Source of the DNA: Paramoeba atlantica
Taxonomy: Eukaryota > Protista > Discosea
Length of the DNA: 64,000 nucleotides
Assembly: GCA_977017575.1 (NCBI GenBank)
Contig: CDRNVI010000008.1
Coordinates: 62,001-126,000, forward strand
Direction: 5' to 3'
A model generated the notes under the pieces. The model was not told the origin of the DNA. It ran no database searches and saw only the letters and a program-made list of their open reading frames with translations. Shown one piece after another: positions 1 to 64,000 of the stretch. The number at the start of each line of letters is the position of its first letter. Positions within the stretch are counted from its first letter, which is position 1. The translations under genes and the position numbers were made by a program.

Positions 1-2
1 AG

Positions 3-359
3 AAATTCTTCCGCGCACACGCCGATCGCTTCAACCGTCTTGCCAAGACCGGCTGGCGCCGCCCTCGAGGTATTGACTCCAACGTCCGTCGTCACTTCAA
101 AGGGGTCCCGCTGACCCCTCGGATTGGGTACGGCAGTGCGAAGGCCACCCGACACGTGTGCCCGGATGGATTTCGCCGGTTTGTGATTCGCAACGTAGGG
201 GAGCTGAACATGTTGACGATGCAGAATCGAAAATACTCGTGTGAGGTAGCGGCATGCATTGGGGCAAAGAAGCGCAAACAGATTGTGCAGCGCGCGAAAG
301 AGTTGGATATTAAAGTAACCCGACCGAAGGCTCGTCTGAGAGAGGAGGAGAAGAACTAA
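3..359 (+). CDS. RPL32: 60S ribosomal protein L32 (eL32), 5' end outside the window
   Basis: Frame is open from nt 3: KFFRAHADRFNRLAKTGWRRPRGIDSNVRRHFKG...PRIGYGS...EVAACIGAKKRKQIVQRAKELDIKVT, matching eL32 motifs. Confidence 0.95.
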   Translation, partial: KFFRAHADRFNRLAKTGWRRPRGIDSNVRRHFKGVPLTPRIGYGSAKATRHVCPDGFRRFVIRNVGELNMLTMQNRKYSCEVAACIGAKKRKQIVQRAKELDIKVTRPKARLREEEKN

Positions 360-617
360 GGCAAGGGAGTGTTGTAAAACGAAAGAGGCTAAGGAAAATC
401 TCATGTATGCTACGTGATACAAGGGAAATTTAAAAAACAGATTTGAAGTCGATAAGTAACAATACATGTACGTTTTGTAAATTATTCGTTGTTCCATTTC
501 TTTGCGTGGTTTCCTTTCTTTAAGTAGTAAAAAAATCCCCTTTATCTCATCTTTCACACCTTATTTCCCTTCATAAAATTATATTTCCTTTCTCTCCCCT
601 CCCCTCCTCCTCCTCTT

Positions 618-1958
618 ATGTCCACCGCTAAACTCGTCGACCTTGAAGACTTCGAGGACGACCAGCAGATCGTCCCCCCCTCCCTCCCCCTCTCCTCCGA
701 CGGCCCCTCCGTCCCTGCCCCCTCCTACGCCGTCGCGCTCGGCGGGTTCAAGGACTTTTGTTTAAAGCCCGAACTCACCCGGGCCATCGCCGAGAACGGT
801 TTCGAGCACCCCAGTGAGGTCCAGCACAAGGCCTTGCCTCAGGCTCTCCTCGGGAATGACATTTTAGCCCAGGCGAAATCCGGGATGGGCAAAACCGCGG
901 TGTTTGTGTTTGCGCTGCTGGAACACATTGAAAAGCCCCCTGCGGATTCCGATAAGTATGTGCAAGCCTTGGTGCTGGTCCACACCCGGGAGTTGGCGTA
1001 CCAAATCGATCATGAGTTTACGCGGTTTAACCGAGCCCTGCCGCACTGTACCACCTGTGTGGTGTTTGGGGGGGTACCGGAGGAGGAGAACGCGAAGCTG
1101 TTTAAGGACAAGAAGAAGACCCCGTTGATTGTGGTCGGGACTCCGGGACGGACCCTGGCGCTCGCGACGAGGCTGAAAGTGATGGATTTGAATCATGTGA
1201 AGTATTTTGTGTTGGATGAGTTTGATCGGTGTTTGGAGGATCTTTCGATGCGTGCGGATGTGCAGGCGATTTTTATGAAGACTCCAAAGACGAAACAGGT
1301 GATGATGTTCTCGGCGACAATGTCGGAGGAGATGCGTAACCTCGCAAAAAAGTTTATGAACAACCCGTTGGAGATTTATGTCGATCAGCAGAGTAAACTC
1401 ACGTTGCATGGTTTGCTGCAGTATTATGTGAGTTTGGAGGAGAAGGTCAAGGCACGGAAGCTGCTGGATATTCTCGATGCCGTCGACTTCCATCAGTGTA
1501 TTATCTTTGTCAACAGCGTGATGCGCTGCGAGGCTCTAAGCACGCTGTTGAAAAAATGCGCTTTTCCCTGTGTCGCGGTGCACGGCCAAATGGAGCAAAT
1601 CGAGCGATTGAAGACTTACGATCAGTGTAAGGCGCAGAGCTCTAAAATTGTCGTCGCAACGGATCTGTTCGGCCGTGGAATTGATATTAATCGGGTGAAC
1701 TTGGTGATTCAATATGACATGGCGCACGATGCGGATACATATCTGCACCGCGTGGGGCGTGCCGGTCGGTTTGGGAACAAGGGTTTGACGATTTGTTTCA
1801 TTACTGACACAATGCACCGCACGAAGGTGGACTCCGGGGAGTGGAAGTCTGTGGAGGATAAGGATGTGTTGAAGGATGTACAGTCCCGGTTTGAGATTCA
1901 GATGGCGGAGCTTACCGATCTCGCGACCTTGGACAAAGGGAAGTACATGTTGTCTTAG
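618..1958 (+). CDS. SUB2: ATP-dependent RNA helicase SUB2/UAP56 (DDX39 family)
   Basis: Motifs GFEHPSEVQ, AKSGMGKT, HTRELAYQI, VLDEFD, MMFSAT, LTLHGLLQYY, ATDLFGRGID, YLHRVGRAGRFG. Confidence 0.93.
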   Translation: MSTAKLVDLEDFEDDQQIVPPSLPLSSDGPSVPAPSYAVALGGFKDFCLKPELTRAIAENGFEHPSEVQHKALPQALLGNDILAQAKSGMGKTAVFVFALLEHIEKPPADSDKYVQALVLVHTRELAYQIDHEFTRFNRALPHCTTCVVFGGVPEEENAKLFKDKKKTPLIVVGTPGRTLALATRLKVMDLNHVKYFVLDEFDRCLEDLSMRADVQAIFMKTPKTKQVMMFSATMSEEMRNLAKKFMNNPLEIYVDQQSKLTLHGLLQYYVSLEEKVKARKLLDILDAVDFHQCIIFVNSVMRCEALSTLLKKCAFPCVAVHGQMEQIERLKTYDQCKAQSSKIVVATDLFGRGIDINRVNLVIQYDMAHDADTYLHRVGRAGRFGNKGLTICFITDTMHRTKVDSGEWKSVEDKDVLKDVQSRFEIQMAELTDLATLDKGKYMLS

Positions 1959-2359
1959 TTAAAGCAAAAAGCGGGTCTGCGGTATTTTTAAAAGTGGGTC
2001 TTTAATTTGCATATGAGTTGTAAGGTCAAATTAGGAACGATAGAAAAGCTTTAGCCATACGATTTCAAGCCACACGGTGTTCAAATTTTACAACGTAAAA
2101 TCTACATCACTTCGAAAACATTGGCTGTCTCATTTTTTTATGTCTTTGATTTTGAAAAAGATTATTCACTCAAATCAAATCAAGGTTGGATAGCCGTTAG
2201 TAGAGGAATCTTGATTGTATTAAAAGTGGAAAGTATCTTCATACACTGAACTTTGTTTTCGCTAGTTGTAACTGCTTGAAACAAAATCATATGCACTAAT
2301 TTTGTTTTTCAAACCTATCCTATATTTTTTCTAGAACGCCTATCGTTTCGCAAACACCA

Positions 2360-2812
2360 ATGAAACACGAACAACTTGGACCCCTGAAGCCGAACACACA
2401 ACTCCTAACCATATCTGCAACCCAGTTAAAACAGCGAGCTGCCGAACTTGAACGAAAATATGGCACCAATAAAGAAACATTTTCGGCCTGTACCCCTTTT
2501 CGCCTACGAGTCTACGCCGCCTGCACGTACATCCCCCGCGGTAAGGTCTCCACGTATGCCAGTCTGGCAACTCTTCTCGGGGTCGCCAACGGGTCGCGTG
2601 CGGTCGGTCAAGCATTGCGTCATAACCCCTTTGCCCCTTTTGTGCCTTGCCACCGTGTGGTGAACAGTACCGGAGCCCTCCATGGGTTTGGCGGCCAAAC
2701 AACCCAAGAGGCATTGTTGCGTAAAATGAAGCTGCTGCAAAACGAGGGGGTGGTATTTGATGCAGCAGGAAAGAAGCGTGTACATCCCACATCGCGAGTT
2801 ACTTTTGTGTAG
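2360..2812 (+). CDS. MGMT: O6-methylguanine-DNA methyltransferase (Ogt/MGMT C-terminal domain)
   Basis: IPRGKVSTY, RAVGQAL and NP...VPCHRVV active-site motif. Confidence 0.92.
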   Translation: MKHEQLGPLKPNTQLLTISATQLKQRAAELERKYGTNKETFSACTPFRLRVYAACTYIPRGKVSTYASLATLLGVANGSRAVGQALRHNPFAPFVPCHRVVNSTGALHGFGGQTTQEALLRKMKLLQNEGVVFDAAGKKRVHPTSRVTFV

Positions 2813-4689
2813 AGGAGAATAGAATTTTCATATGTACTCGGAAAGGAGCTAGCAACGGCTTTGTGAAATAGTTCATGTAACAGCAAGGCCGAACAATATC
2901 ATGGCGAGTACTTCAGAATTCAGATTTATAAAATGTTTTTTGCATCAAATATTCATATGCATTGAATTTTTCATAACCTGTTTTGGGCCATACAGGTCTG
3001 TGCATGTCAGGACCCAGATCTATGGATGCAATCGCATATTTCTCGAAGTTCTCGCTCCGTATCCTTTGTAGCTTGAATTCACATACATGCACTGCAGCTT
3101 TGTTCGGGTGCAGCACCCGAAGTTGTTATTTCCCGGGGCGCCTGGGCACCGGTCCCCTCGGACGCGGAAATCGCCTCTGGTAGTTCCGGCGAACCCGCGC
3201 TCTCCGACGCTTGAGGGTGCCCCGCCCGCTATTCAACAGTTTTGAAAATTTGAAAATACTACAGAGTCATGGCGTCTGCATGAGCGTACTTCTCGTCTGC
3301 CGGTGCGTTGCGAGCTGTCTCGATACGTCCATATTCCCGGCCAAACTTGTAGTTGAAACGCAGGTAGTGGGGGTTCTCCAATGCCGGCTCGATAGCTCCC
3401 ATGGCGAAGGATCGTTCCGCACGCGTGTGTTCTGCACAATTTTCCAAATGACGCGTACTCGTGTCCAGACAAAGTCCCTGCAAAAGTGGCGATGCTCCCA
3501 CTCGCGCGGCTTAAACAAATATTTTTGAGGAAGAATCTGCGCTCGGATCGGAACCTCCAGCCTCCGGCGCCGCGGTACTCATTTCCAGCTTCATCGCTTC
3601 CGTAGTCTGGGTCGCCATTCGCTCGATGGTACTTTCTAGAGAGCTTCTCTCAGACTCTGGAGAGAAACACTACCGGAAGATTCAACATCATCGACAATTG
3701 TTTCGCACTCAGAAGCAGAATCCCATGTTGCCATGTAATCTTCTATATTAGAGCGGTGTCTTTTCACTCCTAGAAAGATTTGATTCATCGGGAAAAAGTC
3801 ACTATTCATACCGCCTACATTTTCCTCAACAAAAAAAAATCTCCTCAAATATTTGTGCAACAAAAATTTGTGAAATTTTTACGTGCAACAATTTCATAAG
3901 TTGCACAATAAAAAAATCACAAATTTTTGCGAACGCTGTATAAATAATTAATGTATAATCGGGTACGTCTCTACTTCGTTGAATATTCAACGAACCGCCG
4001 GCGGTTCGTTGAACGATTCAACAAAGCGATGGCGCTTCGTTGAATATTCAACGAACGGGATTTTAATTTTTTTTCGAGCGAGCGTTCGATTTTTTTAACA
4101 TTTTAAATTGTCTCAACGGAGCAACAAAGGTAGCGCATGGTACTAGAAACTCTTTTTCGGCAAGTCGATCTCATGTAGATTTCTGTTGTTGTTGTTTAAC
4201 CCTTTTGGAGATTCCTGTGAATGAATGTGAAACGCACGGATGAAACATGGTGTTAGATACGTCGTGTATTATTAGAAAATATAGGTGCAAGATTTTTTGG
4301 GAAAAACAAAGTTTTATTATTTAAGGGATAACACTTCTTTTGATAACTTGGATTCAAAAAATTATTTGAAAATAAATATATAATATAGCGCGCGTAGAAT
4401 AATACATACCTGGTCTATACCTGGAGAAGATGTACCCCAAGGCTTTACACGATACCGAGTAAAACCACAGAAAAACTCAGTTCGAAGAAAGTATAAAAAA
4501 ACGTTGCTGTGGACGTAGCTCGGAAAGGTGGGGGTCGCTAAGCCCCAACATTGTGAGATCACGAAAGTATATATCTAACAATGTCCCTGACCTATAATGT
4601 ACAAAACGCTATGCACAAACGATTTATATACATGTATAAAAGGAGTTAAAAATGAAAAAGAATAGACCAGGTATGGCACGCAATTTTTT

Positions 4690-5880
4690 TTACTCTTCCT
4701 CACTGGAAAGAGTTTCTTGGCTAGCTTCAGAAAAGCTGCAGAAACTATCGCTGAGATCATTCATGATTTCAATGTCCTCGCATCCGTAGAAATCGCGGAT
4801 GCACTCAAGTATATTAATAAAACGCACCTGCCATGCTTCTTTGCGCTCTGTTTTCCCATACCCGTACTTTACGCATTGCAAGGCCGCATTGCGGCGCAGA
4901 TCCATTGAAGACATACCATAATTGTAGTGTTGTTGCTTTATCCAATGTTTGATTGTCCGGTGCGCAGCCTCCGCATGGTTTGTATGGTGCCCTTTTAGAG
5001 TCACGAATTCTTTACTGTGATTTACAGTAAAATGGCGGCAGTACTCCCCCAAGTTAATATACCCCCGCCACTCGTCAGTCACCACCACTGAACGTGCACT
5101 CGTTAAATGGGGAGTGATAAAATTGAGAAGCGTATTCTGGTCCCTTCGCTTGACCAGCTTCCAGTGCGTTCTCCCCATTTTGCGGTCATCAATCTCCGTG
5201 ACGGTGACAAACCACCAACCAACTTTTCTAACCCGCTTTCCGCGGTGATACTTTCTTTTCCCAATGAAAGTTTCATCGACTTGCAACTTCGAAAAATTAA
5301 AGTCGACATTCTCCTGGCGAAAATAAGCGGCGCTCGAAACCATGTGCAAGAGATTAGTTACTGCCCTCTGACGCACTCCACGGTTACGGGCGATTTGTCC
5401 AGTCGTCAAATTATTTGCTATGTCCGCCCAGATTAGAAGAAGGGTAGTAAGAGTGACGCTAGTTCGGCTGCTCAAGTAAGGTGCGTACCGAAAAACCCTT
5501 GCCCTACACGCATTGGTGTCCCCCTCCCCCCGATGAGTGCACTCAAAAAACTGAAGGCTCCCCTTGATCCCCACCATGAACTCCCCCCCGTGACGTTTAC
5601 ATTGCGGTTCCGACAAGAGTCCATGATTCTTCATCCACACCTCGGCCGCTTCCCCCTGAGGAATGTATCGCATGTTGCGCCATACACGAACGCACGCGAA
5701 GCCCTCGCACCCCCGACACACTCTGTGTGCTTCGAAGGGAGGAACTGTACCCTCAGTCCAAGATGGGTCACCTTCACGATTTTCTACGCTACTATTGGTG
5801 TGAGAAACTTGTGTTTCCAAGAAGGCCATGAAGCGACGCAAAAATGCTTCCGAAGTATTGCCAGTATCACTGTTGTTCAT
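4690..5880 (-). CDS. Merlin/ISXO2-family DDE transposase with Cys/His-rich N-terminus
   Basis: LQVDETFIGKRKYHRG, VVVTDEWRGY, HFTVNHSKEFV and HTNHAEAAHRTIK are the IS1595-family D/D/E motifs; the ORF is uninterrupted. Confidence 0.92.
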   Translation of the reverse strand: MNNSDTGNTSEAFLRRFMAFLETQVSHTNSSVENREGDPSWTEGTVPPFEAHRVCRGCEGFACVRVWRNMRYIPQGEAAEVWMKNHGLLSEPQCKRHGGEFMVGIKGSLQFFECTHRGEGDTNACRARVFRYAPYLSSRTSVTLTTLLLIWADIANNLTTGQIARNRGVRQRAVTNLLHMVSSAAYFRQENVDFNFSKLQVDETFIGKRKYHRGKRVRKVGWWFVTVTEIDDRKMGRTHWKLVKRRDQNTLLNFITPHLTSARSVVVTDEWRGYINLGEYCRHFTVNHSKEFVTLKGHHTNHAEAAHRTIKHWIKQQHYNYGMSSMDLRRNAALQCVKYGYGKTERKEAWQVRFINILECIRDFYGCEDIEIMNDLSDSFCSFSEASQETLSSEEE

Positions 5881-6070
5881 TCAAAATAGGATCCGCAAAA
5901 GAAAAAGGTCCTGTTTTCTACACATCAATATTAAAAAATAGTCCAGAATCCTGCGGAAACCACCCAACCAACCAGAATCCTGCGGAAGTGGCAGACATAG
6001 GTTCTCAGTGCGCGACCCGCGCGCTGGAGCGCGCGGGTCGCCAAAAAATATAATTATGTCCCAGGGCTAC

Positions 6071-6181
6071 GCTCACAGTTGGGCCTTGCTCGCAGACGGG
6101 GGCTTTTGCCTCCAGAAGTGGGCTTCGCTCACAGTTGGGCCTTGCTCGCAGACGGGGGTTTTGCCTCAAGAAGTGGGCTTC
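6071..6181. repeat. Two tandem copies of a ~56-bp unit upstream of the Merlin transposase
   Basis: GCTCACAGTTGGGCCTTGCTCGCAGACGGGGG...GAAGTGGGCTTC starts at 6071 and again at 6127. Confidence 0.9.
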
Positions 6182-6392
6182 GCTGGCAGAATCGCAGAAA
6201 AGTTCAGTGAAAAAAAATAAAAAATCGGTTCGTTGAATCGTTCAACGAACCGACGGCGCTTCGTTGAATATTCAACGAAGTAGAGACATAGCCGTATAAT
6301 CAAAGGGTGGTATGTTGTTCGTTTCCGGGCGTTCGTTTCCCCAAGGTCCTTAATAGGTGTAGTGTGCAGCGGGGTTTCCTGGAGACTGGATA

Positions 6393-6677
6393 CACCCCCT
6401 TTCATTAATAATGATAATTGAAAAACGATTTTCACCTCGGATTGTGAAAATTACTCAAAAATTATCAAAAACAATTATATCGTAACTCCTCCGTGTCAGC
6501 TCGAGGTTTTTTCCGCGATCTCTTTAATCTTGACTTGCTTTTTCCCTTCGTAGACAAAGTATCATACTACAGAGATGTACATTTGTTTCTGATATCCCCT
6601 TATTACCTTCATAAATAATGATAATGATAATCTCAGAAAAATCATTATTATCATTATCATTATTATGAGAGGGGGTG
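6393..6677. mobile_element. TA-flanked MITE (Tc1/mariner-type ends)
   Basis: Left TA|CACCCCCTTTCATTAATAATGATAAT; right end reverse-complements to TA|CACCCCCTCTCATAATAATGATAAT. No ORF. Confidence 0.7.
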
Positions 6678-7060
6678 TAGTTTGAGCTGGATAGACCTTT
6701 GTACCATGCGCTGATTATAATTATTAAAGAGGGGGGGGATGAATAGACTAAGACATAGTGTGTAGAACAGACCTCTAGTCTTACATAAACTTCTTTACAT
6801 AAACTACTTTATATGTATGTATCTTTCTGTAAGCTTTTTTCATGAAATATTTACTCAGATCATAGGGAATATCTTTCTGTGCGATATATGGCGGCAATAG
6901 GTAAAAATTATCGCATATTATTCACCAGGGTGTGAACAAGTGTCATTGAACAATAAACAAAGTGGCTAATAAATGTCGGGAGTTTTATTTTGATTCAAGT
7001 TAGCTGTAGAACTTCCGTTACACCTTAAACAAATACCCATAATATAGTTTTCATCAGTAC

Positions 7061-7885
7061 ATGTTAAGCGCAGTCGCACCGGATATTGCACCGACACGGC
7101 GTGGTCGTGTACGTGCAGTTACACTGACGCCTGAAGCGGAATTAACTCGTTTCATTAAAAACATTTCAACAATTGATCCCGAGTGGAAATGGAATTCATT
7201 TACTCCCATTGAATCTTGGAAAGGTGTGACACACAACGGGAGTTGTATTTCCTGGGCAAAAATGTCTCTGCGCGGCACTCTTCAATGGTCATTTTTCCCG
7301 CAGATTGTGGAAAAGTGTGAGGTACTTCTGAATTTTCTAGAAGGGCAAATCGATCTCACTGAACTAAATTCGGTTATTACGGTATTGAATCTGGGTCAAA
7401 ATTGCTTTTCTGGTCCCGTAGATCTTACCCAATTGCCCCTATCACTTGGAAGACTCTGGCTCACAGAAAATTTTCTTTCTGGGAAAGTCGATTTGACTGC
7501 TTTAGCCCCGCAGTTACAGCGCTTGAGTTTGTCTACAAATAAACTGGAGGGGGAAATCAGTCTCGCCGAGCTTCCAAGTAGCTTACTTTCCCTTCGACTT
7601 GATAAAAACATGTTTACAGGTAGGTTGGACTTAGCCCATCTACCACTGTTTTTGAATTCTCTAGACGTTTCTGAAAATCAATTCGATGGAGAAATATCTT
7701 TGGATTTTCTGCCTCCTGGACTGCGTCTATTGGATTTGAGGTCCAACAGTCTTTCAGGAATAGTAGATGTTACCTCACTGACAAACAAGAGTGGCTACCA
7801 GGGGCAACGCATTGATTTACGGGACAATAATTTTTCTGATATTCTACCTTCCAAAGAGTATTTACCACGTTCCATAAAAATATAG
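7061..7885 (+). CDS. Leucine-rich repeat protein
   Basis: Repeated LxxLPxxLxxLxLxxNxFxGx(L/V)D units after a W-x-G-V cap. Confidence 0.9.
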   Translation: MLSAVAPDIAPTRRGRVRAVTLTPEAELTRFIKNISTIDPEWKWNSFTPIESWKGVTHNGSCISWAKMSLRGTLQWSFFPQIVEKCEVLLNFLEGQIDLTELNSVITVLNLGQNCFSGPVDLTQLPLSLGRLWLTENFLSGKVDLTALAPQLQRLSLSTNKLEGEISLAELPSSLLSLRLDKNMFTGRLDLAHLPLFLNSLDVSENQFDGEISLDFLPPGLRLLDLRSNSLSGIVDVTSLTNKSGYQGQRIDLRDNNFSDILPSKEYLPRSIKI

Positions 7886-8251
7886 ATCAGGCTTGTTCTT
7901 TACTACACGTGTTATAAACTTTATAACGATTATCTTGTGCATTCTTATTTGCTTGTTATTTAGTTTGCTTTTTGTTTAACGGCAATTTTTTGCAAACCAA
8001 CTTTGAACTTTATACATGTATGCTCGGTAATTTTATGTGCTTTGTTCATTTGCTAGGTCCTTCGCATACAAGACTCGTACAATTTCTTGTTTTCGCAGAG
8101 TATATAAATTAGTCAATAGAATTTACAGTAGTGGTCAAGAACACTTGATATTTCGAAGTGACGGAGTTGTTGCTGTATTCGACATCGCTATTTTTTTCTA
8201 ATCCTATTTTACCCCTAAAAGTGTGAATCTCTTACTCTGCTTCTTTTTGTT

Positions 8252-9178
8252 ATGACTTCTGTGCCTATGACACGAGCAGCTGGTCCCAAAGAAGTGAGCG
8301 AGAAATATCAAACCATGGACGTCCTTGGAGAAGGTACTTATGGTGTTGTTTATCGAGCAATGGATCGCCGAACATCGGAAATTGTGGCCCTAAAAAAGAT
8401 TCGCCTTGATCACGGCGATGAGGGGATACCGCAAACTGCCTTGCGTGAGGTAAGCATTCTTCAAGAACTGCACCATCCCAATGTAGTGAATCTGAAGGAT
8501 GTCATTTGTGTGCAGGACTCTAAGCTGTACCTTGTTTTTGAATACGTTCAGCAAGACTTAAAGCAAGCGCTTGAGAAGAGACTATCTACCCTCTCCCCAC
8601 TTCTTCTTAAGCAATTGCTGTGGCAAATGCTTCAAGGTATATATTTTTGCCATTCCCACCGCATCATTCACCGAGACTTGAAGCCGGCAAATATTCTTAT
8701 TAATGCAGAGAATTTCTTAAAAATCGCCGATTTTGGGTTGGCTCGTGCTTTTCACGTTCCGTCGAATACTTTTACGCACGAAGTTGTGACATTGTGGTAC
8801 AGAGCACCAGAAATATTGTTAGGCATAAAGCACTACTGCTCTGCTGTAGACATCTGGTCTGTGGGATGTATTTTTGCCGAACTTGCACGTCATAAGGTGC
8901 TTTTCAGGGGTGACAGTGAGGTGGGACAACTTTTTGAGATGTTTCAGGTACTAGGTACACCTACCGAAGAAGAGTGGATTGGGGTATCATCTCTTCCCGA
9001 CTTCAAAGATATTTTTCCCAAGTGGGCCAGAACTCCACTGGAGAAGTTAGTACCTTCTTTAGAGCCTGCAGGTGTCGATCTTCTCTCCAAAATGCTTCTG
9101 TATGAGCCTTCTTCACGCATAAGTGCTAAAATGGCACTACAGCACTCGTATTTTGATGAAGTGCGGGTTGAATCATAA
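8252..9178 (+). CDS. CRK3: cdc2-related kinase, kinetoplastid CRK3 type
   Basis: [23 protein letters not shown] (PQTALRE in place of PSTAIRE), [23 protein letters not shown]. Confidence 0.9.
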
Positions 9179-9565
9179 AATATTGGGTATGTATTCGTCT
9201 GTACATTTGAACTCACTCACGTGCTAAGGTAGAAAGTATGTGATATACTTTAATATGAATGCAAACGGTTTGAGTACAACTTTTTGTAAAAGACCATTAG
9301 TTTTCCAACAGGTTCGGTGTGGCGTTTTCTACTAGTAGTTTTGTCAATACTGTTTACTTATAGTTTCAAGTTTTAATGTGTGTAAAAATCTAAGACTAAT
9401 ATTTTTGAACGTTGTCTTTTAAACTTCCGTTCCATACTTTTGATGTCGCTATTTCGCAAAAAAACGACACTGTGATACTAAAGTGTTATATAGTTGATGG
9501 ATGTTCTCTTTTCTGATCTTGACACTTTATTTGTTCCTACCACTCAGTTTTAACAACTGCTTTGA

Positions 9566-11752
9566 ATGAAAACATTCAAGGTGGCTGCGACTCCGACTGA
9601 TGCGATGACCCTTACCAACATTGTCTACGTTCCCCCTGGCGTCATTTCTGGTTTGAAAAGCCCCATGATCGAGGTATCTGGCTATGTGTTTCGTATTGCA
9701 GAAGACGCTCTAGTATCTCCCGGTCACGTAGCGTTTAACGCGCGACAACGAAATACCGCAAAACTCTCCACGGCAGGCGATTCCATTTCCCTCACCCCGT
9801 TTGATTCCTCACGTCTCTCACGCCTTAGTTTGGTGAAACTCGAGCTTGAGCTCTCGACGCGCCCGACCAGTATGACATCTCGTTTTGTGGTCGATGCCAC
9901 GGCATTAACAAACACACTGCATGAGCTACTTACCGGTCACCCCCTTACGGTGGGCCAGTGTCTTGTCACGGCCTTTGAGAATCGAAAGCTTGTGGCCACA
10001 GTTCGCTCATTGGAAGGAGAGAAATCTTTTACTGAATTCGCGGAAAGGCCCACACAGGGACTTGTGAAATCCGACACGGTTTTGCTGCTGACTCGAAATC
10101 AAAATCACCCAATCGCTCTGGAGAATTTCCCACAGGGATTGGAGCCGGAGAATGCCTCGGGACTTTTTCCAGATGGGTTCAGTTTTGATAAAACGGAAAT
10201 CGGGGGGCTTGCGCATGAGTTGGAAGAGATTTTTCGACGCGCATTCGAGTCCCGTCTCTATCCACAGAGTGTCATACGAAAGTTAAAGACTCGCCACGTG
10301 AAGGGGTTGCTGCTACACGGTCCCCCAGGGACTGGAAAAACTTTGATCGCTCGTCGACTGGCCTCCATGCTCGGTTGTACTAATCTTACTATCGTAAATG
10401 GTCCTGAACTGTTTGACAAATACGTCGGACAAACTGAATCGAACATCCGTTCGTTATTTTCTGCCGCGGAAGCGGAGCAAAAACAGCACGGCGAGGACTC
10501 CTCGCTCCATATTATTGTGTTTGACGAATTCGATGCTATGGTTAAAACCCGTGGTTCAACCAGAGATGGCACTGGCGTACATGACAGTGCGGTCAACCAG
10601 CTGCTGTCCAAAATTGATGGCCCCGAAGAACTTAACAACGTTCTTCTTATTGCAATGACAAATCGTAAAGACTTAATTGATGAAGCGATTTTACGTCCCG
10701 GACGATTTGAAGTTCATATTGAGATTGGCATTCCAGACGAGTCCGGACGTCTGGAAATTTTTCAAATTAAGACCAAGAGCATGGCTCGGAATGGGGTATT
10801 GCACTCGGATGTAGATCTTTCCTATCTTGCTAGCATCACAAAGAATTATACAGGGGCTGAAATCGAGGGTATCGTCAATAATGCTGCCTCCTTTGCCACG
10901 CACAGACACGTTGACATGGCTAATCCAACAAAATTCAAAAATCCTGATGACCTTCGTGTGACACAACGTGACTTTGAAAATGCCATTGAAACGTACATAC
11001 CTGCTCTAGGCGTGGCCGTAAATGAGTTGGATAATATCATTCGTCACGGGTTTTTAGACTACGGTGTACGATGGGAACGATTACTGGAGTCCTGCATGTC
11101 ATACGTACGGACATTAGAGCATGCCACTCGCTTACATTCTCTTTCAATACTCCTCGAGGGAGAAAATGGGACTGGAAAATCTTCTCTCGCAGCGTACATC
11201 TCAAAGCTCTCTCATTTTCCTTGTATCAAGTTACTATCACCTATAAACTTTGTGGGATACAGTGAGCTAGCCAAGTGCAACGCTATTCGACAAACTTTTG
11301 AAGATGCGGATCGTTCCCCATTGAGCGTCATTATATTGGACGACCTGGAAAGAATCATTGAATTTGTGCCTGTCGGAATGCGATTCTCTCATGCTGTGCT
11401 ACAAACCCTTCTTGTTCTCCTGAAGCGCTCCCCTTCAAAGGATCACAAGCTCCTAATTATTGGTACCACTTCACACCGTGACTTACTGCATCAACTGGAA
11501 CTTGCTCAAAGTTTTGATGCCACATGCGATGTAGAGCCACTACAAAAAGAAGAAGTGAAAACCTTATGGACTCAGCTCAATGTGCGATTCTTGTCCCAAG
11601 CAGAAAGAGAGCACGCGGAGCAACTCCTGCCCGCAGAAATTCCTCTCAAAAAACTTTTGCTACTTGTCGAACGAGCGCGCTCCTTAGTAAAAGATGGCAC
11701 ATCAGACACTCTTCTATTGAAAGCCGAAAATTTCGCGGCCGCGCTGAGGTGA
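9566..11752 (+). CDS. NSF: Vesicle-fusing ATPase NSF/Sec18
   Basis: N-domain plus two AAA domains: GLLLHGPPGTGKT, HIIVFDEFDA, VNQLLSKIDG, MTNRKDLIDEAILRPGRFEV, GENGTGKS. Confidence 0.95.
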   Translation: MKTFKVAATPTDAMTLTNIVYVPPGVISGLKSPMIEVSGYVFRIAEDALVSPGHVAFNARQRNTAKLSTAGDSISLTPFDSSRLSRLSLVKLELELSTRPTSMTSRFVVDATALTNTLHELLTGHPLTVGQCLVTAFENRKLVATVRSLEGEKSFTEFAERPTQGLVKSDTVLLLTRNQNHPIALENFPQGLEPENASGLFPDGFSFDKTEIGGLAHELEEIFRRAFESRLYPQSVIRKLKTRHVKGLLLHGPPGTGKTLIARRLASMLGCTNLTIVNGPELFDKYVGQTESNIRSLFSAAEAEQKQHGEDSSLHIIVFDEFDAMVKTRGSTRDGTGVHDSAVNQLLSKIDGPEELNNVLLIAMTNRKDLIDEAILRPGRFEVHIEIGIPDESGRLEIFQIKTKSMARNGVLHSDVDLSYLASITKNYTGAEIEGIVNNAASFATHRHVDMANPTKFKNPDDLRVTQRDFENAIETYIPALGVAVNELDNIIRHGFLDYGVRWERLLESCMSYVRTLEHATRLHSLSILLEGENGTGKSSLAAYISKLSHFPCIKLLSPINFVGYSELAKCNAIRQTFEDADRSPLSVIILDDLERIIEFVPVGMRFSHAVLQTLLVLLKRSPSKDHKLLIIGTTSHRDLLHQLELAQSFDATCDVEPLQKEEVKTLWTQLNVRFLSQAEREHAEQLLPAEIPLKKLLLLVERARSLVKDGTSDTLLLKAENFAAALR

Positions 11753-11982
11753 TTGCTTGCTATAACTTTATTGCAGAATATTATGTACAAAGAGACCAGA
11801 AGCTAATCTACTTGATTAGGTTCCAAGGTGTTCTTTCTTTTTTTGCTTTCTTTGCTTAACTAGTTTGTTTTTATACTTCAAACCCGACGAGATGATACTG
11901 TAAAGCATAATCGAAGTGACAATGGATTAATACAAACCTCTTTAGTAAATGAACTTTTAAATAGCCTCTCACTTCTCACATA

Positions 11983-12147
11983 ATGTTTGGAAAGCCTCCT
12001 GAAGTACTTCCTGAACATATTTCAGAACGCAAATTTTGGCACCATTTGCATCGATTTCTTACGTTTGTTGCGGTTACATCAGCTCTTGGATCCTTCGTTA
12101 CTCATGCAAATCGTCAAGCGAGTACGGTGCTTCTCGCCAAAAAATAA
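11983..12147 (+). CDS. Putative 54-aa single-pass membrane microprotein (below the ORF-track cutoff)
   Basis: Hand translation gives MFGKPPEVLPEHISERKFWHHLHRFLTFVAVTSALGSFVTHANRQASTVLLAKK*; on the cluster strand in an otherwise empty intergenic gap. Confidence 0.45.
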   Translation: MFGKPPEVLPEHISERKFWHHLHRFLTFVAVTSALGSFVTHANRQASTVLLAKK

Positions 12148-12606
12148 TTTTGGGTCTTTTTGTTAATCACTCATAAACATTATGCTCAAAATCGAGTTTT
12201 TATCTTGTGTTTTTCGATTTTAATTTGTGGGGGAGGCATATTTGGCAAAAACTATTCTTGAACGAAAGGATTTCGGTGTTGAGGCGTTTGGTGAATTCAT
12301 ATCAGTTACGAAAATCTTTTTATCTTTTTCATGGCAATATCTTAATCGGTTAGTAATATCTGTATTCCTTTGAATGTCTGTATTCCTCGATGAAATAAAA
12401 ATATCATCTTTAATGCGTAACATATTACGAAACCTACATTATAAGCTTTCTTTATTCTAAATAAATTTCCAAATAAATCTTCAAGGTGCGCTTAAAATGA
12501 AAATATTATTCTGCACAACTCAACTTTCGCGTGTCTTTTTAATGAGGTCTAGGGACAAATACAAACAGGTTACCGCTCAGCAATCAACGTATCATGTTCA
12601 TGCGGT

Positions 12607-13347
12607 ATGAATTTAACGATTAGTAGATGTGACACGGCTCTTTTAGAGAAAAATAAAAAGGCTCTAAAATGCATGTGGTTAAAAATGTTTCAAGAATTGG
12701 GTGGCGCTCTTTCTAATAATAATCCTACTTCAAAAAGTGCGTTAGCAAAACTCAACAGTACGACCAATAAGGAATCGCCTGCAGAAATTTGGGAAGAATT
12801 TCTACGGATGGTTCGTGACCCGTTCTATCACATTTTTGTTGTTTCATCAGTAAATCCTTTTCGACACAAATCATCTCAGAAGTCAAGCAGTAGGGTCGCC
12901 CACGGCTTGGAAATCGTACGAAACGTCAAAGAAACTCATGATTTTGTTGCTTGCTGCATGACTACAGAGCTAGAAACAGCATATCCCATTATAACGATTT
13001 CGCGACATTCGCAAGATTTCAGACGTGAAAATAAAATTGAAAATGTAGTGGCCTCAGATTCAAAAAAGGGAAATTTGAATGTAAAGGAATGGGCATTCGG
13101 GATGCACGAAATGGATGTATCTCGTCCAGTTAGTACGTCTTTTCTTGTTGGAATTGAGCAAATTTGGGTAGATAAGAATCATCGTAGAAATGGAATCGCA
13201 TCGCAACTTCTGGACTACGTAAGATACCATAGGATATATGGATTTCCTCTTCCCAAGGGCAAGCTTTGCTTTCATCAACCGTCTACAACAGGAAGACTAC
13301 TGGCACAGTCTTATTTCGGATGTTGCGACTTTTTAGTTTATAGCTGA
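12607..13347 (+). CDS. ECO1: Cohesin acetyltransferase Eco1/ESCO-like
   Basis: C-terminal VGIEQIWVDKNHRRNGIASQLLD...LCFHQPSTTGRLLAQSY matches the Eco1 acetyltransferase domain. The in-frame upstream sequence reads SCSCGM, like the Eco1 zinc-finger start. Confidence 0.8.
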   Translation: MNLTISRCDTALLEKNKKALKCMWLKMFQELGGALSNNNPTSKSALAKLNSTTNKESPAEIWEEFLRMVRDPFYHIFVVSSVNPFRHKSSQKSSSRVAHGLEIVRNVKETHDFVACCMTTELETAYPIITISRHSQDFRRENKIENVVASDSKKGNLNVKEWAFGMHEMDVSRPVSTSFLVGIEQIWVDKNHRRNGIASQLLDYVRYHRIYGFPLPKGKLCFHQPSTTGRLLAQSYFGCCDFLVYS

Positions 13348-13840
13348 ACGAAGAAACAGTTTAGATAAAGCTTAAATTCGTTTGGATGTTCCTTAGTTGT
13401 CTCTGTTGACAACAGAGAGCACAACAGTTGTGTTGTTACCTAAATATATTTTTTGAATATTCATAAGGTTCATGGACAGTGAAGGCCTACTTTTAGTGTT
13501 AGACAGTGAACTTGGACAGTGTTGGACAGTGACTTTTACACCTGTAGTGTTGGACAGTGACGTCCAACTTTTACACTGCGACCCCCTTTTAATATGGGCA
13601 CCGAATATGCCTCCCTTTAAGTCATCATAATATGATGGACAAATCCAACCCGGCGCCTACGCCACATGTAGGAACCCAACATCAATCAATTAATATACCC
13701 CTGCGGGGTCGATGGGTAATTACCCATTAGCGGGTCTGTGCGGGTAAATTACCCGGGTCTGTGACCCAGTTACCCGCACCGACCCGGTCAAAAAATATTA
13801 AAGGCGCAAAGAACACACCCTGGAGTAAGTGGCTTGTAAG

Positions 13841-14406
13841 TTACAATAGCATCTTTGCTTTTGCGTCTGTGTGTTGTATTTCAAAGTCTCTGCATATTCC
13901 ACCGCATAATTCCTTCCAGCACGGTAATTGCATGTGATACAATTTACGCAGACTAGGTCGTCTAATCAGTGTTGTGTATGTTTCCCACAGGCCTTGTGTT
14001 TCGTGGAGTTGACGAGGCGGAAGATTTGTCGTATTACACAGTTTCTGTGAGATATGCGATTCCGATTGAACCTCTTTGGTTGAACAATTCGAATATTCCT
14101 CCAGCCGTCTTCTCCAGTATGGTCCCACGTGGGACTGCTTCTGAGGCCCCAGATGTACAAGGGCTTCCTGGGTGAACTTCTTCCAGATTCAACACTCCCT
14201 TAACTCTTGTTTTGCTTCCCTTAGGCCGGCCGCGTGAGCGCTTCGGGCCTGGGTTTTCCTCTATAACCAGCTCGGATTAATTCAACTTGTAGGGTATGCT
14301 TCGTCCAACCAAATTTTACATTGCGATCGCAAAAGGGAAGGAGACTACGGGTCGGGTAATCTTTATCAGATTCAAATCCGTGTTGTCGCTTGTTACCTCT
14401 GACCAT
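13841..14406 (-). pseudogene. Decayed ORF with 2A-like (IEENPGP) and AT-hook-like (RGRPK) motifs
   Basis: QVELIRAG, then a frameshift, then IEENPGPKRSRGRPKGSK, then one TGA, after which it continues in frame into ORF 13841..14128. Confidence 0.5.
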
Positions 14407-14596
14407 GGGACAGAAGAGTAATTAAGTGATTATTAAGAGGGGTGGACCGCCAAAATTACGATTACTTGGCGCACCCGGCCGCCCCCGACCGCACCCGCTA
14501 AAGCTAAGCTATTTCAATGGACGAAAACACTTGGCGAATTTTTCGACACCTGGGCGTCCGCTTTGAGTCCATATGGTCTGAACTTTTTTTAAAATT

Positions 14597-14944
14597 TTGA
14601 CATATTGCTTTCCTCCCAAACTCCTGAAGAACCTTCAGTGCCCTGGCTGCAACATCGTTCTCGACTCAAACAACATACTAATTCTCATTCCAGGATGTGT
14701 GCGATGCACCGGACTAAATGCATCCTCCAAACATAATGCAATGTTACGGTTCCTTTACAATCTATGCATCAAAGCGGTAATTCCGTGTGAGAAAAAGCCG
14801 CGCTCGGTCAGCTCATGGACATGCTTATCCTGTCAAAACGTTGTTGATCAGCACAATCAACAATGACACAACAAGGTCTGCGGCGGGAAACATCTCCATC
14901 GTTCAGGCCCCGATCTGGTAGTTTATTGGAACACGATAAGATAA
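14597..14944 (+). pseudogene. 3' fragment of a CRE/SLACS-like non-LTR retrotransposon (zinc knuckle and start of RLE endonuclease)
   Basis: CPGC...IPGCVRCTGLNASSKHNAMLRFL...IPCEKKPR, then CLSC...*HNKVCGGKHLHRSGPDLVVYW in the same frame. Truncated at the PD motif and followed by (GATAA)3. Confidence 0.6.
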
Positions 14945-16293
14945 GATAAGATATCCCGTTTGGCCAACTAGGGCTATGGGATCGTAGCAGGATTTTCCGT
15001 TACAGAGAAACCTCTACGTCGGTCTGAGTCTCTTTTTAAGTGGGGCTGAGCAACCCCTCCGTTTCCTGAAGAGTACGGGCGTCAGAATCTCACCACCGAG
15101 AATTCATCAAGGGACGTAGAGTGAGGACGCACTCATTCACTAGCGATCCCGGAGTGACGACCAGTGCCCTGAACGGGCCTAGTTATTTAGCGCTTTGTTT
15201 TTCTAGCGCCGGCCTTAGCTCGGGAGGCTGGGATCGCTGTTCCATTATCCGATGTGAATCGGACGCCGTGACCTATATCGCGGACATAGCCCTTCATATG
15301 GTAAAAAAGTAAACCGTTCAGCCATTTCATCACACTGGGAGGTCCCGATCGCCAGTGCGTCAACCAGGAAACAACGTTTTTGTTATCCGAAATCAGAGTA
15401 CTACCAATACGATCCAAAACAAAGATGTACTTTATTTCCCCATGAAACGGTCCAAAAAACAGATGTTTATGTATCTTTATAAGACGACGAGTCAGTGCGG
15501 GTCGGTGCGGGTAACTGGGTCGCCGACCCGGGTAATTACCCATTTACCCGGCAGGGGTATGAATTAATCAACACCGGAAAAGTTTTTCAGAGGGGTGACT
15601 CCTGCCCGGGCGCTCCCAGGCGCTCCCAGTAAACTTCTACGGAGATCCGACTTGGTGAAATAATTTTCGCAAAGAGGTCCGGAATCCTCAATGTCCCTTG
15701 AATGGAACATGCTGGACTAGCATGACAAAGAGTTAGAAAGGGACACCGGCGTTGGGCTGTCGTCGGTGATGAGGCGTGGCGACCCCAGCCTTCCGAAATA
15801 AGGAATTCCAGCTAGCTGCAGGGATTCGTCCATTCCTATTCCTGTTTAACCCTTATTCACGGAATCGTTAACCGCGTTCCGGGGTTGTAAGGCGGCGTGG
15901 TAAGTACATCGCCGGGAATACGTTATTAGCACCACCTTTTCCCGTGTGCTAACCTATATCCTCGGTGGAGGTGGAACTACACTCGTGCAAGCTGTGGTCC
16001 AATCCCACTCCATCTCCGGAGAGGCGGAGCCGTAAAACACTTCGTTTCTCCAGCCAGGACCGTCCCAAATCTTTTGACAAGGTTTACAAATTTTACCCCC
16101 CCCACTCTTAATTTTGTGCACCCCCCTGTATAGGGTTGATCATGCGTTTTTGGAACGGTTCTCCAGTCTATTATGAAATATACATTATCACAGCTCCATA
16201 AACACGCTAGATACCGATCACAAGCCCGGCGTTCTCGTGAAAACGAGAAAGTGTGAGGGAAGAGTGCAAAAAAAACGCAATATTAAACCAATA

Positions 16294-17003
16294 ATTATCA
16301 CCACCTACGTAAACACGCTAGATACCGGTTCCACGCCCGGCGTCGCTTCGTTGATACCTAGTATCATTGAAGCGAAGTTTGAGGAATATAGGTGGACCCA
16401 TTGAGCGGAGAACCGCTATACGACGCAAACTTTAAGTTTACGCATTGAAAGAATGGAAGGAAAGAAAGAAAGACACGGAAAGCAAGGAAGCAAGGGAGAG
16501 AAAGAATAAAAGAAGGAAGGAAGGAAGGAAGGAACCAAGTAAAGAAAGCATAGAGAAATGAATGACTGAAAGAGCGAAGGAAAGAAAAAATGAAGAAATG
16601 AATGAATGAAAGTAAGAGAGAAAGAAAGAAAGAAAGGAGGGGAGAGATAGATAGCAAAGGATGGAGACAGTGAGAAAGAACGAAAGAGAAAGAAGCGAGC
16701 AAAGGAAAGAATGTGGCGGAAAGCGAGAAAGCAATGGAGAGAATGAATGGATGAATGCAAGAGCGAAGAAAAGAAAAAATAAGAAACGAATGACTGAAAG
16801 AATGATAGAGAGAAAGAGAAATAAAGAAGGAGAAAGAAGGAAAAAGAAAGAGAAAGAAAGAAAGAAGGTGAAAGAAAGAAAGAAGGTGAAAGAAAGAAAG
16901 AAGGAGAAAGAAAGAAGGAGAAAGAAAGAAGGAGAAAGAAGGAAAGAAAGAAAGAAGGAGAAAGAAAGAAAGAAACAGAGAGGGAGAGAGAGGAGAAGCA
17001 AGG

Positions 17004-17036
<33 letters not shown>

Positions 17037-17112
17037 TCAACAGCCCCAAAGGCATGCCTGTCACCCACCGGCCTGGAACCAGTATCTAGGTGCATACGTA
17101 GGTGGTGATAAT
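16294..17112. repeat. GA-rich low-complexity tract (~16450-17035) enclosed by ~44-bp inverted repeats
   Basis: ATTATCACCACCTACGTAAACACGCTAGATACCGGTTCC at 16294 versus the reverse complement of 17070-17112, ATTATCACCACCTACGTATGCACCTAGATACTGGTTCC. Interior is (GAAA/GAAG/GA)n. Confidence 0.8.
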
Positions 17113-17194
17113 GTGAGGGTTGGTAGTCCTAATCTGGGCTTACCCAGAGAGGGTCCACCAACCCGTCATTATCACGGCGCAGTAGACACGCCAT

Positions 17195-17490
17195 GGCAGG
17201 CCTTTCAATTCAACTGATTCTACCCGGGAGAGAAACTCGTTTGTCCGGTCCTTTAGCTCTGGCTTCGTTTTTCCGAGTAGAATATAGTTATCCACCCATG
17301 CCATGCCTAAATCTCTCACGATGCGATTTGAAACTCTTTGTGCTATCGCCGGCGCCCATGACCATCCCATGGGCATAGACGTAAACTGTACAGTGTCCGT
17401 TTTTCCCCTTGCATTACCCAGAACAGCACCAAAGTAAGGCCGTATCTTTGCGGCCAATGGAAATTGATAAAAAAAGCTTTTTGCTCAACG
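17195..17490 (-). pseudogene. Reverse transcriptase fragment of a tyrosine-recombinase retrotransposon (TATE/VIPER/DIRS-like)
   Basis: In frame: AKSFFYQFPL (motif A, Asp lost), MPMGWSWAPAIAQ (motif B), MAWVDNYILLG (motif C with WVDN). Confidence 0.75.
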
Positions 17491-17781
17491 AGTAACTACG
17501 ACTCAATGTCACTGGTCATTTAGGGTTCCACTAATTTACGCATCATCTAAGATGCAGGGATACCACACTTACAAAAGGTATGGCGGATCTAAAACGTAAT
17601 AATAAAAGCGAGTCAGAGTCCACACGTGGAACTGTGGTCATCCAGACCGACACTGTATCCAACTACCGTCACACGCTCCATGGCAATTCCACGAGAGGCA
17701 GTACCCTTGATGGGAGCGGTCATATTCTGTATCAAACGACATATTCTCTATCAAATCAACGTGACTGATTCAACGCTACAT

Positions 17782-18160
17782 GCGGATCTACACTCCATGC
17801 GAGCGGTTCGACGCCGTATCAAACAGCGGATCTACGCTCCATCAAATCAGCATGAGTGACTCCACGCTGCTAAAACAGCGGATCTACACTACATGCGAGC
17901 GGTTCGACGCTGTATCAAACAGCGGATCTACGCTCCTGTAAATTGGCAAGAGTGGCTCGACGCTGCTAGAACAGCGGCTCCACACTCCATGCGAGCGGTT
18001 CGACGCTGTATCAAACAGCGGATCTACACTCTATGCGAGCGGCTCCACGCTGTATCAAACAGCGGATCTACGCTCCTATAAATCAGCATGAGTGGCTCGA
18101 AGCTGCAGGAGCAGCGGATCTACACTCCATGCGAGCGGTTCGACGCCGTATCAAACAGCG
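17782..18160. repeat. Higher-order tandem repeat of alternating ~44-bp and ~52-bp units
   Basis: Both units start GCGGATCTAC. Unit A continues ACTCCATGCGAGCGGTTCGACGC(C/T)GTATCAAACA; unit B continues GCTCC...AAAT...GCATGAGTG...ACGCTGCTA...ACA. Confidence 0.85.
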
Positions 18161-18185
18161 GGGCTCGCGCGACCAGGAGGGGAAG

Positions 18186-18256
18186 CTAAGTAGGAGGGGA
18201 AGGTGGTAGTTGTGGGGTATGGAGGCCTCTCGCAACTCCGGGGCCTCACCGGGTGC
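18186..18256 (-). repeat. Inverted partial copy of the 175-bp repeat at 20851/21141
   Basis: Reverse complement reads CCGGTGAGGCCCCGGAGTTGCGAGAGGCCTCCATACCCCACAACTACCACCTTCCCC. Confidence 0.9.
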
Positions 18257-18291
18257 AGGACAGAAGTGCGAGGGCTTTAATTTCAATGGTT

Positions 18292-18390
18292 CCTGACTTA
18301 TGCAATATTTCCTGACCTATGCAATATTCCTTGACTTATGCAATATTCCTTGACTTATGCAATATTCCTTGACTAATGCAATAAGTCAGG
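18292..18390. repeat. 19-bp minisatellite bracketed by short inverted repeats
   Basis: About 4.5 copies of TTATGCAATATTCCTTGAC; starts CCTGACTTAT and ends ATAAGTCAGG. Confidence 0.85.
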
Positions 18391-19223
18391 TCGGTCGGGA
18401 AGTGGAATGCAAGTTTCTAGCTCCGGAGCTTCCATTCGAAGTCTTTCTACATGTCTTTCTGTATGTAGTGTGGCCCCGATTCCCTCGACGTTCTAAGGAT
18501 ACCCCGTAAGGACCCGTAGACCACTAACGTCTTGTCCTCGCCACACCCATCGTCGGAAAGTGAATGTTCCGAAGATTTATTTCTATTATAGCAACCATGG
18601 TACCCCCTGGAAAACCGTTCTATTTTTTACGATCAACCCTATAGACTATAGGGTAAGTAAATAAAGTACTATAAAAGTACTTTAATTACTTTATTTTACT
18701 ATAAAACTTTAAACAACTTTATTTCTCTTCAAAAGAAACGGAATACCGCTCCCCAGTAGAACAGTGGACCTTACTGACGGGTGGCGTGGTGAGGAAGATC
18801 AGAAAACTAGGAGACTTCATCAAACGTTTCTGAAAAAGCCTGCTGAAAATTGAAGAAGGTGAAGTGTGTGAAGCAGAAGACGGCGGAGAATGTGGAGTAA
18901 GGACTGGGTGGAGGAGACAGTACCGTAAACATCACAGGAAGAAGATAGACATGATCGAAATTTTCTTTGCTCTTTAGAAAGTTCAAATTGGAAAGATAAT
19001 GAAATTTGGGGTGTCATAGCCTGTTTAAGATATTGTTCGTTCAATATACAGATATATATTCCTATTCACTCATTCCATTCTACAATACGTCCGAGATGAA
19101 TTTGTCAATCGGAAATGTATCAACATAGTACGTGTAAAGGATGAAATGATGTTCGTGAAGTCTGATGCCCCGTATAGAATAAAAATGTTAAAATTAAAAA
19201 CGTATTTGTATGAATGAATCTAG

Positions 19224-20169
19224 ATGAGAGTGTGGAAAACTCATCGCGAAGCAATACTAAAAGCCGCCCGCACATACATCAAGCGACCTGCCACCGAATA
19301 TCCTTGGGTGGAGCATCCAAATACACGGCCCCAATCTGAACTACATTCCCAGGAAGATCATGGAGCGTTACTAAACTCCCATGAAGACACATGTGAATCC
19401 AAGAATACGTGTGAAACCAAGAAACCGGAATATAAGTGTGCCAGATTCTCCGAGCTCTACTGCAGACCTGGACACAGAGTGGCGAAAGTATCGGCGACCG
19501 AAATGTTGTCTTCCAACACATGCTGTTGATCAAATATGCGAAAATGTCATGAGGACATATCGCATGTTACCCGATGCCGACAAAAACATGCCGTTTCTCG
19601 ATACAGGCAAAACACGGCTCTTACTTGGTCAAGGTCGCCAGCCCAAGAAATACATTACATCAGTGCGCCGTGTGGTTTCTATTTTACTGTTTAATGGTCA
19701 CTACGTCCTTGTAGATTATCACCGTTGTGGTATGACTGTTTACGATAGTTACCAAACGTATTCCCCTCATGCTCGCGGAGATTTCCTCAATAGTTTCGCT
19801 TCACACCTTCGGCAGATTGTAGGGACATCTGCAATCATAGAACGCACTAAATATGCCTCCGTTCCACAGCAGTCACCCATGTCCAACGAATGTGCCCTCC
19901 ACGTCATTAACAACTTATGTGCTCTACTTTTTTAAGGCAAAGTAGAGAACACACTGACCAGGAAGAATCTCTCAAAAAGTTGGACCCCTCATCACTCCGG
20001 CTTTCCAAACTCATCTCCTGAAAGTATCTCTGTTCTTGAAGACGCAGAGGAAGAAGAAGACGAAGACTACAACATCGTTCTTAAGCTGCTGAAAGATGGC
20101 GACTTAGGAGATACCACAGCGGAAGGGTGGGAAAAGATGGAAATTTTCCCCGATAATGTTGAACTGTAA
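19224..20169 (+). pseudogene. Ulp1/SENP-like (peptidase C48-type) cysteine protease, disrupted
   Basis: ORF 19381..19935 has ILLFNGHYVLVD (H), TVYDS (D) and VPQQSPMSNECALHV (Q, C). There is a frameshift near 19380 and a TAA at 19933-19935 followed by 77 further in-frame codons. Confidence 0.7.
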
Positions 20170-20730
20170 ATCTTTATGGGCAGGTTAAATACATGTATTT
20201 CCTATTCGAGTTATATAGTTACTTCTAGTATACGTCCACAGCTCCGTTTTTTTGCTGTTTCTGTTGTCTACGTATCTGAGAGTTTCTGTGGTTTTTCTCA
20301 GTGTCGATTCAAGTACGCGGAACTAATTCACAAATATTGCATTTATGACCGCCCATGATAAAATACGATTTTCAGCTAAGATAGTGAAAATATCATAGTA
20401 TGATATACATATATTTTATTTAATAATCGTACTTAACTAGACAATTAACTCTTTGACATTGTATCATCTTTCATAATGTTTTTCTTTTAATTGCTCTGCT
20501 ACTTAAATGCCTTTATGTCAGTCACCCAACCCAGCCCCCCCCCCCTGTCAGACCTTCACTCCTCAACATCCCATCATCGCATTATTCTCCAGGGGGTCTA
20601 CTTTTTCTTCTGTTCCAGAGATTCCTTTTGTTCGCCTTTCTCGAAAAAGAGGGCCGCCGCGAAGCGGCGCAATTTTTTTTTTTAATTGTATTTTATCGGA
20701 TAAGAAATAGCGTCATTTTCTGCGCCATGG

Positions 20731-20793
20731 GCACCCCCCCCTTTAATACGGAGAAAGTCCAAAAATCTGTCCGTATTAAAGGGGGGGTCACAG
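20731..20793. mobile_element. Orphan pogo/Tc1-mariner-like terminus with internal hairpin
   Basis: CCCCCCCTTTAATACGGA...TCCGTATTAAAGGGGGGG followed by TCACAG|TA. Confidence 0.45.
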
Positions 20794-20850
20794 TACATCG
20801 GAACAGCACATTCACATGCATAAAAAGTTGGTGCGGGGTGCTATGGGAGC

Positions 20851-21315
20851 TCACCTTTGCTCCCGGTGAGGCCCCGGAGTTGCGAGAGGCCTCCATGCCC
20901 CACAACTACCACCTCCCCCCCTTTTTTAGCGGGGGTCGCGCCAGCGACCCCTGATAAATGGGGGGAAGGTGGTAGTTGTTTTGGGTGAAATGAGAGGCCG
21001 AACGCACGGAGGGGCCGGCCGGGCCACTGAGTCATGTGAAAGTGTGACATCCAAAAACTAAACCTAGATTTTGCTTACCCGTCTGCACAACAGAACCGTA
21101 AATAGCACGTAAAGATGGTTGGCCGAGGTACCCAATAAATTCACCTTTGCTCCAGGTAAGGCCCCGGAGTTGCGAGAGGCCTCCATACCCCACAACTACC
21201 ACCTTCCCCCCCTATTTAGCGGGGGTCGCGCCAGCGACCCCTGATAAATGGGGGGAACGTGCTAGTTGTTTTGGGGGAAATGAGAGGCCGAACGCACGGA
21301 GGGGCCGGCCGGGCC
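20851..21315 (+). repeat. Two ~175-bp direct repeats (20851-21025 and 21141-21315), each folding into a nested hairpin
   Basis: Near-identical copies offset by 290 bp. Outer stem ACAACTACCACCT/AGGTGGTAGTTGT, inner stem GGGGTCGC/GCGACCCC. Confidence 0.9.
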
Positions 21316-21384
21316 CATGAGCCTGTGCGGGCGGCTGGTGTATTTATTTTCCTATGCATTGCCACCTTGTTTACCTTTCTATGA

Positions 21385-21530
21385 AATATTCCGATACTTG
21401 TGCAATATTCGCATACTTATGCAATTTTCCTATACTTATGCAATATTCGCATACTTATGCAATATCCCTATACTTATGCAATATTCCTATACTTATGCAA
21501 TATTCCTATCCTTATGCAATATTCCTATAC
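21385..21530. repeat. 19-bp minisatellite related to the one at 18292
   Basis: About 7.5 copies of TTATGCAATATTCCTATAC. Confidence 0.9.
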
Positions 21531-22162
21531 TTCCACCATTATAAACGGGGGCGTAAATATGTGCGCTTAAACGGGGGTGTCTGCCTGGGTGTGCTTAAGG
21601 AGGGGAGCAGTATTGCTTTGTTCTCCAATCAACCCGCGGCGATAACAATGCGACAAGTAGATGTTTGGGTCGCAATATATGTGATCAATCAAGATCAAGC
21701 CATGCGACTTTGGTGCCTTATCAATGAGAAGCATCCACACTTGCATCACCGCGAGGACAGTCGCATCGTCGCGTTCCACTCACTTGCCAACAATACGATT
21801 GATTAGTACAGCGATAGACTAGCACAGTGTAGCGATTAAAGCCACGCAAATATTCTAGCCTTCGTAGTAAACGATTCCCGTAGTAGTAGCGATACGCCTC
21901 TTAGTAAACGATGTGGGGTCGTTCAGAGCTCGATCCACGGATCCGATTTCGATCACCAGTGTGTCGGGCAAGGGGCTCGCCATTTTGCGTCGGCTTTCCC
22001 AAGCTCTAGAACTTATTGGATGCCAACGGCGCAATCAATTTTTTGTGTACCAAAAAATATGGCCCAAATATGGGTTTAAATTTGGCATTTTCAGCTGGTA
22101 TTTTCACCCCAAAAAACTGAAATATTCTTGACTTTTTAGATACTTTTGGTATACTTTTAGTA

Positions 22163-22290
22163 TTTATTTTCTTTTTTAGGCTCTTCGTTAAACGCGAAGG
22201 TAATTTTCAATGCGAAGCGCGCAGCATTGGCGCTTTCTAAGTTGAAAGCAACCACTGCGTTCAACGAAGAGCCTAAAAAGAAAAAATTCA
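22163..22290. mobile_element. Short hairpin MITE, copy 1
   Basis: TTTTTAGGCTCTTCGTTAAACGCG...TGCGTTCAACGAAGAGCCTAAAAA; a homologous copy lies at 34942-35068. Confidence 0.7.
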
Positions 22291-22583
22291 ATACTTCATG
22301 CTTTTCTTCCTGATTTCAATGAGTCCCCATTCCATGATGAAATTCACATCACTAATCACACAGATCGAGTCTTTCACTCACATGATTGCTTAACGTCATA
22401 GTTACACTGATATGGTATACCAAGAGCGACTGTTAGATCTTTTGATAATCATTTTTTCATATCAGCTGAGGATCTTAGATTTTCACACATGCTAATTTAT
22501 CATCCTTCAACACTTTTTCGCAAAACCTTTGGAATTCTCCATATTAATAATTTACATCGACAACTAAATTTTTGGTATCATCC

Positions 22584-23510
22584 ATGACGTCTCGATCGCA
22601 AAACCAAACATATGTTCAAGATCGAACGTTTCTCAACGCTGACCACAGCATGCGAGAGCCAACAGATACCCGAACTAGCAGTTCTAGACAGAGCACTGTA
22701 ACTCCTACTAGCTCTCTTCTTTCCTCCAAACTTACCGACGCAATCCAAACCCTCGTCAACGCAACACCTGACTCTACCACAACCAGCTCCTCTGAGCATG
22801 TCAACCGACTTTCTACCCTTATCGAAGCCCAACTGAACACCATTACCCCTGAACTCTCCATCGGACGTGGAAGCTGTGTCACAGACGCAACGAACAACGA
22901 CAATGACAACGTTGGGTTGGATTCCACCTCCTTGGCTGCTTCCTCCTTCTCCTCTACCACCCCAATTCCTGGAGTTTCCGTTCTTCCCTGGCGTGATCCG
23001 TTTGAGGGGGAGGACACCTCTGGCCCTACCCCCCATGGCGAGAGTCTTCCCTCCCACCCACGTTACGCCTACGACCCGAGCACCATGTGGCCTTCGGGCT
23101 CCGACGTCCATCTCTTCACGACTACAGGGGGAACTCGTAACACCCATCGTGTTCCCGAGCCCCTTGATAAAAGGGAGGAGGCGGGGGAACGGGAGACAAG
23201 GCACGAGGGGGGAGAAAACTCTCCCCCAGGTCGTGAGTTCTCTGTGTCTGCACGGCAGAAATCGACACAAGGTCGTACGGTGTACTCCGCACGGTCCCAT
23301 TCCCGTTCCCACCCCCGGGAGGGGGAGTATGGGCTCACGCCCGGGGAGGGGGGAGGGGGGGTAGCAGCAGCCATGGAGGGGGAGAGTCCTCCCGGGGACC
23401 TCCTTTCTACGCTGTCTAGCCCCCCAGAGGAGTTTCTTTCTCCACTTGGGGTGTCTCCGATTATGGTGCATACCGCGGAGAAAATTGCAAGGAGGGAGGG
23501 AAGGGGGTAG
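22584..23510 (+). CDS. Hypothetical Ser/Thr/Pro/Gly-rich disordered protein
   Basis: 308-codon ORF from ATG 22584 on the cluster strand; no recognisable domain. Confidence 0.45.
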   Translation: MTSRSQNQTYVQDRTFLNADHSMREPTDTRTSSSRQSTVTPTSSLLSSKLTDAIQTLVNATPDSTTTSSSEHVNRLSTLIEAQLNTITPELSIGRGSCVTDATNNDNDNVGLDSTSLAASSFSSTTPIPGVSVLPWRDPFEGEDTSGPTPHGESLPSHPRYAYDPSTMWPSGSDVHLFTTTGGTRNTHRVPEPLDKREEAGERETRHEGGENSPPGREFSVSARQKSTQGRTVYSARSHSRSHPREGEYGLTPGEGGGGVAAAMEGESPPGDLLSTLSSPPEEFLSPLGVSPIMVHTAEKIARREGRG

Positions 23511-23740
23511 GAAATTGGTGTGGGAGGGGTTTGCCCGCCCATTCGGGGAAGTTTGATAAAAGTGCACAATACATGTTTTGGTTTTTTATTTTTTAAAAGA
23601 GAGTGGAAATATGTCGTTTCGTGTGTTTTCACACGGTTTGTGAACGTGTAGAAATGATTTAAGGGTTGACGTTATTCATGTATGAAACTGGCTTTAACGG
23701 ATGAGGAATTTGATATTTTTCATATCGAATACGTAAATAA

Positions 23741-25999
23741 ATGTTGCAGCGCACAATTAAACATGTGGCTCGACACATGCGAAAATTGAATTTCTCGGAG
23801 AGGCCGAATCGTCCTCGAGAGGATCGGTCTCATACGTCAAACAGAGAATTCTCTCGTTCAAAGCAAAACGCTGGCACCGGAAAGGCAAGGTCGCCCAACA
23901 AAAACCAAGCCGATCATGAGTTCATGTCTCGTCCTCTTTCATCCACTTACCTTAAACGCGCTTCTCCTTACACCAGAACGGAGGATGGAGGAGCCATACG
24001 AGACATTCCACTTACCTACGAGCCGTACGAAAAGGAAAAGTACATGCGATTCGACCATCCACTGCGTCGATGTCCCTCCGAGGAGTCACGCAATGTGCCA
24101 CTGGACATCGAAGAGGACAACGTTTTCTCCAACGAAAAAGCGGAGGATTTTCGTGAGCCGGACCCCCAAGTCAAGCCTCTTCAGGCGAAATCCAGTCGCC
24201 GTAAAGCCCGACAGCAACATAGCACAGAGCAACGAGACTCGGCTAAAAAACGACTACAGGACTTAGTTCAAAAACCAGCGTACGCATCCCAGGCAGTGGA
24301 GCGCAGAGCGCAATCTCAAAAGCTTGCGGAGGACGTGATGTGGCCCGGCACCGTACTCCGTGACCCCTACGGTCATGTCATTCAGCACCTCGCCACCCTC
24401 AACGGAAACCCTGGATACCGCAACCGGCGGCGTACCTTTGTAGTCACCGGGAGGAGAGTGATTGAGGATATTGCCAACCGCATGAAAATCTTTCCGGAAT
24501 TACTTGTGGTGGATGCCAAGAAGCCGCTTCCGGCGATTTCAAAAAAGGAAATGAGTGGGGAAATCGTGAAGGCAACGGCCCGAGCGATGAGAACCATAGA
24601 CCCCGGCCACGATGGCTACATTGGGGAATACAATATCCCACCCTGCGCTCCAAAAGAGCTTTTGTTTGCCTCCCCTCGACAAATGACCAACTGGATAGTC
24701 CTGGATAACATTGCGGATCCCGGCACCCTTGGAAATCTACTCCGTACTGCTACTGCATTTGCTTACGATGCGGTTGTGATGACAAATCACTGTGCTGACT
24801 TTTTCGATAACCGGACGGTACGTGCGGCCCGTGGGGTTCATTTTCAGAAACTCACCCAATTTATAGTTCTCAAAGAAGAGGATGGGGATGACACCAGTGA
24901 GTTATTAAACCAAATGCTAGAGCACCACCATGCACAGCCTTGGGTATACAGCCCCACATTTGACTCGAAAACTGCAGAATTGCTTCGTGCATCCTCTTTA
25001 CCGGATGACCCAACAAAATCACACTCCCCACCTTCTTCCTCTGACATCCTGCAACCCCCCACGCGTCCTCTTCCCGTCGCCACACTCTCCGAGGTTCGTC
25101 AAACCATGGTCCAGCGCGACCTCCTTCTCTCCAACCCCAACCCCCCCTCCCCCCTGCATCACCCCCACCCCTCCCCCCTCCACCCCACCCGGCACATCCC
25201 CTGTCTCGCCTCCAGCAACGCCCTCTTCCTCGGCGACGACAAAGCCCAAACCCTCCTCCCTAAACTCTCCACCCGACTACGCACCCCACCCACACGCATC
25301 ACCCTGCTCGAGGAACCCCTCCCTTTTACTTTTACCTCTTCTTCTTCTTATTCTTCTACTCCTTCTTCCCCCCACCATGACCCACCCCCCCTCGAGCCCC
25401 TCCCCCTCCTCCCCGCCGCCGCCATCCTCCTCTACAACATGCGGCACACCCACAAGTGGGAACGGCTCAACCCCACCGAGGCCGCCGCCCTGTCCCCCAC
25501 GACCCCGTCGGCGGCTGAGGCCCAGCGTGCCTTCATGCCCCCCGGCCCGCTGGGGACCCCGGAGCCCAACCTCGTGGGGGGGGTCGAGGTGCGGGGGCTG
25601 TATGAGGGGATCCAGGCCGCGCGGGTGGGGCGGCGGCTGGGGCGGTGGGCGCGTGGGGATGAGGAGAGGTGGGAGGACGGGGAGGTGGCACGGATACGGC
25701 AGGGGGCGGTGCGGCATAGGGCGTGGATGGAGGGGGCGGTGGGGGGGGAGGGGATGCAGAGCGGGGAGGGGGGAGGAGAGGATGCAGAGGGGGTAAAGGA
25801 GGGGGAGGGGGGAGGGGATCCGTATGGGTATGAGGTAGAGGGGAAACGATCGGGTGGGGATAAGGTGGGGTATCCGGATTATGTAAAGGATACGTTGCCA
25901 CGACCGTATAGTCGGGAGGATGTACGAGAGGATGCGATGAAAAGGATGACGTACCGCAGGCCTTCGGTCTATGGGAAACTTGTGGGAAATCGGAGGTGA
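23741..25999 (+). CDS. SpoU/TrmH (SPOUT) RNA methyltransferase-like protein, MRM3-like, probably mitochondrial
   Basis: FVVTGRRVI substrate-binding-like motif and WIVLDNIADPGTLGNLLRTATAF...DFFDNRTVRAARG (SPOUT motif 1). The C-terminal motifs are degenerate. Confidence 0.75.
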   Translation: MLQRTIKHVARHMRKLNFSERPNRPREDRSHTSNREFSRSKQNAGTGKARSPNKNQADHEFMSRPLSSTYLKRASPYTRTEDGGAIRDIPLTYEPYEKEKYMRFDHPLRRCPSEESRNVPLDIEEDNVFSNEKAEDFREPDPQVKPLQAKSSRRKARQQHSTEQRDSAKKRLQDLVQKPAYASQAVERRAQSQKLAEDVMWPGTVLRDPYGHVIQHLATLNGNPGYRNRRRTFVVTGRRVIEDIANRMKIFPELLVVDAKKPLPAISKKEMSGEIVKATARAMRTIDPGHDGYIGEYNIPPCAPKELLFASPRQMTNWIVLDNIADPGTLGNLLRTATAFAYDAVVMTNHCADFFDNRTVRAARGVHFQKLTQFIVLKEEDGDDTSELLNQMLEHHHAQPWVYSPTFDSKTAELLRASSLPDDPTKSHSPPSSSDILQPPTRPLPVATLSEVRQTMVQRDLLLSNPNPPSPLHHPHPSPLHPTRHIPCLASSNALFLGDDKAQTLLPKLSTRLRTPPTRITLLEEPLPFTFTSSSSYSSTPSSPHHDPPPLEPLPLLPAAAILLYNMRHTHKWERLNPTEAAALSPTTPSAAEAQRAFMPPGPLGTPEPNLVGGVEVRGLYEGIQAARVGRRLGRWARGDEERWEDGEVARIRQGAVRHRAWMEGAVGGEGMQSGEGGGEDAEGVKEGEGGGDPYGYEVEGKRSGGDKVGYPDYVKDTLPRPYSREDVREDAMKRMTYRRPSVYGKLVGNRR

Positions 26000-26139
26000 G
26001 GAAACTTGGTTGGGTGATTTTGTTGTTGTTTTCTTTTGCAAAGTTGTGTCTTGTACAAGGTAATAGATTTTAAAAGGATGCTGGTTTACTCCTATCTTCT
26101 GCAAAATTATACACGTGTTACATTTTTTTTTATTAACGT

Positions 26140-27204
26140 ATGGGTGAGGTACCTCGACCTAGCCTAGAAGGACTTCTAGATGCGAAGGCTCCGAAATGGA
26201 TTTTCGTCGGAGGCAAAGGAGGTGTTGGGAAGACAACGACAAGCTGTGCGCTCTCATGCCTCCTTGCGTGGACGCCGTTGCGCAACGAGGAAAGCAAAGA
26301 GTCGAGAAAACGGCGGGTTCTCATTATTTCCACCGATCCCGCTCACAACTTAAGCGATGCTTTTGGGCAGCCCTTTTCAAAGACTCCCACGGCTGTCAAG
26401 GGGTTGGAAAATTTACACGCGATTGAAATTGACCCCAGCGCACTTACGAAAGACAAGGATTACTTTGCGGATTGGCACTCCAAGGAGAACGACTCGGTGG
26501 ATTCCACCCAAGGTACTTTTCGTAATCTTTTCGGGGTTCTGCAAAATGCAGCCGCGTCGTTTCCTGGAATTGATGAGGTCACTGTTTTTGCGGAGTTAAT
26601 GCGAGAAGTCCAGCAGTTGAACTACGACACAGTTGTGTTTGACACGGCGCCTACCGGACACACCCTTCGTCTATTGGCGTTGCCCCATACATTAGCCGAC
26701 GCGCTAGACCGCCTGCTGGATTTGCAAGGCATGACTACATTATTAAATGCTGCTTCTCAGTTCATGGGAAATGCCACCGATATGAGCGCAGGCACTTTTA
26801 CGGAAAAGGTCCAGCACTGGCGGGGGCAAATCAAGGAGATCCAACAGCGGTTCACGAACCATGAGGAGACCACATTCGTGTGTGTTTGTATTCCGGAATT
26901 TTTGTCTGTGTACGAGACAGAGCGATTGATTCAAGAATTGGCAAAGTATGACATTGCGTGTGACCACGTGGTCGTGAACCAGCTTGTGCGAAGACCAAAA
27001 AACGAGTCACCGTGTCGTATGTGCGATGCGCGGGTACGCATACAGAGTAAGTACTTGGAAGAAATTACGGAATTGTATGAAGATTTTCACATAGTGCAAA
27101 TGCCGCTTATGTGTGATGAAGTTCGCGGAGTCGAGAGCTTAAGTCTTTTTGGCAAATACCTTCTCACTCCATACAACCCTGACCGTGACGGCTATCTTAT
27201 GTAG
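26140..27204 (+). CDS. GET3: ATPase GET3/ASNA1 (ArsA family)
   Basis: WIFVGGKGGVGKTT, ISTDPAHNLSDAF, FPGIDE, VFDTAPTGHTLRLL, IPEFLSVYETERL, CRMC. Confidence 0.96.
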   Translation: MGEVPRPSLEGLLDAKAPKWIFVGGKGGVGKTTTSCALSCLLAWTPLRNEESKESRKRRVLIISTDPAHNLSDAFGQPFSKTPTAVKGLENLHAIEIDPSALTKDKDYFADWHSKENDSVDSTQGTFRNLFGVLQNAAASFPGIDEVTVFAELMREVQQLNYDTVVFDTAPTGHTLRLLALPHTLADALDRLLDLQGMTTLLNAASQFMGNATDMSAGTFTEKVQHWRGQIKEIQQRFTNHEETTFVCVCIPEFLSVYETERLIQELAKYDIACDHVVVNQLVRRPKNESPCRMCDARVRIQSKYLEEITELYEDFHIVQMPLMCDEVRGVESLSLFGKYLLTPYNPDRDGYLM

Positions 27205-27445
27205 AAGTTACTTGTGTATTAGTGTCACAATAGCGTTTTTCAGTGGAATGAACTGTCTTGGATTGTGTTTTTGCTAGCTTTCATTCTTAACTCTGGAGGC
27301 ATTAAGTAAACATAAGAATTGATAGAAAATTGCTATTCCATCAACGCTAAACTTATTTCTAATTTATCACCAGAAATGTTCAACATTTATTTAAATCTCG
27401 ACCAACGAACAAATAAATGCTTGGGAGTCATGGGGGTGGCATCCC

Positions 27446-28369
27446 ATGAGCATGGCCGACTTAGCTGGGATTCTACTACAGTATATTTTAGCATTGTTTT
27501 CTTGTGCCGTTATTTTTAAAATGTCTTCTTTTACATTTAGTCCGCAACTAACACTGCGATCATTCAGCCGGCGCGTGTCGGCACAACGGCTTGCTGCAGA
27601 GGACGCTCCACCGATTGTTCGCCCTGGTAAAGTACGAGCGAACTTGCCCCAAGAGTACGATCTTTCCAGATTTGTTGAGCTCATTTCTAGTCCACATTCT
27701 TCTTGGAACGTTTCTTTGCCAGCGTGTGATTGGTATGGTGTTATTTGTGACAAGGCACGATACGTTACGGAGATGCAGTGGCGTAATTACAAACTTCTGG
27801 GATCACTCCGTTTGGATTTTTTACCCAGAACGGTACTACATTTCAATGTGTGGGATAACAAGCTCAAAGGGACAATTCCATTCGACGCGATGCCACCACA
27901 CCTTCGTAGTCTTCGTGTACAGTGTAACCTTTTTACAGGCCAGCCGGATTTAAGTCATTTGCCACGCAAATTGATCATACTTGATCTACATACCAACCGA
28001 TTTGATGGTACTGTAAATATTTCTCATCTGCCACCTAACTTGCGGGATTTAGACATTCATGGCAATAATTTTTCTGGTAAGCTCGACATCACACGGTTGC
28101 CACGAAAGATGACTTACGTAAATTTCTCGCACAATCGATTCACAGGCCCGCTTCACCTACATCAACTGCCCACATCACTTTTAGTGCTTGACGCAAAAAA
28201 TAATCTATTCTCTGGGTTAGTGAAGTTTGACGGTCTTCCTGTTTCATTGCGCTCGTTAAGCCTAGAAAACAATAAGAAGCTTTCCGGTGAATTTAACAAG
28301 TCTGATCTTTCGGGGGATTATAATTTTATTAGTGTAGGTGGTACTGGGATTATAGAATTGGGTCGCTAA
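27446..28369 (+). CDS. Leucine-rich repeat protein (probable start ATG 27521)
   Basis: ACDWYGVIC cap followed by LxxLPxxLxxLxLxxNxFxG repeats. Confidence 0.9.
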   Translation: MSMADLAGILLQYILALFSCAVIFKMSSFTFSPQLTLRSFSRRVSAQRLAAEDAPPIVRPGKVRANLPQEYDLSRFVELISSPHSSWNVSLPACDWYGVICDKARYVTEMQWRNYKLLGSLRLDFLPRTVLHFNVWDNKLKGTIPFDAMPPHLRSLRVQCNLFTGQPDLSHLPRKLIILDLHTNRFDGTVNISHLPPNLRDLDIHGNNFSGKLDITRLPRKMTYVNFSHNRFTGPLHLHQLPTSLLVLDAKNNLFSGLVKFDGLPVSLRSLSLENNKKLSGEFNKSDLSGDYNFISVGGTGIIELGR

Positions 28370-28667
28370 GTAGTTATTGTATTCCTATATTTAAGATTTT
28401 TTTGATATCGGGTCGTTTTATTTCGGATCTCAGAACCTTCGCAACTTGACCTCCTATTCACTGTACGAGTATTTCCTCTATTTAAGGGTCAAAATGTCTA
28501 AAATATGTACCTAAAGTAGTTAGACAGTAAGTTTGTCGCAAATACACGAGTAATAAAATTAGTCCTGAGGTTGAAAGTTATGTCAAGGCACAGGCGCGAT
28601 CATTATTTTAATTAATACATACCACTCTTAGGCTTCTCTTGTGAGTAATGAATAACTTTTATTCCTA

Positions 28668-29060
28668 ATGCACTTTAATCCATATGGTGGTTGGTCTCAA
28701 CAACCTTCTGGTGGATCCAACAAGCCCCCACGGTCTCGGTCAGGTGTGCCACCCCCGTACTCCAGCACTCGTGCTGCACAGACTCCCTTTCGAAAATCTT
28801 CCAACGTTGCGGATTTACACTCTTCTGAATTAGAACATCTTGAGCGATATTGTGAAAAAAGGCTTCTCAGCAATACGTGGAAAGTTGAAATGCAAGAATG
28901 GGTAAGGGATCGAGTCACTGAGCGTCTCTCTGAAGGCAAACCGATTATAGAAGACGAGCTTGTCGAGGAACTGATGCCCATAGCACGTAGTCGAGTCCCT
29001 CCAGAAATTGTTAATGATGTTTTGGGGCGAATTCTGCTTCATACTCGCGGTAACTCGTAG
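28668..29060 (+). CDS. ENY2: ENY2/Sus1-like protein
   Basis: WKVEMQEWVRDRV...IIEDELVEELMPIARSRVPPEIVNDVLGRI matches the EnY2 pattern. Confidence 0.7.
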   Translation: MHFNPYGGWSQQPSGGSNKPPRSRSGVPPPYSSTRAAQTPFRKSSNVADLHSSELEHLERYCEKRLLSNTWKVEMQEWVRDRVTERLSEGKPIIEDELVEELMPIARSRVPPEIVNDVLGRILLHTRGNS

Positions 29061-29499
29061 GAAGAGTATTAAATCCGGGGATCTTGTATATTAATCTTAA
29101 CCGTTTTTCTAAATCCAAAAACCGACCGATCAATTTCTCTAAATTTTATTTCTTACGATGAATCAAGAAACAACTAAGAAGAAACGAAAGCACTGCAGGC
29201 ATTTTTTTCACAAGGTTGTATAACTGGAAACTCATTTGAACCAAGAAAAATAATTAAAAATAAAATGTAAAATTTAGAGATTTTCCACGTTTATTTATTG
29301 AACGTCTAAATTTTGTAAATTTTATTGTCGCATACCGCTTCTTGTGGGATCATTCGTTCATGCAAACAGGTCAGAGGGAAGACTAACGTATAGAGAGGTC
29401 ATGATTCAAACAAGGAAGAGTGGGAGATGAATTTCATTGCAAACTTTGCGCATGCTGAATCTCAATGGTTACATTGTAAGTGACCAAAATTGATAGTTC

Positions 29500-30798
29500 A
29501 TGCACGTCAAAGTAGCTAACCACATCACTTATTTAGCGCGACGTAGCTACACTACCGCTGAAAACGCTTCTGCTAGAACATCGCTTATCTTTGTCGAGCC
29601 TCCTGACCGCGAGACACGCCTTCTCAGTGCGATACGTGGCCAGTGGTCGAGTCTATCATGGGACGATGGATTGAAGTTGATAAAACATCTTTCCCTAATC
29701 AATCTTTCTCGTAGCATCTTGCTTCACGCCTGGTCTGAGAAAAGGTCGTGGCTTGAGGTTCTTAGAGCATTTTCTGCCGCGAACGACCATCTAGTGACAG
29801 CGCCCCTACTATCGCACTTGGGTCTCTTAATAGCCCGGAAAGCTCCGCTGTCCTTTCTTATGCACTTGTGCGCAACTGATAAAAATCTTAAAAGTAATAA
29901 CGGTGCTTCTGTTTGTGTTACTACTAGGTGTGGTTTCCAAGTCAATTTTTGTCTAGAGCGAAGACTCCAAAGCTGTCCACACCTCTTGTTAGAAATGGTA
30001 TCAGTCCGGTACTTGAGGCTTAAGGACGCAAGGTGCAAAGAGCTGACGAATACAGCAAGACCAGAACTTGATCTTCTCGATCAATCATGTGCCATGGTGA
30101 ATAACATGGACTTTTTTGAACAACCGAAATCCCTCTCAATCGCTATTCAACTTCTATTAGAACATCGCTTCTTGTGGGTAAAAGGGATACAAATGGCGTC
30201 TGATAATCGGACCCCCGAACGAAGCGCCTTAGCATGTACAAAAGTTCCTTCCTCACTGTGGCTTGCCGCAATGAAAATATTTGGACCCTTTCCTGGATTC
30301 CTTGCTACTTCGTGGAATACTTGTCTGAATTTCCTTTTAAAGAACCATAATTTTATCCGTGCGTTACGCGCTACACGATGCAGCGTTGATGAAACTTCCA
30401 AGGATATCAAGCACGTTGAACATGATTCTGAAAACAGTATGCTATCGAATTCTACAACAGGAATTAGTTTTCTTATGAAACGTATAGCGATTCATGTTGT
30501 CACATCGCACAATCGTTTGCCTACACGCAGCTATTGGGATAAATCACTAGGTTGGGTTCTTCAAAACATTCCTGGATGCGTACCAGAGTCGCCCACCTAT
30601 TTTTCTTTTTCCGATGCCAATTTCCTGCTCAAAACTTGGCCAGACCTTGTAAAAGGCATAACTTTAGAGCTATCTAAAAAATCATTTTGGCTTTCGGCTC
30701 TTGCCCCTCTGAGCGTCTCCCTTTGTCAAAGTGCTCGTTGGGATGTTCTTCTTCGTACTTTAGCCAACCACCACCTTTTGTATGGACGAAGAACGTAA
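29500..30798 (+). CDS. Hypothetical helical-repeat protein, N-terminal part (possible mitochondrial presequence)
   Basis: 432-aa ORF with recurring W-x2-(A/G/V/C)-L helices. Ends at a TAA that is in frame with the next ORF. Confidence 0.65.
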   Translation: MHVKVANHITYLARRSYTTAENASARTSLIFVEPPDRETRLLSAIRGQWSSLSWDDGLKLIKHLSLINLSRSILLHAWSEKRSWLEVLRAFSAANDHLVTAPLLSHLGLLIARKAPLSFLMHLCATDKNLKSNNGASVCVTTRCGFQVNFCLERRLQSCPHLLLEMVSVRYLRLKDARCKELTNTARPELDLLDQSCAMVNNMDFFEQPKSLSIAIQLLLEHRFLWVKGIQMASDNRTPERSALACTKVPSSLWLAAMKIFGPFPGFLATSWNTCLNFLLKNHNFIRALRATRCSVDETSKDIKHVEHDSENSMLSNSTTGISFLMKRIAIHVVTSHNRLPTRSYWDKSLGWVLQNIPGCVPESPTYFSFSDANFLLKTWPDLVKGITLELSKKSFWLSALAPLSVSLCQSARWDVLLRTLANHHLLYGRRT

Positions 30799-33219
30799 GC
30801 TTGGGTAGCCTTTGGAAATGATATTGAGGCGAAGGACCCTACAAACATAGAAATTACAAAGTCATCTCAAGAACAAGTTCAGCATGACAAATGGCTTCGG
30901 AGCTTGGCTCAGGTTTCCTTGCAAGCTTTAAAATTATCTTTGACACGAGGAAAGCACATCACAGACGCGTTATTGATTCCTCAGTGCGCACTTTTTTTGC
31001 TACGTTCTTGTCGCAAACAGTCAATACATTGGATGCCTCATTTACTTGAAGGAATGTTTCCTTTAATACTTAACAGTCATTGGAAGTTTGTTTTGCGTTT
31101 TATGTCCGGTGCAAACATACCGAAACCTGTTCATCTCTCTGCGTCGCGTGTATTGGCAAAAACATGTCTCCGCCACGGACAATGGTTTGTTGCCGCGCAA
31201 CTTGTGCTACATAAAAATCATTTCACCGCTGCAGAGCAACTTAAGAATTATCCGCAGCAACGAACTTTAGACACAGAAGATCACCCTCTTTGTGTCTTGC
31301 TTAATCAAATTTCATCACCAGAGCGAATAGGGTTCACGGAACAGCACATTTTGCGTTCCACTGGAGGGCAACTTCTGGAACATTGGTTCAAATATCGGTC
31401 GAATCCTCGTCGATGGCACGAATCCTTGGAAATTGTAGGCACGTGGCTGAAAAAGTTATCGGCCCCTCCACCGTTTCTTCCTCGATCTGTAATTCAATGG
31501 ATGATGATTCACCTTCCTCAAACGTTCACATTTATTAAATTACTTGATGTGGCTGCAGACAAGAATCATCGCCTATGGTACAAAGTAAGGAGACTTTTAC
31601 ACCACCCTACTTTATGGAAACCCGCAGTAGAAGTCATTTTGGCGCAAGAAAAGCTGGAAGAAGAAAAGCGAAAAAGTATATACAAAGAGGAGCCGAAAGA
31701 CATGTTCTTTGACGCAGATTTATTAACTGATATTTGTCGTCTTGAATACAATGAGCTAAGTTACTTAGTTTGTGAAAAGCTTATCAGATATCTTCCACCA
31801 CATCCTCTTACTACCACAACGCAGATTGCTGACTTGCTTTTGGCTATAATACAACATGCAGCAAGAGCTCCGAAGTTCCCTTGCTTGGGACAGAAAGCGC
31901 TACACCTCTCGTTGGAATATTTTCCTTCTTGTTTTCCTTTTGTATGTCCCCCCTATGTTAATCAAGCATTGGAAGTAATGGTACAGGCACTGGGGTGGAG
32001 ATCAGTCGAAAAAGCCATTAAAAAAATGGAACATGCTTCTGACTCACCTCGTGTCTCTGAATCTGGGGGGCACAGTATCCCGGTTCCAGCACCAGTGGAG
32101 TGCCACAAATCGGGTGAAACGGTGTACCTGAGGAGGAAGACACTAAACACTTCGTGGGAATTTGCAGTGAAAGTATTTTTAGGTAAGCTCAAGGAATCAA
32201 AGGAAAACATACACAATCAAATCTTCGACCAAATATTTCGCGATTTAATTCAGGCAGAAAATCTTCCCGCGCGATTCTGCTTTTTGGCGTTGATGGTTCA
32301 CTTTAAGATTACCAGGAAGCTTCATGAGGGAATTCTTACAGAAGTTATTCTTTCAACAATGAATGTCTCAAGTCCTGACGAATTACAACAATGTAGTCAT
32401 ATCCTGGAGAAAATGAGTCGGGCTGTCGTGGATCAACAAACACTGGTTCGCATAAAAACTGTTCTAGAAACCATGGGGTCTCATTCCTGTGCAGAAAATG
32501 TCTTAGAAAGCAAGGAGGAATCCAAGAGTTTTCTTTCTAAACCACCAAGTGCACATTCACTTATTGATTCCACCTCTTCCGAAGTCGGCATGAAGACTGA
32601 CTCTCCCTTTCGGCGTCCTCGACGACCACGATACCTCTCACCTGAGATAATTCGTGATTTGCGGTACGTTGCAAAATCTGACTCTCAAACAGCAGAGGGC
32701 TGGGCCAAACCTGATGAAGAGCACGGTGCAACTGTGGCCCAGTGGCTGCGGGGCTTTCCTGTGGATCGTAAGGCAGTAACCACCGACGACATTTCCCGTC
32801 TCCACCATGAGTTGATTCATCGCACAGAGGTCTCCACAGCGTTATACGCTAAGCACAACGTGGATGCACTTCACTTAGTTCACTGTCTCTGCGACGATGG
32901 ATCAGGCAGGTTTGCGCATAAAAATCGCATGGCTGTCTTTCGTCCTCAGTACGGCAGCTCTGCGGCCTCCAACAAGCCCGCAAGGTCAGTCATACCTTCT
33001 CCCGAGCCTTCAACTACAAGAGCCCTCGAAGTGCTTTGCCGTAATGTGATTGGACGGGACGGCACCGTTCCGGGTCCAAGGCAGCAAGCTGCACTATTGG
33101 GTGCCCAGTTGCGTGGGCAGATTACCTGGATAACGGCACTGCGCTACGCCTGTGGTGGGGACGTCGCGGCCTGGCGACGGGCCTTTAACCGAGCTCAACT
33201 AGGTGTTTGGAATAGCTAA
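30799..33219 (+). CDS. Hypothetical helical-repeat protein, C-terminal part, in frame with 29500..30798
   Basis: Frame is open from 30799 (35 sense codons before the TTG at 30904), with the same W-x2-(A/S/V)-L/V helix motif. Confidence 0.7.
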   Translation, partial: AWVAFGNDIEAKDPTNIEITKSSQEQVQHDKWLRSLAQVSLQALKLSLTRGKHITDALLIPQCALFLLRSCRKQSIHWMPHLLEGMFPLILNSHWKFVLRFMSGANIPKPVHLSASRVLAKTCLRHGQWFVAAQLVLHKNHFTAAEQLKNYPQQRTLDTEDHPLCVLLNQISSPERIGFTEQHILRSTGGQLLEHWFKYRSNPRRWHESLEIVGTWLKKLSAPPPFLPRSVIQWMMIHLPQTFTFIKLLDVAADKNHRLWYKVRRLLHHPTLWKPAVEVILAQEKLEEEKRKSIYKEEPKDMFFDADLLTDICRLEYNELSYLVCEKLIRYLPPHPLTTTTQIADLLLAIIQHAARAPKFPCLGQKALHLSLEYFPSCFPFVCPPYVNQALEVMVQALGWRSVEKAIKKMEHASDSPRVSESGGHSIPVPAPVECHKSGETVYLRRKTLNTSWEFAVKVFLGKLKESKENIHNQIFDQIFRDLIQAENLPARFCFLALMVHFKITRKLHEGILTEVILSTMNVSSPDELQQCSHILEKMSRAVVDQQTLVRIKTVLETMGSHSCAENVLESKEESKSFLSKPPSAHSLIDSTSSEVGMKTDSPFRRPRRPRYLSPEIIRDLRYVAKSDSQTAEGWAKPDEEHGATVAQWLRGFPVDRKAVTTDDISRLHHELIHRTEVSTALYAKHNVDALHLVHCLCDDGSGRFAHKNRMAVFRPQYGSSAASNKPARSVIPSPEPSTTRALEVLCRNVIGRDGTVPGPRQQAALLGAQLRGQITWITALRYACGGDVAAWRRAFNRAQLGVWNS

Positions 33220-33774
33220 GACTGGTACCGCCGCGGGGTTAGGGTCTAGATTTCGTTGGGCTATAAATAAAAAAAATAGCTAAACGTCACACGCCTGTTT
33301 TTCGTACTACTATAGATCCCCCCAGTAAGATGCCCCCCAGTAGGAGAGATTTGGTCCTTTTTGTGCTGACCCCCAGTAAGAGAGATCCGCGCTTTTGTTT
33401 TCTACTGTTCCCACCGCCCACACTTTTGTTTTCCAGAAATTTTCTTTCATCACGCAAACCGCAGATGTTTTAGTGCATGTACGTTGGGCTTCGCAAATTG
33501 TTTCCCACTAACAACGCCGCGTATGGCTCGGGCCATCGACATACCACCCCGTCCGGCTTCGCAAATTATTTCCCGCTAACAACGCAGCGTATGGCTCTCC
33601 TCTTTACTGAGTCTTCTTTTTCCCATGTAAAATTGTAGAACTTCGGCCACTCGTGCGCCATAGAAAACACTTGTGGAAGAAAACAACTTTTTTTGTCAAA
33701 AAATTGCTATTTTTAAATACTGATTTTAAATACCGCGCGTATCCCGAATGGTAAAATAATATTGTAAAATATTG

Positions 33775-34800
33775 CGGCGGTTATAAAACTACCGCTCTAC
33801 CCTCGATTATTGAAAACAAAGTGAACAAAACCAGTGAAAATATAAAGAGGAACACAGTAATATAATAGAAGAAAATTGAGGGAGATACTACTCCCTCGCT
33901 ACCGTAGGTTAATTCGTCGTGCCCGATTTGTGGACCGATTTCGTTTCAGGTGAGTTTTCGGAAAAAATGTTTACAAAGACGTATGAATCGAATTTAGTGA
34001 CAAGATTACTAGTTTTTCAACAATTCCGATGGGTACCCCCTGCCCCCCCCCCACTCCCCACCAGGGTGGTCATAGCAATTTTTGAAATTTTGAAAAAAAA
34101 ATTGAAAAATTATGGGTGAAAGTCAAAAAATATATTTTTCCCAAATCAACTCCTAGACCGTTTTTTGAGAGTTTGGGGCCTGATATACCTGTATACGGTT
34201 TGGTTTCATTCGATATTTCTCCACCCTGTTCCGGTAATACACCTACAAAGGCCAAACTTTACCTGGAAGTGTGTGACACGCAAGGCCTTAGAGGAAGGAG
34301 GAGGCGCAAGGCAAAAAGGCAGAAGGCGGAGTCTTCTGTATTTTTGCCGCGGCGACGACGACTTCCTCGCGTGGGAAGCTGTAACGCGCCCTAGGGAGCA
34401 TGTTCGGATGGCTATGTAATCCAGGATAAAGTGGACGAGGAAGATACTAATGGCACCTTTGAAAAACCACCTCGAAACTAGAACGGTATCTCCCGGTTTG
34501 TAGAGCATTCTGATGTGGCAAAAGGGTCTTTAACGGGTGATACCGTTCTAATTTCGAGGTGGTTTTCCAAAGGTGCCTTTAGTATCTCCTTCGTCCACTT
34601 TAGCCTGGTTTTATTACTATATTCCTCTTTATATTTTCACTGTTTTTGTTCACTTTTTTTCTATAATCGAGGGTAGAGCGGTAGTTATACAACCACCGCA
34701 ATTTTTCTTCTATTATATTACTGTGTTCCTTTTTATATTTTCACTGTTTTTCTTCACTTTGTTTTGCAATAATCGAGGGTAGAGCGGTAGTTATACAACC
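33775..34800. mobile_element. Foldback-type element with ~110-bp modular inverted termini
   Basis: GGTTATAAAACTACCGCTCTACCCTCGATTATTG...GAACACAGTAATATAATAGAAG at 33779-33875 is inverted relative to two tandem copies at ~34610-34800. No ORF and no clear TSD. Confidence 0.7.
34421..34608. mobile_element. 188-bp hairpin (~75-bp arms) nested in the foldback element
   Basis: CCAGGATAAAGTGGACGAGGAAGATACTAATGGCACCTTTG...GGTATCTCCCG pairs with CGGGTGATACC...CAAAGGTGCCTTTAGTATCTCCTTCGTCCACTTTAGCCTGG. Confidence 0.85.
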
Positions 34801-34941
34801 ACTAGCTTGGAGCCAACTATATCAGACGCAAATATCAGATTTAGTGCTCTGAGAGCTAAAGTACGCAAAAATGGCCCCATTTTTACCCAAAAATCGGCTA
34901 TTTTTGGCTATAATCTTTCCGTTTTCTTCAGCTTTCCTGGC

Positions 34942-35068
34942 CAAATTTTTTTTTTAGGCTCTTCGTTAAACGCGGTGGTAGTTTTCAACGCGAAGTGCGC
35001 AGCATGAGTGACTTCTAAGTGGAAAACGACCACCGCGTTTAACGAAGAGCCTAAAAAAGAAAATTTCA
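34942..35068. mobile_element. Short hairpin MITE, copy 2
   Basis: TTTTTAGGCTCTTCGTTAAACGCGGTGGT...ACCACCGCGTTTAACGAAGAGCCTAAAAA. Confidence 0.7.
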
Positions 35069-35527
35069 CGCCATTAATCGTCTTCAGAGGGCGCGTTGCC
35101 TAGGATTCCTAATGAAGTTCAATCGGCACTTTCTCCCATCAGCCTTTTTCCTCAGTAATGCAAGCACTGACTTCCCAAAATAAGACGCGCAAACCTGATA
35201 CAACCCAGGCAATCCATTTTAGCTGCAATTCCAATAAAACAGCGGATAAATTACAGATCTTTTCTCCCAAAAGAATTTAACCTCCTCCCTTATTTTCCTT
35301 AATAAAATGTACCAAAGAGGAAAAATTATGATCTTTATGATAGTTTTTCTTGTTTGGGGAACATTTTCATGTCTTTCATCCCAAAATCGGACCTCAACTC
35401 CCAATACCTTCTTTATCTCACAAAACCAAACACTGCTTTTTTTGAAAAGCAATTGTTTGAAAAAATTCATTTGAAAACATTTGTTTGTAAAAACACATTT
35501 CTTTGACCTCCCTTTTTTCTCTCCTCC

Positions 35528-36823
35528 ATGACCTTCTCCCGCACCCTCCTCCGCGCCCTCCCCTCCTCCCTCCCCTCCTCCCTCCCCCTCCGCACCCCCC
35601 ACCCCACCTCCACGCGCCACCTCTACTTCGACATGCAATCCACCACCCCCCTCGACCCCCGGGTCCTTGACGCCATGCTCCCCTACCTCACCGAGGCCTA
35701 CGGCAACCCCCACAGCCGTACCCACAGCTACGGCTGGGAGGCCGAGGAGGCCGTCGAAAAATCCCGCGCCCAGGTCGCGTCTCTCCTCGGGGCCTCCCCG
35801 AAGGAAATCTTCTTCACCTCCGGGGCCACCGAGGCCAACAACATTGCGCTCAAAGGGGTGGCCCAATTCTACAAAGTCAAAAACAAGAACCACCTCGTGA
35901 CGCTGCAGACCGAGCACAAGTGCGTGCTGGACTCCTGCCGCGCCCTGGAGCTCTCCGGGGGGTTCGAGGTGAGTTACCTCCCGGTGCAGCCCAACGGGCT
36001 GGTGGATTTAAAACTCCTTGAGGGCGCGCTACGGGAGAGCACCGCGCTGGTCTCGGTGATGACCGTGAACAATGAGATCGGGGTAATTCAACCCGTGGAG
36101 GCCATTGGGGCGCTGTGCCGGGCGAGAGGGGTGTTCTTTCACACCGATGCGGCCCAGGCGGTGGGGAAGGTCCCCGTGGGGGTGGAGCGGATGCAGTGTG
36201 ATCTGCTGTCGCTGTCCGGGCATAAGGTGTATGGACCGAAAGGGGTGGGGGCGTTGTATTTGAGAAGGCGACCACGGGTACGGGTACGGTCACCGATCTC
36301 GGGAGGGGGACAGGAACGGGGGATACGGTCCGGGACGCTTCCTACGCCGTTGATTGTGGGGCTAGGGGCGGCGTGTGAGGTAGCGGCGCAGGAGATGGGA
36401 AGGGATAAGGACCATATTGAGGGACTGGCGTCGTATCTGTGGGAGGAGCTGCAGAAAAGGGTGCCGAAGGTTACGTTGAATGGGGATGCGGTCTCAAGGT
36501 ATTGGGGAAATGTGAATGTGAGTTTTGCCGGGGTCGAGGGGGAGAGTCTGTTGATGGGCCTGGGGAATGTCGCGATCTCGTCTGGTAGTGCGTGCACGAG
36601 TGCGTCGCTGGAGCCGAGTTATGTGTTGCGGGCACTGGGGATTTCCTCCGAGAATGCGCACACCTCGCTACGGTTTGGGATTGGCCGTTTTACTACGAAG
36701 GCGGAGGTTGATTTCGTGTTGGATAGGTGCACGGAGGAGGTTCGACGGTTGCGGTCGATGTCCCCGTTGTGGGACTTGATTGAGTCAGGGGTAGATTTGT
36801 CTGCCATCCAGTGGCGGAGGTAA
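35528..36823 (+). CDS. NFS1: Mitochondrial cysteine desulfurase
   Basis: LYFDMQSTTP, YGNPHSRTHSYGW, FTSGATEANN, SLSGHKVYGPKGVG (PLP lysine), SSGSACTSASLEPSYVL. Confidence 0.97.
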   Translation: MTFSRTLLRALPSSLPSSLPLRTPHPTSTRHLYFDMQSTTPLDPRVLDAMLPYLTEAYGNPHSRTHSYGWEAEEAVEKSRAQVASLLGASPKEIFFTSGATEANNIALKGVAQFYKVKNKNHLVTLQTEHKCVLDSCRALELSGGFEVSYLPVQPNGLVDLKLLEGALRESTALVSVMTVNNEIGVIQPVEAIGALCRARGVFFHTDAAQAVGKVPVGVERMQCDLLSLSGHKVYGPKGVGALYLRRRPRVRVRSPISGGGQERGIRSGTLPTPLIVGLGAACEVAAQEMGRDKDHIEGLASYLWEELQKRVPKVTLNGDAVSRYWGNVNVSFAGVEGESLLMGLGNVAISSGSACTSASLEPSYVLRALGISSENAHTSLRFGIGRFTTKAEVDFVLDRCTEEVRRLRSMSPLWDLIESGVDLSAIQWRR

Positions 36824-36942
36824 AAAGGGGGAAAAGAGGACGTACATGTTGCTGGTTAGTTTTCTTTTTGGGCAAGTTTATTTTGGTTAAAACATTTTTT
36901 CTTTCTGGAATTCTCTATGTACATACATAACGCACCATGTGT

Positions 36943-37001
36943 GATTTCTAGGCCGAACGATAAATTATCGTTCGGCCTAGAAATCTTCCTTCAAGGAAGA
37001 T
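36943..37001. repeat. Perfect 21-bp-arm palindrome with an overlapping 9-bp-arm palindrome
   Basis: GATTTCTAGGCCGAACGATAA-A-TTATCGTTCGGCCTAGAAATC, then ATCTTCCTT-C-AAGGAAGAT. Confidence 0.9.
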
Positions 37002-37215
37002 AGACCCTATTATTATAATAGGGTAAATGTTGGATTGTGTAGCAGTGAGAGCGCGGGATTGATAGTGATGTGTTATACTGATTTGTTATACAGATGTACG
37101 TTCGCGAGTTCTTCATTTGCATATCATGAAGACGTTATTTTTTATCTGCTTTCAACCAGTACGAGCTTCTTTGTTGCTTCCTATACCTGATCTCTCTTTT
37201 ATTCCTCACTTTCTA

Positions 37216-37536
37216 ATGCGAGCCTTTTCTCTGCTTTCTCTCCTTGTCGTCGCCATGCTTGGCTTTCAGTCGACTCGCGTCCAAGCGTTTGACAAATCCA
37301 TTCGTCGTATCTTTGGGGGTTCCTCCACGGAGGAGACCAAGGAACCGGCTACCACAAAGCCCGAGCCCGAAACAAAGCCCGAGCCCCCGAAAGAGAAACC
37401 CGCGGCACCCACCACGGAGCCCACAGAGGGTGACGGTGAGAAGTCGGCCGAGTCCTCCGCCCTCTCGATGCAATGGGGAACGGCCAGCGCGCTGGCTAGC
37501 GTAGTTTCGCTCTCTTTGGTCATTCTGGCGGCGTAA
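37216..37536 (+). CDS. Small secreted, probably GPI-anchored, Pro/Glu/Thr/Lys-rich surface protein, copy 1
   Basis: MRAFSLLSLLVVAMLG signal peptide; TKPEPETKPEPPKEKP stalk; SAESSA small-residue site; hydrophobic C-terminal tail. Confidence 0.8.
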   Translation: MRAFSLLSLLVVAMLGFQSTRVQAFDKSIRRIFGGSSTEETKEPATTKPEPETKPEPPKEKPAAPTTEPTEGDGEKSAESSALSMQWGTASALASVVSLSLVILAA

Positions 37537-37879
37537 GTTATGCAAACTAGGAAAGGAATAGAAAATCTGGACGTCTGCTTCATACTGATTACTATAAAGA
37601 AGATAATATACTAAAATGATTCGGTCTTATTTGCAAAGCGATTTTAGCCATCTAAAAAAATCGGGTGCGCATAGTTTCCTGTTCTCTAGTGTAGTACATG
37701 AACATTAATTACCTTATTGTGCACGACCACACCTATTCTTTAATATCAATCAAGTTAATCAAATATATTTTTCGTATTTTGGTATAAGAATAAGAAAGAA
37801 ATTCGGTTTTGTTTTTTAACGTAAACTTAGAATAGGAGCTTTGTTATTTACATTTGTATCATAATTAAAAATTCTCTTA

Positions 37880-39013
37880 TTGATCATACCAACATCATTT
37901 TCATCTTTCCCATATAAAGACCTAACGCGCCGAGGGAAAATAAGGAATGGGGAAGAATTCGAAGAAAGAATAATGTCTGTTGTAATAAAATCTGCACATG
38001 CTTTTCACAAGCACTATCACATCTTACTGTTTTTATTACTTTTCTATGCAACGGAATTTCGAATGATAGTCTGCAATAAAGCGAAGGATGTTCCTCAGAG
38101 ACGCACGGGTAAACTACGCGCTGCCATGTTAGCTCCAGATATTCAGTTTCGTCGATTTGTGGAAACCTTGCAGAAACGCCCACGCAATTGGAGAGAGAGA
38201 ACGCCGGTGTGTCAATGGCGTGGTGTGATCTGCGGATCACAAGAAGAGATCGTTCTGCTACAGGGCGATAATAAAGGACTCCAAGGGAATCTCTCCTGGG
38301 CACATTTTCCTCACACAATGCACAGTCTGATTGTTTCAGAGAACATGCTATCGGGGACAGTAGATTTCTCATCAACTCCATTCACAAGGATCCGACGCCC
38401 GACGCAAGGAGAGGAGGAGGAAGAGGACTTAAATGCACCTCTTTTGCGTCTGTCTTTGGGAAATAATCAGTTTCATTCCATTCTCTTTTCTGACCTTCCT
38501 CAACATTTGTTTTTGTTAGATGCGTCTAAAAATAACCTACACGGTAATCTCACGCTGAACGCTTTGCCCTCTGATCTGAACGGCCTTTTGCTATCAGGGA
38601 ATAAGTATTCGGGAAGTTTGAATCTGGAACACTTACCACGTTCACTGTGTGAGTTAGATGTTTCTTTCAATAAACTTGAAGGGCCTATTTTTCTTAATAC
38701 ATTACCCTCTTCTCTTGAGAGACTCGAACTACAGGGCAACCAGCTTGGCGGAACTTTGTATTTTACTCTTCTCCCAAACTCCCTTAGTGTTTTGAAGGTT
38801 CATCATAATCTTTTTGATGGAGAATTATTCCTTTCAAATCTTCCTTCTGGAATGCGAAGTCTCAGTTTCTTAGGATTAAATATTTATCGTGTCAGCACTG
38901 ATGTAATGTTGGAAAGACTTACGGAGAGTACCTACAGAATGCGAAGAGAAGCTATGTGGCCCCTAAGAATTGAATTCGACATGGGTCATATTCCAGAAAT
39001 TTCTCTAATGTAA
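37880..39013 (+). CDS. Leucine-rich repeat protein (ATG at 37973 or 38063)
   Basis: PVCQWRGVIC cap followed by LxxLPxxLxxLxxxxNxLxG repeats. Confidence 0.88.
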   Translation: MIIPTSFSSFPYKDLTRRGKIRNGEEFEERIMSVVIKSAHAFHKHYHILLFLLLFYATEFRMIVCNKAKDVPQRRTGKLRAAMLAPDIQFRRFVETLQKRPRNWRERTPVCQWRGVICGSQEEIVLLQGDNKGLQGNLSWAHFPHTMHSLIVSENMLSGTVDFSSTPFTRIRRPTQGEEEEEDLNAPLLRLSLGNNQFHSILFSDLPQHLFLLDASKNNLHGNLTLNALPSDLNGLLLSGNKYSGSLNLEHLPRSLCELDVSFNKLEGPIFLNTLPSSLERLELQGNQLGGTLYFTLLPNSLSVLKVHHNLFDGELFLSNLPSGMRSLSFLGLNIYRVSTDVMLERLTESTYRMRREAMWPLRIEFDMGHIPEISLM

Positions 39014-39133
39014 GACGGAATATGATTTTGTACTCATCAAGGCTTGCACGCTTTGTACATAAGAATGACGTGCACAGATAATCATCGTCTGGACACAACG
39101 AGTTTTGATACAAGTTTTGATACTGATTTATAG

Positions 39134-40109
39134 CAGAGGTCCATAAAACTATAAAAACTATTTTATAGTACTATTATAGTACTATAAACTTTGAAACACT
39201 ATACATTGTATATTAAAACTATATTTTTTTACTATTTTTCGTAGTACGTTTTTTCTGAAAGTATTGCTTGAAATGCCGACTCGACGCAATTTATTTTTAT
39301 CACTCCCGTTTTCTTGAAAGATTTCTCACTATTTTTCTCATCATTATGCCCAACAAGCGTCGTGGTCAAATCGTTTTTTCACACTTCGTTGAAGTCGATG
39401 GGGAAGTCGACCTACTTTAATTTTAGATGTGTTCCAGCCCAGACGCCTTGTCTTCTTAGGTCGCCTTTCCTGCCGAAGTATAATGTGAGGGGCTGCGGGT
39501 ACTTCGACCGAGACCGCACCGAATCCCCACCCGCAGCCCCTCATGCGTAGATGTGAAATAGCGGGTAAGTGATTCTTCAAATTGCTTCAAAAGATTATGA
39601 ATTTTGTAGATATTGAATCTTGCAGGCTCTGCGATGTGTTTTTGTGTGTTATCTTGCCATTGAATACGCCACGTCTAGGATCCAACGAGTGATCTAACGG
39701 GAACTCGTTGATGGACAACTGTAATGCGGTTTGCACGGTACAAGGAAAGAGCATTATGGGAAGAACTTGTGAGCTATAGGATTCCGTCTTTTTCCATTTC
39801 TGCACAAAAACTACAACTCTTTTCACTTCTTTCTACGCGTCAACGTATCCACACCACTTGCTCCACCTGACATCACGTGACCCCTCTAAGCCTCTACACC
39901 TCCATCGGCTCTCTCCTGCCCCGCAAAATTCCTCCAGGTCCATGGATCGATCTGTCTACTGCTCGCCTTTCTGGACATGAAACACTGATAAACACCATAT
40001 AGTTTTTATAGTACTATATAGTGTTAATAGTACTATAAACGAGGTTTATAGTACTATAAATTTTCTTAAAACACTATAAACTATCTATAAATAGCTTTAG
40101 GGACCTCTG
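39134..40109 (-). mobile_element. Non-autonomous hAT-like DNA transposon
   Basis: TIRs CAGAGGTCC(A/C)TAAA(A/G)CTAT (17/19). Perfect 8-bp TSD ATTTATAG at 39126-39133 and 40110-40117. Subterminal TAGTACTAT repeats. Frameshifted PSTSTKCEK...GIMMRKIVRNL remnant resembles the hAT dimerisation motif. Confidence 0.85.
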
Positions 40110-40195
40110 ATTTATAGGTTACCTCTGAGATAGTGTATTTCTCACCACATAAGTGTAATACGTGAACGGTAATTTTCATATGATTTTCATTTTTT

Positions 40196-40966
40196 ATGCC
40201 ACTGCAGTTTATTCAGCTTTTGAGGCGTTCTCGCTTCGCCATTTTGATTTCGTCGCCTGATTCTGGCCCACCGTGTAAGCGAAGACGTCGCTCCAGTAAA
40301 GTGCATAGTTCGTTACTTGCCGTAGAGCTTGAACTTTTGCTATTTATCCGTCATGTTGAGCGTCCTCGTGATTCATGGGTGTCTTCGAATACTGTTTGTT
40401 CCTGGGAAGGGGTAATTTGTTCTTCAACAAGTCCTCCAGTTGTACGGGGCCTTAAGTGGAATTACAAGGACATGGGAGGTAACCTTTCGTGGACCTACTT
40501 GCCTCAGACGGTCGAGAATCTGGAAATATCTTTCAATCGACTGAGAGGAGCGCTAGATTTTTCAAGTCTGGGCAAAAATATTACTACCTTGATGGCCCAA
40601 AATAATTATCTTACGGGTGTACTTCCAACGGATATATTTCCGGCCGTAGTACAAAATATGAAATTATCCTTTAATTCGTTTGAGAAGGATCTTGATCTTC
40701 GAAGTCTACCTGCGACTTTGAAAAGCTTACATGTCGATTCAAACAATTTGGGAGGTCGACTTGATTTTACGTGTTTGCCAAGCGGCCTTACTGAATTGCT
40801 GCTAAGTTTTAACAATTTTACTCATGCCACGGGTCTCGAAAATATTTCACCTAATGTGTATGTAGACTTAACTTTTAACCTTATACAGAACTTGCCACCA
40901 GTATGGCAAACCAACATTCAGCTATATGGGCAGTCACAAGCACACATTGCGACGGAAGAGATATAA
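40196..40966 (+). CDS. Leucine-rich repeat protein
   Basis: TVCSWEGVIC cap and LSWTYLPQTV, followed by LRR repeats. Confidence 0.88.
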   Translation: MPLQFIQLLRRSRFAILISSPDSGPPCKRRRRSSKVHSSLLAVELELLLFIRHVERPRDSWVSSNTVCSWEGVICSSTSPPVVRGLKWNYKDMGGNLSWTYLPQTVENLEISFNRLRGALDFSSLGKNITTLMAQNNYLTGVLPTDIFPAVVQNMKLSFNSFEKDLDLRSLPATLKSLHVDSNNLGGRLDFTCLPSGLTELLLSFNNFTHATGLENISPNVYVDLTFNLIQNLPPVWQTNIQLYGQSQAHIATEEI

Positions 40967-41316
40967 ATTCATAACGCATAGAACGATTCATAGTGCGCAG
41001 AAATCCATGTGCTGTAAAACAAGTCCAATACTGTATAAACAATACAATCACGTATTCTCGAAGTGGCGTGTAGGGGGGGGGGGGGCAATTTCATCGGATC
41101 AACATAAATTTATGCATTTTTTTGCTTACTCAAAAACATTTGACAAAAAACATTTTCACTGCACGAATGCGTCCATACTATACGCGTTCAATACTGTACC
41201 AAATTCGTTCACACAACAAAAAAAATACTGACCACATCCACCCAACCCACCAAAGGATCATCACATTACGTCGTAGGTGAAATATGGTTTCCCACCCAAG
41301 GATGAGAAACCTACAC

Positions 41317-41934
41317 TTCACATACCTGACTTATGTGACTTCCATAATTCTGCATAGCAAGTCCCAAGTCACCCGTTTCTTTTAGAGGATTCGCCCAATT
41401 AGATACAAGCGCTACTTAGTCCAATTAGATACTACCTCCCCAATCATACTGATACCCCTCGTAGTAAGTAAGTAGTAAGTAGTATCTTCCCCGGGCACAC
41501 GTCCCGATATCTTCCCCGGTCACACGTCCCGATATCTTCCCCGGACACAAATCCCGATATCTTCCCCGGGCACAAGTCCCGATGTCTTCTCCAGGCACAA
41601 GTCCCGATGTCTTCCCCGGGCACACGTCCCGATATCTTCCCCGGGCACAAGTCCCGATATCTTCTCCGGGCATAAGTCCCGATATTTTCTCCGGGCACAA
41701 GTCCCGATGTCTTCCCCGGGCACACGTCCCGATATCTTCCCCGGGCACAACTCCCGGTATATTTATTTTCCCGGGGCAAAAATCCCCACAACGCCCCGGG
41801 GCATATGCCCCGATAATTTCTTCCACCCTCCTCCCCAGGACCCCGTGCATACGCTTTAGTACGCACGGGGTCCTTCCCCAGGCTTGGGACTTGCTATGCA
41901 GAATTATGGAAGTCACATAAGTCAGGTATGTGAA
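41317..41934. mobile_element. Non-coding element with ~52-bp perfect inverted repeats, an internal 25-bp tandem array and a GC stem-loop
   Basis: TTCACATACCTGACTTATGTGACTTCCATAATTCTGCATAGCAAGTCCCAAG is mirrored at 41883-41934. Hairpin GGACCCCGTGC/GCACGGGGTCC at ~41838-41872. No direct TSD. Confidence 0.75.
41483..41760. repeat. 25-bp tandem repeat, about 11 copies
   Basis: Consensus TATCTTCCCCGGGCACAAGTCCCGA, head-to-tail with no spacers. Confidence 0.92.
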
Positions 41935-42258
41935 ATGGGGATTACGCATCCGGATCTCTGCATCTGCACATGACAACCGAGCTCTCTGCACCTGGGACCC
42001 CAGCTCTCTGCACCCGCACACCTCCGGCGAGGGCGAACCCTCACTTGATCCACCCGTCGTATGCGGGAACGGACTTTGTGAGCATAATCTGTGCACTATA
42101 AGTGCATGAACAAACGTTTCAAGGAAATATAATTTACCGTAGATCATTCTCACTTGCCGAACAATTTATGGCTCTTGTATTTGTCGAGGAACAGATTTAC
42201 CTTATTCTTATTTTTATTTTTATTCGGATCTACCTTATTTTGACAGCGCACTATTTTT

Positions 42259-45200
42259 ATGACTGATTCTGTGTCACGTGGAGTTCTTTTGGACTCGATT
42301 CACAAAACTATCCAACAGCAAGGCCACCAACCAACACCGACTAACGTCTTCGCTTGCGTTATAACTCTTTTGAGATCAAATTGCTTCGACTCCGCAACGT
42401 TAAACGTTCTTGTTCCTGTATTTCGTGGTATCATAAGGCATGTCTCTGATAACCTTCTAAGTTCACAATCCGCAGATTTATTTTTGCTTCTGGGACAACT
42501 CGTGCGAAAGGAGTCCCACATGAATGTGCGTAACCTATGGAGCCTGCTTCACGACTTGGTGGATCGTTTAAGTGAATTTAGAGATGATTCAATGGTTCTA
42601 CTAGAACCTGAAGTAAATGCTGCTGAAGGAATCATCGTATCGTATATGCAACTACTCAATCATTTTTTTATTACTGTCAAAAACAGAAACATTGCTGAAA
42701 AAATCAAACTTACGCAACGTTCCTGGAACTATCTTTTTGAAACATTGCTTCATACTCATTCTCACACTGTAGTGTCAAAAGCTGTTGGTGTAATTGCAGT
42801 ATACTTTGACAACATTTTGAGTTCTGCCACTATTGAAAATACTCCCTTCTTGCAGGAACTCGTTTCCGCTTTTTGTGACGCTCTTTCCCCAGACTACTCC
42901 AATCGTTGGAAGGAATTGCTGGAAGTCTTGGCCTCTTTGCTATGTAGCGTTTCTATCATAAAACAAGAACGAAATGTTTCCCAGTCATTAAAAGACGGTA
43001 TTGAGCTTTGCTTGGCTAAAGCAGTTCAACTTCGTGATGTGAGTTCGCAATTGAGTACAGAAGCGGAAAACTTGATAAAGAGTTGTGCGTTATGCTTACC
43101 AGCCTTGGAAATCTTAAAGGTAATTAGGGTTGATATCGTCCCAATGAAAAGCACGGAATTACTCCCTGGTCCCGTACCTTCGAAATCTGAAGTCTTGCGG
43201 AGGAAATATGTACTAGATATCTTGAAGAAGAGTGTATCTTTCGATTCATTGTCATACTTCGCCAACGATTTAGTGCCTCTTGCCTCCGTTTACATGGAAC
43301 TTGCAGATGAGCAGGCTTCACAGGGGTTGACAGCACAGAGTCGACAGTGGCGGGCGATGCATGAGAAGATCTGGGAACTTGCGCCTTCTTTCTTCATTTC
43401 TCCTATTGAATTTACGGAAGAAAATGTTCGCTCGGTTGTCAAAAAACTCGTTTTATTTCTAGAAAATTCGGAAATGCGGCACATTGCATGTAGAGCATTC
43501 TGTCGCATGTCAGCTGATACATATAAAATTTCAAATCATACCAGACCTATTATTCCTATATTGCACCGCCTTTCGCATTTTGTGCTTCCGAGGCTGTGCA
43601 ACTTATACGAAGAATTCTCTCTTGATTATGTTGCTGAGGCAGTGCGTTCGGTGGCAACAGTGAGTCATGCGAATACAATATCGCAGATATGCGCGACTCT
43701 TCGGCCACACATTTTTCCTTTTAAGGAAACGCCTTGCTTGACAAAGGCTAGCGATGTTATTCGCACTGCTCTATGTATCGCACCAGTCACAAATGATGAA
43801 GTAAGAAGAACTTGGGCCGAACTTACTCTAAACATTCTAGAGAGTCATTTGAAATGTTCAATGAGCGAGCATTGCAAGAATTTAAAACTAGAAAATTCCG
43901 TGCGCACAAGCGTGAATATTTGCTTAAGTCCGCTTCTGGAGAAACAGTATTATCGTCTCTTAGCTGAACTTCTTTCTGATAAAAAACTACCTCAGAGTTT
44001 CATACTGCGTGTTGTCGCTCACTTCAGCGAGACTGTTCCCCTACCTTTTCATGCTCCAACACGAAAGCATCGACTGCTGGGAGTCGATAGTTTATTGCAA
44101 TATCTGTCTGATAATGACTGTCGGTCCGAATTACCTGACTTCTGCGAAAGCGTCACACCGGAATTGGTTCTTTCCACACAAGAAATATGTACCAAGACAC
44201 GTGAGCGCGCGCTTTCACTGATCGCAGCTATTTCAAAAATAGTCGGCCCACAGTCCTATCTTGAATGCTTACAGTTGGGATTTTCTCTTCCCTTATCTCC
44301 CGTACTATGTGGAACGCTAACAGCATGCGCCAAAACATATTGGTCTCATCATCGGGAACTTCCACAACGCACACACGAGAGTATGTGGGTTATGGTACTC
44401 ACATGTTTGGAGCTCCCAACAGGGGCAAGTCCAACCACCCAAGACCTACCGTTAGCTACCCGAAATTCTGCATTCGCGTTTCTACGAATGCTTATCAAGC
44501 TGTCGTATCATCACGACCCCACCCATAGCTTACTTCAAGCACACTTACGTCGCGTAGTACAAGCGGTCTACCATTGGGTGGATCGAACAGACCCACTGAT
44601 CAATCAGCGCTCTGCTAGCGTTACCACTCCCTCTGCTACGAGACAGATTGTACGTGTGCTTCTTGAAAAACTTTTAAAACGACTGGGGGCTGAGCCAGTC
44701 TTGTCATGCCTGCCGCTAAGTGGCCAGCGCTTGGGAAGATACATTGCGAAACAGTTGGAGAGAAAACATCGAATACAAGCAAGAGGGTCAGCTTCCACTC
44801 TTTCGGGTGTGGATCGTGTGAGCATGAAAGCGCAGGAGGGCTACACGTTGCGAGACACAAACGAGGATGAAGATATCGCGTTAGACATGTCTATGGGAGA
44901 TGGAGTTCTACGTCACATGAAAACAGGGGGTGGGAGGACTCGTGACAATGCTTTGAAGGGTGAACAGAGCATTCCACTTGGTAACAGTGATGACGAGGAG
45001 TTCAATGTACGTGTGAACGAACAGGGACAAATAGTAGTTAAAGAGATTACACGCAATCACAAGGATAGTTTTAGAACTCTGAAGCGTGAAAGAGATGCCG
45101 AAGAGGAGTTTCATCATGAAAGTGTGTCTGATTTGGATGCGGACAGCGGCAGACAACGAAAGCGTAGTAAACGATATCCCTCTACTGGTATCGCTAATGA

Positions 45201-45519
45201 CGAGCTGAGTGGTGAAAATCACAATAAAGAATATATGAGTGAAACTGCGCGGGATAAGCCAAAGGCAATATTGTTAGCAGAATTTCGGCAAAGATACAAT
45301 ACGAAAAATAAGAAGTCAATCCGTGACAGTACCAAGAGAATTCATTCTGGGAAAAATTATGCTTCCAAAAATGCCGGTGGAGATGTAAAGCGAAAGGGCC
45401 AACTCGATCCGTACGCCTACGTACCACTAGATCGTCGATTGCTTAACAAACGCTTGCAAGGAGCAAATAAGAAGCATTTTCTCGAAAATTCTCGCTTTCC
45501 TCAAAAATACAAAAAATGA
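42259..45519 (+). CDS. RRP12: RRP12-like ribosome biogenesis HEAT-repeat protein
   Basis: Helical body including QIWELAPSFF-like segment; C-terminal YASKNAGGDVKRKGQLDPYAYVPLDRRLLNKR signature. Confidence 0.85.
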   Translation: MTDSVSRGVLLDSIHKTIQQQGHQPTPTNVFACVITLLRSNCFDSATLNVLVPVFRGIIRHVSDNLLSSQSADLFLLLGQLVRKESHMNVRNLWSLLHDLVDRLSEFRDDSMVLLEPEVNAAEGIIVSYMQLLNHFFITVKNRNIAEKIKLTQRSWNYLFETLLHTHSHTVVSKAVGVIAVYFDNILSSATIENTPFLQELVSAFCDALSPDYSNRWKELLEVLASLLCSVSIIKQERNVSQSLKDGIELCLAKAVQLRDVSSQLSTEAENLIKSCALCLPALEILKVIRVDIVPMKSTELLPGPVPSKSEVLRRKYVLDILKKSVSFDSLSYFANDLVPLASVYMELADEQASQGLTAQSRQWRAMHEKIWELAPSFFISPIEFTEENVRSVVKKLVLFLENSEMRHIACRAFCRMSADTYKISNHTRPIIPILHRLSHFVLPRLCNLYEEFSLDYVAEAVRSVATVSHANTISQICATLRPHIFPFKETPCLTKASDVIRTALCIAPVTNDEVRRTWAELTLNILESHLKCSMSEHCKNLKLENSVRTSVNICLSPLLEKQYYRLLAELLSDKKLPQSFILRVVAHFSETVPLPFHAPTRKHRLLGVDSLLQYLSDNDCRSELPDFCESVTPELVLSTQEICTKTRERALSLIAAISKIVGPQSYLECLQLGFSLPLSPVLCGTLTACAKTYWSHHRELPQRTHESMWVMVLTCLELPTGASPTTQDLPLATRNSAFAFLRMLIKLSYHHDPTHSLLQAHLRRVVQAVYHWVDRTDPLINQRSASVTTPSATRQIVRVLLEKLLKRLGAEPVLSCLPLSGQRLGRYIAKQLERKHRIQARGSASTLSGVDRVSMKAQEGYTLRDTNEDEDIALDMSMGDGVLRHMKTGGGRTRDNALKGEQSIPLGNSDDEEFNVRVNEQGQIVVKEITRNHKDSFRTLKRERDAEEEFHHESVSDLDADSGRQRKRSKRYPSTGIANDELSGENHNKEYMSETARDKPKAILLAEFRQRYNTKNKKSIRDSTKRIHSGKNYASKNAGGDVKRKGQLDPYAYVPLDRRLLNKRLQGANKKHFLENSRFPQKYKK

Positions 45520-45861
45520 TTTATTTCATATCGAATGAATACGTTATATTTGAAATGTCGTTTTTCCTACGGGAACAAGTTCAGCAAACACGTAAATATT
45601 GCCAGTTTTATCAAAACATGTGTGCCTAAATAAACAATTTAATAGGTTGTCGACTATTCCATTGACTATCTATTTCGAATTTTTTCACTCATAATCTATT
45701 TTCCACTCATTTTTTTTGCTCATAATCTCGCAACATTACCTCTTCAAAAGTCGATCACTCTTTTCGAATTTCTGTTAACCTCTCTTTGTATGCAATTGTT
45801 TTCCCACATTTTTAGATACATTCTAGCCTATTTTCTTCATCTGCTTTTTATTTTCCGTTCT

Positions 45862-46182
45862 ATGCGAGCCTTTTCTCTGCTTTCTCTCCTTGTCGTCGCC
45901 ATGCTTGGCTTGCAGTCTACTCGCGTCCAAGCGTTTGACAAATCCATTCGTCGTATCTTTGGGGGTTCCTCCACGGAGGAGACCAAGGAACCGGCTACCA
46001 CAAAGCCCGAGCCCGAAACAAAGCCCGAGCCCCCGAAAGAGAAACCCGCGGCACCTACCGCGGAGCCCACAGAGGGTGATGGTGAGAAGTCGGCCGAGTC
46101 CTCCGCCCTCTCGATGCAATGGGGAACGGCCAGCGCGCTGGCTAGCGTAGTTTCGCTTTCTTTGGTCATGCTAGCGGCTTAG
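45862..46182 (+). CDS. Small secreted, probably GPI-anchored surface protein, copy 2
   Basis: Same 106-aa length as 37216..37536 with three amino-acid differences (F/L, T/A, I/M). Confidence 0.8.
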   Translation: MRAFSLLSLLVVAMLGLQSTRVQAFDKSIRRIFGGSSTEETKEPATTKPEPETKPEPPKEKPAAPTAEPTEGDGEKSAESSALSMQWGTASALASVVSLSLVMLAA

Positions 46183-46716
46183 ATAGGGTATGGATGCGAA
46201 ATGGATTGGTCTGCTGTTCGAAATATTTTCTTCTTTTACGTCGTGGAATTCATAATTTATGGTACAATAATGGTAGGGCAAAATTTCTTACGAGGCAAGG
46301 TTAAATGTACATACTGCTACGTATATTCGGGTACGATTAGGTCTGTAGTTGGAAATCATCTTGAGCGCTGCGAAAAATTGGGTCGTCCCAATTTTATATT
46401 TTTGTTGACAGTCGAAAACGCTAATTTACGTCGACCATGTGTAATGTTTCTCTTCTTTATTTCGTACTGTTTTATTTCAGTCTAGCGCATTGTCTTTCAT
46501 TCAAATATTTTTTAAAATATGTAAATCCGCCCAATAGTACCTGAGATAAAGGACTTTCTACGTGATACACAGCAAAAATTGCCTAGTAAGCAGAAAGTTG
46601 TGTTTTTATGTATGTGTTTTTTTGTTCGCGCTTCTGTTTATTTCATTTTCTGAATCAGAAGATGCTAGCTATGTCTTTGGTATTAGAACACTAAATCTTT
46701 TTCTCATCTTCTTTTC

Positions 46717-46989
46717 ATGGAAGAACGTTTCTTACGCGCTACAGAATACGTCCGCCAGATACCTCATGGAGTTGATGAACCAAATCAAGAAACTAAGCTT
46801 ATCTTCTATGGATTGTACAAACAAGCTACTGAAGGTGATTGTCAGTCAGTTGAGCCATGGGTTATACAAGTAACGGCCCATGCAAAGTGGGAAGCCTGGA
46901 TGTCTAAAAAAGGCATGAAATCGTCTGAAGCAAAACAAGAATATGTGAATCTTCTCAAAACAATTGCACCTAAGTTTGAAATAAGATGA
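46717..46989 (+). CDS. ACBP: Acyl-CoA-binding protein
   Basis: KLIFYGLYKQATEGDC...AKWEAW...KGMKSSEAKQEYV. Confidence 0.93.
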   Translation: MEERFLRATEYVRQIPHGVDEPNQETKLIFYGLYKQATEGDCQSVEPWVIQVTAHAKWEAWMSKKGMKSSEAKQEYVNLLKTIAPKFEIR

Positions 46990-47319
46990 ATAGTGAATTC
47001 TTCCTCTCGATAAATTTTCTCTTTTGTCCTCGTGTCGCAAATAGTGCCCTGCTATTGTATAAACGTTATAAACCGCTGGCCACTAATATTTTCGTCGAAT
47101 AAAATATTTTTGCCAAGGGTTTTTATGAGCACCATAACTAACCGGAGCCTTATCATTGCCTACTTCTACGCTTCTGACTATTCATGGCCCTTAATAGAAC
47201 TGAAAATATGAATTCTTCTTGAAAAAACGCATATTCATTGTGTTATCACTTTAGATAATACATTGCTGTAAGTTCAGTGTTGTATTTTGTTTTTGAGTTT
47301 TCTACAGTTTAACTTGTAA

Positions 47320-49677
47320 ATGGGCATAAAGCCTGGACAGATCAATCTCCCAGCCGGTCTTCTAGCGAGCGGTGTAACGTGTGAAAGGCATCCAACCTGG
47401 TATCCACTGGCAGAGAACACGGCTGCTCAGCTGTTTGTGGTTAATTCATTAACGGAAACAAAAGTCCCTTTTTCAACTCGAACAGGCCGAGTTGTGAAGT
47501 GGTATACTTGTGGACCAACAGTGTATGATAGTGCCCACATGGGTCATGCTCGGGCATACATTACGTTTGACATCCTTCGACGAATCATGGAAGATCACTT
47601 TGGATACCACGTCAATTATCAAATGAACATCACGGATATAGACGATAAAATTATTAAACGTGCAAGAACAAATTTTCTGCTTTCACAATACTTGGATAAG
47701 GTCAAAACTTGTGCAAAAGGAGACATTATCAAAGATCTAAAGGATGCCCTAACGTTTAAAGAAACCGCTTTGCACAGTGCAAGAGATGCGCATCTTGCTT
47801 CACTTTCGAAGCTTGCTACTGCGCGCCAGAAGGATGAACACGAGGAAAAAGGTAAAGAAATCGTTCTAAAAATTGATACTTTTTTATTAGTGAAAAAGGA
47901 ACTGGAAGACTGTTTTGCTAAAACAGCGAATCAAGAATTGGAAAATGGTGTTTTGGAAAGAATTTTGCAAAAGTGCAAGGATGTACTTGGCGATTGGCTG
48001 GATCATCAATTAGGATCTACCGTAAATGAGCATTCTATATTCGAAGACCATGGACGAAAATACGAGAGGGAGTTTATGGAGGATCTTGCGTCCTTGCATG
48101 TGCGCATGCCTGATTACATTTCTCGTGTGACTGAATACGTTCCTCAAATAGTTTCTTTTATCCAAAGGCTAATGAGAAAAGGTTTTGCTTACGTGGGTAA
48201 TACCTCGGTCTTTTTCGATCTTGAGGCTTACGAGCAAGCAGGACACGCTTATCCAAAACTGAAGCCCGTATGCGGAACCTCTGATAGAAAAACTTCTAAA
48301 TACGAAATGAATGAAAGTGAAGGAGTTATAACTGATATAGTTGAAGGCGAAAAGAAAAATCCCAATGACTTTGCACTATGGAAATTTAGTAAACCTGGGG
48401 AACCCTATTGGGATAGTCCTTGGGGTCTTGGTCGTCCAGGCTGGCATATCGAATGTTCTGCTATGGCATCGGACCTTTTCGGTGAAAATTTTGATATTCA
48501 CGCCGGAGGCTCGGATTTAAAATTTCCTCATCATGATAATGAGATTGCTCAATCTGAAGCTTACTGGGGGCATCATCAATGGGTGAATTATTTTCTACAT
48601 GCTGGACACTTGCACATCAAAGGATTAAAAATGGCGAAAAGTCTGAAGAATTTTGTTACTATCAAGCAAGCCTTACAGGAACATACCCCCGCAGAGTTAC
48701 GTATGATGTTTCTTCTGCAGACTTGGAATCATCCTATGAATTTCAGTGATCAAACAGTCGCTGAGTCTCGCGAAAAGCTTAGAGTATTGAACAACTTTCT
48801 TCGTACAGTAGCTGCACTGCAAAGAGAGGATGTATTAAGCCGTATTCAAATTCACGGGGCGGAAGAGCGAGAACTTTATCAAGTAATAACTGAAGCGTCT
48901 GAGGCAATACACAAAGCCCTTTGTAACAACTTTGACACACCAGAAACTATATCCATTTTAATAGCACTTGTTGCGCGCATGCATACCTATCTGGAAACGA
49001 ACAAAGACGAATTGGTAAATCCACTTTTGTTGCAAAAGGCTTCCCGCACCGTGAGCCGCACTCTTCGGCTGTTTGGTATTCCGCTGGGAGATGAGTTTTT
49101 GAATGCTCCGTCGAAAGGTTATAGTAATAAAGTCGTTGATACTTTAGTTGAGTTTCGTGATCGCATACGTACTGCATGCCTTGGCACAGAGTTGTCGGAT
49201 AAGATTCTCGCCGAATGTGACCAACTCAGAGATAATGTTTTGCCTCCACTGGGCATTCGTCTTGATGATAACCCTCATGGGAAAACACAGTGGAAGGAAC
49301 AGGATCCAGCAGAGCTAGTATTTGAAATAGAACGTCGCAAAATTGCAGTTCGTGAAACTGCTCTTACAAAATTGCAAAATCGTATTCGAGGCAGAAAAGA
49401 CGAATTACAAAAGTGGCAAAAAGTACTTCTTGAGGATCCTAAGGTCGTCATTAGCGATGAAAAATATGCAACATGGAATGCTGAAGGGATTCCGATATCT
49501 ACGAAAGACGGTATAGAACTTAGCAAGTCAGCTATTAAATCATTAAAGAAGGAGCACATGCGTCGAAAAATAGCTCACGAGGAACTGCATCAAAAAGGGG
49601 GTGAAGCATATATTGAAATTTTGAAAAATGATATCGAAAAGCTCGAAGCAAATATTCGAAATCTTGTTCCTATATAG
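47320..49677 (+). CDS. CARS: Cysteinyl-tRNA synthetase (eukaryotic type)
   Basis: WYTCGPTVYDSAHMGHAR (HIGH-like), NITDIDDKII, DFALWK, GRPGWHIECSAM, DLKFPHHDNE, KMAKS. Confidence 0.96.
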   Translation: MGIKPGQINLPAGLLASGVTCERHPTWYPLAENTAAQLFVVNSLTETKVPFSTRTGRVVKWYTCGPTVYDSAHMGHARAYITFDILRRIMEDHFGYHVNYQMNITDIDDKIIKRARTNFLLSQYLDKVKTCAKGDIIKDLKDALTFKETALHSARDAHLASLSKLATARQKDEHEEKGKEIVLKIDTFLLVKKELEDCFAKTANQELENGVLERILQKCKDVLGDWLDHQLGSTVNEHSIFEDHGRKYEREFMEDLASLHVRMPDYISRVTEYVPQIVSFIQRLMRKGFAYVGNTSVFFDLEAYEQAGHAYPKLKPVCGTSDRKTSKYEMNESEGVITDIVEGEKKNPNDFALWKFSKPGEPYWDSPWGLGRPGWHIECSAMASDLFGENFDIHAGGSDLKFPHHDNEIAQSEAYWGHHQWVNYFLHAGHLHIKGLKMAKSLKNFVTIKQALQEHTPAELRMMFLLQTWNHPMNFSDQTVAESREKLRVLNNFLRTVAALQREDVLSRIQIHGAEERELYQVITEASEAIHKALCNNFDTPETISILIALVARMHTYLETNKDELVNPLLLQKASRTVSRTLRLFGIPLGDEFLNAPSKGYSNKVVDTLVEFRDRIRTACLGTELSDKILAECDQLRDNVLPPLGIRLDDNPHGKTQWKEQDPAELVFEIERRKIAVRETALTKLQNRIRGRKDELQKWQKVLLEDPKVVISDEKYATWNAEGIPISTKDGIELSKSAIKSLKKEHMRRKIAHEELHQKGGEAYIEILKNDIEKLEANIRNLVPI

Positions 49678-50146
49678 CTTTTGCATATGACCAATTACGT
49701 CATGGAGGAATGAGAAAGAGCTACTGAAACTTGTCTACTGAACTGAGAAAATATTTATCATTTCAATAGTTCGTTGACTCTCTTTTTTGTCGAATTGCTT
49801 TGCTGCATATTTACGCTTTTTTTGCTAAAATGTGGCCGTTGCCTTGTCTTGTTACACCCTTTCAATTTGTTATGCGCTTTAAATTATCGCTACTTTTGTT
49901 TTTATTAAGAATTAGAATTGTTCGGATTTAGCGTGTTCTTTTCGTTTACCTATCGGGTAAGAATATCTTGAAACTACTATAACTTTTCGAGTTTTTCTTG
50001 CGGTCGTGAAGGTGAAATTTCTATCTCACTTACTGAGTTTCCAAGTGACTGCGTGTTTGCGTTCTACGTCAAATACAAATTTAGGTTTTCGTTGAAAGTA
50101 CATCGTACATACATTTTATGTTTAGAAGCGTACTTACTACTTTAGT

Positions 50147-50827
50147 ATGAACAGTGCCATCAATGTTGCAAGACAAAGTATACTTTGCTACCCTCATGCG
50201 CGTCTTCTTGCTCCAGCCCGTGTTGTCGGATGCGACGAGTTTCCTAAAAGTTTATTCGTCTCTCGACTTCGAAAGCTTCGCGAAAATCTAGAAATTCTGC
50301 AAGGCTTTTCAATTGCTGGTCCTCAGATGAATGTAGATGCTCGTATCATTCTTTTGCGTAAGTTTTCTGGAGTTTTGAAAGGCGGTACGTACACCTACGA
50401 TGTACTTGTAAACCCTGAAATAAAATATGCTAGCGACGAGAAAGTTGGTATGTGGGAGGCATGTATGAGTCTTGATGCGCTTCTGTTCTGGGTACTACGT
50501 TCTCGTTGCGTTGAAGTTTCTTGTTTAAACGAATACGGGGAACAAGCACACCACTCCCTACAAGGCTTTCGTTCTATACTCTTTCAACATGAGTATTCGC
50601 ACCTACAGGGAAAGAGCACCATGGATGAAATAGAAAACCGTGATTACGCGACAACTCGGCTAGCCTCACTACAAAAAAAAGCATGGCCCCGAAATTTTCC
50701 TTCATTTGAAGCTTTTACCACACCACTGTATGCCTTGTTTGATTTTACGTTACATGAAGTCGTCCCGATACCAGAATTGGAGAATGTACGATGTGCTTTT
50801 AAACAACTTGAAAAGCACGATTTTTAA
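50147..50827 (+). CDS. PDF: Peptide deformylase (organellar)
   Basis: SIAGPQM (GxGxAAxQ-like), WEACMS (EGCLS-like), FQHEYSHLQG (HExxH). Confidence 0.85.
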   Translation: MNSAINVARQSILCYPHARLLAPARVVGCDEFPKSLFVSRLRKLRENLEILQGFSIAGPQMNVDARIILLRKFSGVLKGGTYTYDVLVNPEIKYASDEKVGMWEACMSLDALLFWVLRSRCVEVSCLNEYGEQAHHSLQGFRSILFQHEYSHLQGKSTMDEIENRDYATTRLASLQKKAWPRNFPSFEAFTTPLYALFDFTLHEVVPIPELENVRCAFKQLEKHDF

Positions 50828-50987
50828 AAATAGTTTTGAGTCTATTCTCCCCTTGAATTCATCATGCGCACGACTGTTTATGGTACATAGATTATAGTAC
50901 ATAAGGATTGTACATACAATCCTTGGATTGTACAATCCAGCTTGTGGCTTCCCATCAGGCTCCAGTGCACTGTAAGAGCTTTTGACC

Positions 50988-51099
50988 CAGAGGTCCGCAA
51001 AACTACAAAAACTATTTTATAGTACTATTATAGAACTGTAAACTTTGAAGAAGTTAGTTTTTACAGTGCCTTAAACTTTGAAGCGCTATAAGGACTTCT
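50988..51099. mobile_element. Short remnant of the 39134 hAT-like family
   Basis: CAGAGGTCCGCAAAACTACAAAAACTATTTTATAGTACTATTATAG closely matches the left end at 39134; degenerate GGACTTCT right end. Confidence 0.7.
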
Positions 51100-51436
51100 C
51101 CACTAGAGAACGGTTTACATCCGGTCCAGACATTTATTCTATATCTAGGAAGAGATTCTTCTAATCGTGAGCTTCGAGCGGCACAAAAACCCACCGCATT
51201 CAGTTCGCAAGGTAGGAAAGGCAATAAACAAGTACTAACAAATTTAAGAAAACAAGGTTGAAATATAAAATTAATGAGCAGAAATAGAATTCATAACAGA
51301 AAAATGAATAAACAAAAGTTCAGATAAAAGTTCTATCAGAAATGAGAAAAGTACGAATATTAGTTCAGTTTCGCCAAATTATTTTATAATTGATTTCAAT
51401 ATTCACTTCCTCACTTTAACAAATTGCAATCAGCCA

Positions 51437-52735
51437 ATGTTACGGGTACTGCCTAGTCTCTTTCACCGAAAGTCGCATTCAATTTCCTTCAAGACAGCAT
51501 TGCGCACTACCAATCAAAGAATAGTTGAATCGAACTTTGTAACTGGTCGCACAAACTTATTGACTAATGTGCTTGCTCTTTGGAACGTAAAAGCAGATAA
51601 AAACACGAACACGGAAGGCGGAATCTCGAATACTGAAACCGGGGAAAAAGATGAAAATGAGTCAACTGCAATTATGAAGAGTCAGAAAAAAAGATTATAT
51701 ATCTTAGCGACGACTAAATCAAAAGCGAATTTTGAAACCTCGCCACCACCCCAACATCTAAACCCATTCTATCAACGTATATTGTCAGAATATCAGACGA
51801 ATTCGCATTGCCGTATTTTGGGTTTTCCTTACGTGCACGCTAGGTCCTACCGTAAATGGATTTATGTTCGTACTCCAAAAGGACTTTGCATGATGCTGCG
51901 CTTTCGTATGACCGGTTGTCGTAAGGACTTCGTATGGACTAGCCAAAAATACTGGAAATATGTTCCTCCTACGCGGCGGAATGCTTTTCACAAGTTATTT
52001 CGACGGTTTCAGGAGCTGAAAAAATCGAACAAATCAGCGGAAGAATCTTTGCACGAGCTCCTTCAGCACAAATACGATTATTTTCCTGATGCGGAAATCA
52101 ACAGCATGAGAAAAGTAATTTGTAACTCCCCGAAAATGCGAGGAACAAATGAGATGCTAAAAGATCTTTCGACGCAGAAATCACAAGGCAATGGACCTAC
52201 AGTTTCTTTAAAACCATCGACAATGTACGCTTATCTATCACGTATTCGCTGCACTCCTGCCTTGCATTATGGCAGAGCACTTCGGGCAATTGTTCGTACC
52301 TGTTATCGAGACATTTTTCCTGCCAGCTACGATGCGTTGCTTCAAACACTTGAAGACCCGCTCATGGAAAATCGATGCGGAAAAGGTACTCTGACAACAA
52401 AATCTCTCAACTCAACAAGCAATAGCACGAAAAAGAATCTAGTTAAAGAAGTACCAAAGATACCTTTACCAAACCTTTCCAGAAAACATGCATTTTTTCA
52501 TGTAAAATTTTCACATTTTACTCCAGAATTCGTACGTGACATTGCTGTTTGGCTCATTAAAAATAACGACACCAAGCACCCACCCGATGAGAAAAACATG
52601 CCATATGGGTTAACTTACAGCTCGTTAGCGAAAAGTGGGAAAGACGAAGTGCATCGCTCGTTTATTCGTGAGCGCAATTTTGCTCTAGAAACTTTGTATT
52701 GCATAAAACTCCAGAACTTAGAAAATAAAGCGTAG
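51437..52735 (+). CDS. Hypothetical basic protein
   Basis: 432-aa ORF on the cluster strand with a presequence-like N-terminus; no family recognised. Confidence 0.65.
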   Translation: MLRVLPSLFHRKSHSISFKTALRTTNQRIVESNFVTGRTNLLTNVLALWNVKADKNTNTEGGISNTETGEKDENESTAIMKSQKKRLYILATTKSKANFETSPPPQHLNPFYQRILSEYQTNSHCRILGFPYVHARSYRKWIYVRTPKGLCMMLRFRMTGCRKDFVWTSQKYWKYVPPTRRNAFHKLFRRFQELKKSNKSAEESLHELLQHKYDYFPDAEINSMRKVICNSPKMRGTNEMLKDLSTQKSQGNGPTVSLKPSTMYAYLSRIRCTPALHYGRALRAIVRTCYRDIFPASYDALLQTLEDPLMENRCGKGTLTTKSLNSTSNSTKKNLVKEVPKIPLPNLSRKHAFFHVKFSHFTPEFVRDIAVWLIKNNDTKHPPDEKNMPYGLTYSSLAKSGKDEVHRSFIRERNFALETLYCIKLQNLENKA

Positions 52736-53406
52736 TGTGTGTATGTGTGTGTGTCTTCCACGCTGAGAAAAGTACGAGACGTTTAGAAAAGATCGGAATA
52801 CAAAGTATAGCACACAGCTAAAGATTCAGAATTATTTTATGAGATCCTATTATGGAAAAGACAGTTGCTACACATACTTGAATTCAAAAACTGGTTTTTT
52901 ACGAATTATCTTTTTGGTGGGCCTGTTATTTCTAGTCATTTTTAGAGACAGATATTGCAATTTTCTGGTTATTTGTTTGTAATTTGATCTATTGATATTT
53001 TTGTTACATTGTTATAACAATTTTATAATAAAGCATCTGCTAAATTCCTTATTCAACTCCCATACACAAGGCAAACTACGTTTCATAAAATTGATCTTTG
53101 AGAAGTGTTTCGAACATTCATCCAATCGCTTTGGTACACCTTTTTTATATCTCTTTCTTCACACCAGGCTCCTAACAACAACAGCAAACTCAACTCTACC
53201 CTTCCTTATACAACCTTCATTCTCCTCTTTTCTTCCCTTTTCCCTTCCTCACCCCCTCCCCTCTTTCCCCCCCCCCACTCCCCCTACCCCCCCCCTACCC
53301 TCCTTTCTTTCTTTTCCTCTACCAAAACAAAAAAACAACTTTCACAAACCCTATCCCCCTTTACTCCTCTATCTCCCCTCTATCTCTTCCCCCCCCCCTC
53401 CCCCAT

Positions 53407-54693
53407 ATGAACACCGTAAAATCCCTCTCCCATCTCCTCGGCCTGGTCGCCCCCCCTACCACTACCAACACGACCCCCACCCCCCACACCCTCCCCCCCT
53501 CTCCCGTCTCCTCCCCCCCCTCCCCCCTCTCCCGTCTCCTCTCCCCCCACACCCCCCTCCCCCTCCGTCACCACATCACCGTCGCGCGGTGGCACACCGA
53601 CACCCGACCCCCGCTCCATCTCGTGCTCCTCCCCCCGCTGTACGCCACAGGGGGGGGGTTCTACGGGGGGGTGGGCGCAGCGGCGTGTGGGATGCCCGCA
53701 GCGGGGGGAGGGGGAGGGGGAGGGGGGATAGGGGGAGGGGGGGTCGTGAGCCCGCGGTACCCGCTCCATCTCCACGCGGTGGATGTGCGGGATCATGGGA
53801 TGACGGGGGATAGGGGGGTAAAGGGGGTGGGGGATGAAACGGGGGTTTCGTCGTCGTCTTCGTCTTGTTCTACTTCTGGTTTTAGTGTCGCAGCGGCGTG
53901 TGTGGATGTGTTGGGTTTTCTGTCGGGTCCTGTGTTTGGGGGTTCGCCGGTGTATTTGGTGGGGTATGGTGTGGGTGGGGTGATTGCGTCGGCGGTGGCG
54001 ATGGCTGCCCCGCATGGGGTGCGAGGGGTGACGGTGATCAATGCGAATGTGGTGCGCCCGGGGAGTGTGGGGCTCTCGCCGGCGGCGAAATATTTTCTGA
54101 GGTTGGGGAGAAAGGAGGGGGAGGTGGCGGAAATGCTGGCCGGGGGAAGCGTTCCTTCGTCAGATGAGTTGAATGCTCAAGCGGATAAAAGATTGAAAGA
54201 GTGTGGGAGTTTTGATAAAATGAATGAGGAATTGCGTGAAGTATTTCCGGATCGGAAAGAGCGTATGGTAATGTTGTCCAATATTAAGGAAACAAACGGG
54301 GAGTTGGCGTGGAAGATGAATGTTGGAAATATTACAAGATTCGCCGTAACAGACTTTTTAGCTAATGAAAAGTCGGGAGAGGGGACACGTACTACAGAAA
54401 ATGGCAAGAAAATTGATGATGAACTATCGGTGGGATCATTGCTACTGAACGCTTCAAAAAAGAGCAATGTGCCTTTCCATTGGATACGAGATCAAGATGG
54501 GGGCTTTGAGTCTCGCAATGCGCTGGAAAACTTTTTTTCTGATGCAAAAGTTGAAGATTGGACCAATTTTGGAGGTGCTGACGCAACACATCGTCTTTTA
54601 CTCCCACGCGCAGCCGATGTTTTGCATTCTGTCCTGAACCGCTTTGATTTGCTGAGCGTAGAGGAAAAGGATGACGATGTCGCAGACAAATAG
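53407..54693 (+). CDS. Divergent alpha/beta-hydrolase fold protein (ABHD11-like), nucleophile apparently lost
   Basis: HLVLLPPLY, LHAVDVRDHG (compare DLRNHG), VYLVGYGVGG at the GxSxG elbow position, LAWKMNV. Confidence 0.6.
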   Translation: MNTVKSLSHLLGLVAPPTTTNTTPTPHTLPPSPVSSPPSPLSRLLSPHTPLPLRHHITVARWHTDTRPPLHLVLLPPLYATGGGFYGGVGAAACGMPAAGGGGGGGGIGGGGVVSPRYPLHLHAVDVRDHGMTGDRGVKGVGDETGVSSSSSSCSTSGFSVAAACVDVLGFLSGPVFGGSPVYLVGYGVGGVIASAVAMAAPHGVRGVTVINANVVRPGSVGLSPAAKYFLRLGRKEGEVAEMLAGGSVPSSDELNAQADKRLKECGSFDKMNEELREVFPDRKERMVMLSNIKETNGELAWKMNVGNITRFAVTDFLANEKSGEGTRTTENGKKIDDELSVGSLLLNASKKSNVPFHWIRDQDGGFESRNALENFFSDAKVEDWTNFGGADATHRLLLPRAADVLHSVLNRFDLLSVEEKDDDVADK

Positions 54694-54922
54694 TAATTTC
54701 CATCACCAAGTGGGGGTGTATATTCTTTGGATAGAAATATGGCTAACATTCTATGGGATAGACTTTCTACGGATAAGTCTCAAAGGATTTCCTATTCGGA
54801 ATTATAGACTACGTACATGTATATTTGTACGTTCTCTGAGTCCTGAAATATAATTTACACAATGTATGCACTGCGTTCTCTTCTTGTTTATCTTATCTTT
54901 TGAAGATCTTTTTTTCACTAAA

Positions 54923-57900
54923 ATGGCAGCGTCTCCAAACGAAGTGGTAGAATTAAGTCATTGTATTTCGAATTGGAAAGAACGGTATCTTACACAGCTG
55001 AGAGAAATTGCCAGCGGGGCCGCGCTTAGTTCCTTGGTTGAAACAGATTATGAAGAGAGCTTGCCCCAGCACATTCGAGTCTACTGGCCCATCATTCCTT
55101 TTGAAAAGAATCCGGTGGTTCAAAGCGCGGTTGAGCTGTGTCTGCGCACCACTCCAAGAGTGCAGCAAGTGTCCTTCGGCGTGGCCTTTGCCTCAGGGAC
55201 TTTGTTGACTGAGATAAGCTCACCTAAGGCCATGCAGTTTGTCTCAGAAGATGCCGCAGGTTCTTTATTTTCTTCTCTTTCTGGCATAACGAAGGCTCGG
55301 CAACGTATTTTTCGCTCTCAAGTTTGGTCTGCCGTTCTTCTACGAGTCATGGCCGAACAGTCATCTGCAGCGGACGAATTCCTTGGCACTATTTTTCAGA
55401 ACACTCTTTTAGGACTTCCTTTCAAAATCAACGAGAGTTCTCCCTCCTCTGGAAACAGAGCCAACTCAATGGATGAATTTTTGACTTCAAATCTGACGAT
55501 TTCGGATGGGGCTGCGGACAGAGGGGAGCACTTTCTCGTTCGACTACAGTCCAACGTTGCCTTTGATGCCACATTACACCTTTTAAAGGTGATGCACAGC
55601 ACCGCCCCCAAAAATATCCGCCTTAACCTTTTGTTTTCTCGTCTTGAGGAATCCTTAGTTGAGTTGTACAACAAGCACTCCCCTACGGGGAATAAAATTC
55701 CCATCGTTCAATTAAAAAGGCTGCTTACCGTAAAAACACACTTACTCCCTTCGCTACGTCTTCCTACATTACAGCGCGTCGTAGAGGAGGACCTCCAAAA
55801 ATCACTACGAAAACTGCGCCGTCTGCATCCGCAAGAGAGTCGCCATGCCCATCGTACACCTCACTTTTACGAATCCGAGCTCCAATCCTGTGTCTTAGCA
55901 TTAGGCCAGCACACGTTGGATCACGACTCTATTCTATTGCTTTCACCCCTCTTTCTTAAACATCGTGTAAAGGCTCACATCGCACGAAGCTTTCTCCAAG
56001 GTGCTCTGTTTGAGGCGATTCACGCTCGGGCGTCACGGATGACCACTACGGAGGCCAAGTGGTTGGGTTCCATGCTCCTCTACCATGCATGTCAGGGTGG
56101 AAGTAGTCTCCGAGAGACAGCCTACGTATGCTTACGCGATCTGGCCTGTCTGATCTCATCACGCGATTCTACCCTCGAGGATGGCGCCGCACTTGATACT
56201 TCCACTTCCTCGCACTTGTTTCATTTTCTAGGACCACGGCTGTTTAAAACACCTGAAGGAGTGGCGTTGCTGACACGATCCCTGGCTGATGGTTCCGTGG
56301 ATGGACGTATGCTCTCTTCAGTGACTCAAGCGCTAACCGCAAAAGAGTGGAGAGCGCTCATTTGGGATGCAATTTATGAAGGGAAAGGGCGGTCGCTGCA
56401 TTTCTTGCAAAAGTTTTATCGATCTACCGCTTGTCCTCAAGACGTTATTCCACTCTTAGAATCAGAAGATGGCGATTTTGTCTCAAATTGGGTGAATGAA
56501 ATCAAGGAACGATTGTTTGACGAGGATGTTGAGTTGTCGCGAGGTGTAGAATCAGCTCATAGCATTCTTCTCGGATGTGTCCACAGTGTCTCTTTTGCAT
56601 CCGCAGCACTAGGCACTTTGTTTACTGTACAAAACTCTGATCTGATGAAAACCTACCTGAGCAATCTCTCTGACTTTATGCTGAACGGAATACGTCAGTG
56701 TCGCTCTGCAGGTATTGTTCAAATATTTTTGGACCTTGTTTTCGCTTCTATATTTCGCACAACTCTGCAAAAGCAGATTACGTGGACGCGGTTCTTAACC
56801 AATATAATAATAAACAGCGAATGTGCTACTGAGCAGTGCGTTGCGGCAATAGGAACCTTGATGAGCGAGCAGGCACTGAGCAGCGAAGTATGTTCTTCGC
56901 TGGATGTGTATCAATGTGTGCTTCAGCTTTTGAGTACGCCATCAGTCGGTCCACATGTGCAGCTTTTCCACGCTCTACGTGGTAGCACACAAGACGCAGA
57001 CATGCGCCCTCTTCTTGGTCTCGCGTTCACCTACTGCGTTCCACGGATGGGAATGGATTATTTATCCGTGTACGCAGATAAAATCTTTGAAGGCTTGTCT
57101 CTTCCCACTATCACGCGGGTCTCCAAGGCTCAAGACACTTTGAATAGTTTAGGTTCTTATGGTATGGACCCCAATGCTATGGGAACCTTCTTTGTTTGGT
57201 TTGAAAAACACTTGGCAAAAATTAATGAAAGGGAATCAACTGCATCCAATGCGTGGATCGTGTCAATTCGTGATGCCAGCAATGCATGGGCGCAGTGTTG
57301 CATTGCCGCTTCAATATATCGCCCTAATTTGCGTACTTCTCTTGTACAATTGATGCGACGGGAGCTTACGGAAGCCCACAGCCACATTGATCAAAAACCT
57401 GATGCATACGCCTGTATGGCCTACGTGACATGCCAAATATTTATCCAGCTTTTTCTATTCGTACGCAGGAGCCAGCCCGCACGCCTCGATTTACCCCTGC
57501 AGGAAGACATACAGGAAATTCTTTACATTTTGCACAATCATCAAGGTTCATTAGAGCAACTCCCCGCTCCGCATAGTGCACGCAGCGCACTTCTTTCTCG
57601 AGGAACTCTGTCCATTCTGGAGAGCCTTATAGATACGGATGACACGGTGGACGTGGCCGATTCCGTGTCCAGCGCTTCGATCATTGCAACGGAAATTTTA
57701 GCCAACGTCGAGAGAGGCACTCATTCTGACTATTGGATGGTTGAGCACTACGGGTCCATGGCTGAACGAATTAAGAGCAAACAGTATTCAATTGAGACCG
57801 AAAAAGAAACAGATGCTTCTTTATCAGGCGAGAAACGGAGTCTCTCCACGAATGCGCAAGAGCTGTTTCAATTTGATCCCAGAGCCACACGTGTGTTTCC

Positions 57901-59500
57901 CTCCCCCCGCGACACGCAAGAGATGGAGGAGATGGACGTCCTGTCTCGTATTCTACAAGAGCAAGATTTGGATCTCCGTGACAACAGCTCCGAGGACGAG
58001 TCTCAAGGAGGCGCAATGGAAAGTTCCACCATCGAAAGTGCACTCGACACCGCTACCTTTTCTCACTCAAGCAGCATCGGCTCGGAGAGGTCACATTCCG
58101 CTCACCTTGGTTCCACCACCGAGGCCGCCACCTCGGAACAAAACCGATCCAAATCCGTATCCCCCGAAATCGTATCAACCCTCCCCCCGCAACCCTACCC
58201 CCCCGGACCCGCTCTCGACCCCTCCTGGCCCACCACCGCACCCAACAGCCACGGCTCCACCTCCCACCTCCGTCCCTCCTCCTCATCCTCTGCCGGGAGC
58301 AGCCCCGTGATCCCCGCGCTTACCCAGCCCCCCTCCCACCGTACCCCCTCCCCTGCGCTCTCCCCCTCCCCGGCCTCCAGAGCCTCCTCTCTTCGCCATC
58401 TCCTGCTTCGTCACGTGCGGTACCAAAACGCTGCCACGATACTGAAAGAGATTGCAGAAGAGACCCCCTGGCGGGGAAGCGAATTTCACACAATCCAACA
58501 CAATCCACGAAATCGGATAGAGGAAGAGATGACCATGACGAGACCTCCAACCCGGTCGTGTTCAAATACGGAAGAGACCAATTCGGTTTCTTCTCCTGGA
58601 CTCGTCCAACATCCGTTTACCCCTACCCTTGAGGTTTTACGCTCCCGTAACGCGTTAAAGCCCTACATGGTGTTACTACAAAAAGCGACGGCACGGCAGG
58701 ACATGTCCTCCGCGGTGAAGGATCTGATCCCTGCGCTACGAAGGCTACGGACAGCAGCAAGGAGTGAGGATTTAACCCCCGCGACCCCACGAAAAGGGCG
58801 GGAGCCTCACCCGGGGGAGTTGGCCACACAATCTCCACAAAGTGCGTATGATGGAAAGGATTATGGGGGGGGAAGGTTTTCAAGAAGAGATTGCGGTCGT
58901 GTGGAGAACTCACCACGTTCGCGAAGTACAACACGGGTCCGGTTTCACTCTCCCAGTCCGGTGAAGGGGAGTTGGGTTGCCGCTGAGTTAGCCTCCCGTC
59001 GTCCAGTCTCGAGGATACGGTCAACCAGTTTAATGCGCGGACCGGGGTCAAATGATGTCATACGTCAAGCCTGTGCGGTGCAACATGTAGACACAACGCT
59101 ACGGGAACTCTCCCCAAGTGGGAAAATGGTTTCTTCGGTAGCTCGGGAGGTAGACTCGAAGGGGTTGTCTCATCCGTATTCTGTTCTGGCACAGTCGGGA
59201 CGACACAGGTCTGTGTCCAGTCCCCCACGCGTGCGACATCGTAGCGCACAGGAGATGAGAGAAGCACAGGACCAACTAGAAGGGGAGGAGGTGGCAATGA
59301 ATGCACCACTGACACAACCCAGTCCTAGCCGATTGCCCCGGATGGTCCCGAAGGAGCCTCATGAGTTGTTAGGTCCTACAGCGTTTCCCGCGCGTCCTCC
59401 GGTGCTGCAGGGAAGTGGGCCGAAATCGGTGTTACCGGGTGGCACACGTGAGACGTTTCCGAATCCCGTGCGCCAGATGCGGTTTAGTGACGTATTGTAG
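54923..59500 (+). CDS. Large hypothetical protein with helical N-terminal two-thirds and Ser/Pro/Arg-rich disordered C-terminus
   Basis: About 1525 uninterrupted codons from ATG 54923. Confidence 0.8.
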   Translation: MAASPNEVVELSHCISNWKERYLTQLREIASGAALSSLVETDYEESLPQHIRVYWPIIPFEKNPVVQSAVELCLRTTPRVQQVSFGVAFASGTLLTEISSPKAMQFVSEDAAGSLFSSLSGITKARQRIFRSQVWSAVLLRVMAEQSSAADEFLGTIFQNTLLGLPFKINESSPSSGNRANSMDEFLTSNLTISDGAADRGEHFLVRLQSNVAFDATLHLLKVMHSTAPKNIRLNLLFSRLEESLVELYNKHSPTGNKIPIVQLKRLLTVKTHLLPSLRLPTLQRVVEEDLQKSLRKLRRLHPQESRHAHRTPHFYESELQSCVLALGQHTLDHDSILLLSPLFLKHRVKAHIARSFLQGALFEAIHARASRMTTTEAKWLGSMLLYHACQGGSSLRETAYVCLRDLACLISSRDSTLEDGAALDTSTSSHLFHFLGPRLFKTPEGVALLTRSLADGSVDGRMLSSVTQALTAKEWRALIWDAIYEGKGRSLHFLQKFYRSTACPQDVIPLLESEDGDFVSNWVNEIKERLFDEDVELSRGVESAHSILLGCVHSVSFASAALGTLFTVQNSDLMKTYLSNLSDFMLNGIRQCRSAGIVQIFLDLVFASIFRTTLQKQITWTRFLTNIIINSECATEQCVAAIGTLMSEQALSSEVCSSLDVYQCVLQLLSTPSVGPHVQLFHALRGSTQDADMRPLLGLAFTYCVPRMGMDYLSVYADKIFEGLSLPTITRVSKAQDTLNSLGSYGMDPNAMGTFFVWFEKHLAKINERESTASNAWIVSIRDASNAWAQCCIAASIYRPNLRTSLVQLMRRELTEAHSHIDQKPDAYACMAYVTCQIFIQLFLFVRRSQPARLDLPLQEDIQEILYILHNHQGSLEQLPAPHSARSALLSRGTLSILESLIDTDDTVDVADSVSSASIIATEILANVERGTHSDYWMVEHYGSMAERIKSKQYSIETEKETDASLSGEKRSLSTNAQELFQFDPRATRVFPSPRDTQEMEEMDVLSRILQEQDLDLRDNSSEDESQGGAMESSTIESALDTATFSHSSSIGSERSHSAHLGSTTEAATSEQNRSKSVSPEIVSTLPPQPYPPGPALDPSWPTTAPNSHGSTSHLRPSSSSSAGSSPVIPALTQPPSHRTPSPALSPSPASRASSLRHLLLRHVRYQNAATILKEIAEETPWRGSEFHTIQHNPRNRIEEEMTMTRPPTRSCSNTEETNSVSSPGLVQHPFTPTLEVLRSRNALKPYMVLLQKATARQDMSSAVKDLIPALRRLRTAARSEDLTPATPRKGREPHPGELATQSPQSAYDGKDYGGGRFSRRDCGRVENSPRSRSTTRVRFHSPSPVKGSWVAAELASRRPVSRIRSTSLMRGPGSNDVIRQACAVQHVDTTLRELSPSGKMVSSVAREVDSKGLSHPYSVLAQSGRHRSVSSPPRVRHRSAQEMREAQDQLEGEEVAMNAPLTQPSPSRLPRMVPKEPHELLGPTAFPARPPVLQGSGPKSVLPGGTRETFPNPVRQMRFSDVL

Positions 59501-59934
59501 TAGAGTGTACTTTTTTTGTGCACATTTTTTATTCCGTTTAAATTGTTGATATTTCGGTGGATAGGTACTATCTTGTGGGTATACACCATGCGTTTTGATA
59601 GTTTCAATGTAGATTTTGCAATAAATTCTCTTCTGGTTTTAGTACAGTGTTGTACAATGTAGCAGGTATTTCGTTTCTTACAAATTGAGAAAACGAAATG
59701 TCACGGAAGTTTAGACAATTTAGTATGCGCCATACGCTTTGTTCATAACGTACTAGAAGTTTCACTCGAAACTTTTTAGATTTCAACAACTTTAACATCT
59801 TCACAATTTTAACATCTGGTATCATACACGTATTTCTTATTTTCTATACATATTAATCTATCCTTGTTAAAACCTTCTGTTCTCCTGTTATATCACATTT
59901 CTATTATCCAATCTTTACTCAACTGCTACACCCC

Positions 59935-60720
59935 ATGTTTTGTCTACCACTTTCTCTTGCTCCTCGTTCCATATCCAAAGTAGCAGGAAAAATCCCGATA
60001 GCTACCGAGAAAGTCAAAGCGTTGTCTAAAACACCGAAAACATCCCCTAGCTCCAATAACCCAAGCTCGACCCCGATGCCCCATCCAGTAGATTTACGAC
60101 GACGACATCAAAACCTCTACGTCCCCGGGATGCACTCGTTTCTTCTCTCCGAGCACCATCTCACGCAAGAGGTAGCGCGGCAAGAGGAGGCATGGCGCCG
60201 CAGACTAAACATGGTCTACGATAAGGAGAATTTTCCACGCCCCACATGGAGTAAGTCCAGCACATATGATATCGAATTCTGCAAGCCCGCAACCATAGAA
60301 AAGGGCAATACCCCATTGGATGAAGCTCATCAAATCGAGTCGAATGTACGCACCAAAAAAGGTAAGAAGTCATCCCGAAATACCCAGCAGGTTTTGGAGA
60401 AAAAATCTCCATCTCCTCATGCAGGTTCGTTGAACACACAATTTTCAGCATCATCAAAACAAGATAAAAAAGAGTTTTGGGATCCACAAAGTGACTACTG
60501 GGGTATGCTGACCTCAGCCATCGCGGGTACCGTGGTGGGGTTCTACTTAGTCGACTGTGTTTTGGAGGGGAAGGAGGGGGTGCGGCTCCCCTATGACCCC
60601 GTTGTGGGGTTTCATCCCACGATACAGGAGCATGAGGGGAGGAGTGAGGCATACAACCAATTGGTGGAGCAGGATATAAGGGAGGGGATTGAAAAGTCGA
60701 AGGCAAAGGTGCTGTCATAG
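59935..60720 (+). CDS. Hypothetical protein with one predicted TM helix
   Basis: 261-aa ORF; hydrophobic segment YWGMLTSAIAGTVVGFYLV. Confidence 0.6.
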   Translation: MFCLPLSLAPRSISKVAGKIPIATEKVKALSKTPKTSPSSNNPSSTPMPHPVDLRRRHQNLYVPGMHSFLLSEHHLTQEVARQEEAWRRRLNMVYDKENFPRPTWSKSSTYDIEFCKPATIEKGNTPLDEAHQIESNVRTKKGKKSSRNTQQVLEKKSPSPHAGSLNTQFSASSKQDKKEFWDPQSDYWGMLTSAIAGTVVGFYLVDCVLEGKEGVRLPYDPVVGFHPTIQEHEGRSEAYNQLVEQDIREGIEKSKAKVLS

Positions 60721-60921
60721 AAATCAGATACATGTAGTCCATGCATTTTTATGGCACATAAACAGGTCGTGATCTTGAGTGCTTTGTGATGTACGCCCAA
60801 TGAAGCAACTTTGACATACATGTGCAATTTGTAATTGTGCCAAAGATTATTCGCTGAGATAAATTAAAGTTCATGGCTTAAATCTTGTTTTCCATGTTTT
60901 TCCTATGAAATCGGACACACT

Positions 60922-61209
60922 ATGTCCACTATAAAATGTCGATGTGGTACCGATTCCGAAGAGGCTCACAGAAAATGGGTGGCATGCGATATATGCGGAG
61001 TATGGATGCACGCAGACTGCATGGGAATTGTAACTGAAGAAGGATTTGAAACGATCAAGCATCGTCCATTTTATTGCGATCCATGTCGGTCATCTTTCGT
61101 AAAAGACAGAGAGGATGTCTCTGAAACTGTACGGATAATTTCTGAGGAATGCATACGATTTCGAAACTACTTGCTGAGGCAGAAATCAGTGTCCTCCAAA
61201 TCCGTTTAG
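60922..61209 (+). CDS. Small PHD-finger protein
   Basis: CRC...WVACDICGVWMHADC...FYCDPC gives the C4-H-C3 pattern. Confidence 0.85.
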   Translation: MSTIKCRCGTDSEEAHRKWVACDICGVWMHADCMGIVTEEGFETIKHRPFYCDPCRSSFVKDREDVSETVRIISEECIRFRNYLLRQKSVSSKSV

Positions 61210-61420
61210 TGATACAATGTACATGTATAGTGTCGTTAAACTCCTTGCAGTTATATTAGAGAAACATTAAATGTTTATTGGGCATACGGAAGCCGCGTAT
61301 GGTACACTAATTGGTATGGTACATTATTGATTAGGAACAATATTGGTTAGGAAGCTTTTGAATTATCACAGTCAGAACAAATTAGTGCTCTTTATTGCTT
61401 TTCAAAAAATCTTTTTCTTT

Positions 61421-62269
61421 ATGAACCCACATCGCACCTCCACAGCACAAAGACTTGCCCTGGGCGTAGGCGCAGCATTGGGGGCACTATGCTTTCCTCA
61501 GCAAGGACATTTCATCGCTACGCTTAGTGAGGTTCTGTTTCCCGTTCCTGCGCTTTCAGCGATGCGCAATAAGATGAGGCAAGACTTTCACGGCCGACAT
61601 TTGCTACTGCAACGTCCCCGAATCACAAACGCGGATCTTCAACGCTGGGAATCCTCTCCCTATGGGACGGACAGAGATACTCTTACTGGAGCCTATGTCC
61701 ACTACATGCGATCGCACGGTTTTGAACCGGAGGGTCGCACGAGTACTCGTTTCATCACGGACCCCGAGCTATGCTACGTGATGCAACGCTACCGTGAAGT
61801 ACATGACATGTTGCACGCCACGCTCGGATTAGAACCCTCGGAGTATGACGAAATGGTGTTAAAAATCGTAGAATTTTATCTCACCGGTCTTCCAATGACA
61901 GGTTTGGCTGTGCTTGGTGTGGCAGCGAGGCGCATGCTTTCTAATTTTTCTGTTCTCGGTCGTAGGACACCTTTTTCGGATAATTCAGCGTTTGGGGAAG
62001 GTGCCCAGGGATCAAGTGAACAGCGAGGAGTTTCTACGTTATCGATGGAGCATGTGGGCCATCCTCTGAAGCGGTCCTTTTGCCCTTTGGTGCAGTCTTA
62101 CCTGAAGCCGTATAACCAAGCAAATTTCATATTGGCAAGAAATCAATTTTCCTCAGAAAATCGTTTATTCTACTTAAATTATGACTGGGAAAAAAGTGCG
62201 AATGATGGTGTTAGATTAGGCTGTATTTTGAAGAGTTTAGGATTACAATCTTACAGGTCTTTTTCTTAA
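61421..62269 (+). CDS. COQ4: Ubiquinone biosynthesis protein COQ4
   Basis: YVMQRYREVHDMLHATLGL...EMVLKIVEFYLTGLPM contains the HDxxH-x11-E motif. Confidence 0.92.
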   Translation: MNPHRTSTAQRLALGVGAALGALCFPQQGHFIATLSEVLFPVPALSAMRNKMRQDFHGRHLLLQRPRITNADLQRWESSPYGTDRDTLTGAYVHYMRSHGFEPEGRTSTRFITDPELCYVMQRYREVHDMLHATLGLEPSEYDEMVLKIVEFYLTGLPMTGLAVLGVAARRMLSNFSVLGRRTPFSDNSAFGEGAQGSSEQRGVSTLSMEHVGHPLKRSFCPLVQSYLKPYNQANFILARNQFSSENRLFYLNYDWEKSANDGVRLGCILKSLGLQSYRSFS

Positions 62270-62449
62270 TAGATTCGAAAACTACTTTAAAAGCAGGTAA
62301 TATGCCTTGTTTTCTGTGCGAAGTGGGTTTCTGTACGAAGTGCAAAAAAAAGTACAGCTGTGTTATTGATAATAGCTATTCACACTGAAATACGTTTTTC
62401 TTCATATTTTCCTACACAAGATTAACTGATGTAGTTAAAGGATATTGAT

Positions 62450-64000
62450 ATGGATGGCGTACCTGTTTCTCGCAATACTTCTGGAGCCCCTAGCCCACCT
62501 CCAGCTTCGGATGCATGTGCCGAACTCGTTGAACTCTGGGAAGATTACTTTCGCTTATCAAAGTCCGTGTCTTCGTCAAATTTGCATGTAGCAAAGCATC
62601 AAACATGTGCCGAGGAGGCAACATACTATTCTCTAATGTCGGAATTACTTCGACGTGCTGTTCAACACTCTCCTTTTTTGTGCGAAGCAGCAGGTCGTCA
62701 AGTGCTGCGCTCACCAGACTGGGAGCTTTCGGTCATTGGAATGCCTCCTGTTTCATACACCTCTATTTTAAAGAGTTCATGTGTCGGGCAATTAACTACC
62801 TTACGTGGTGTGGTCAATTCTTCCAGTACGGTAATTCCTCTGCTTTACTCCATGAATTTTATCTGCGATTCCTGCGGTCAGCTTGTGCACCAAATCATGC
62901 CACAACTTGGAGTTTTCAACTACCCGACCCCGCAATCTAGTGAGACGAGTAGTAGAGAGCCTTTGACTAGAGGGTCAGACTCGAATGCAACGCCCAATGT
63001 AGCAATATGTGCGTGCACTAAAAAATCATCAAATAATTTCAGTTTTAGTCGACGCAGCACATACACTCCTCTATTTGACCAAGCGGAATACGTGGATGCT
63101 CAAATTTTGTGCTTGCAGGAACGAGGATCAGGTGATTCGTTTCGAGGAGAACGTGAAGGAGCTAATATGCACCTAGAGAGCGAAGCCCAACATCGTGAGG
63201 GTTCAATCTCTTCCATTGAGGTAGTTCTTGTAAAACATGAAAGATTTTTTAATATTGCGCAACCAGGGGATATCGTTACGGTTAATGGAATTCTTTCTGT
63301 GGGTACTTCCTCTACCGATGCTCTGCGGCGAAGTGGCGGAGATAAGGCGAAATATCGAAAGCAGGGAGGTACAACTGGAGGTCTGAAATCTCTAGTGCTC
63401 ATGGCGCGCCACATTACCCTTGAGGAAAACATTGCGAATGAATCAGACTTGGAGGGTAGTTCAGAGACGGATATAAAGGATGTATCCAAAGCGAGACAAG
63501 GAATGAACTTCAAGTCCGAAAATAGAGCAAAACTGTTCTTGAATAAGCTAAAAGCGGTAAGGAACTCAGGCATCGAAGTTGACCTTATTCCGACTCTTCT
63601 TTCTTCATTTTGCTCTTCGATATTAGGTCATGAAACCGTGAAACTTGGAATTTTGTTGTGTGCAGTCGCAGGGCATAGCTCAGAAGAAAATACTATTGAA
63701 CATCCCCATGCTGAAGGAAATGGTGGTCTCGAAAAAGAAGCGAGCTCAAAAAATCCACCTAATCTAGCTCATTATGATTGTGAAGCATTTCGTGCGCCTC
63801 TTCAGCGCGTTAAGACGGTTCATCTTCTTGTGTTGGGGCCAGCTGGAGTTGGCAAATCTCATTTGCTACAGGAAGCGGCCACACTTCTCCCTCATAGCGT
63901 TTTTGCATGTGGACCAACTGCCTCGAATACTGGATTGGGTGTAGCGTGGTCCCGCTCTGGTTCCGAGTCATACGGGTCCGGGGTTTCACTTCAAGGAGGA
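62450..64000 (+). CDS. Divergent MCM-family helicase (MCM8/9-like), runs off the window end and is missing from the ORF track
   Basis: Hand translation from ATG 62450 gives VGQLTTLRGVV, FICDSCG, YVDAQILCLQE, PGDIVTVNGIL, SILGHETVKLGILL and HLLVLGPAGVGKSHLL (Walker A). Confidence 0.8.
   Translation, partial: MDGVPVSRNTSGAPSPPPASDACAELVELWEDYFRLSKSVSSSNLHVAKHQTCAEEATYYSLMSELLRRAVQHSPFLCEAAGRQVLRSPDWELSVIGMPPVSYTSILKSSCVGQLTTLRGVVNSSSTVIPLLYSMNFICDSCGQLVHQIMPQLGVFNYPTPQSSETSSREPLTRGSDSNATPNVAICACTKKSSNNFSFSRRSTYTPLFDQAEYVDAQILCLQERGSGDSFRGEREGANMHLESEAQHREGSISSIEVVLVKHERFFNIAQPGDIVTVNGILSVGTSSTDALRRSGGDKAKYRKQGGTTGGLKSLVLMARHITLEENIANESDLEGSSETDIKDVSKARQGMNFKSENRAKLFLNKLKAVRNSGIEVDLIPTLLSSFCSSILGHETVKLGILLCAVAGHSSEENTIEHPHAEGNGGLEKEASSKNPPNLAHYDCEAFRAPLQRVKTVHLLVLGPAGVGKSHLLQEAATLLPHSVFACGPTASNTGLGVAWSRSGSESYGSGVSLQGG

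What the first reader, a model, noticed from the sequence alone, without database searches (positions are those of the whole stretch)
35510..36830. Recurring strand-symmetric C-rich then G-rich domains inside coding genes (clearest case: NFS1)
Seen: in the conserved NFS1 gene the third codon position flips from C to G midway. Hand count gives 16/20 codons ending in C at 35642-35701, versus 12/20 ending in G and 1/20 in C at 36302-36361. The same polarity recurs at about 0.6-1.9, 22.7-23.5, 25.0-26.0, 53.2-54.2, 58.1-59.4 and 60.0-60.7 kb, while NSF, RRP12 and CysRS show no such pattern. C-then-G is unchanged by reverse-complementing, so it is not simple co-directional transcription bias. Inference: a fixed, bidirectional process centred at each switch point, such as replication origins, R-loop/G4 sites or recombination hotspots, has imprinted the genes. 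A selected mRNA foldback between the C and G halves is an alternative.
Basis: partly seen in the sequence, partly recalled or inferred. Interest (0 to 1): 0.82.

Follow-up and report, generated by a model that had tools for sequence, protein, structure and literature searches.

The report
Mirrored C-then-G composition islands inside genes
In this Perkinsela-like kinetoplastid, roughly 1-kb stretches inside genes have been rewritten, C-rich in the first half and G-rich in the second, by a strand-mirrored DNA-level substitution bias that overrides codon choice and even amino acids, and I found no published description of it.

Summary
NFS1 (35528-36823, +) has GC3 0.78 against about 0.38 in its neighbours. 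Synonymous-codon permutation gives p<=0.003 for the C-to-G step in six genes, p=0.02 in a seventh, and nothing in NSF, CysRS or RRP12. GC-rich bipolar loci are C|G 5-7 times and G|C 0-1 times. Three independent samples hold the NFS1 island at 99.5-100% identity, so it is not an artefact.

The islands arose by substitution. Fourfold sites go to C, then to G, and amino-acid replacements follow the same direction. The arms are not specifically complementary in NFS1, so there is no selected foldback. A syntenic relative (L004) lacks the islands at the same genes, while two other relatives show a C-head/G-tail gradient on nearly every gene.

The origin version fits poorly. I favour repair- or recombination-type biased substitution (about 0.4), with bidirectional Pol II initiation and R-loops as the main rival.

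The scan noted this pattern on many other pieces of this genome; none had been followed up.

The parts
35528..36823 (+). NFS1 (mitochondrial cysteine desulfurase), intact and conserved; the whole coding sequence is an island
   Evidence: 431-aa ORF. Best hits are Perkinsela sp. CCAP 1560/4 at 77% and other kinetoplastids. Aligned with 6 orthologs. GC 0.62, GC3 0.78.
35500..35956 (.). C-arm of the NFS1 island. A weaker C>G skew continues upstream to about 35023 without any rise in GC.
   Evidence: 120-bp skew -0.80 to -0.04. Fourfold sites C 0.81, Y-sites C/(C+T) 1.00. The cumulative-skew minimum is at 35956. Minus-strand G4 motifs at 35556-35605.
35957..36830 (.). G-arm of the NFS1 island. A weaker G>C skew continues to about 37108.
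   Evidence: Skew +0.14 to +0.54. Fourfold sites G 0.65, R-sites G/(A+G) 0.91, Y-sites C/(C+T) 0.21. Arm ends from cumulative skew.
492..2233 (.). Island over the DEAD-box helicase gene (618-1958), switch near 850-990
   Evidence: (p=0.001).
22572..23746 (.). Weaker island over the low-complexity ORF 22572-23510, switch near 23163
   Evidence: (p=0.003).
25000..26232 (.). Island over only the 3' third of the SpoU-like gene (23741-25999), with a sharp switch at about 25550-25573 from poly-C-rich to poly-G-rich sequence
   Evidence: 500-bp skew -0.64 then +0.48 at GC 0.64-0.67. Sequence. p=0.001. This part aligns residue by residue with the ortholog P0121 of L004, 41% identity, E 3e-82.
53004..54150 (.). 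Island over the 5' flank and first ~250 codons of the alpha/beta-hydrolase-like gene (53407-54693), with a sharp switch at 53648. Weak G>C continues to 54761.
   Evidence: Skew -0.77 then up to +0.40. Sequence. p=0.001. Arms. G4 motifs by strand.
58000..59727 (.). Island over the 3' end of the 1544-aa ORF (54866-59500), switch near 58666
   Evidence: (p=0.001).
59728..61191 (.). Weak island over ORF 59935-60720, switch near 60460
   Evidence: (p=0.02).

Best explanation
The islands are footprints of a local, non-adaptive, strand-mirrored substitution bias towards G and C that acts on the DNA. On each side of a switch point, the strand that runs 5'->3' away from the switch has gained G, mainly from T and A and slightly from C. 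On the + strand this reads as a C-rich arm followed by a G-rich arm, each 0.4-0.65 kb at its core. Shown here: the change is by substitution, not insertion; it affects all codon positions and drives amino-acid replacements; it is lineage-specific at orthologous sites; and its strength grades across sister lineages from absent to nearly every gene. Inferred: the cause is repair-type DNA synthesis or mismatch correction around recurrent lesions. That would be a recombination-hotspot-like process combining GC-biased fixation with the strand asymmetry that break repair imposes. The breaks would lie either at the switch, with nascent outward strands gaining G, or in the nucleosome-poor spacers, with retained 3' tails gaining G as at human hotspots. 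Intergenic flanks keep their A+T content, presumably because of processing signals, so there only a G<->C swap is visible.
For: Fourfold sites pooled over five islands: C-arms A .07 C .66 G .15 T .13; G-arms A .16 C .15 G .56 T .12; background A .27 C .19 G .19 T .35 (per island). Window-specific amino-acid replacements in NFS1 shift positions 1-2 towards C in the C-arm and towards G in the G-arm (Mann-Whitney p=6e-4). Examples are the invariant K of GLKxVAISSG becoming G, and a presequence rebuilt from Pro/Ser/Leu/Thr. The SpoU-like island aligns residue by residue with its ortholog, with K/N/D/S replaced by P in the C-arm and by G/R/A/V in the G-arm. The orthologous DEAD, SpoU-like and NFS1 genes of the syntenic relative L004 have GC3 0.36-0.41 and no step. 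The clade forms a graded series: L004 none, L001 weak, L003, then L002 strong. The scale, about 0.5 kb per arm with nothing beyond about 1 kb, resembles resection or conversion tracts. Mirrored strand asymmetry, including A>G and C>G on the single-stranded side with translesion polymerases implicated, is documented around human meiotic breaks (PMC7615360). Perkinsela keeps Spo11, Dmc1 and Hop1 (PMC5601477). Islands can cover only part of a gene conserved as one unit, as recombination-driven GC islands do.
Against: If the break is at the switch, the polarity is the reverse of that at human hotspots, where the retained 3' tails gain G. If breaks are in the spacers, the inner arms of the three partial-gene islands are unexplained, and islands should flank a spacer on both sides, which is mostly not seen. 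The GC rise stops within about 60 bp of the start and stop codons while the flanks stay at GC about 0.35; a regional mutation or conversion bias should also enrich neutral flanks. T on the G-gaining strand must go to G, a transversion, rather than to C, which plain GC-biased conversion does not predict. There is no direct evidence of recombination, breaks or polymorphism spectra in this organism.
Confidence: 0.4

Rival explanations
1. The islands are bidirectional RNA polymerase II initiation regions, or R-loop-prone sites, embedded in coding sequence. A pair of divergent G-rich coding-strand elements would act like trypanosome GT-rich dispersed promoters or vertebrate GC-skewed CpG-island promoters. 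They would be kept by selection, or built by damage to the displaced non-template strand.
For: The polarity matches. In T. brucei start regions the 10-mers enriched on the coding strand are long runs of G or T, and synthetic 210- and 416-bp elements drive directional transcription and H2A.Z deposition (PMC5579346). A divergent pair of such elements therefore reads C/A-rich then G/T-rich. Arm size (0.4-0.65 kb), GC-richness against an AT-rich background and intensity peaking at the switch in the sharp islands resemble bidirectional CpG-island promoters (my own knowledge). G4 motifs sit on the strand that would be non-template for outward transcription.
Against: T is depleted, not enriched, on the G-rich strand. 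The islands lie inside coding sequences of a one-directional gene cluster, about one per 9 kb, so the leftward arm would drive antisense transcription into upstream genes. They are absent at orthologous genes of the syntenic L004. In L002 and L003 the switch would fall in the middle of nearly every gene. Function would not need about 1 kb of saturated composition or damaging amino-acid changes. The only RNA run is too thin to test initiation.
Confidence: 0.2
2. Each switch is a fixed replication origin and the skew is the imprint of leading/lagging-strand mutational asymmetry.
For: C-then-G on the + strand is the classical origin polarity, an upward skew jump (my own knowledge). The pattern is strand-symmetric and recurs every few kb.
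Against: The skew is confined to 1 kb or less per side, with no replicon-scale skew between islands. The amplitude, up to 0.8, far exceeds eukaryotic replicative skews. A/T asymmetry has the wrong sign for G+T leading-strand enrichment. At T. brucei origins plus-strand G4s lie upstream and minus-strand G4s downstream of the centre (PMC13179062), the reverse of the arrangement here, and those origins are mostly intergenic. L004 has no islands at orthologous sites. The gradient is phased to genes in L002 and L003.
Confidence: 0.1
3. Selection on the mRNA: codon optimisation towards GC3 combined with separating C (5') from G (3') to limit local structure, keeping the head free of G and AG, or forming a 5'-3' foldback.
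For: The GC rise is confined to coding sequence and stops at the start and stop codons, while the flanks only swap G for C. In L002 and L003 the gradient is phased to each gene, with the strongest skew in the UTR-like flanks. 5' flanks of island genes are almost free of G, 0.04 against 0.17, as a strong polypyrimidine tract would be.
Against: The arms of NFS1 are no more complementary than triplet shuffles, z=0.5. Islands cover only the 3' third or the 5' part of genes conserved as single units, which whole-mRNA selection does not predict. Conserved residues are replaced in the direction of the bias. The genes affected here and those named in other first-stage notes (MAP2K, AP-4 mu, RPC2, CSL4) are not an obvious high-expression set. 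A hairpin enclosing the start codon would hinder translation.
Confidence: 0.1
4. Assembly, base-calling or contamination artefact.
For: Homopolymer-rich sequence is error-prone, and gene callers split NFS1 and the SpoU-like gene here (P0036 of 284 aa; P0124 of 141 aa).
Against: The NFS1 island is held in contigs from three samples with 0, 9 and 5 differences. The reading frames are intact and align with orthologs along their whole length. The bias has codon periodicity.
Confidence: 0.01

Closest known systems
Divergent GT/G-rich RNA polymerase II transcription start regions of trypanosomatids (Wedel et al. 2017, PMC5579346)
   Same: Kinetoplastid context; coding-strand G-runs, so a divergent pair reads C-rich then G-rich; elements of a few hundred bp; no defined motif.
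   Different: Those lie at boundaries of transcription units, about one per 100 kb (the spacing is from my memory), not inside coding sequence every ~9 kb. They are G+T-rich, whereas here T is depleted. Initiation here is untested.
GC-skewed bidirectional CpG-island promoters and R-loops of vertebrates (Ginno et al. 2012/2013; listed as reference 47 in PMC6294496, otherwise from my own knowledge)
   Same: About 1-kb GC-rich island in AT-richer DNA, skew flipping from C to G at the centre, G on the outward non-template strand.
   Different: Those mark promoters and first exons and are tied to DNA methylation. Here there is no CpG excess (observed/expected 0.6-1.07), the islands are inside genes of a polycistronic array, and they are not conserved in a syntenic relative.
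Recombination-driven GC islands (GC-biased gene conversion; e.g. the Fxy gene of mouse and runaway GC in gerbils, PMC7403616 found by title only) and strand-asymmetric mutagenesis at meiotic breaks (Hinch et al. 2023, PMC7615360)
   Same: kb-scale, lineage-specific GC3 rise that can cover part of a gene and forces GC-rich-codon amino acids; mirrored strand asymmetry about a centre; N>G changes on one strand.
   Different: No published hotspot shows a compositional C|G flip of this amplitude. The polarity is opposite to the human one if the break is at the switch. The flanks are not GC-enriched.
Replication-origin skew jumps (bacteria, human N-domains; my own knowledge) and T. brucei nascent-strand origins (PMC13179062)
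   Same: Upward GC-skew jump, strand-symmetric.
   Different: The range is 1 kb or less rather than the replicon; the A/T asymmetry has the wrong sign; the G4 arrangement is reversed; the location is intragenic rather than intergenic.

Membership tests
Replication-origin skew jump | Skew of one sign persists across the replicon arm on each side of the jump | tested here: not met
   Outside the islands, 500-bp skew fluctuates around 0 (for example -0.07 to +0.05 on both sides of NFS1); the signal ends within about 1 kb.
Replication-origin skew jump | G and T are enriched together on the leading-sense strand | tested here: not met
   At fourfold sites T is the most depleted base on the G-gaining strand. 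A>T in G-arms and T>A in C-arms, Fisher p=5e-4.
Replication-origin skew jump | Initiation of DNA synthesis at the jump | not testable with these tools
   No nascent-strand or marker-frequency data. The G4 arrangement is the reverse of that at T. brucei origins.
Trypanosomatid GT-rich Pol II start region | G/T-run enrichment on the coding strand of the transcribed direction | tested here: inconclusive
   G-runs and G4 motifs lie on the outward strand in both arms, but T is depleted.
Trypanosomatid GT-rich Pol II start region | Location at the start of a polycistronic unit (strand-switch or head-to-tail boundary) | tested here: not met
   All switches lie inside coding sequences of one + strand gene array.
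Trypanosomatid GT-rich Pol II start region | Primary transcripts and H2A.Z at the site | not testable with these tools
   There is only one small RNA run, held as unstranded contigs.
GC-biased gene conversion hotspot island | Local W->S enrichment at synonymous and non-synonymous sites, with shifts towards GC-rich-codon amino acids | tested here: met
GC-biased gene conversion hotspot island | The same enrichment in adjacent non-coding DNA | tested here: not met
   Flanks of island genes have GC 0.35-0.36, as in other genes; only G and C are swapped. The same holds in L002.
GC-biased gene conversion hotspot island | Turnover between lineages | tested here: met
   No islands at orthologous genes in the syntenic L004.
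GC-biased gene conversion hotspot island | Raised recombination and a W->S fixation bias in polymorphism | not testable with these tools
   Only seven differences between strains fall in the island, and they cannot be polarised.
Selected mRNA foldback | Arm-to-arm complementarity beyond what composition gives | tested here: not met
   NFS1 z=0.5, DEAD 0.2, 1544-aa ORF 0.3. The excess in two islands comes from homopolymer-like runs.

The most novel reading that the evidence does not exclude
Prokinetoplastid nuclei harbour a previously undescribed, self-reinforcing, strand-specific mutational process that converts T, A and some C to G on one strand. Possible mechanisms include G-tract/G4-dependent error-prone synthesis, oxidised-dGTP misincorporation after loss of a sanitising enzyme, or excision of hydroxymethyl-U/base J followed by insertion of C opposite. 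The process would seed at points inside genes, grow outward as mirrored C|G islands, and in some lineages (L002, L003) take over nearly every gene, reshaping proteomes.
Probability: 0.3. Interest if true: 0.88.

Novelty: new variant of a known kind. Interest (0 to 1): 0.72.

Why it matters
If the islands mark sites of a recurrent DNA transaction, they give a sequence-only map, at a few hundred bp resolution, of where that transaction happens in an uncultivable endosymbiont. The transaction could be breaks, transcription initiation or replication initiation. In kinetoplastids the placement of all three is still debated. The islands also show a compositional force strong enough to replace invariant residues of an essential Fe-S enzyme and to turn unconstrained protein segments into Pro/Ser- or Gly/Arg-rich low complexity. 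Five sister lineages span the range from absent to pervasive, which makes a natural series for finding the responsible repair gene or life-history trait. In practice the islands split gene models, as happened to NFS1 and the SpoU-like gene, and they will bias codon-usage, dN/dS and phylogenetic analyses of these genomes.

Tried and rejected
1. Selected foldback or hairpin between the arms. Smith-Waterman scores against triplet shuffles give NFS1 z=0.5; an earlier version with duplex energies timed out.
2. Insertion of low-complexity DNA. Rejected because NFS1 and the C-terminus of the SpoU-like protein align residue by residue with orthologs of the same length.
3. The partial islands being separate genes fused by a lack of stop codons. 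Rejected for the SpoU-like gene, because ortholog P0121 (762 aa) matches residues 64-742 in one stretch.
4. Conserved position. Rejected by L004.
5. A shared motif at the switches. None is visible in +/-60 nt.
6. tRNA or Rfam RNA genes at or near the islands. None in the whole window.
7. Expression evidence. The only RNA run (17 Mb, contigs) covers NFS1 at depth about 6, like its neighbour, and cannot show transcript starts.
8. Counting all skew steps without a GC filter. Not discriminating, because each island creates two flanking down-steps and block shuffles give about 3 of each kind. With the GC filter the polarity is clear.
9. Extending the window along its contig through the DEAD-box protein. 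No gene with exactly that product is on record.
10. Literature. No paper combines Perkinsela with GC skew, and neither the Perkinsela genome paper nor the free-living prokinetoplastid paper mentions compositional skew.
11. A general trypanosomatid trait. The L. major NFS1 locus shows no gradient, and T. theileri shows only occasional weak ones.

Full report
**What the window is.** Nearly all long ORFs lie on the + strand, without introns and with short spacers. The ORF at 35528-36823 is a full-length mitochondrial-type cysteine desulfurase, NFS1. Its closest relatives are Perkinsela sp. CCAP 1560/4 (77%) and three unnamed assemblies (76-78%), followed by a free-living prokinetoplastid transcript and trypanosomatids. 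The window therefore comes from a Perkinsela-like (prokinetoplastid) nuclear genome with polycistronic gene arrays.

- NFS1 has GC 0.62 and GC3 0.78 in a window whose ordinary genes have GC3 0.33-0.45.
- By quarter, C3 is 0.76/0.37/0.05/0.16 and G3 is 0.17/0.46/0.64/0.53. In 120-bp windows the skew runs from -0.80 at the start codon to +0.54.
- I permuted synonymous codons among positions of the same amino acid. The upward step in G3-C3 is significant in NFS1, the DEAD-box gene, the SpoU-like gene, the abhydrolase and the 1544-aa ORF (p=0.001), in orf22k (p=0.003) and in ORF 59935 (p=0.02). It is not significant in 15 other genes, including NSF, RRP12 and CysRS.
- The significant downward steps are only the outer edges of islands.
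- With both arms required to have GC>=0.5, there are 5-7 C|G loci and 0-1 G|C loci. Shuffling 100-bp blocks gives about 0.8 of each.
- The one G|C locus is the spacer between a G-rich gene tail at the window start and the C-rich head of the DEAD-box gene.
- Contigs from three samples hold the NFS1 island at 99.5-100% identity, and the frames are intact. It is not an artefact.

**Anatomy.** Cumulative skew places the switches at about 850-990, 23163, 25573, 35956, 53648, 58666 and 60460. The GC-rich core arms are 0.4-0.65 kb.
- Four islands cover whole short genes: DEAD, orf22k, NFS1 and ORF 59935.
- Three cover only part of a long gene: the 3' third of the SpoU-like gene, the 5' flank plus the first ~250 codons of the abhydrolase, and the 3' end of the 1544-aa ORF.
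- The SpoU-like case is a true partial island. A 762-aa ortholog matches residues 64-742 in one stretch, and the island part aligns residue by residue at 41% identity.
- In the two sharpest islands, poly-C-rich sequence abuts poly-G-rich sequence directly.
- G4-type motifs lie on the minus strand in C-arms and on the plus strand in G-arms.
- The GC rise stops within tens of bases of the start and stop codons. A skew without any GC rise continues 100-500 bp into the flanks. In the 100 nt before island heads G is 0.04 (against 0.17) and C is 0.31 (against 0.16), with A+T unchanged.
- Beyond about 1 kb from a switch there is no skew.

**What changed.** Fourfold-degenerate sites, pooled over five islands:

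| Site set | A | C | G | T |
|---|---|---|---|---|
| C-arms | .07 | .66 | .15 | .13 |
| G-arms | .16 | .15 | .56 | .12 |
| Background genes | .27 | .19 | .19 | .35 |

- Seen from the strand that gains G, which is the strand running 5'->3' away from the switch in both arms, T is the most depleted base (0.25-0.35 of background). A comes next (0.38-0.60) and C least (0.75-0.82).
- The asymmetry is therefore purine/pyrimidine, not the G+T excess produced by cytosine deamination. The A/T difference between arms has p=5e-4.
- Two-fold sites agree. Pooling the per-island counts by hand, C/(C+T) rises to about 0.77 in C-arms (background 0.38), and G/(A+G) rises to about 0.79 in G-arms (background 0.41).
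- Positions 1 and 2 shift as well. Amino-acid replacements specific to this lineage's NFS1 move towards C in the C-arm and towards G in the G-arm (p=6e-4).
- These replacements include an otherwise invariant Lys becoming Gly and a presequence rebuilt from Pro/Ser/Leu/Thr codons.
- Unconstrained protein segments have become Pro/Ser/Thr/His-rich and then Gly/Glu/Arg/Val-rich.
- A force that overrides protein constraint points to mutation or fixation bias, not to selection on synonymous sites.

**Foldback test.** The C-arm and the reverse complement of the G-arm of NFS1 align no better than triplet-shuffled arms, z=0.5. The excess in two islands (z=2.9 and 6.5) comes from homopolymer-like runs.

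**Relatives.** I fetched the NFS1 loci of four related genomes and two trypanosomatids.
- L004 is syntenic with the window (RPL32, DEAD, kinase, NSF, SpoU-like, ArsA, NFS1, RRP12). It has the same low GC (0.405) but no islands. Its DEAD, SpoU-like and NFS1 genes have GC3 0.36-0.41 and no significant step. The islands are therefore not ancient fixed marks.
- In L002, and more weakly in L003, almost every gene regardless of length carries a C-head-to-G-tail gradient. Nine of ten L002 genes have a positive trend, and eight are significant.
- The L002 meta-gene skew runs from -0.46 just upstream of start codons, through -0.22 to +0.29 across the coding sequence, to +0.43 just after stop codons.
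- L002 fourfold sites are C .55/G .29 in gene heads and C .27/G .54 in tails, and the flanks again swap G and C at constant A+T.
- Perkinsela CCAP 1560/4 (L001) shows only a weak gradient.
- The L. major locus shows none, and the T. theileri locus shows occasional weak ones.
- The trait is thus a graded, lineage-variable property of this clade. In the window's lineage it appears as discrete, extreme islands.

**Mechanism.** What is shown is a DNA-level, substitution-driven change, mirrored about a point, directed towards G and C, of short range and lineage-specific. Which transaction causes it is inference.

I favour repair- or recombination-type biased substitution, for these reasons:
- It accounts for the kb scale and for the W->S change at all site classes.
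- It accounts for amino-acid shifts towards GC-rich codons and for islands that cover part of a gene.
- It accounts for turnover and graded strength among lineages.
- Mirrored strand asymmetry, including A>G and C>G on one strand, is documented around human meiotic breaks.
- Perkinsela keeps Spo11, Dmc1 and Hop1.

Its weak points:
- *Polarity.* Retained 3' tails gaining G gives G|C around a break. That fits breaks in the spacers, and so the L002 sawtooth and the whole-gene islands here, but it leaves the inner arms of the partial islands unexplained. A break at the switch needs the nascent outward strands to gain G.
- *Flanks.* The flanks show no GC rise.

The main rival is a bidirectional Pol II initiation or R-loop site. 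The polarity matches the coding-strand G/T runs of T. brucei start regions, whose 210-416-bp synthetic versions are functional. Against it, T is depleted here, the sites lie inside coding sequence of a one-directional array about every 9 kb, L004 lacks them, and L002 would need one in the middle of every gene.

The origin reading fits worst. The skew has short range, the A/T sign is wrong, the G4 arrangement is the reverse of that at T. brucei origins, and the gradient is phased to genes in relatives.

Selection on the mRNA would explain why the GC rise is limited to coding sequence. It does not explain the partial islands or the replacement of conserved residues.

**Unexplained.** Two features have no explanation: the sharp stop of the GC rise at coding-sequence ends while the skew continues into the flanks, and the fact that T on the G-gaining strand is lost to G rather than to C.

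**Novelty.** I found no paper combining Perkinsela with GC skew. Neither the Perkinsela genome paper nor the free-living prokinetoplastid paper mentions compositional skew. First-stage notes of this scan report the same C-to-G islands on many other pieces of this genome, none followed up. Those notes are leads, not support. One of them describes the flips as C/A-rich to G/T-rich; in this window the A/T component at fourfold sites is the other way round.

Noticed in passing
window 33600-35200, with a second copy of one element at 22167-22285: The 2.3-kb stretch without an ORF upstream of NFS1 is made of very high-copy repeats, with contig word depth up to about 700 times the single-copy level and many joints. 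It includes a 123-bp palindromic, MITE-like element at 34943-35065 with 47-nt inverted ends. The only other copy in the window lies 282 bp upstream of the orf22k island, and this one lies 460 bp upstream of the NFS1 island. That is a post-hoc coincidence of roughly p=0.003.
   Followed up: partly
window 37211-37535 and 45858-46181: A 325-bp repeat, 97% identical between its two copies. It encodes a ~106-aa protein (from the ATG at 37216) with a signal-like N-terminus, a Pro/Glu/Thr/Lys-rich middle (KPEPETKPEPPKEKP) and a hydrophobic, GPI-signal-like tail, resembling procyclin or mucin-type surface proteins. It has the highest RNA contig depth in the 6 kb examined (78 against about 6).
   Followed up: partly
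window 3960-6294: A minus-strand ORF (4690-5880, 396 aa) has an IS1595/ISXO2-like DDE transposase domain (PF12762, E 4e-14). It is bracketed by ~70-bp inverted repeats at 3960-4075 and 6209-6294. This looks like a DNA transposon sitting against the direction of the gene array.
   Followed up: partly
window 16447-17035: A ~590-bp purine-only (GAAA)n-like tract (GC skew 0.79, AT skew 0.81), followed by 96-140-bp and 19-bp tandem repeats up to 21.5 kb. This forms a 5-kb stretch of mostly repeats with no ORF of 200 aa or more after 17095.
   Followed up: no
window 41483-41760: A 25-bp minisatellite (TATCTTCCCCGGGCACAAGTCCCGA, 11 copies). It accounts for the C-rich, GC-rich patch at 41.4-42.2 kb and for the spurious minus-strand ORF there. 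It is not an island.
   Followed up: yes
window 36943-36985: A perfect 21-nt palindrome (GATTTCTAGGCCGAACGATAA / TTATCGTTCGGCCTAGAAATC) 120 bp downstream of the NFS1 stop codon. Many other short palindromic elements sit in the spacers (22 pairs found).
   Followed up: no
window 35528-36823 and 23741-25999: Public gene calls for this contig truncate both island genes: NFS1 is called as 284 aa (P0036) and the SpoU-like tail as a separate 141-aa product (P0124). The composition islands appear to break gene prediction.
   Followed up: partly
window 53950-53975 (abhydrolase, G-arm): The position expected for the nucleophile elbow G-x-S-x-G reads G-Y-G-V-G. The catalytic Ser may therefore have been replaced by Gly under the G pressure. 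I did not check this by alignment with homologs.
   Followed up: no
It is not significant in the codon permutation (p=0.38).
   Followed up: partly
L005 (Trypanosoma theileri NFS1 locus) 2205-2870, 5818-6348, 17592-18956: Some T. theileri genes have GC-richer, C-skewed heads followed by G-skew (one gene rho=+0.23, p=6e-7), on a background of G>C on the coding strand. This may be a faint form of the same tendency outside the prokinetoplastids.
   Followed up: partly
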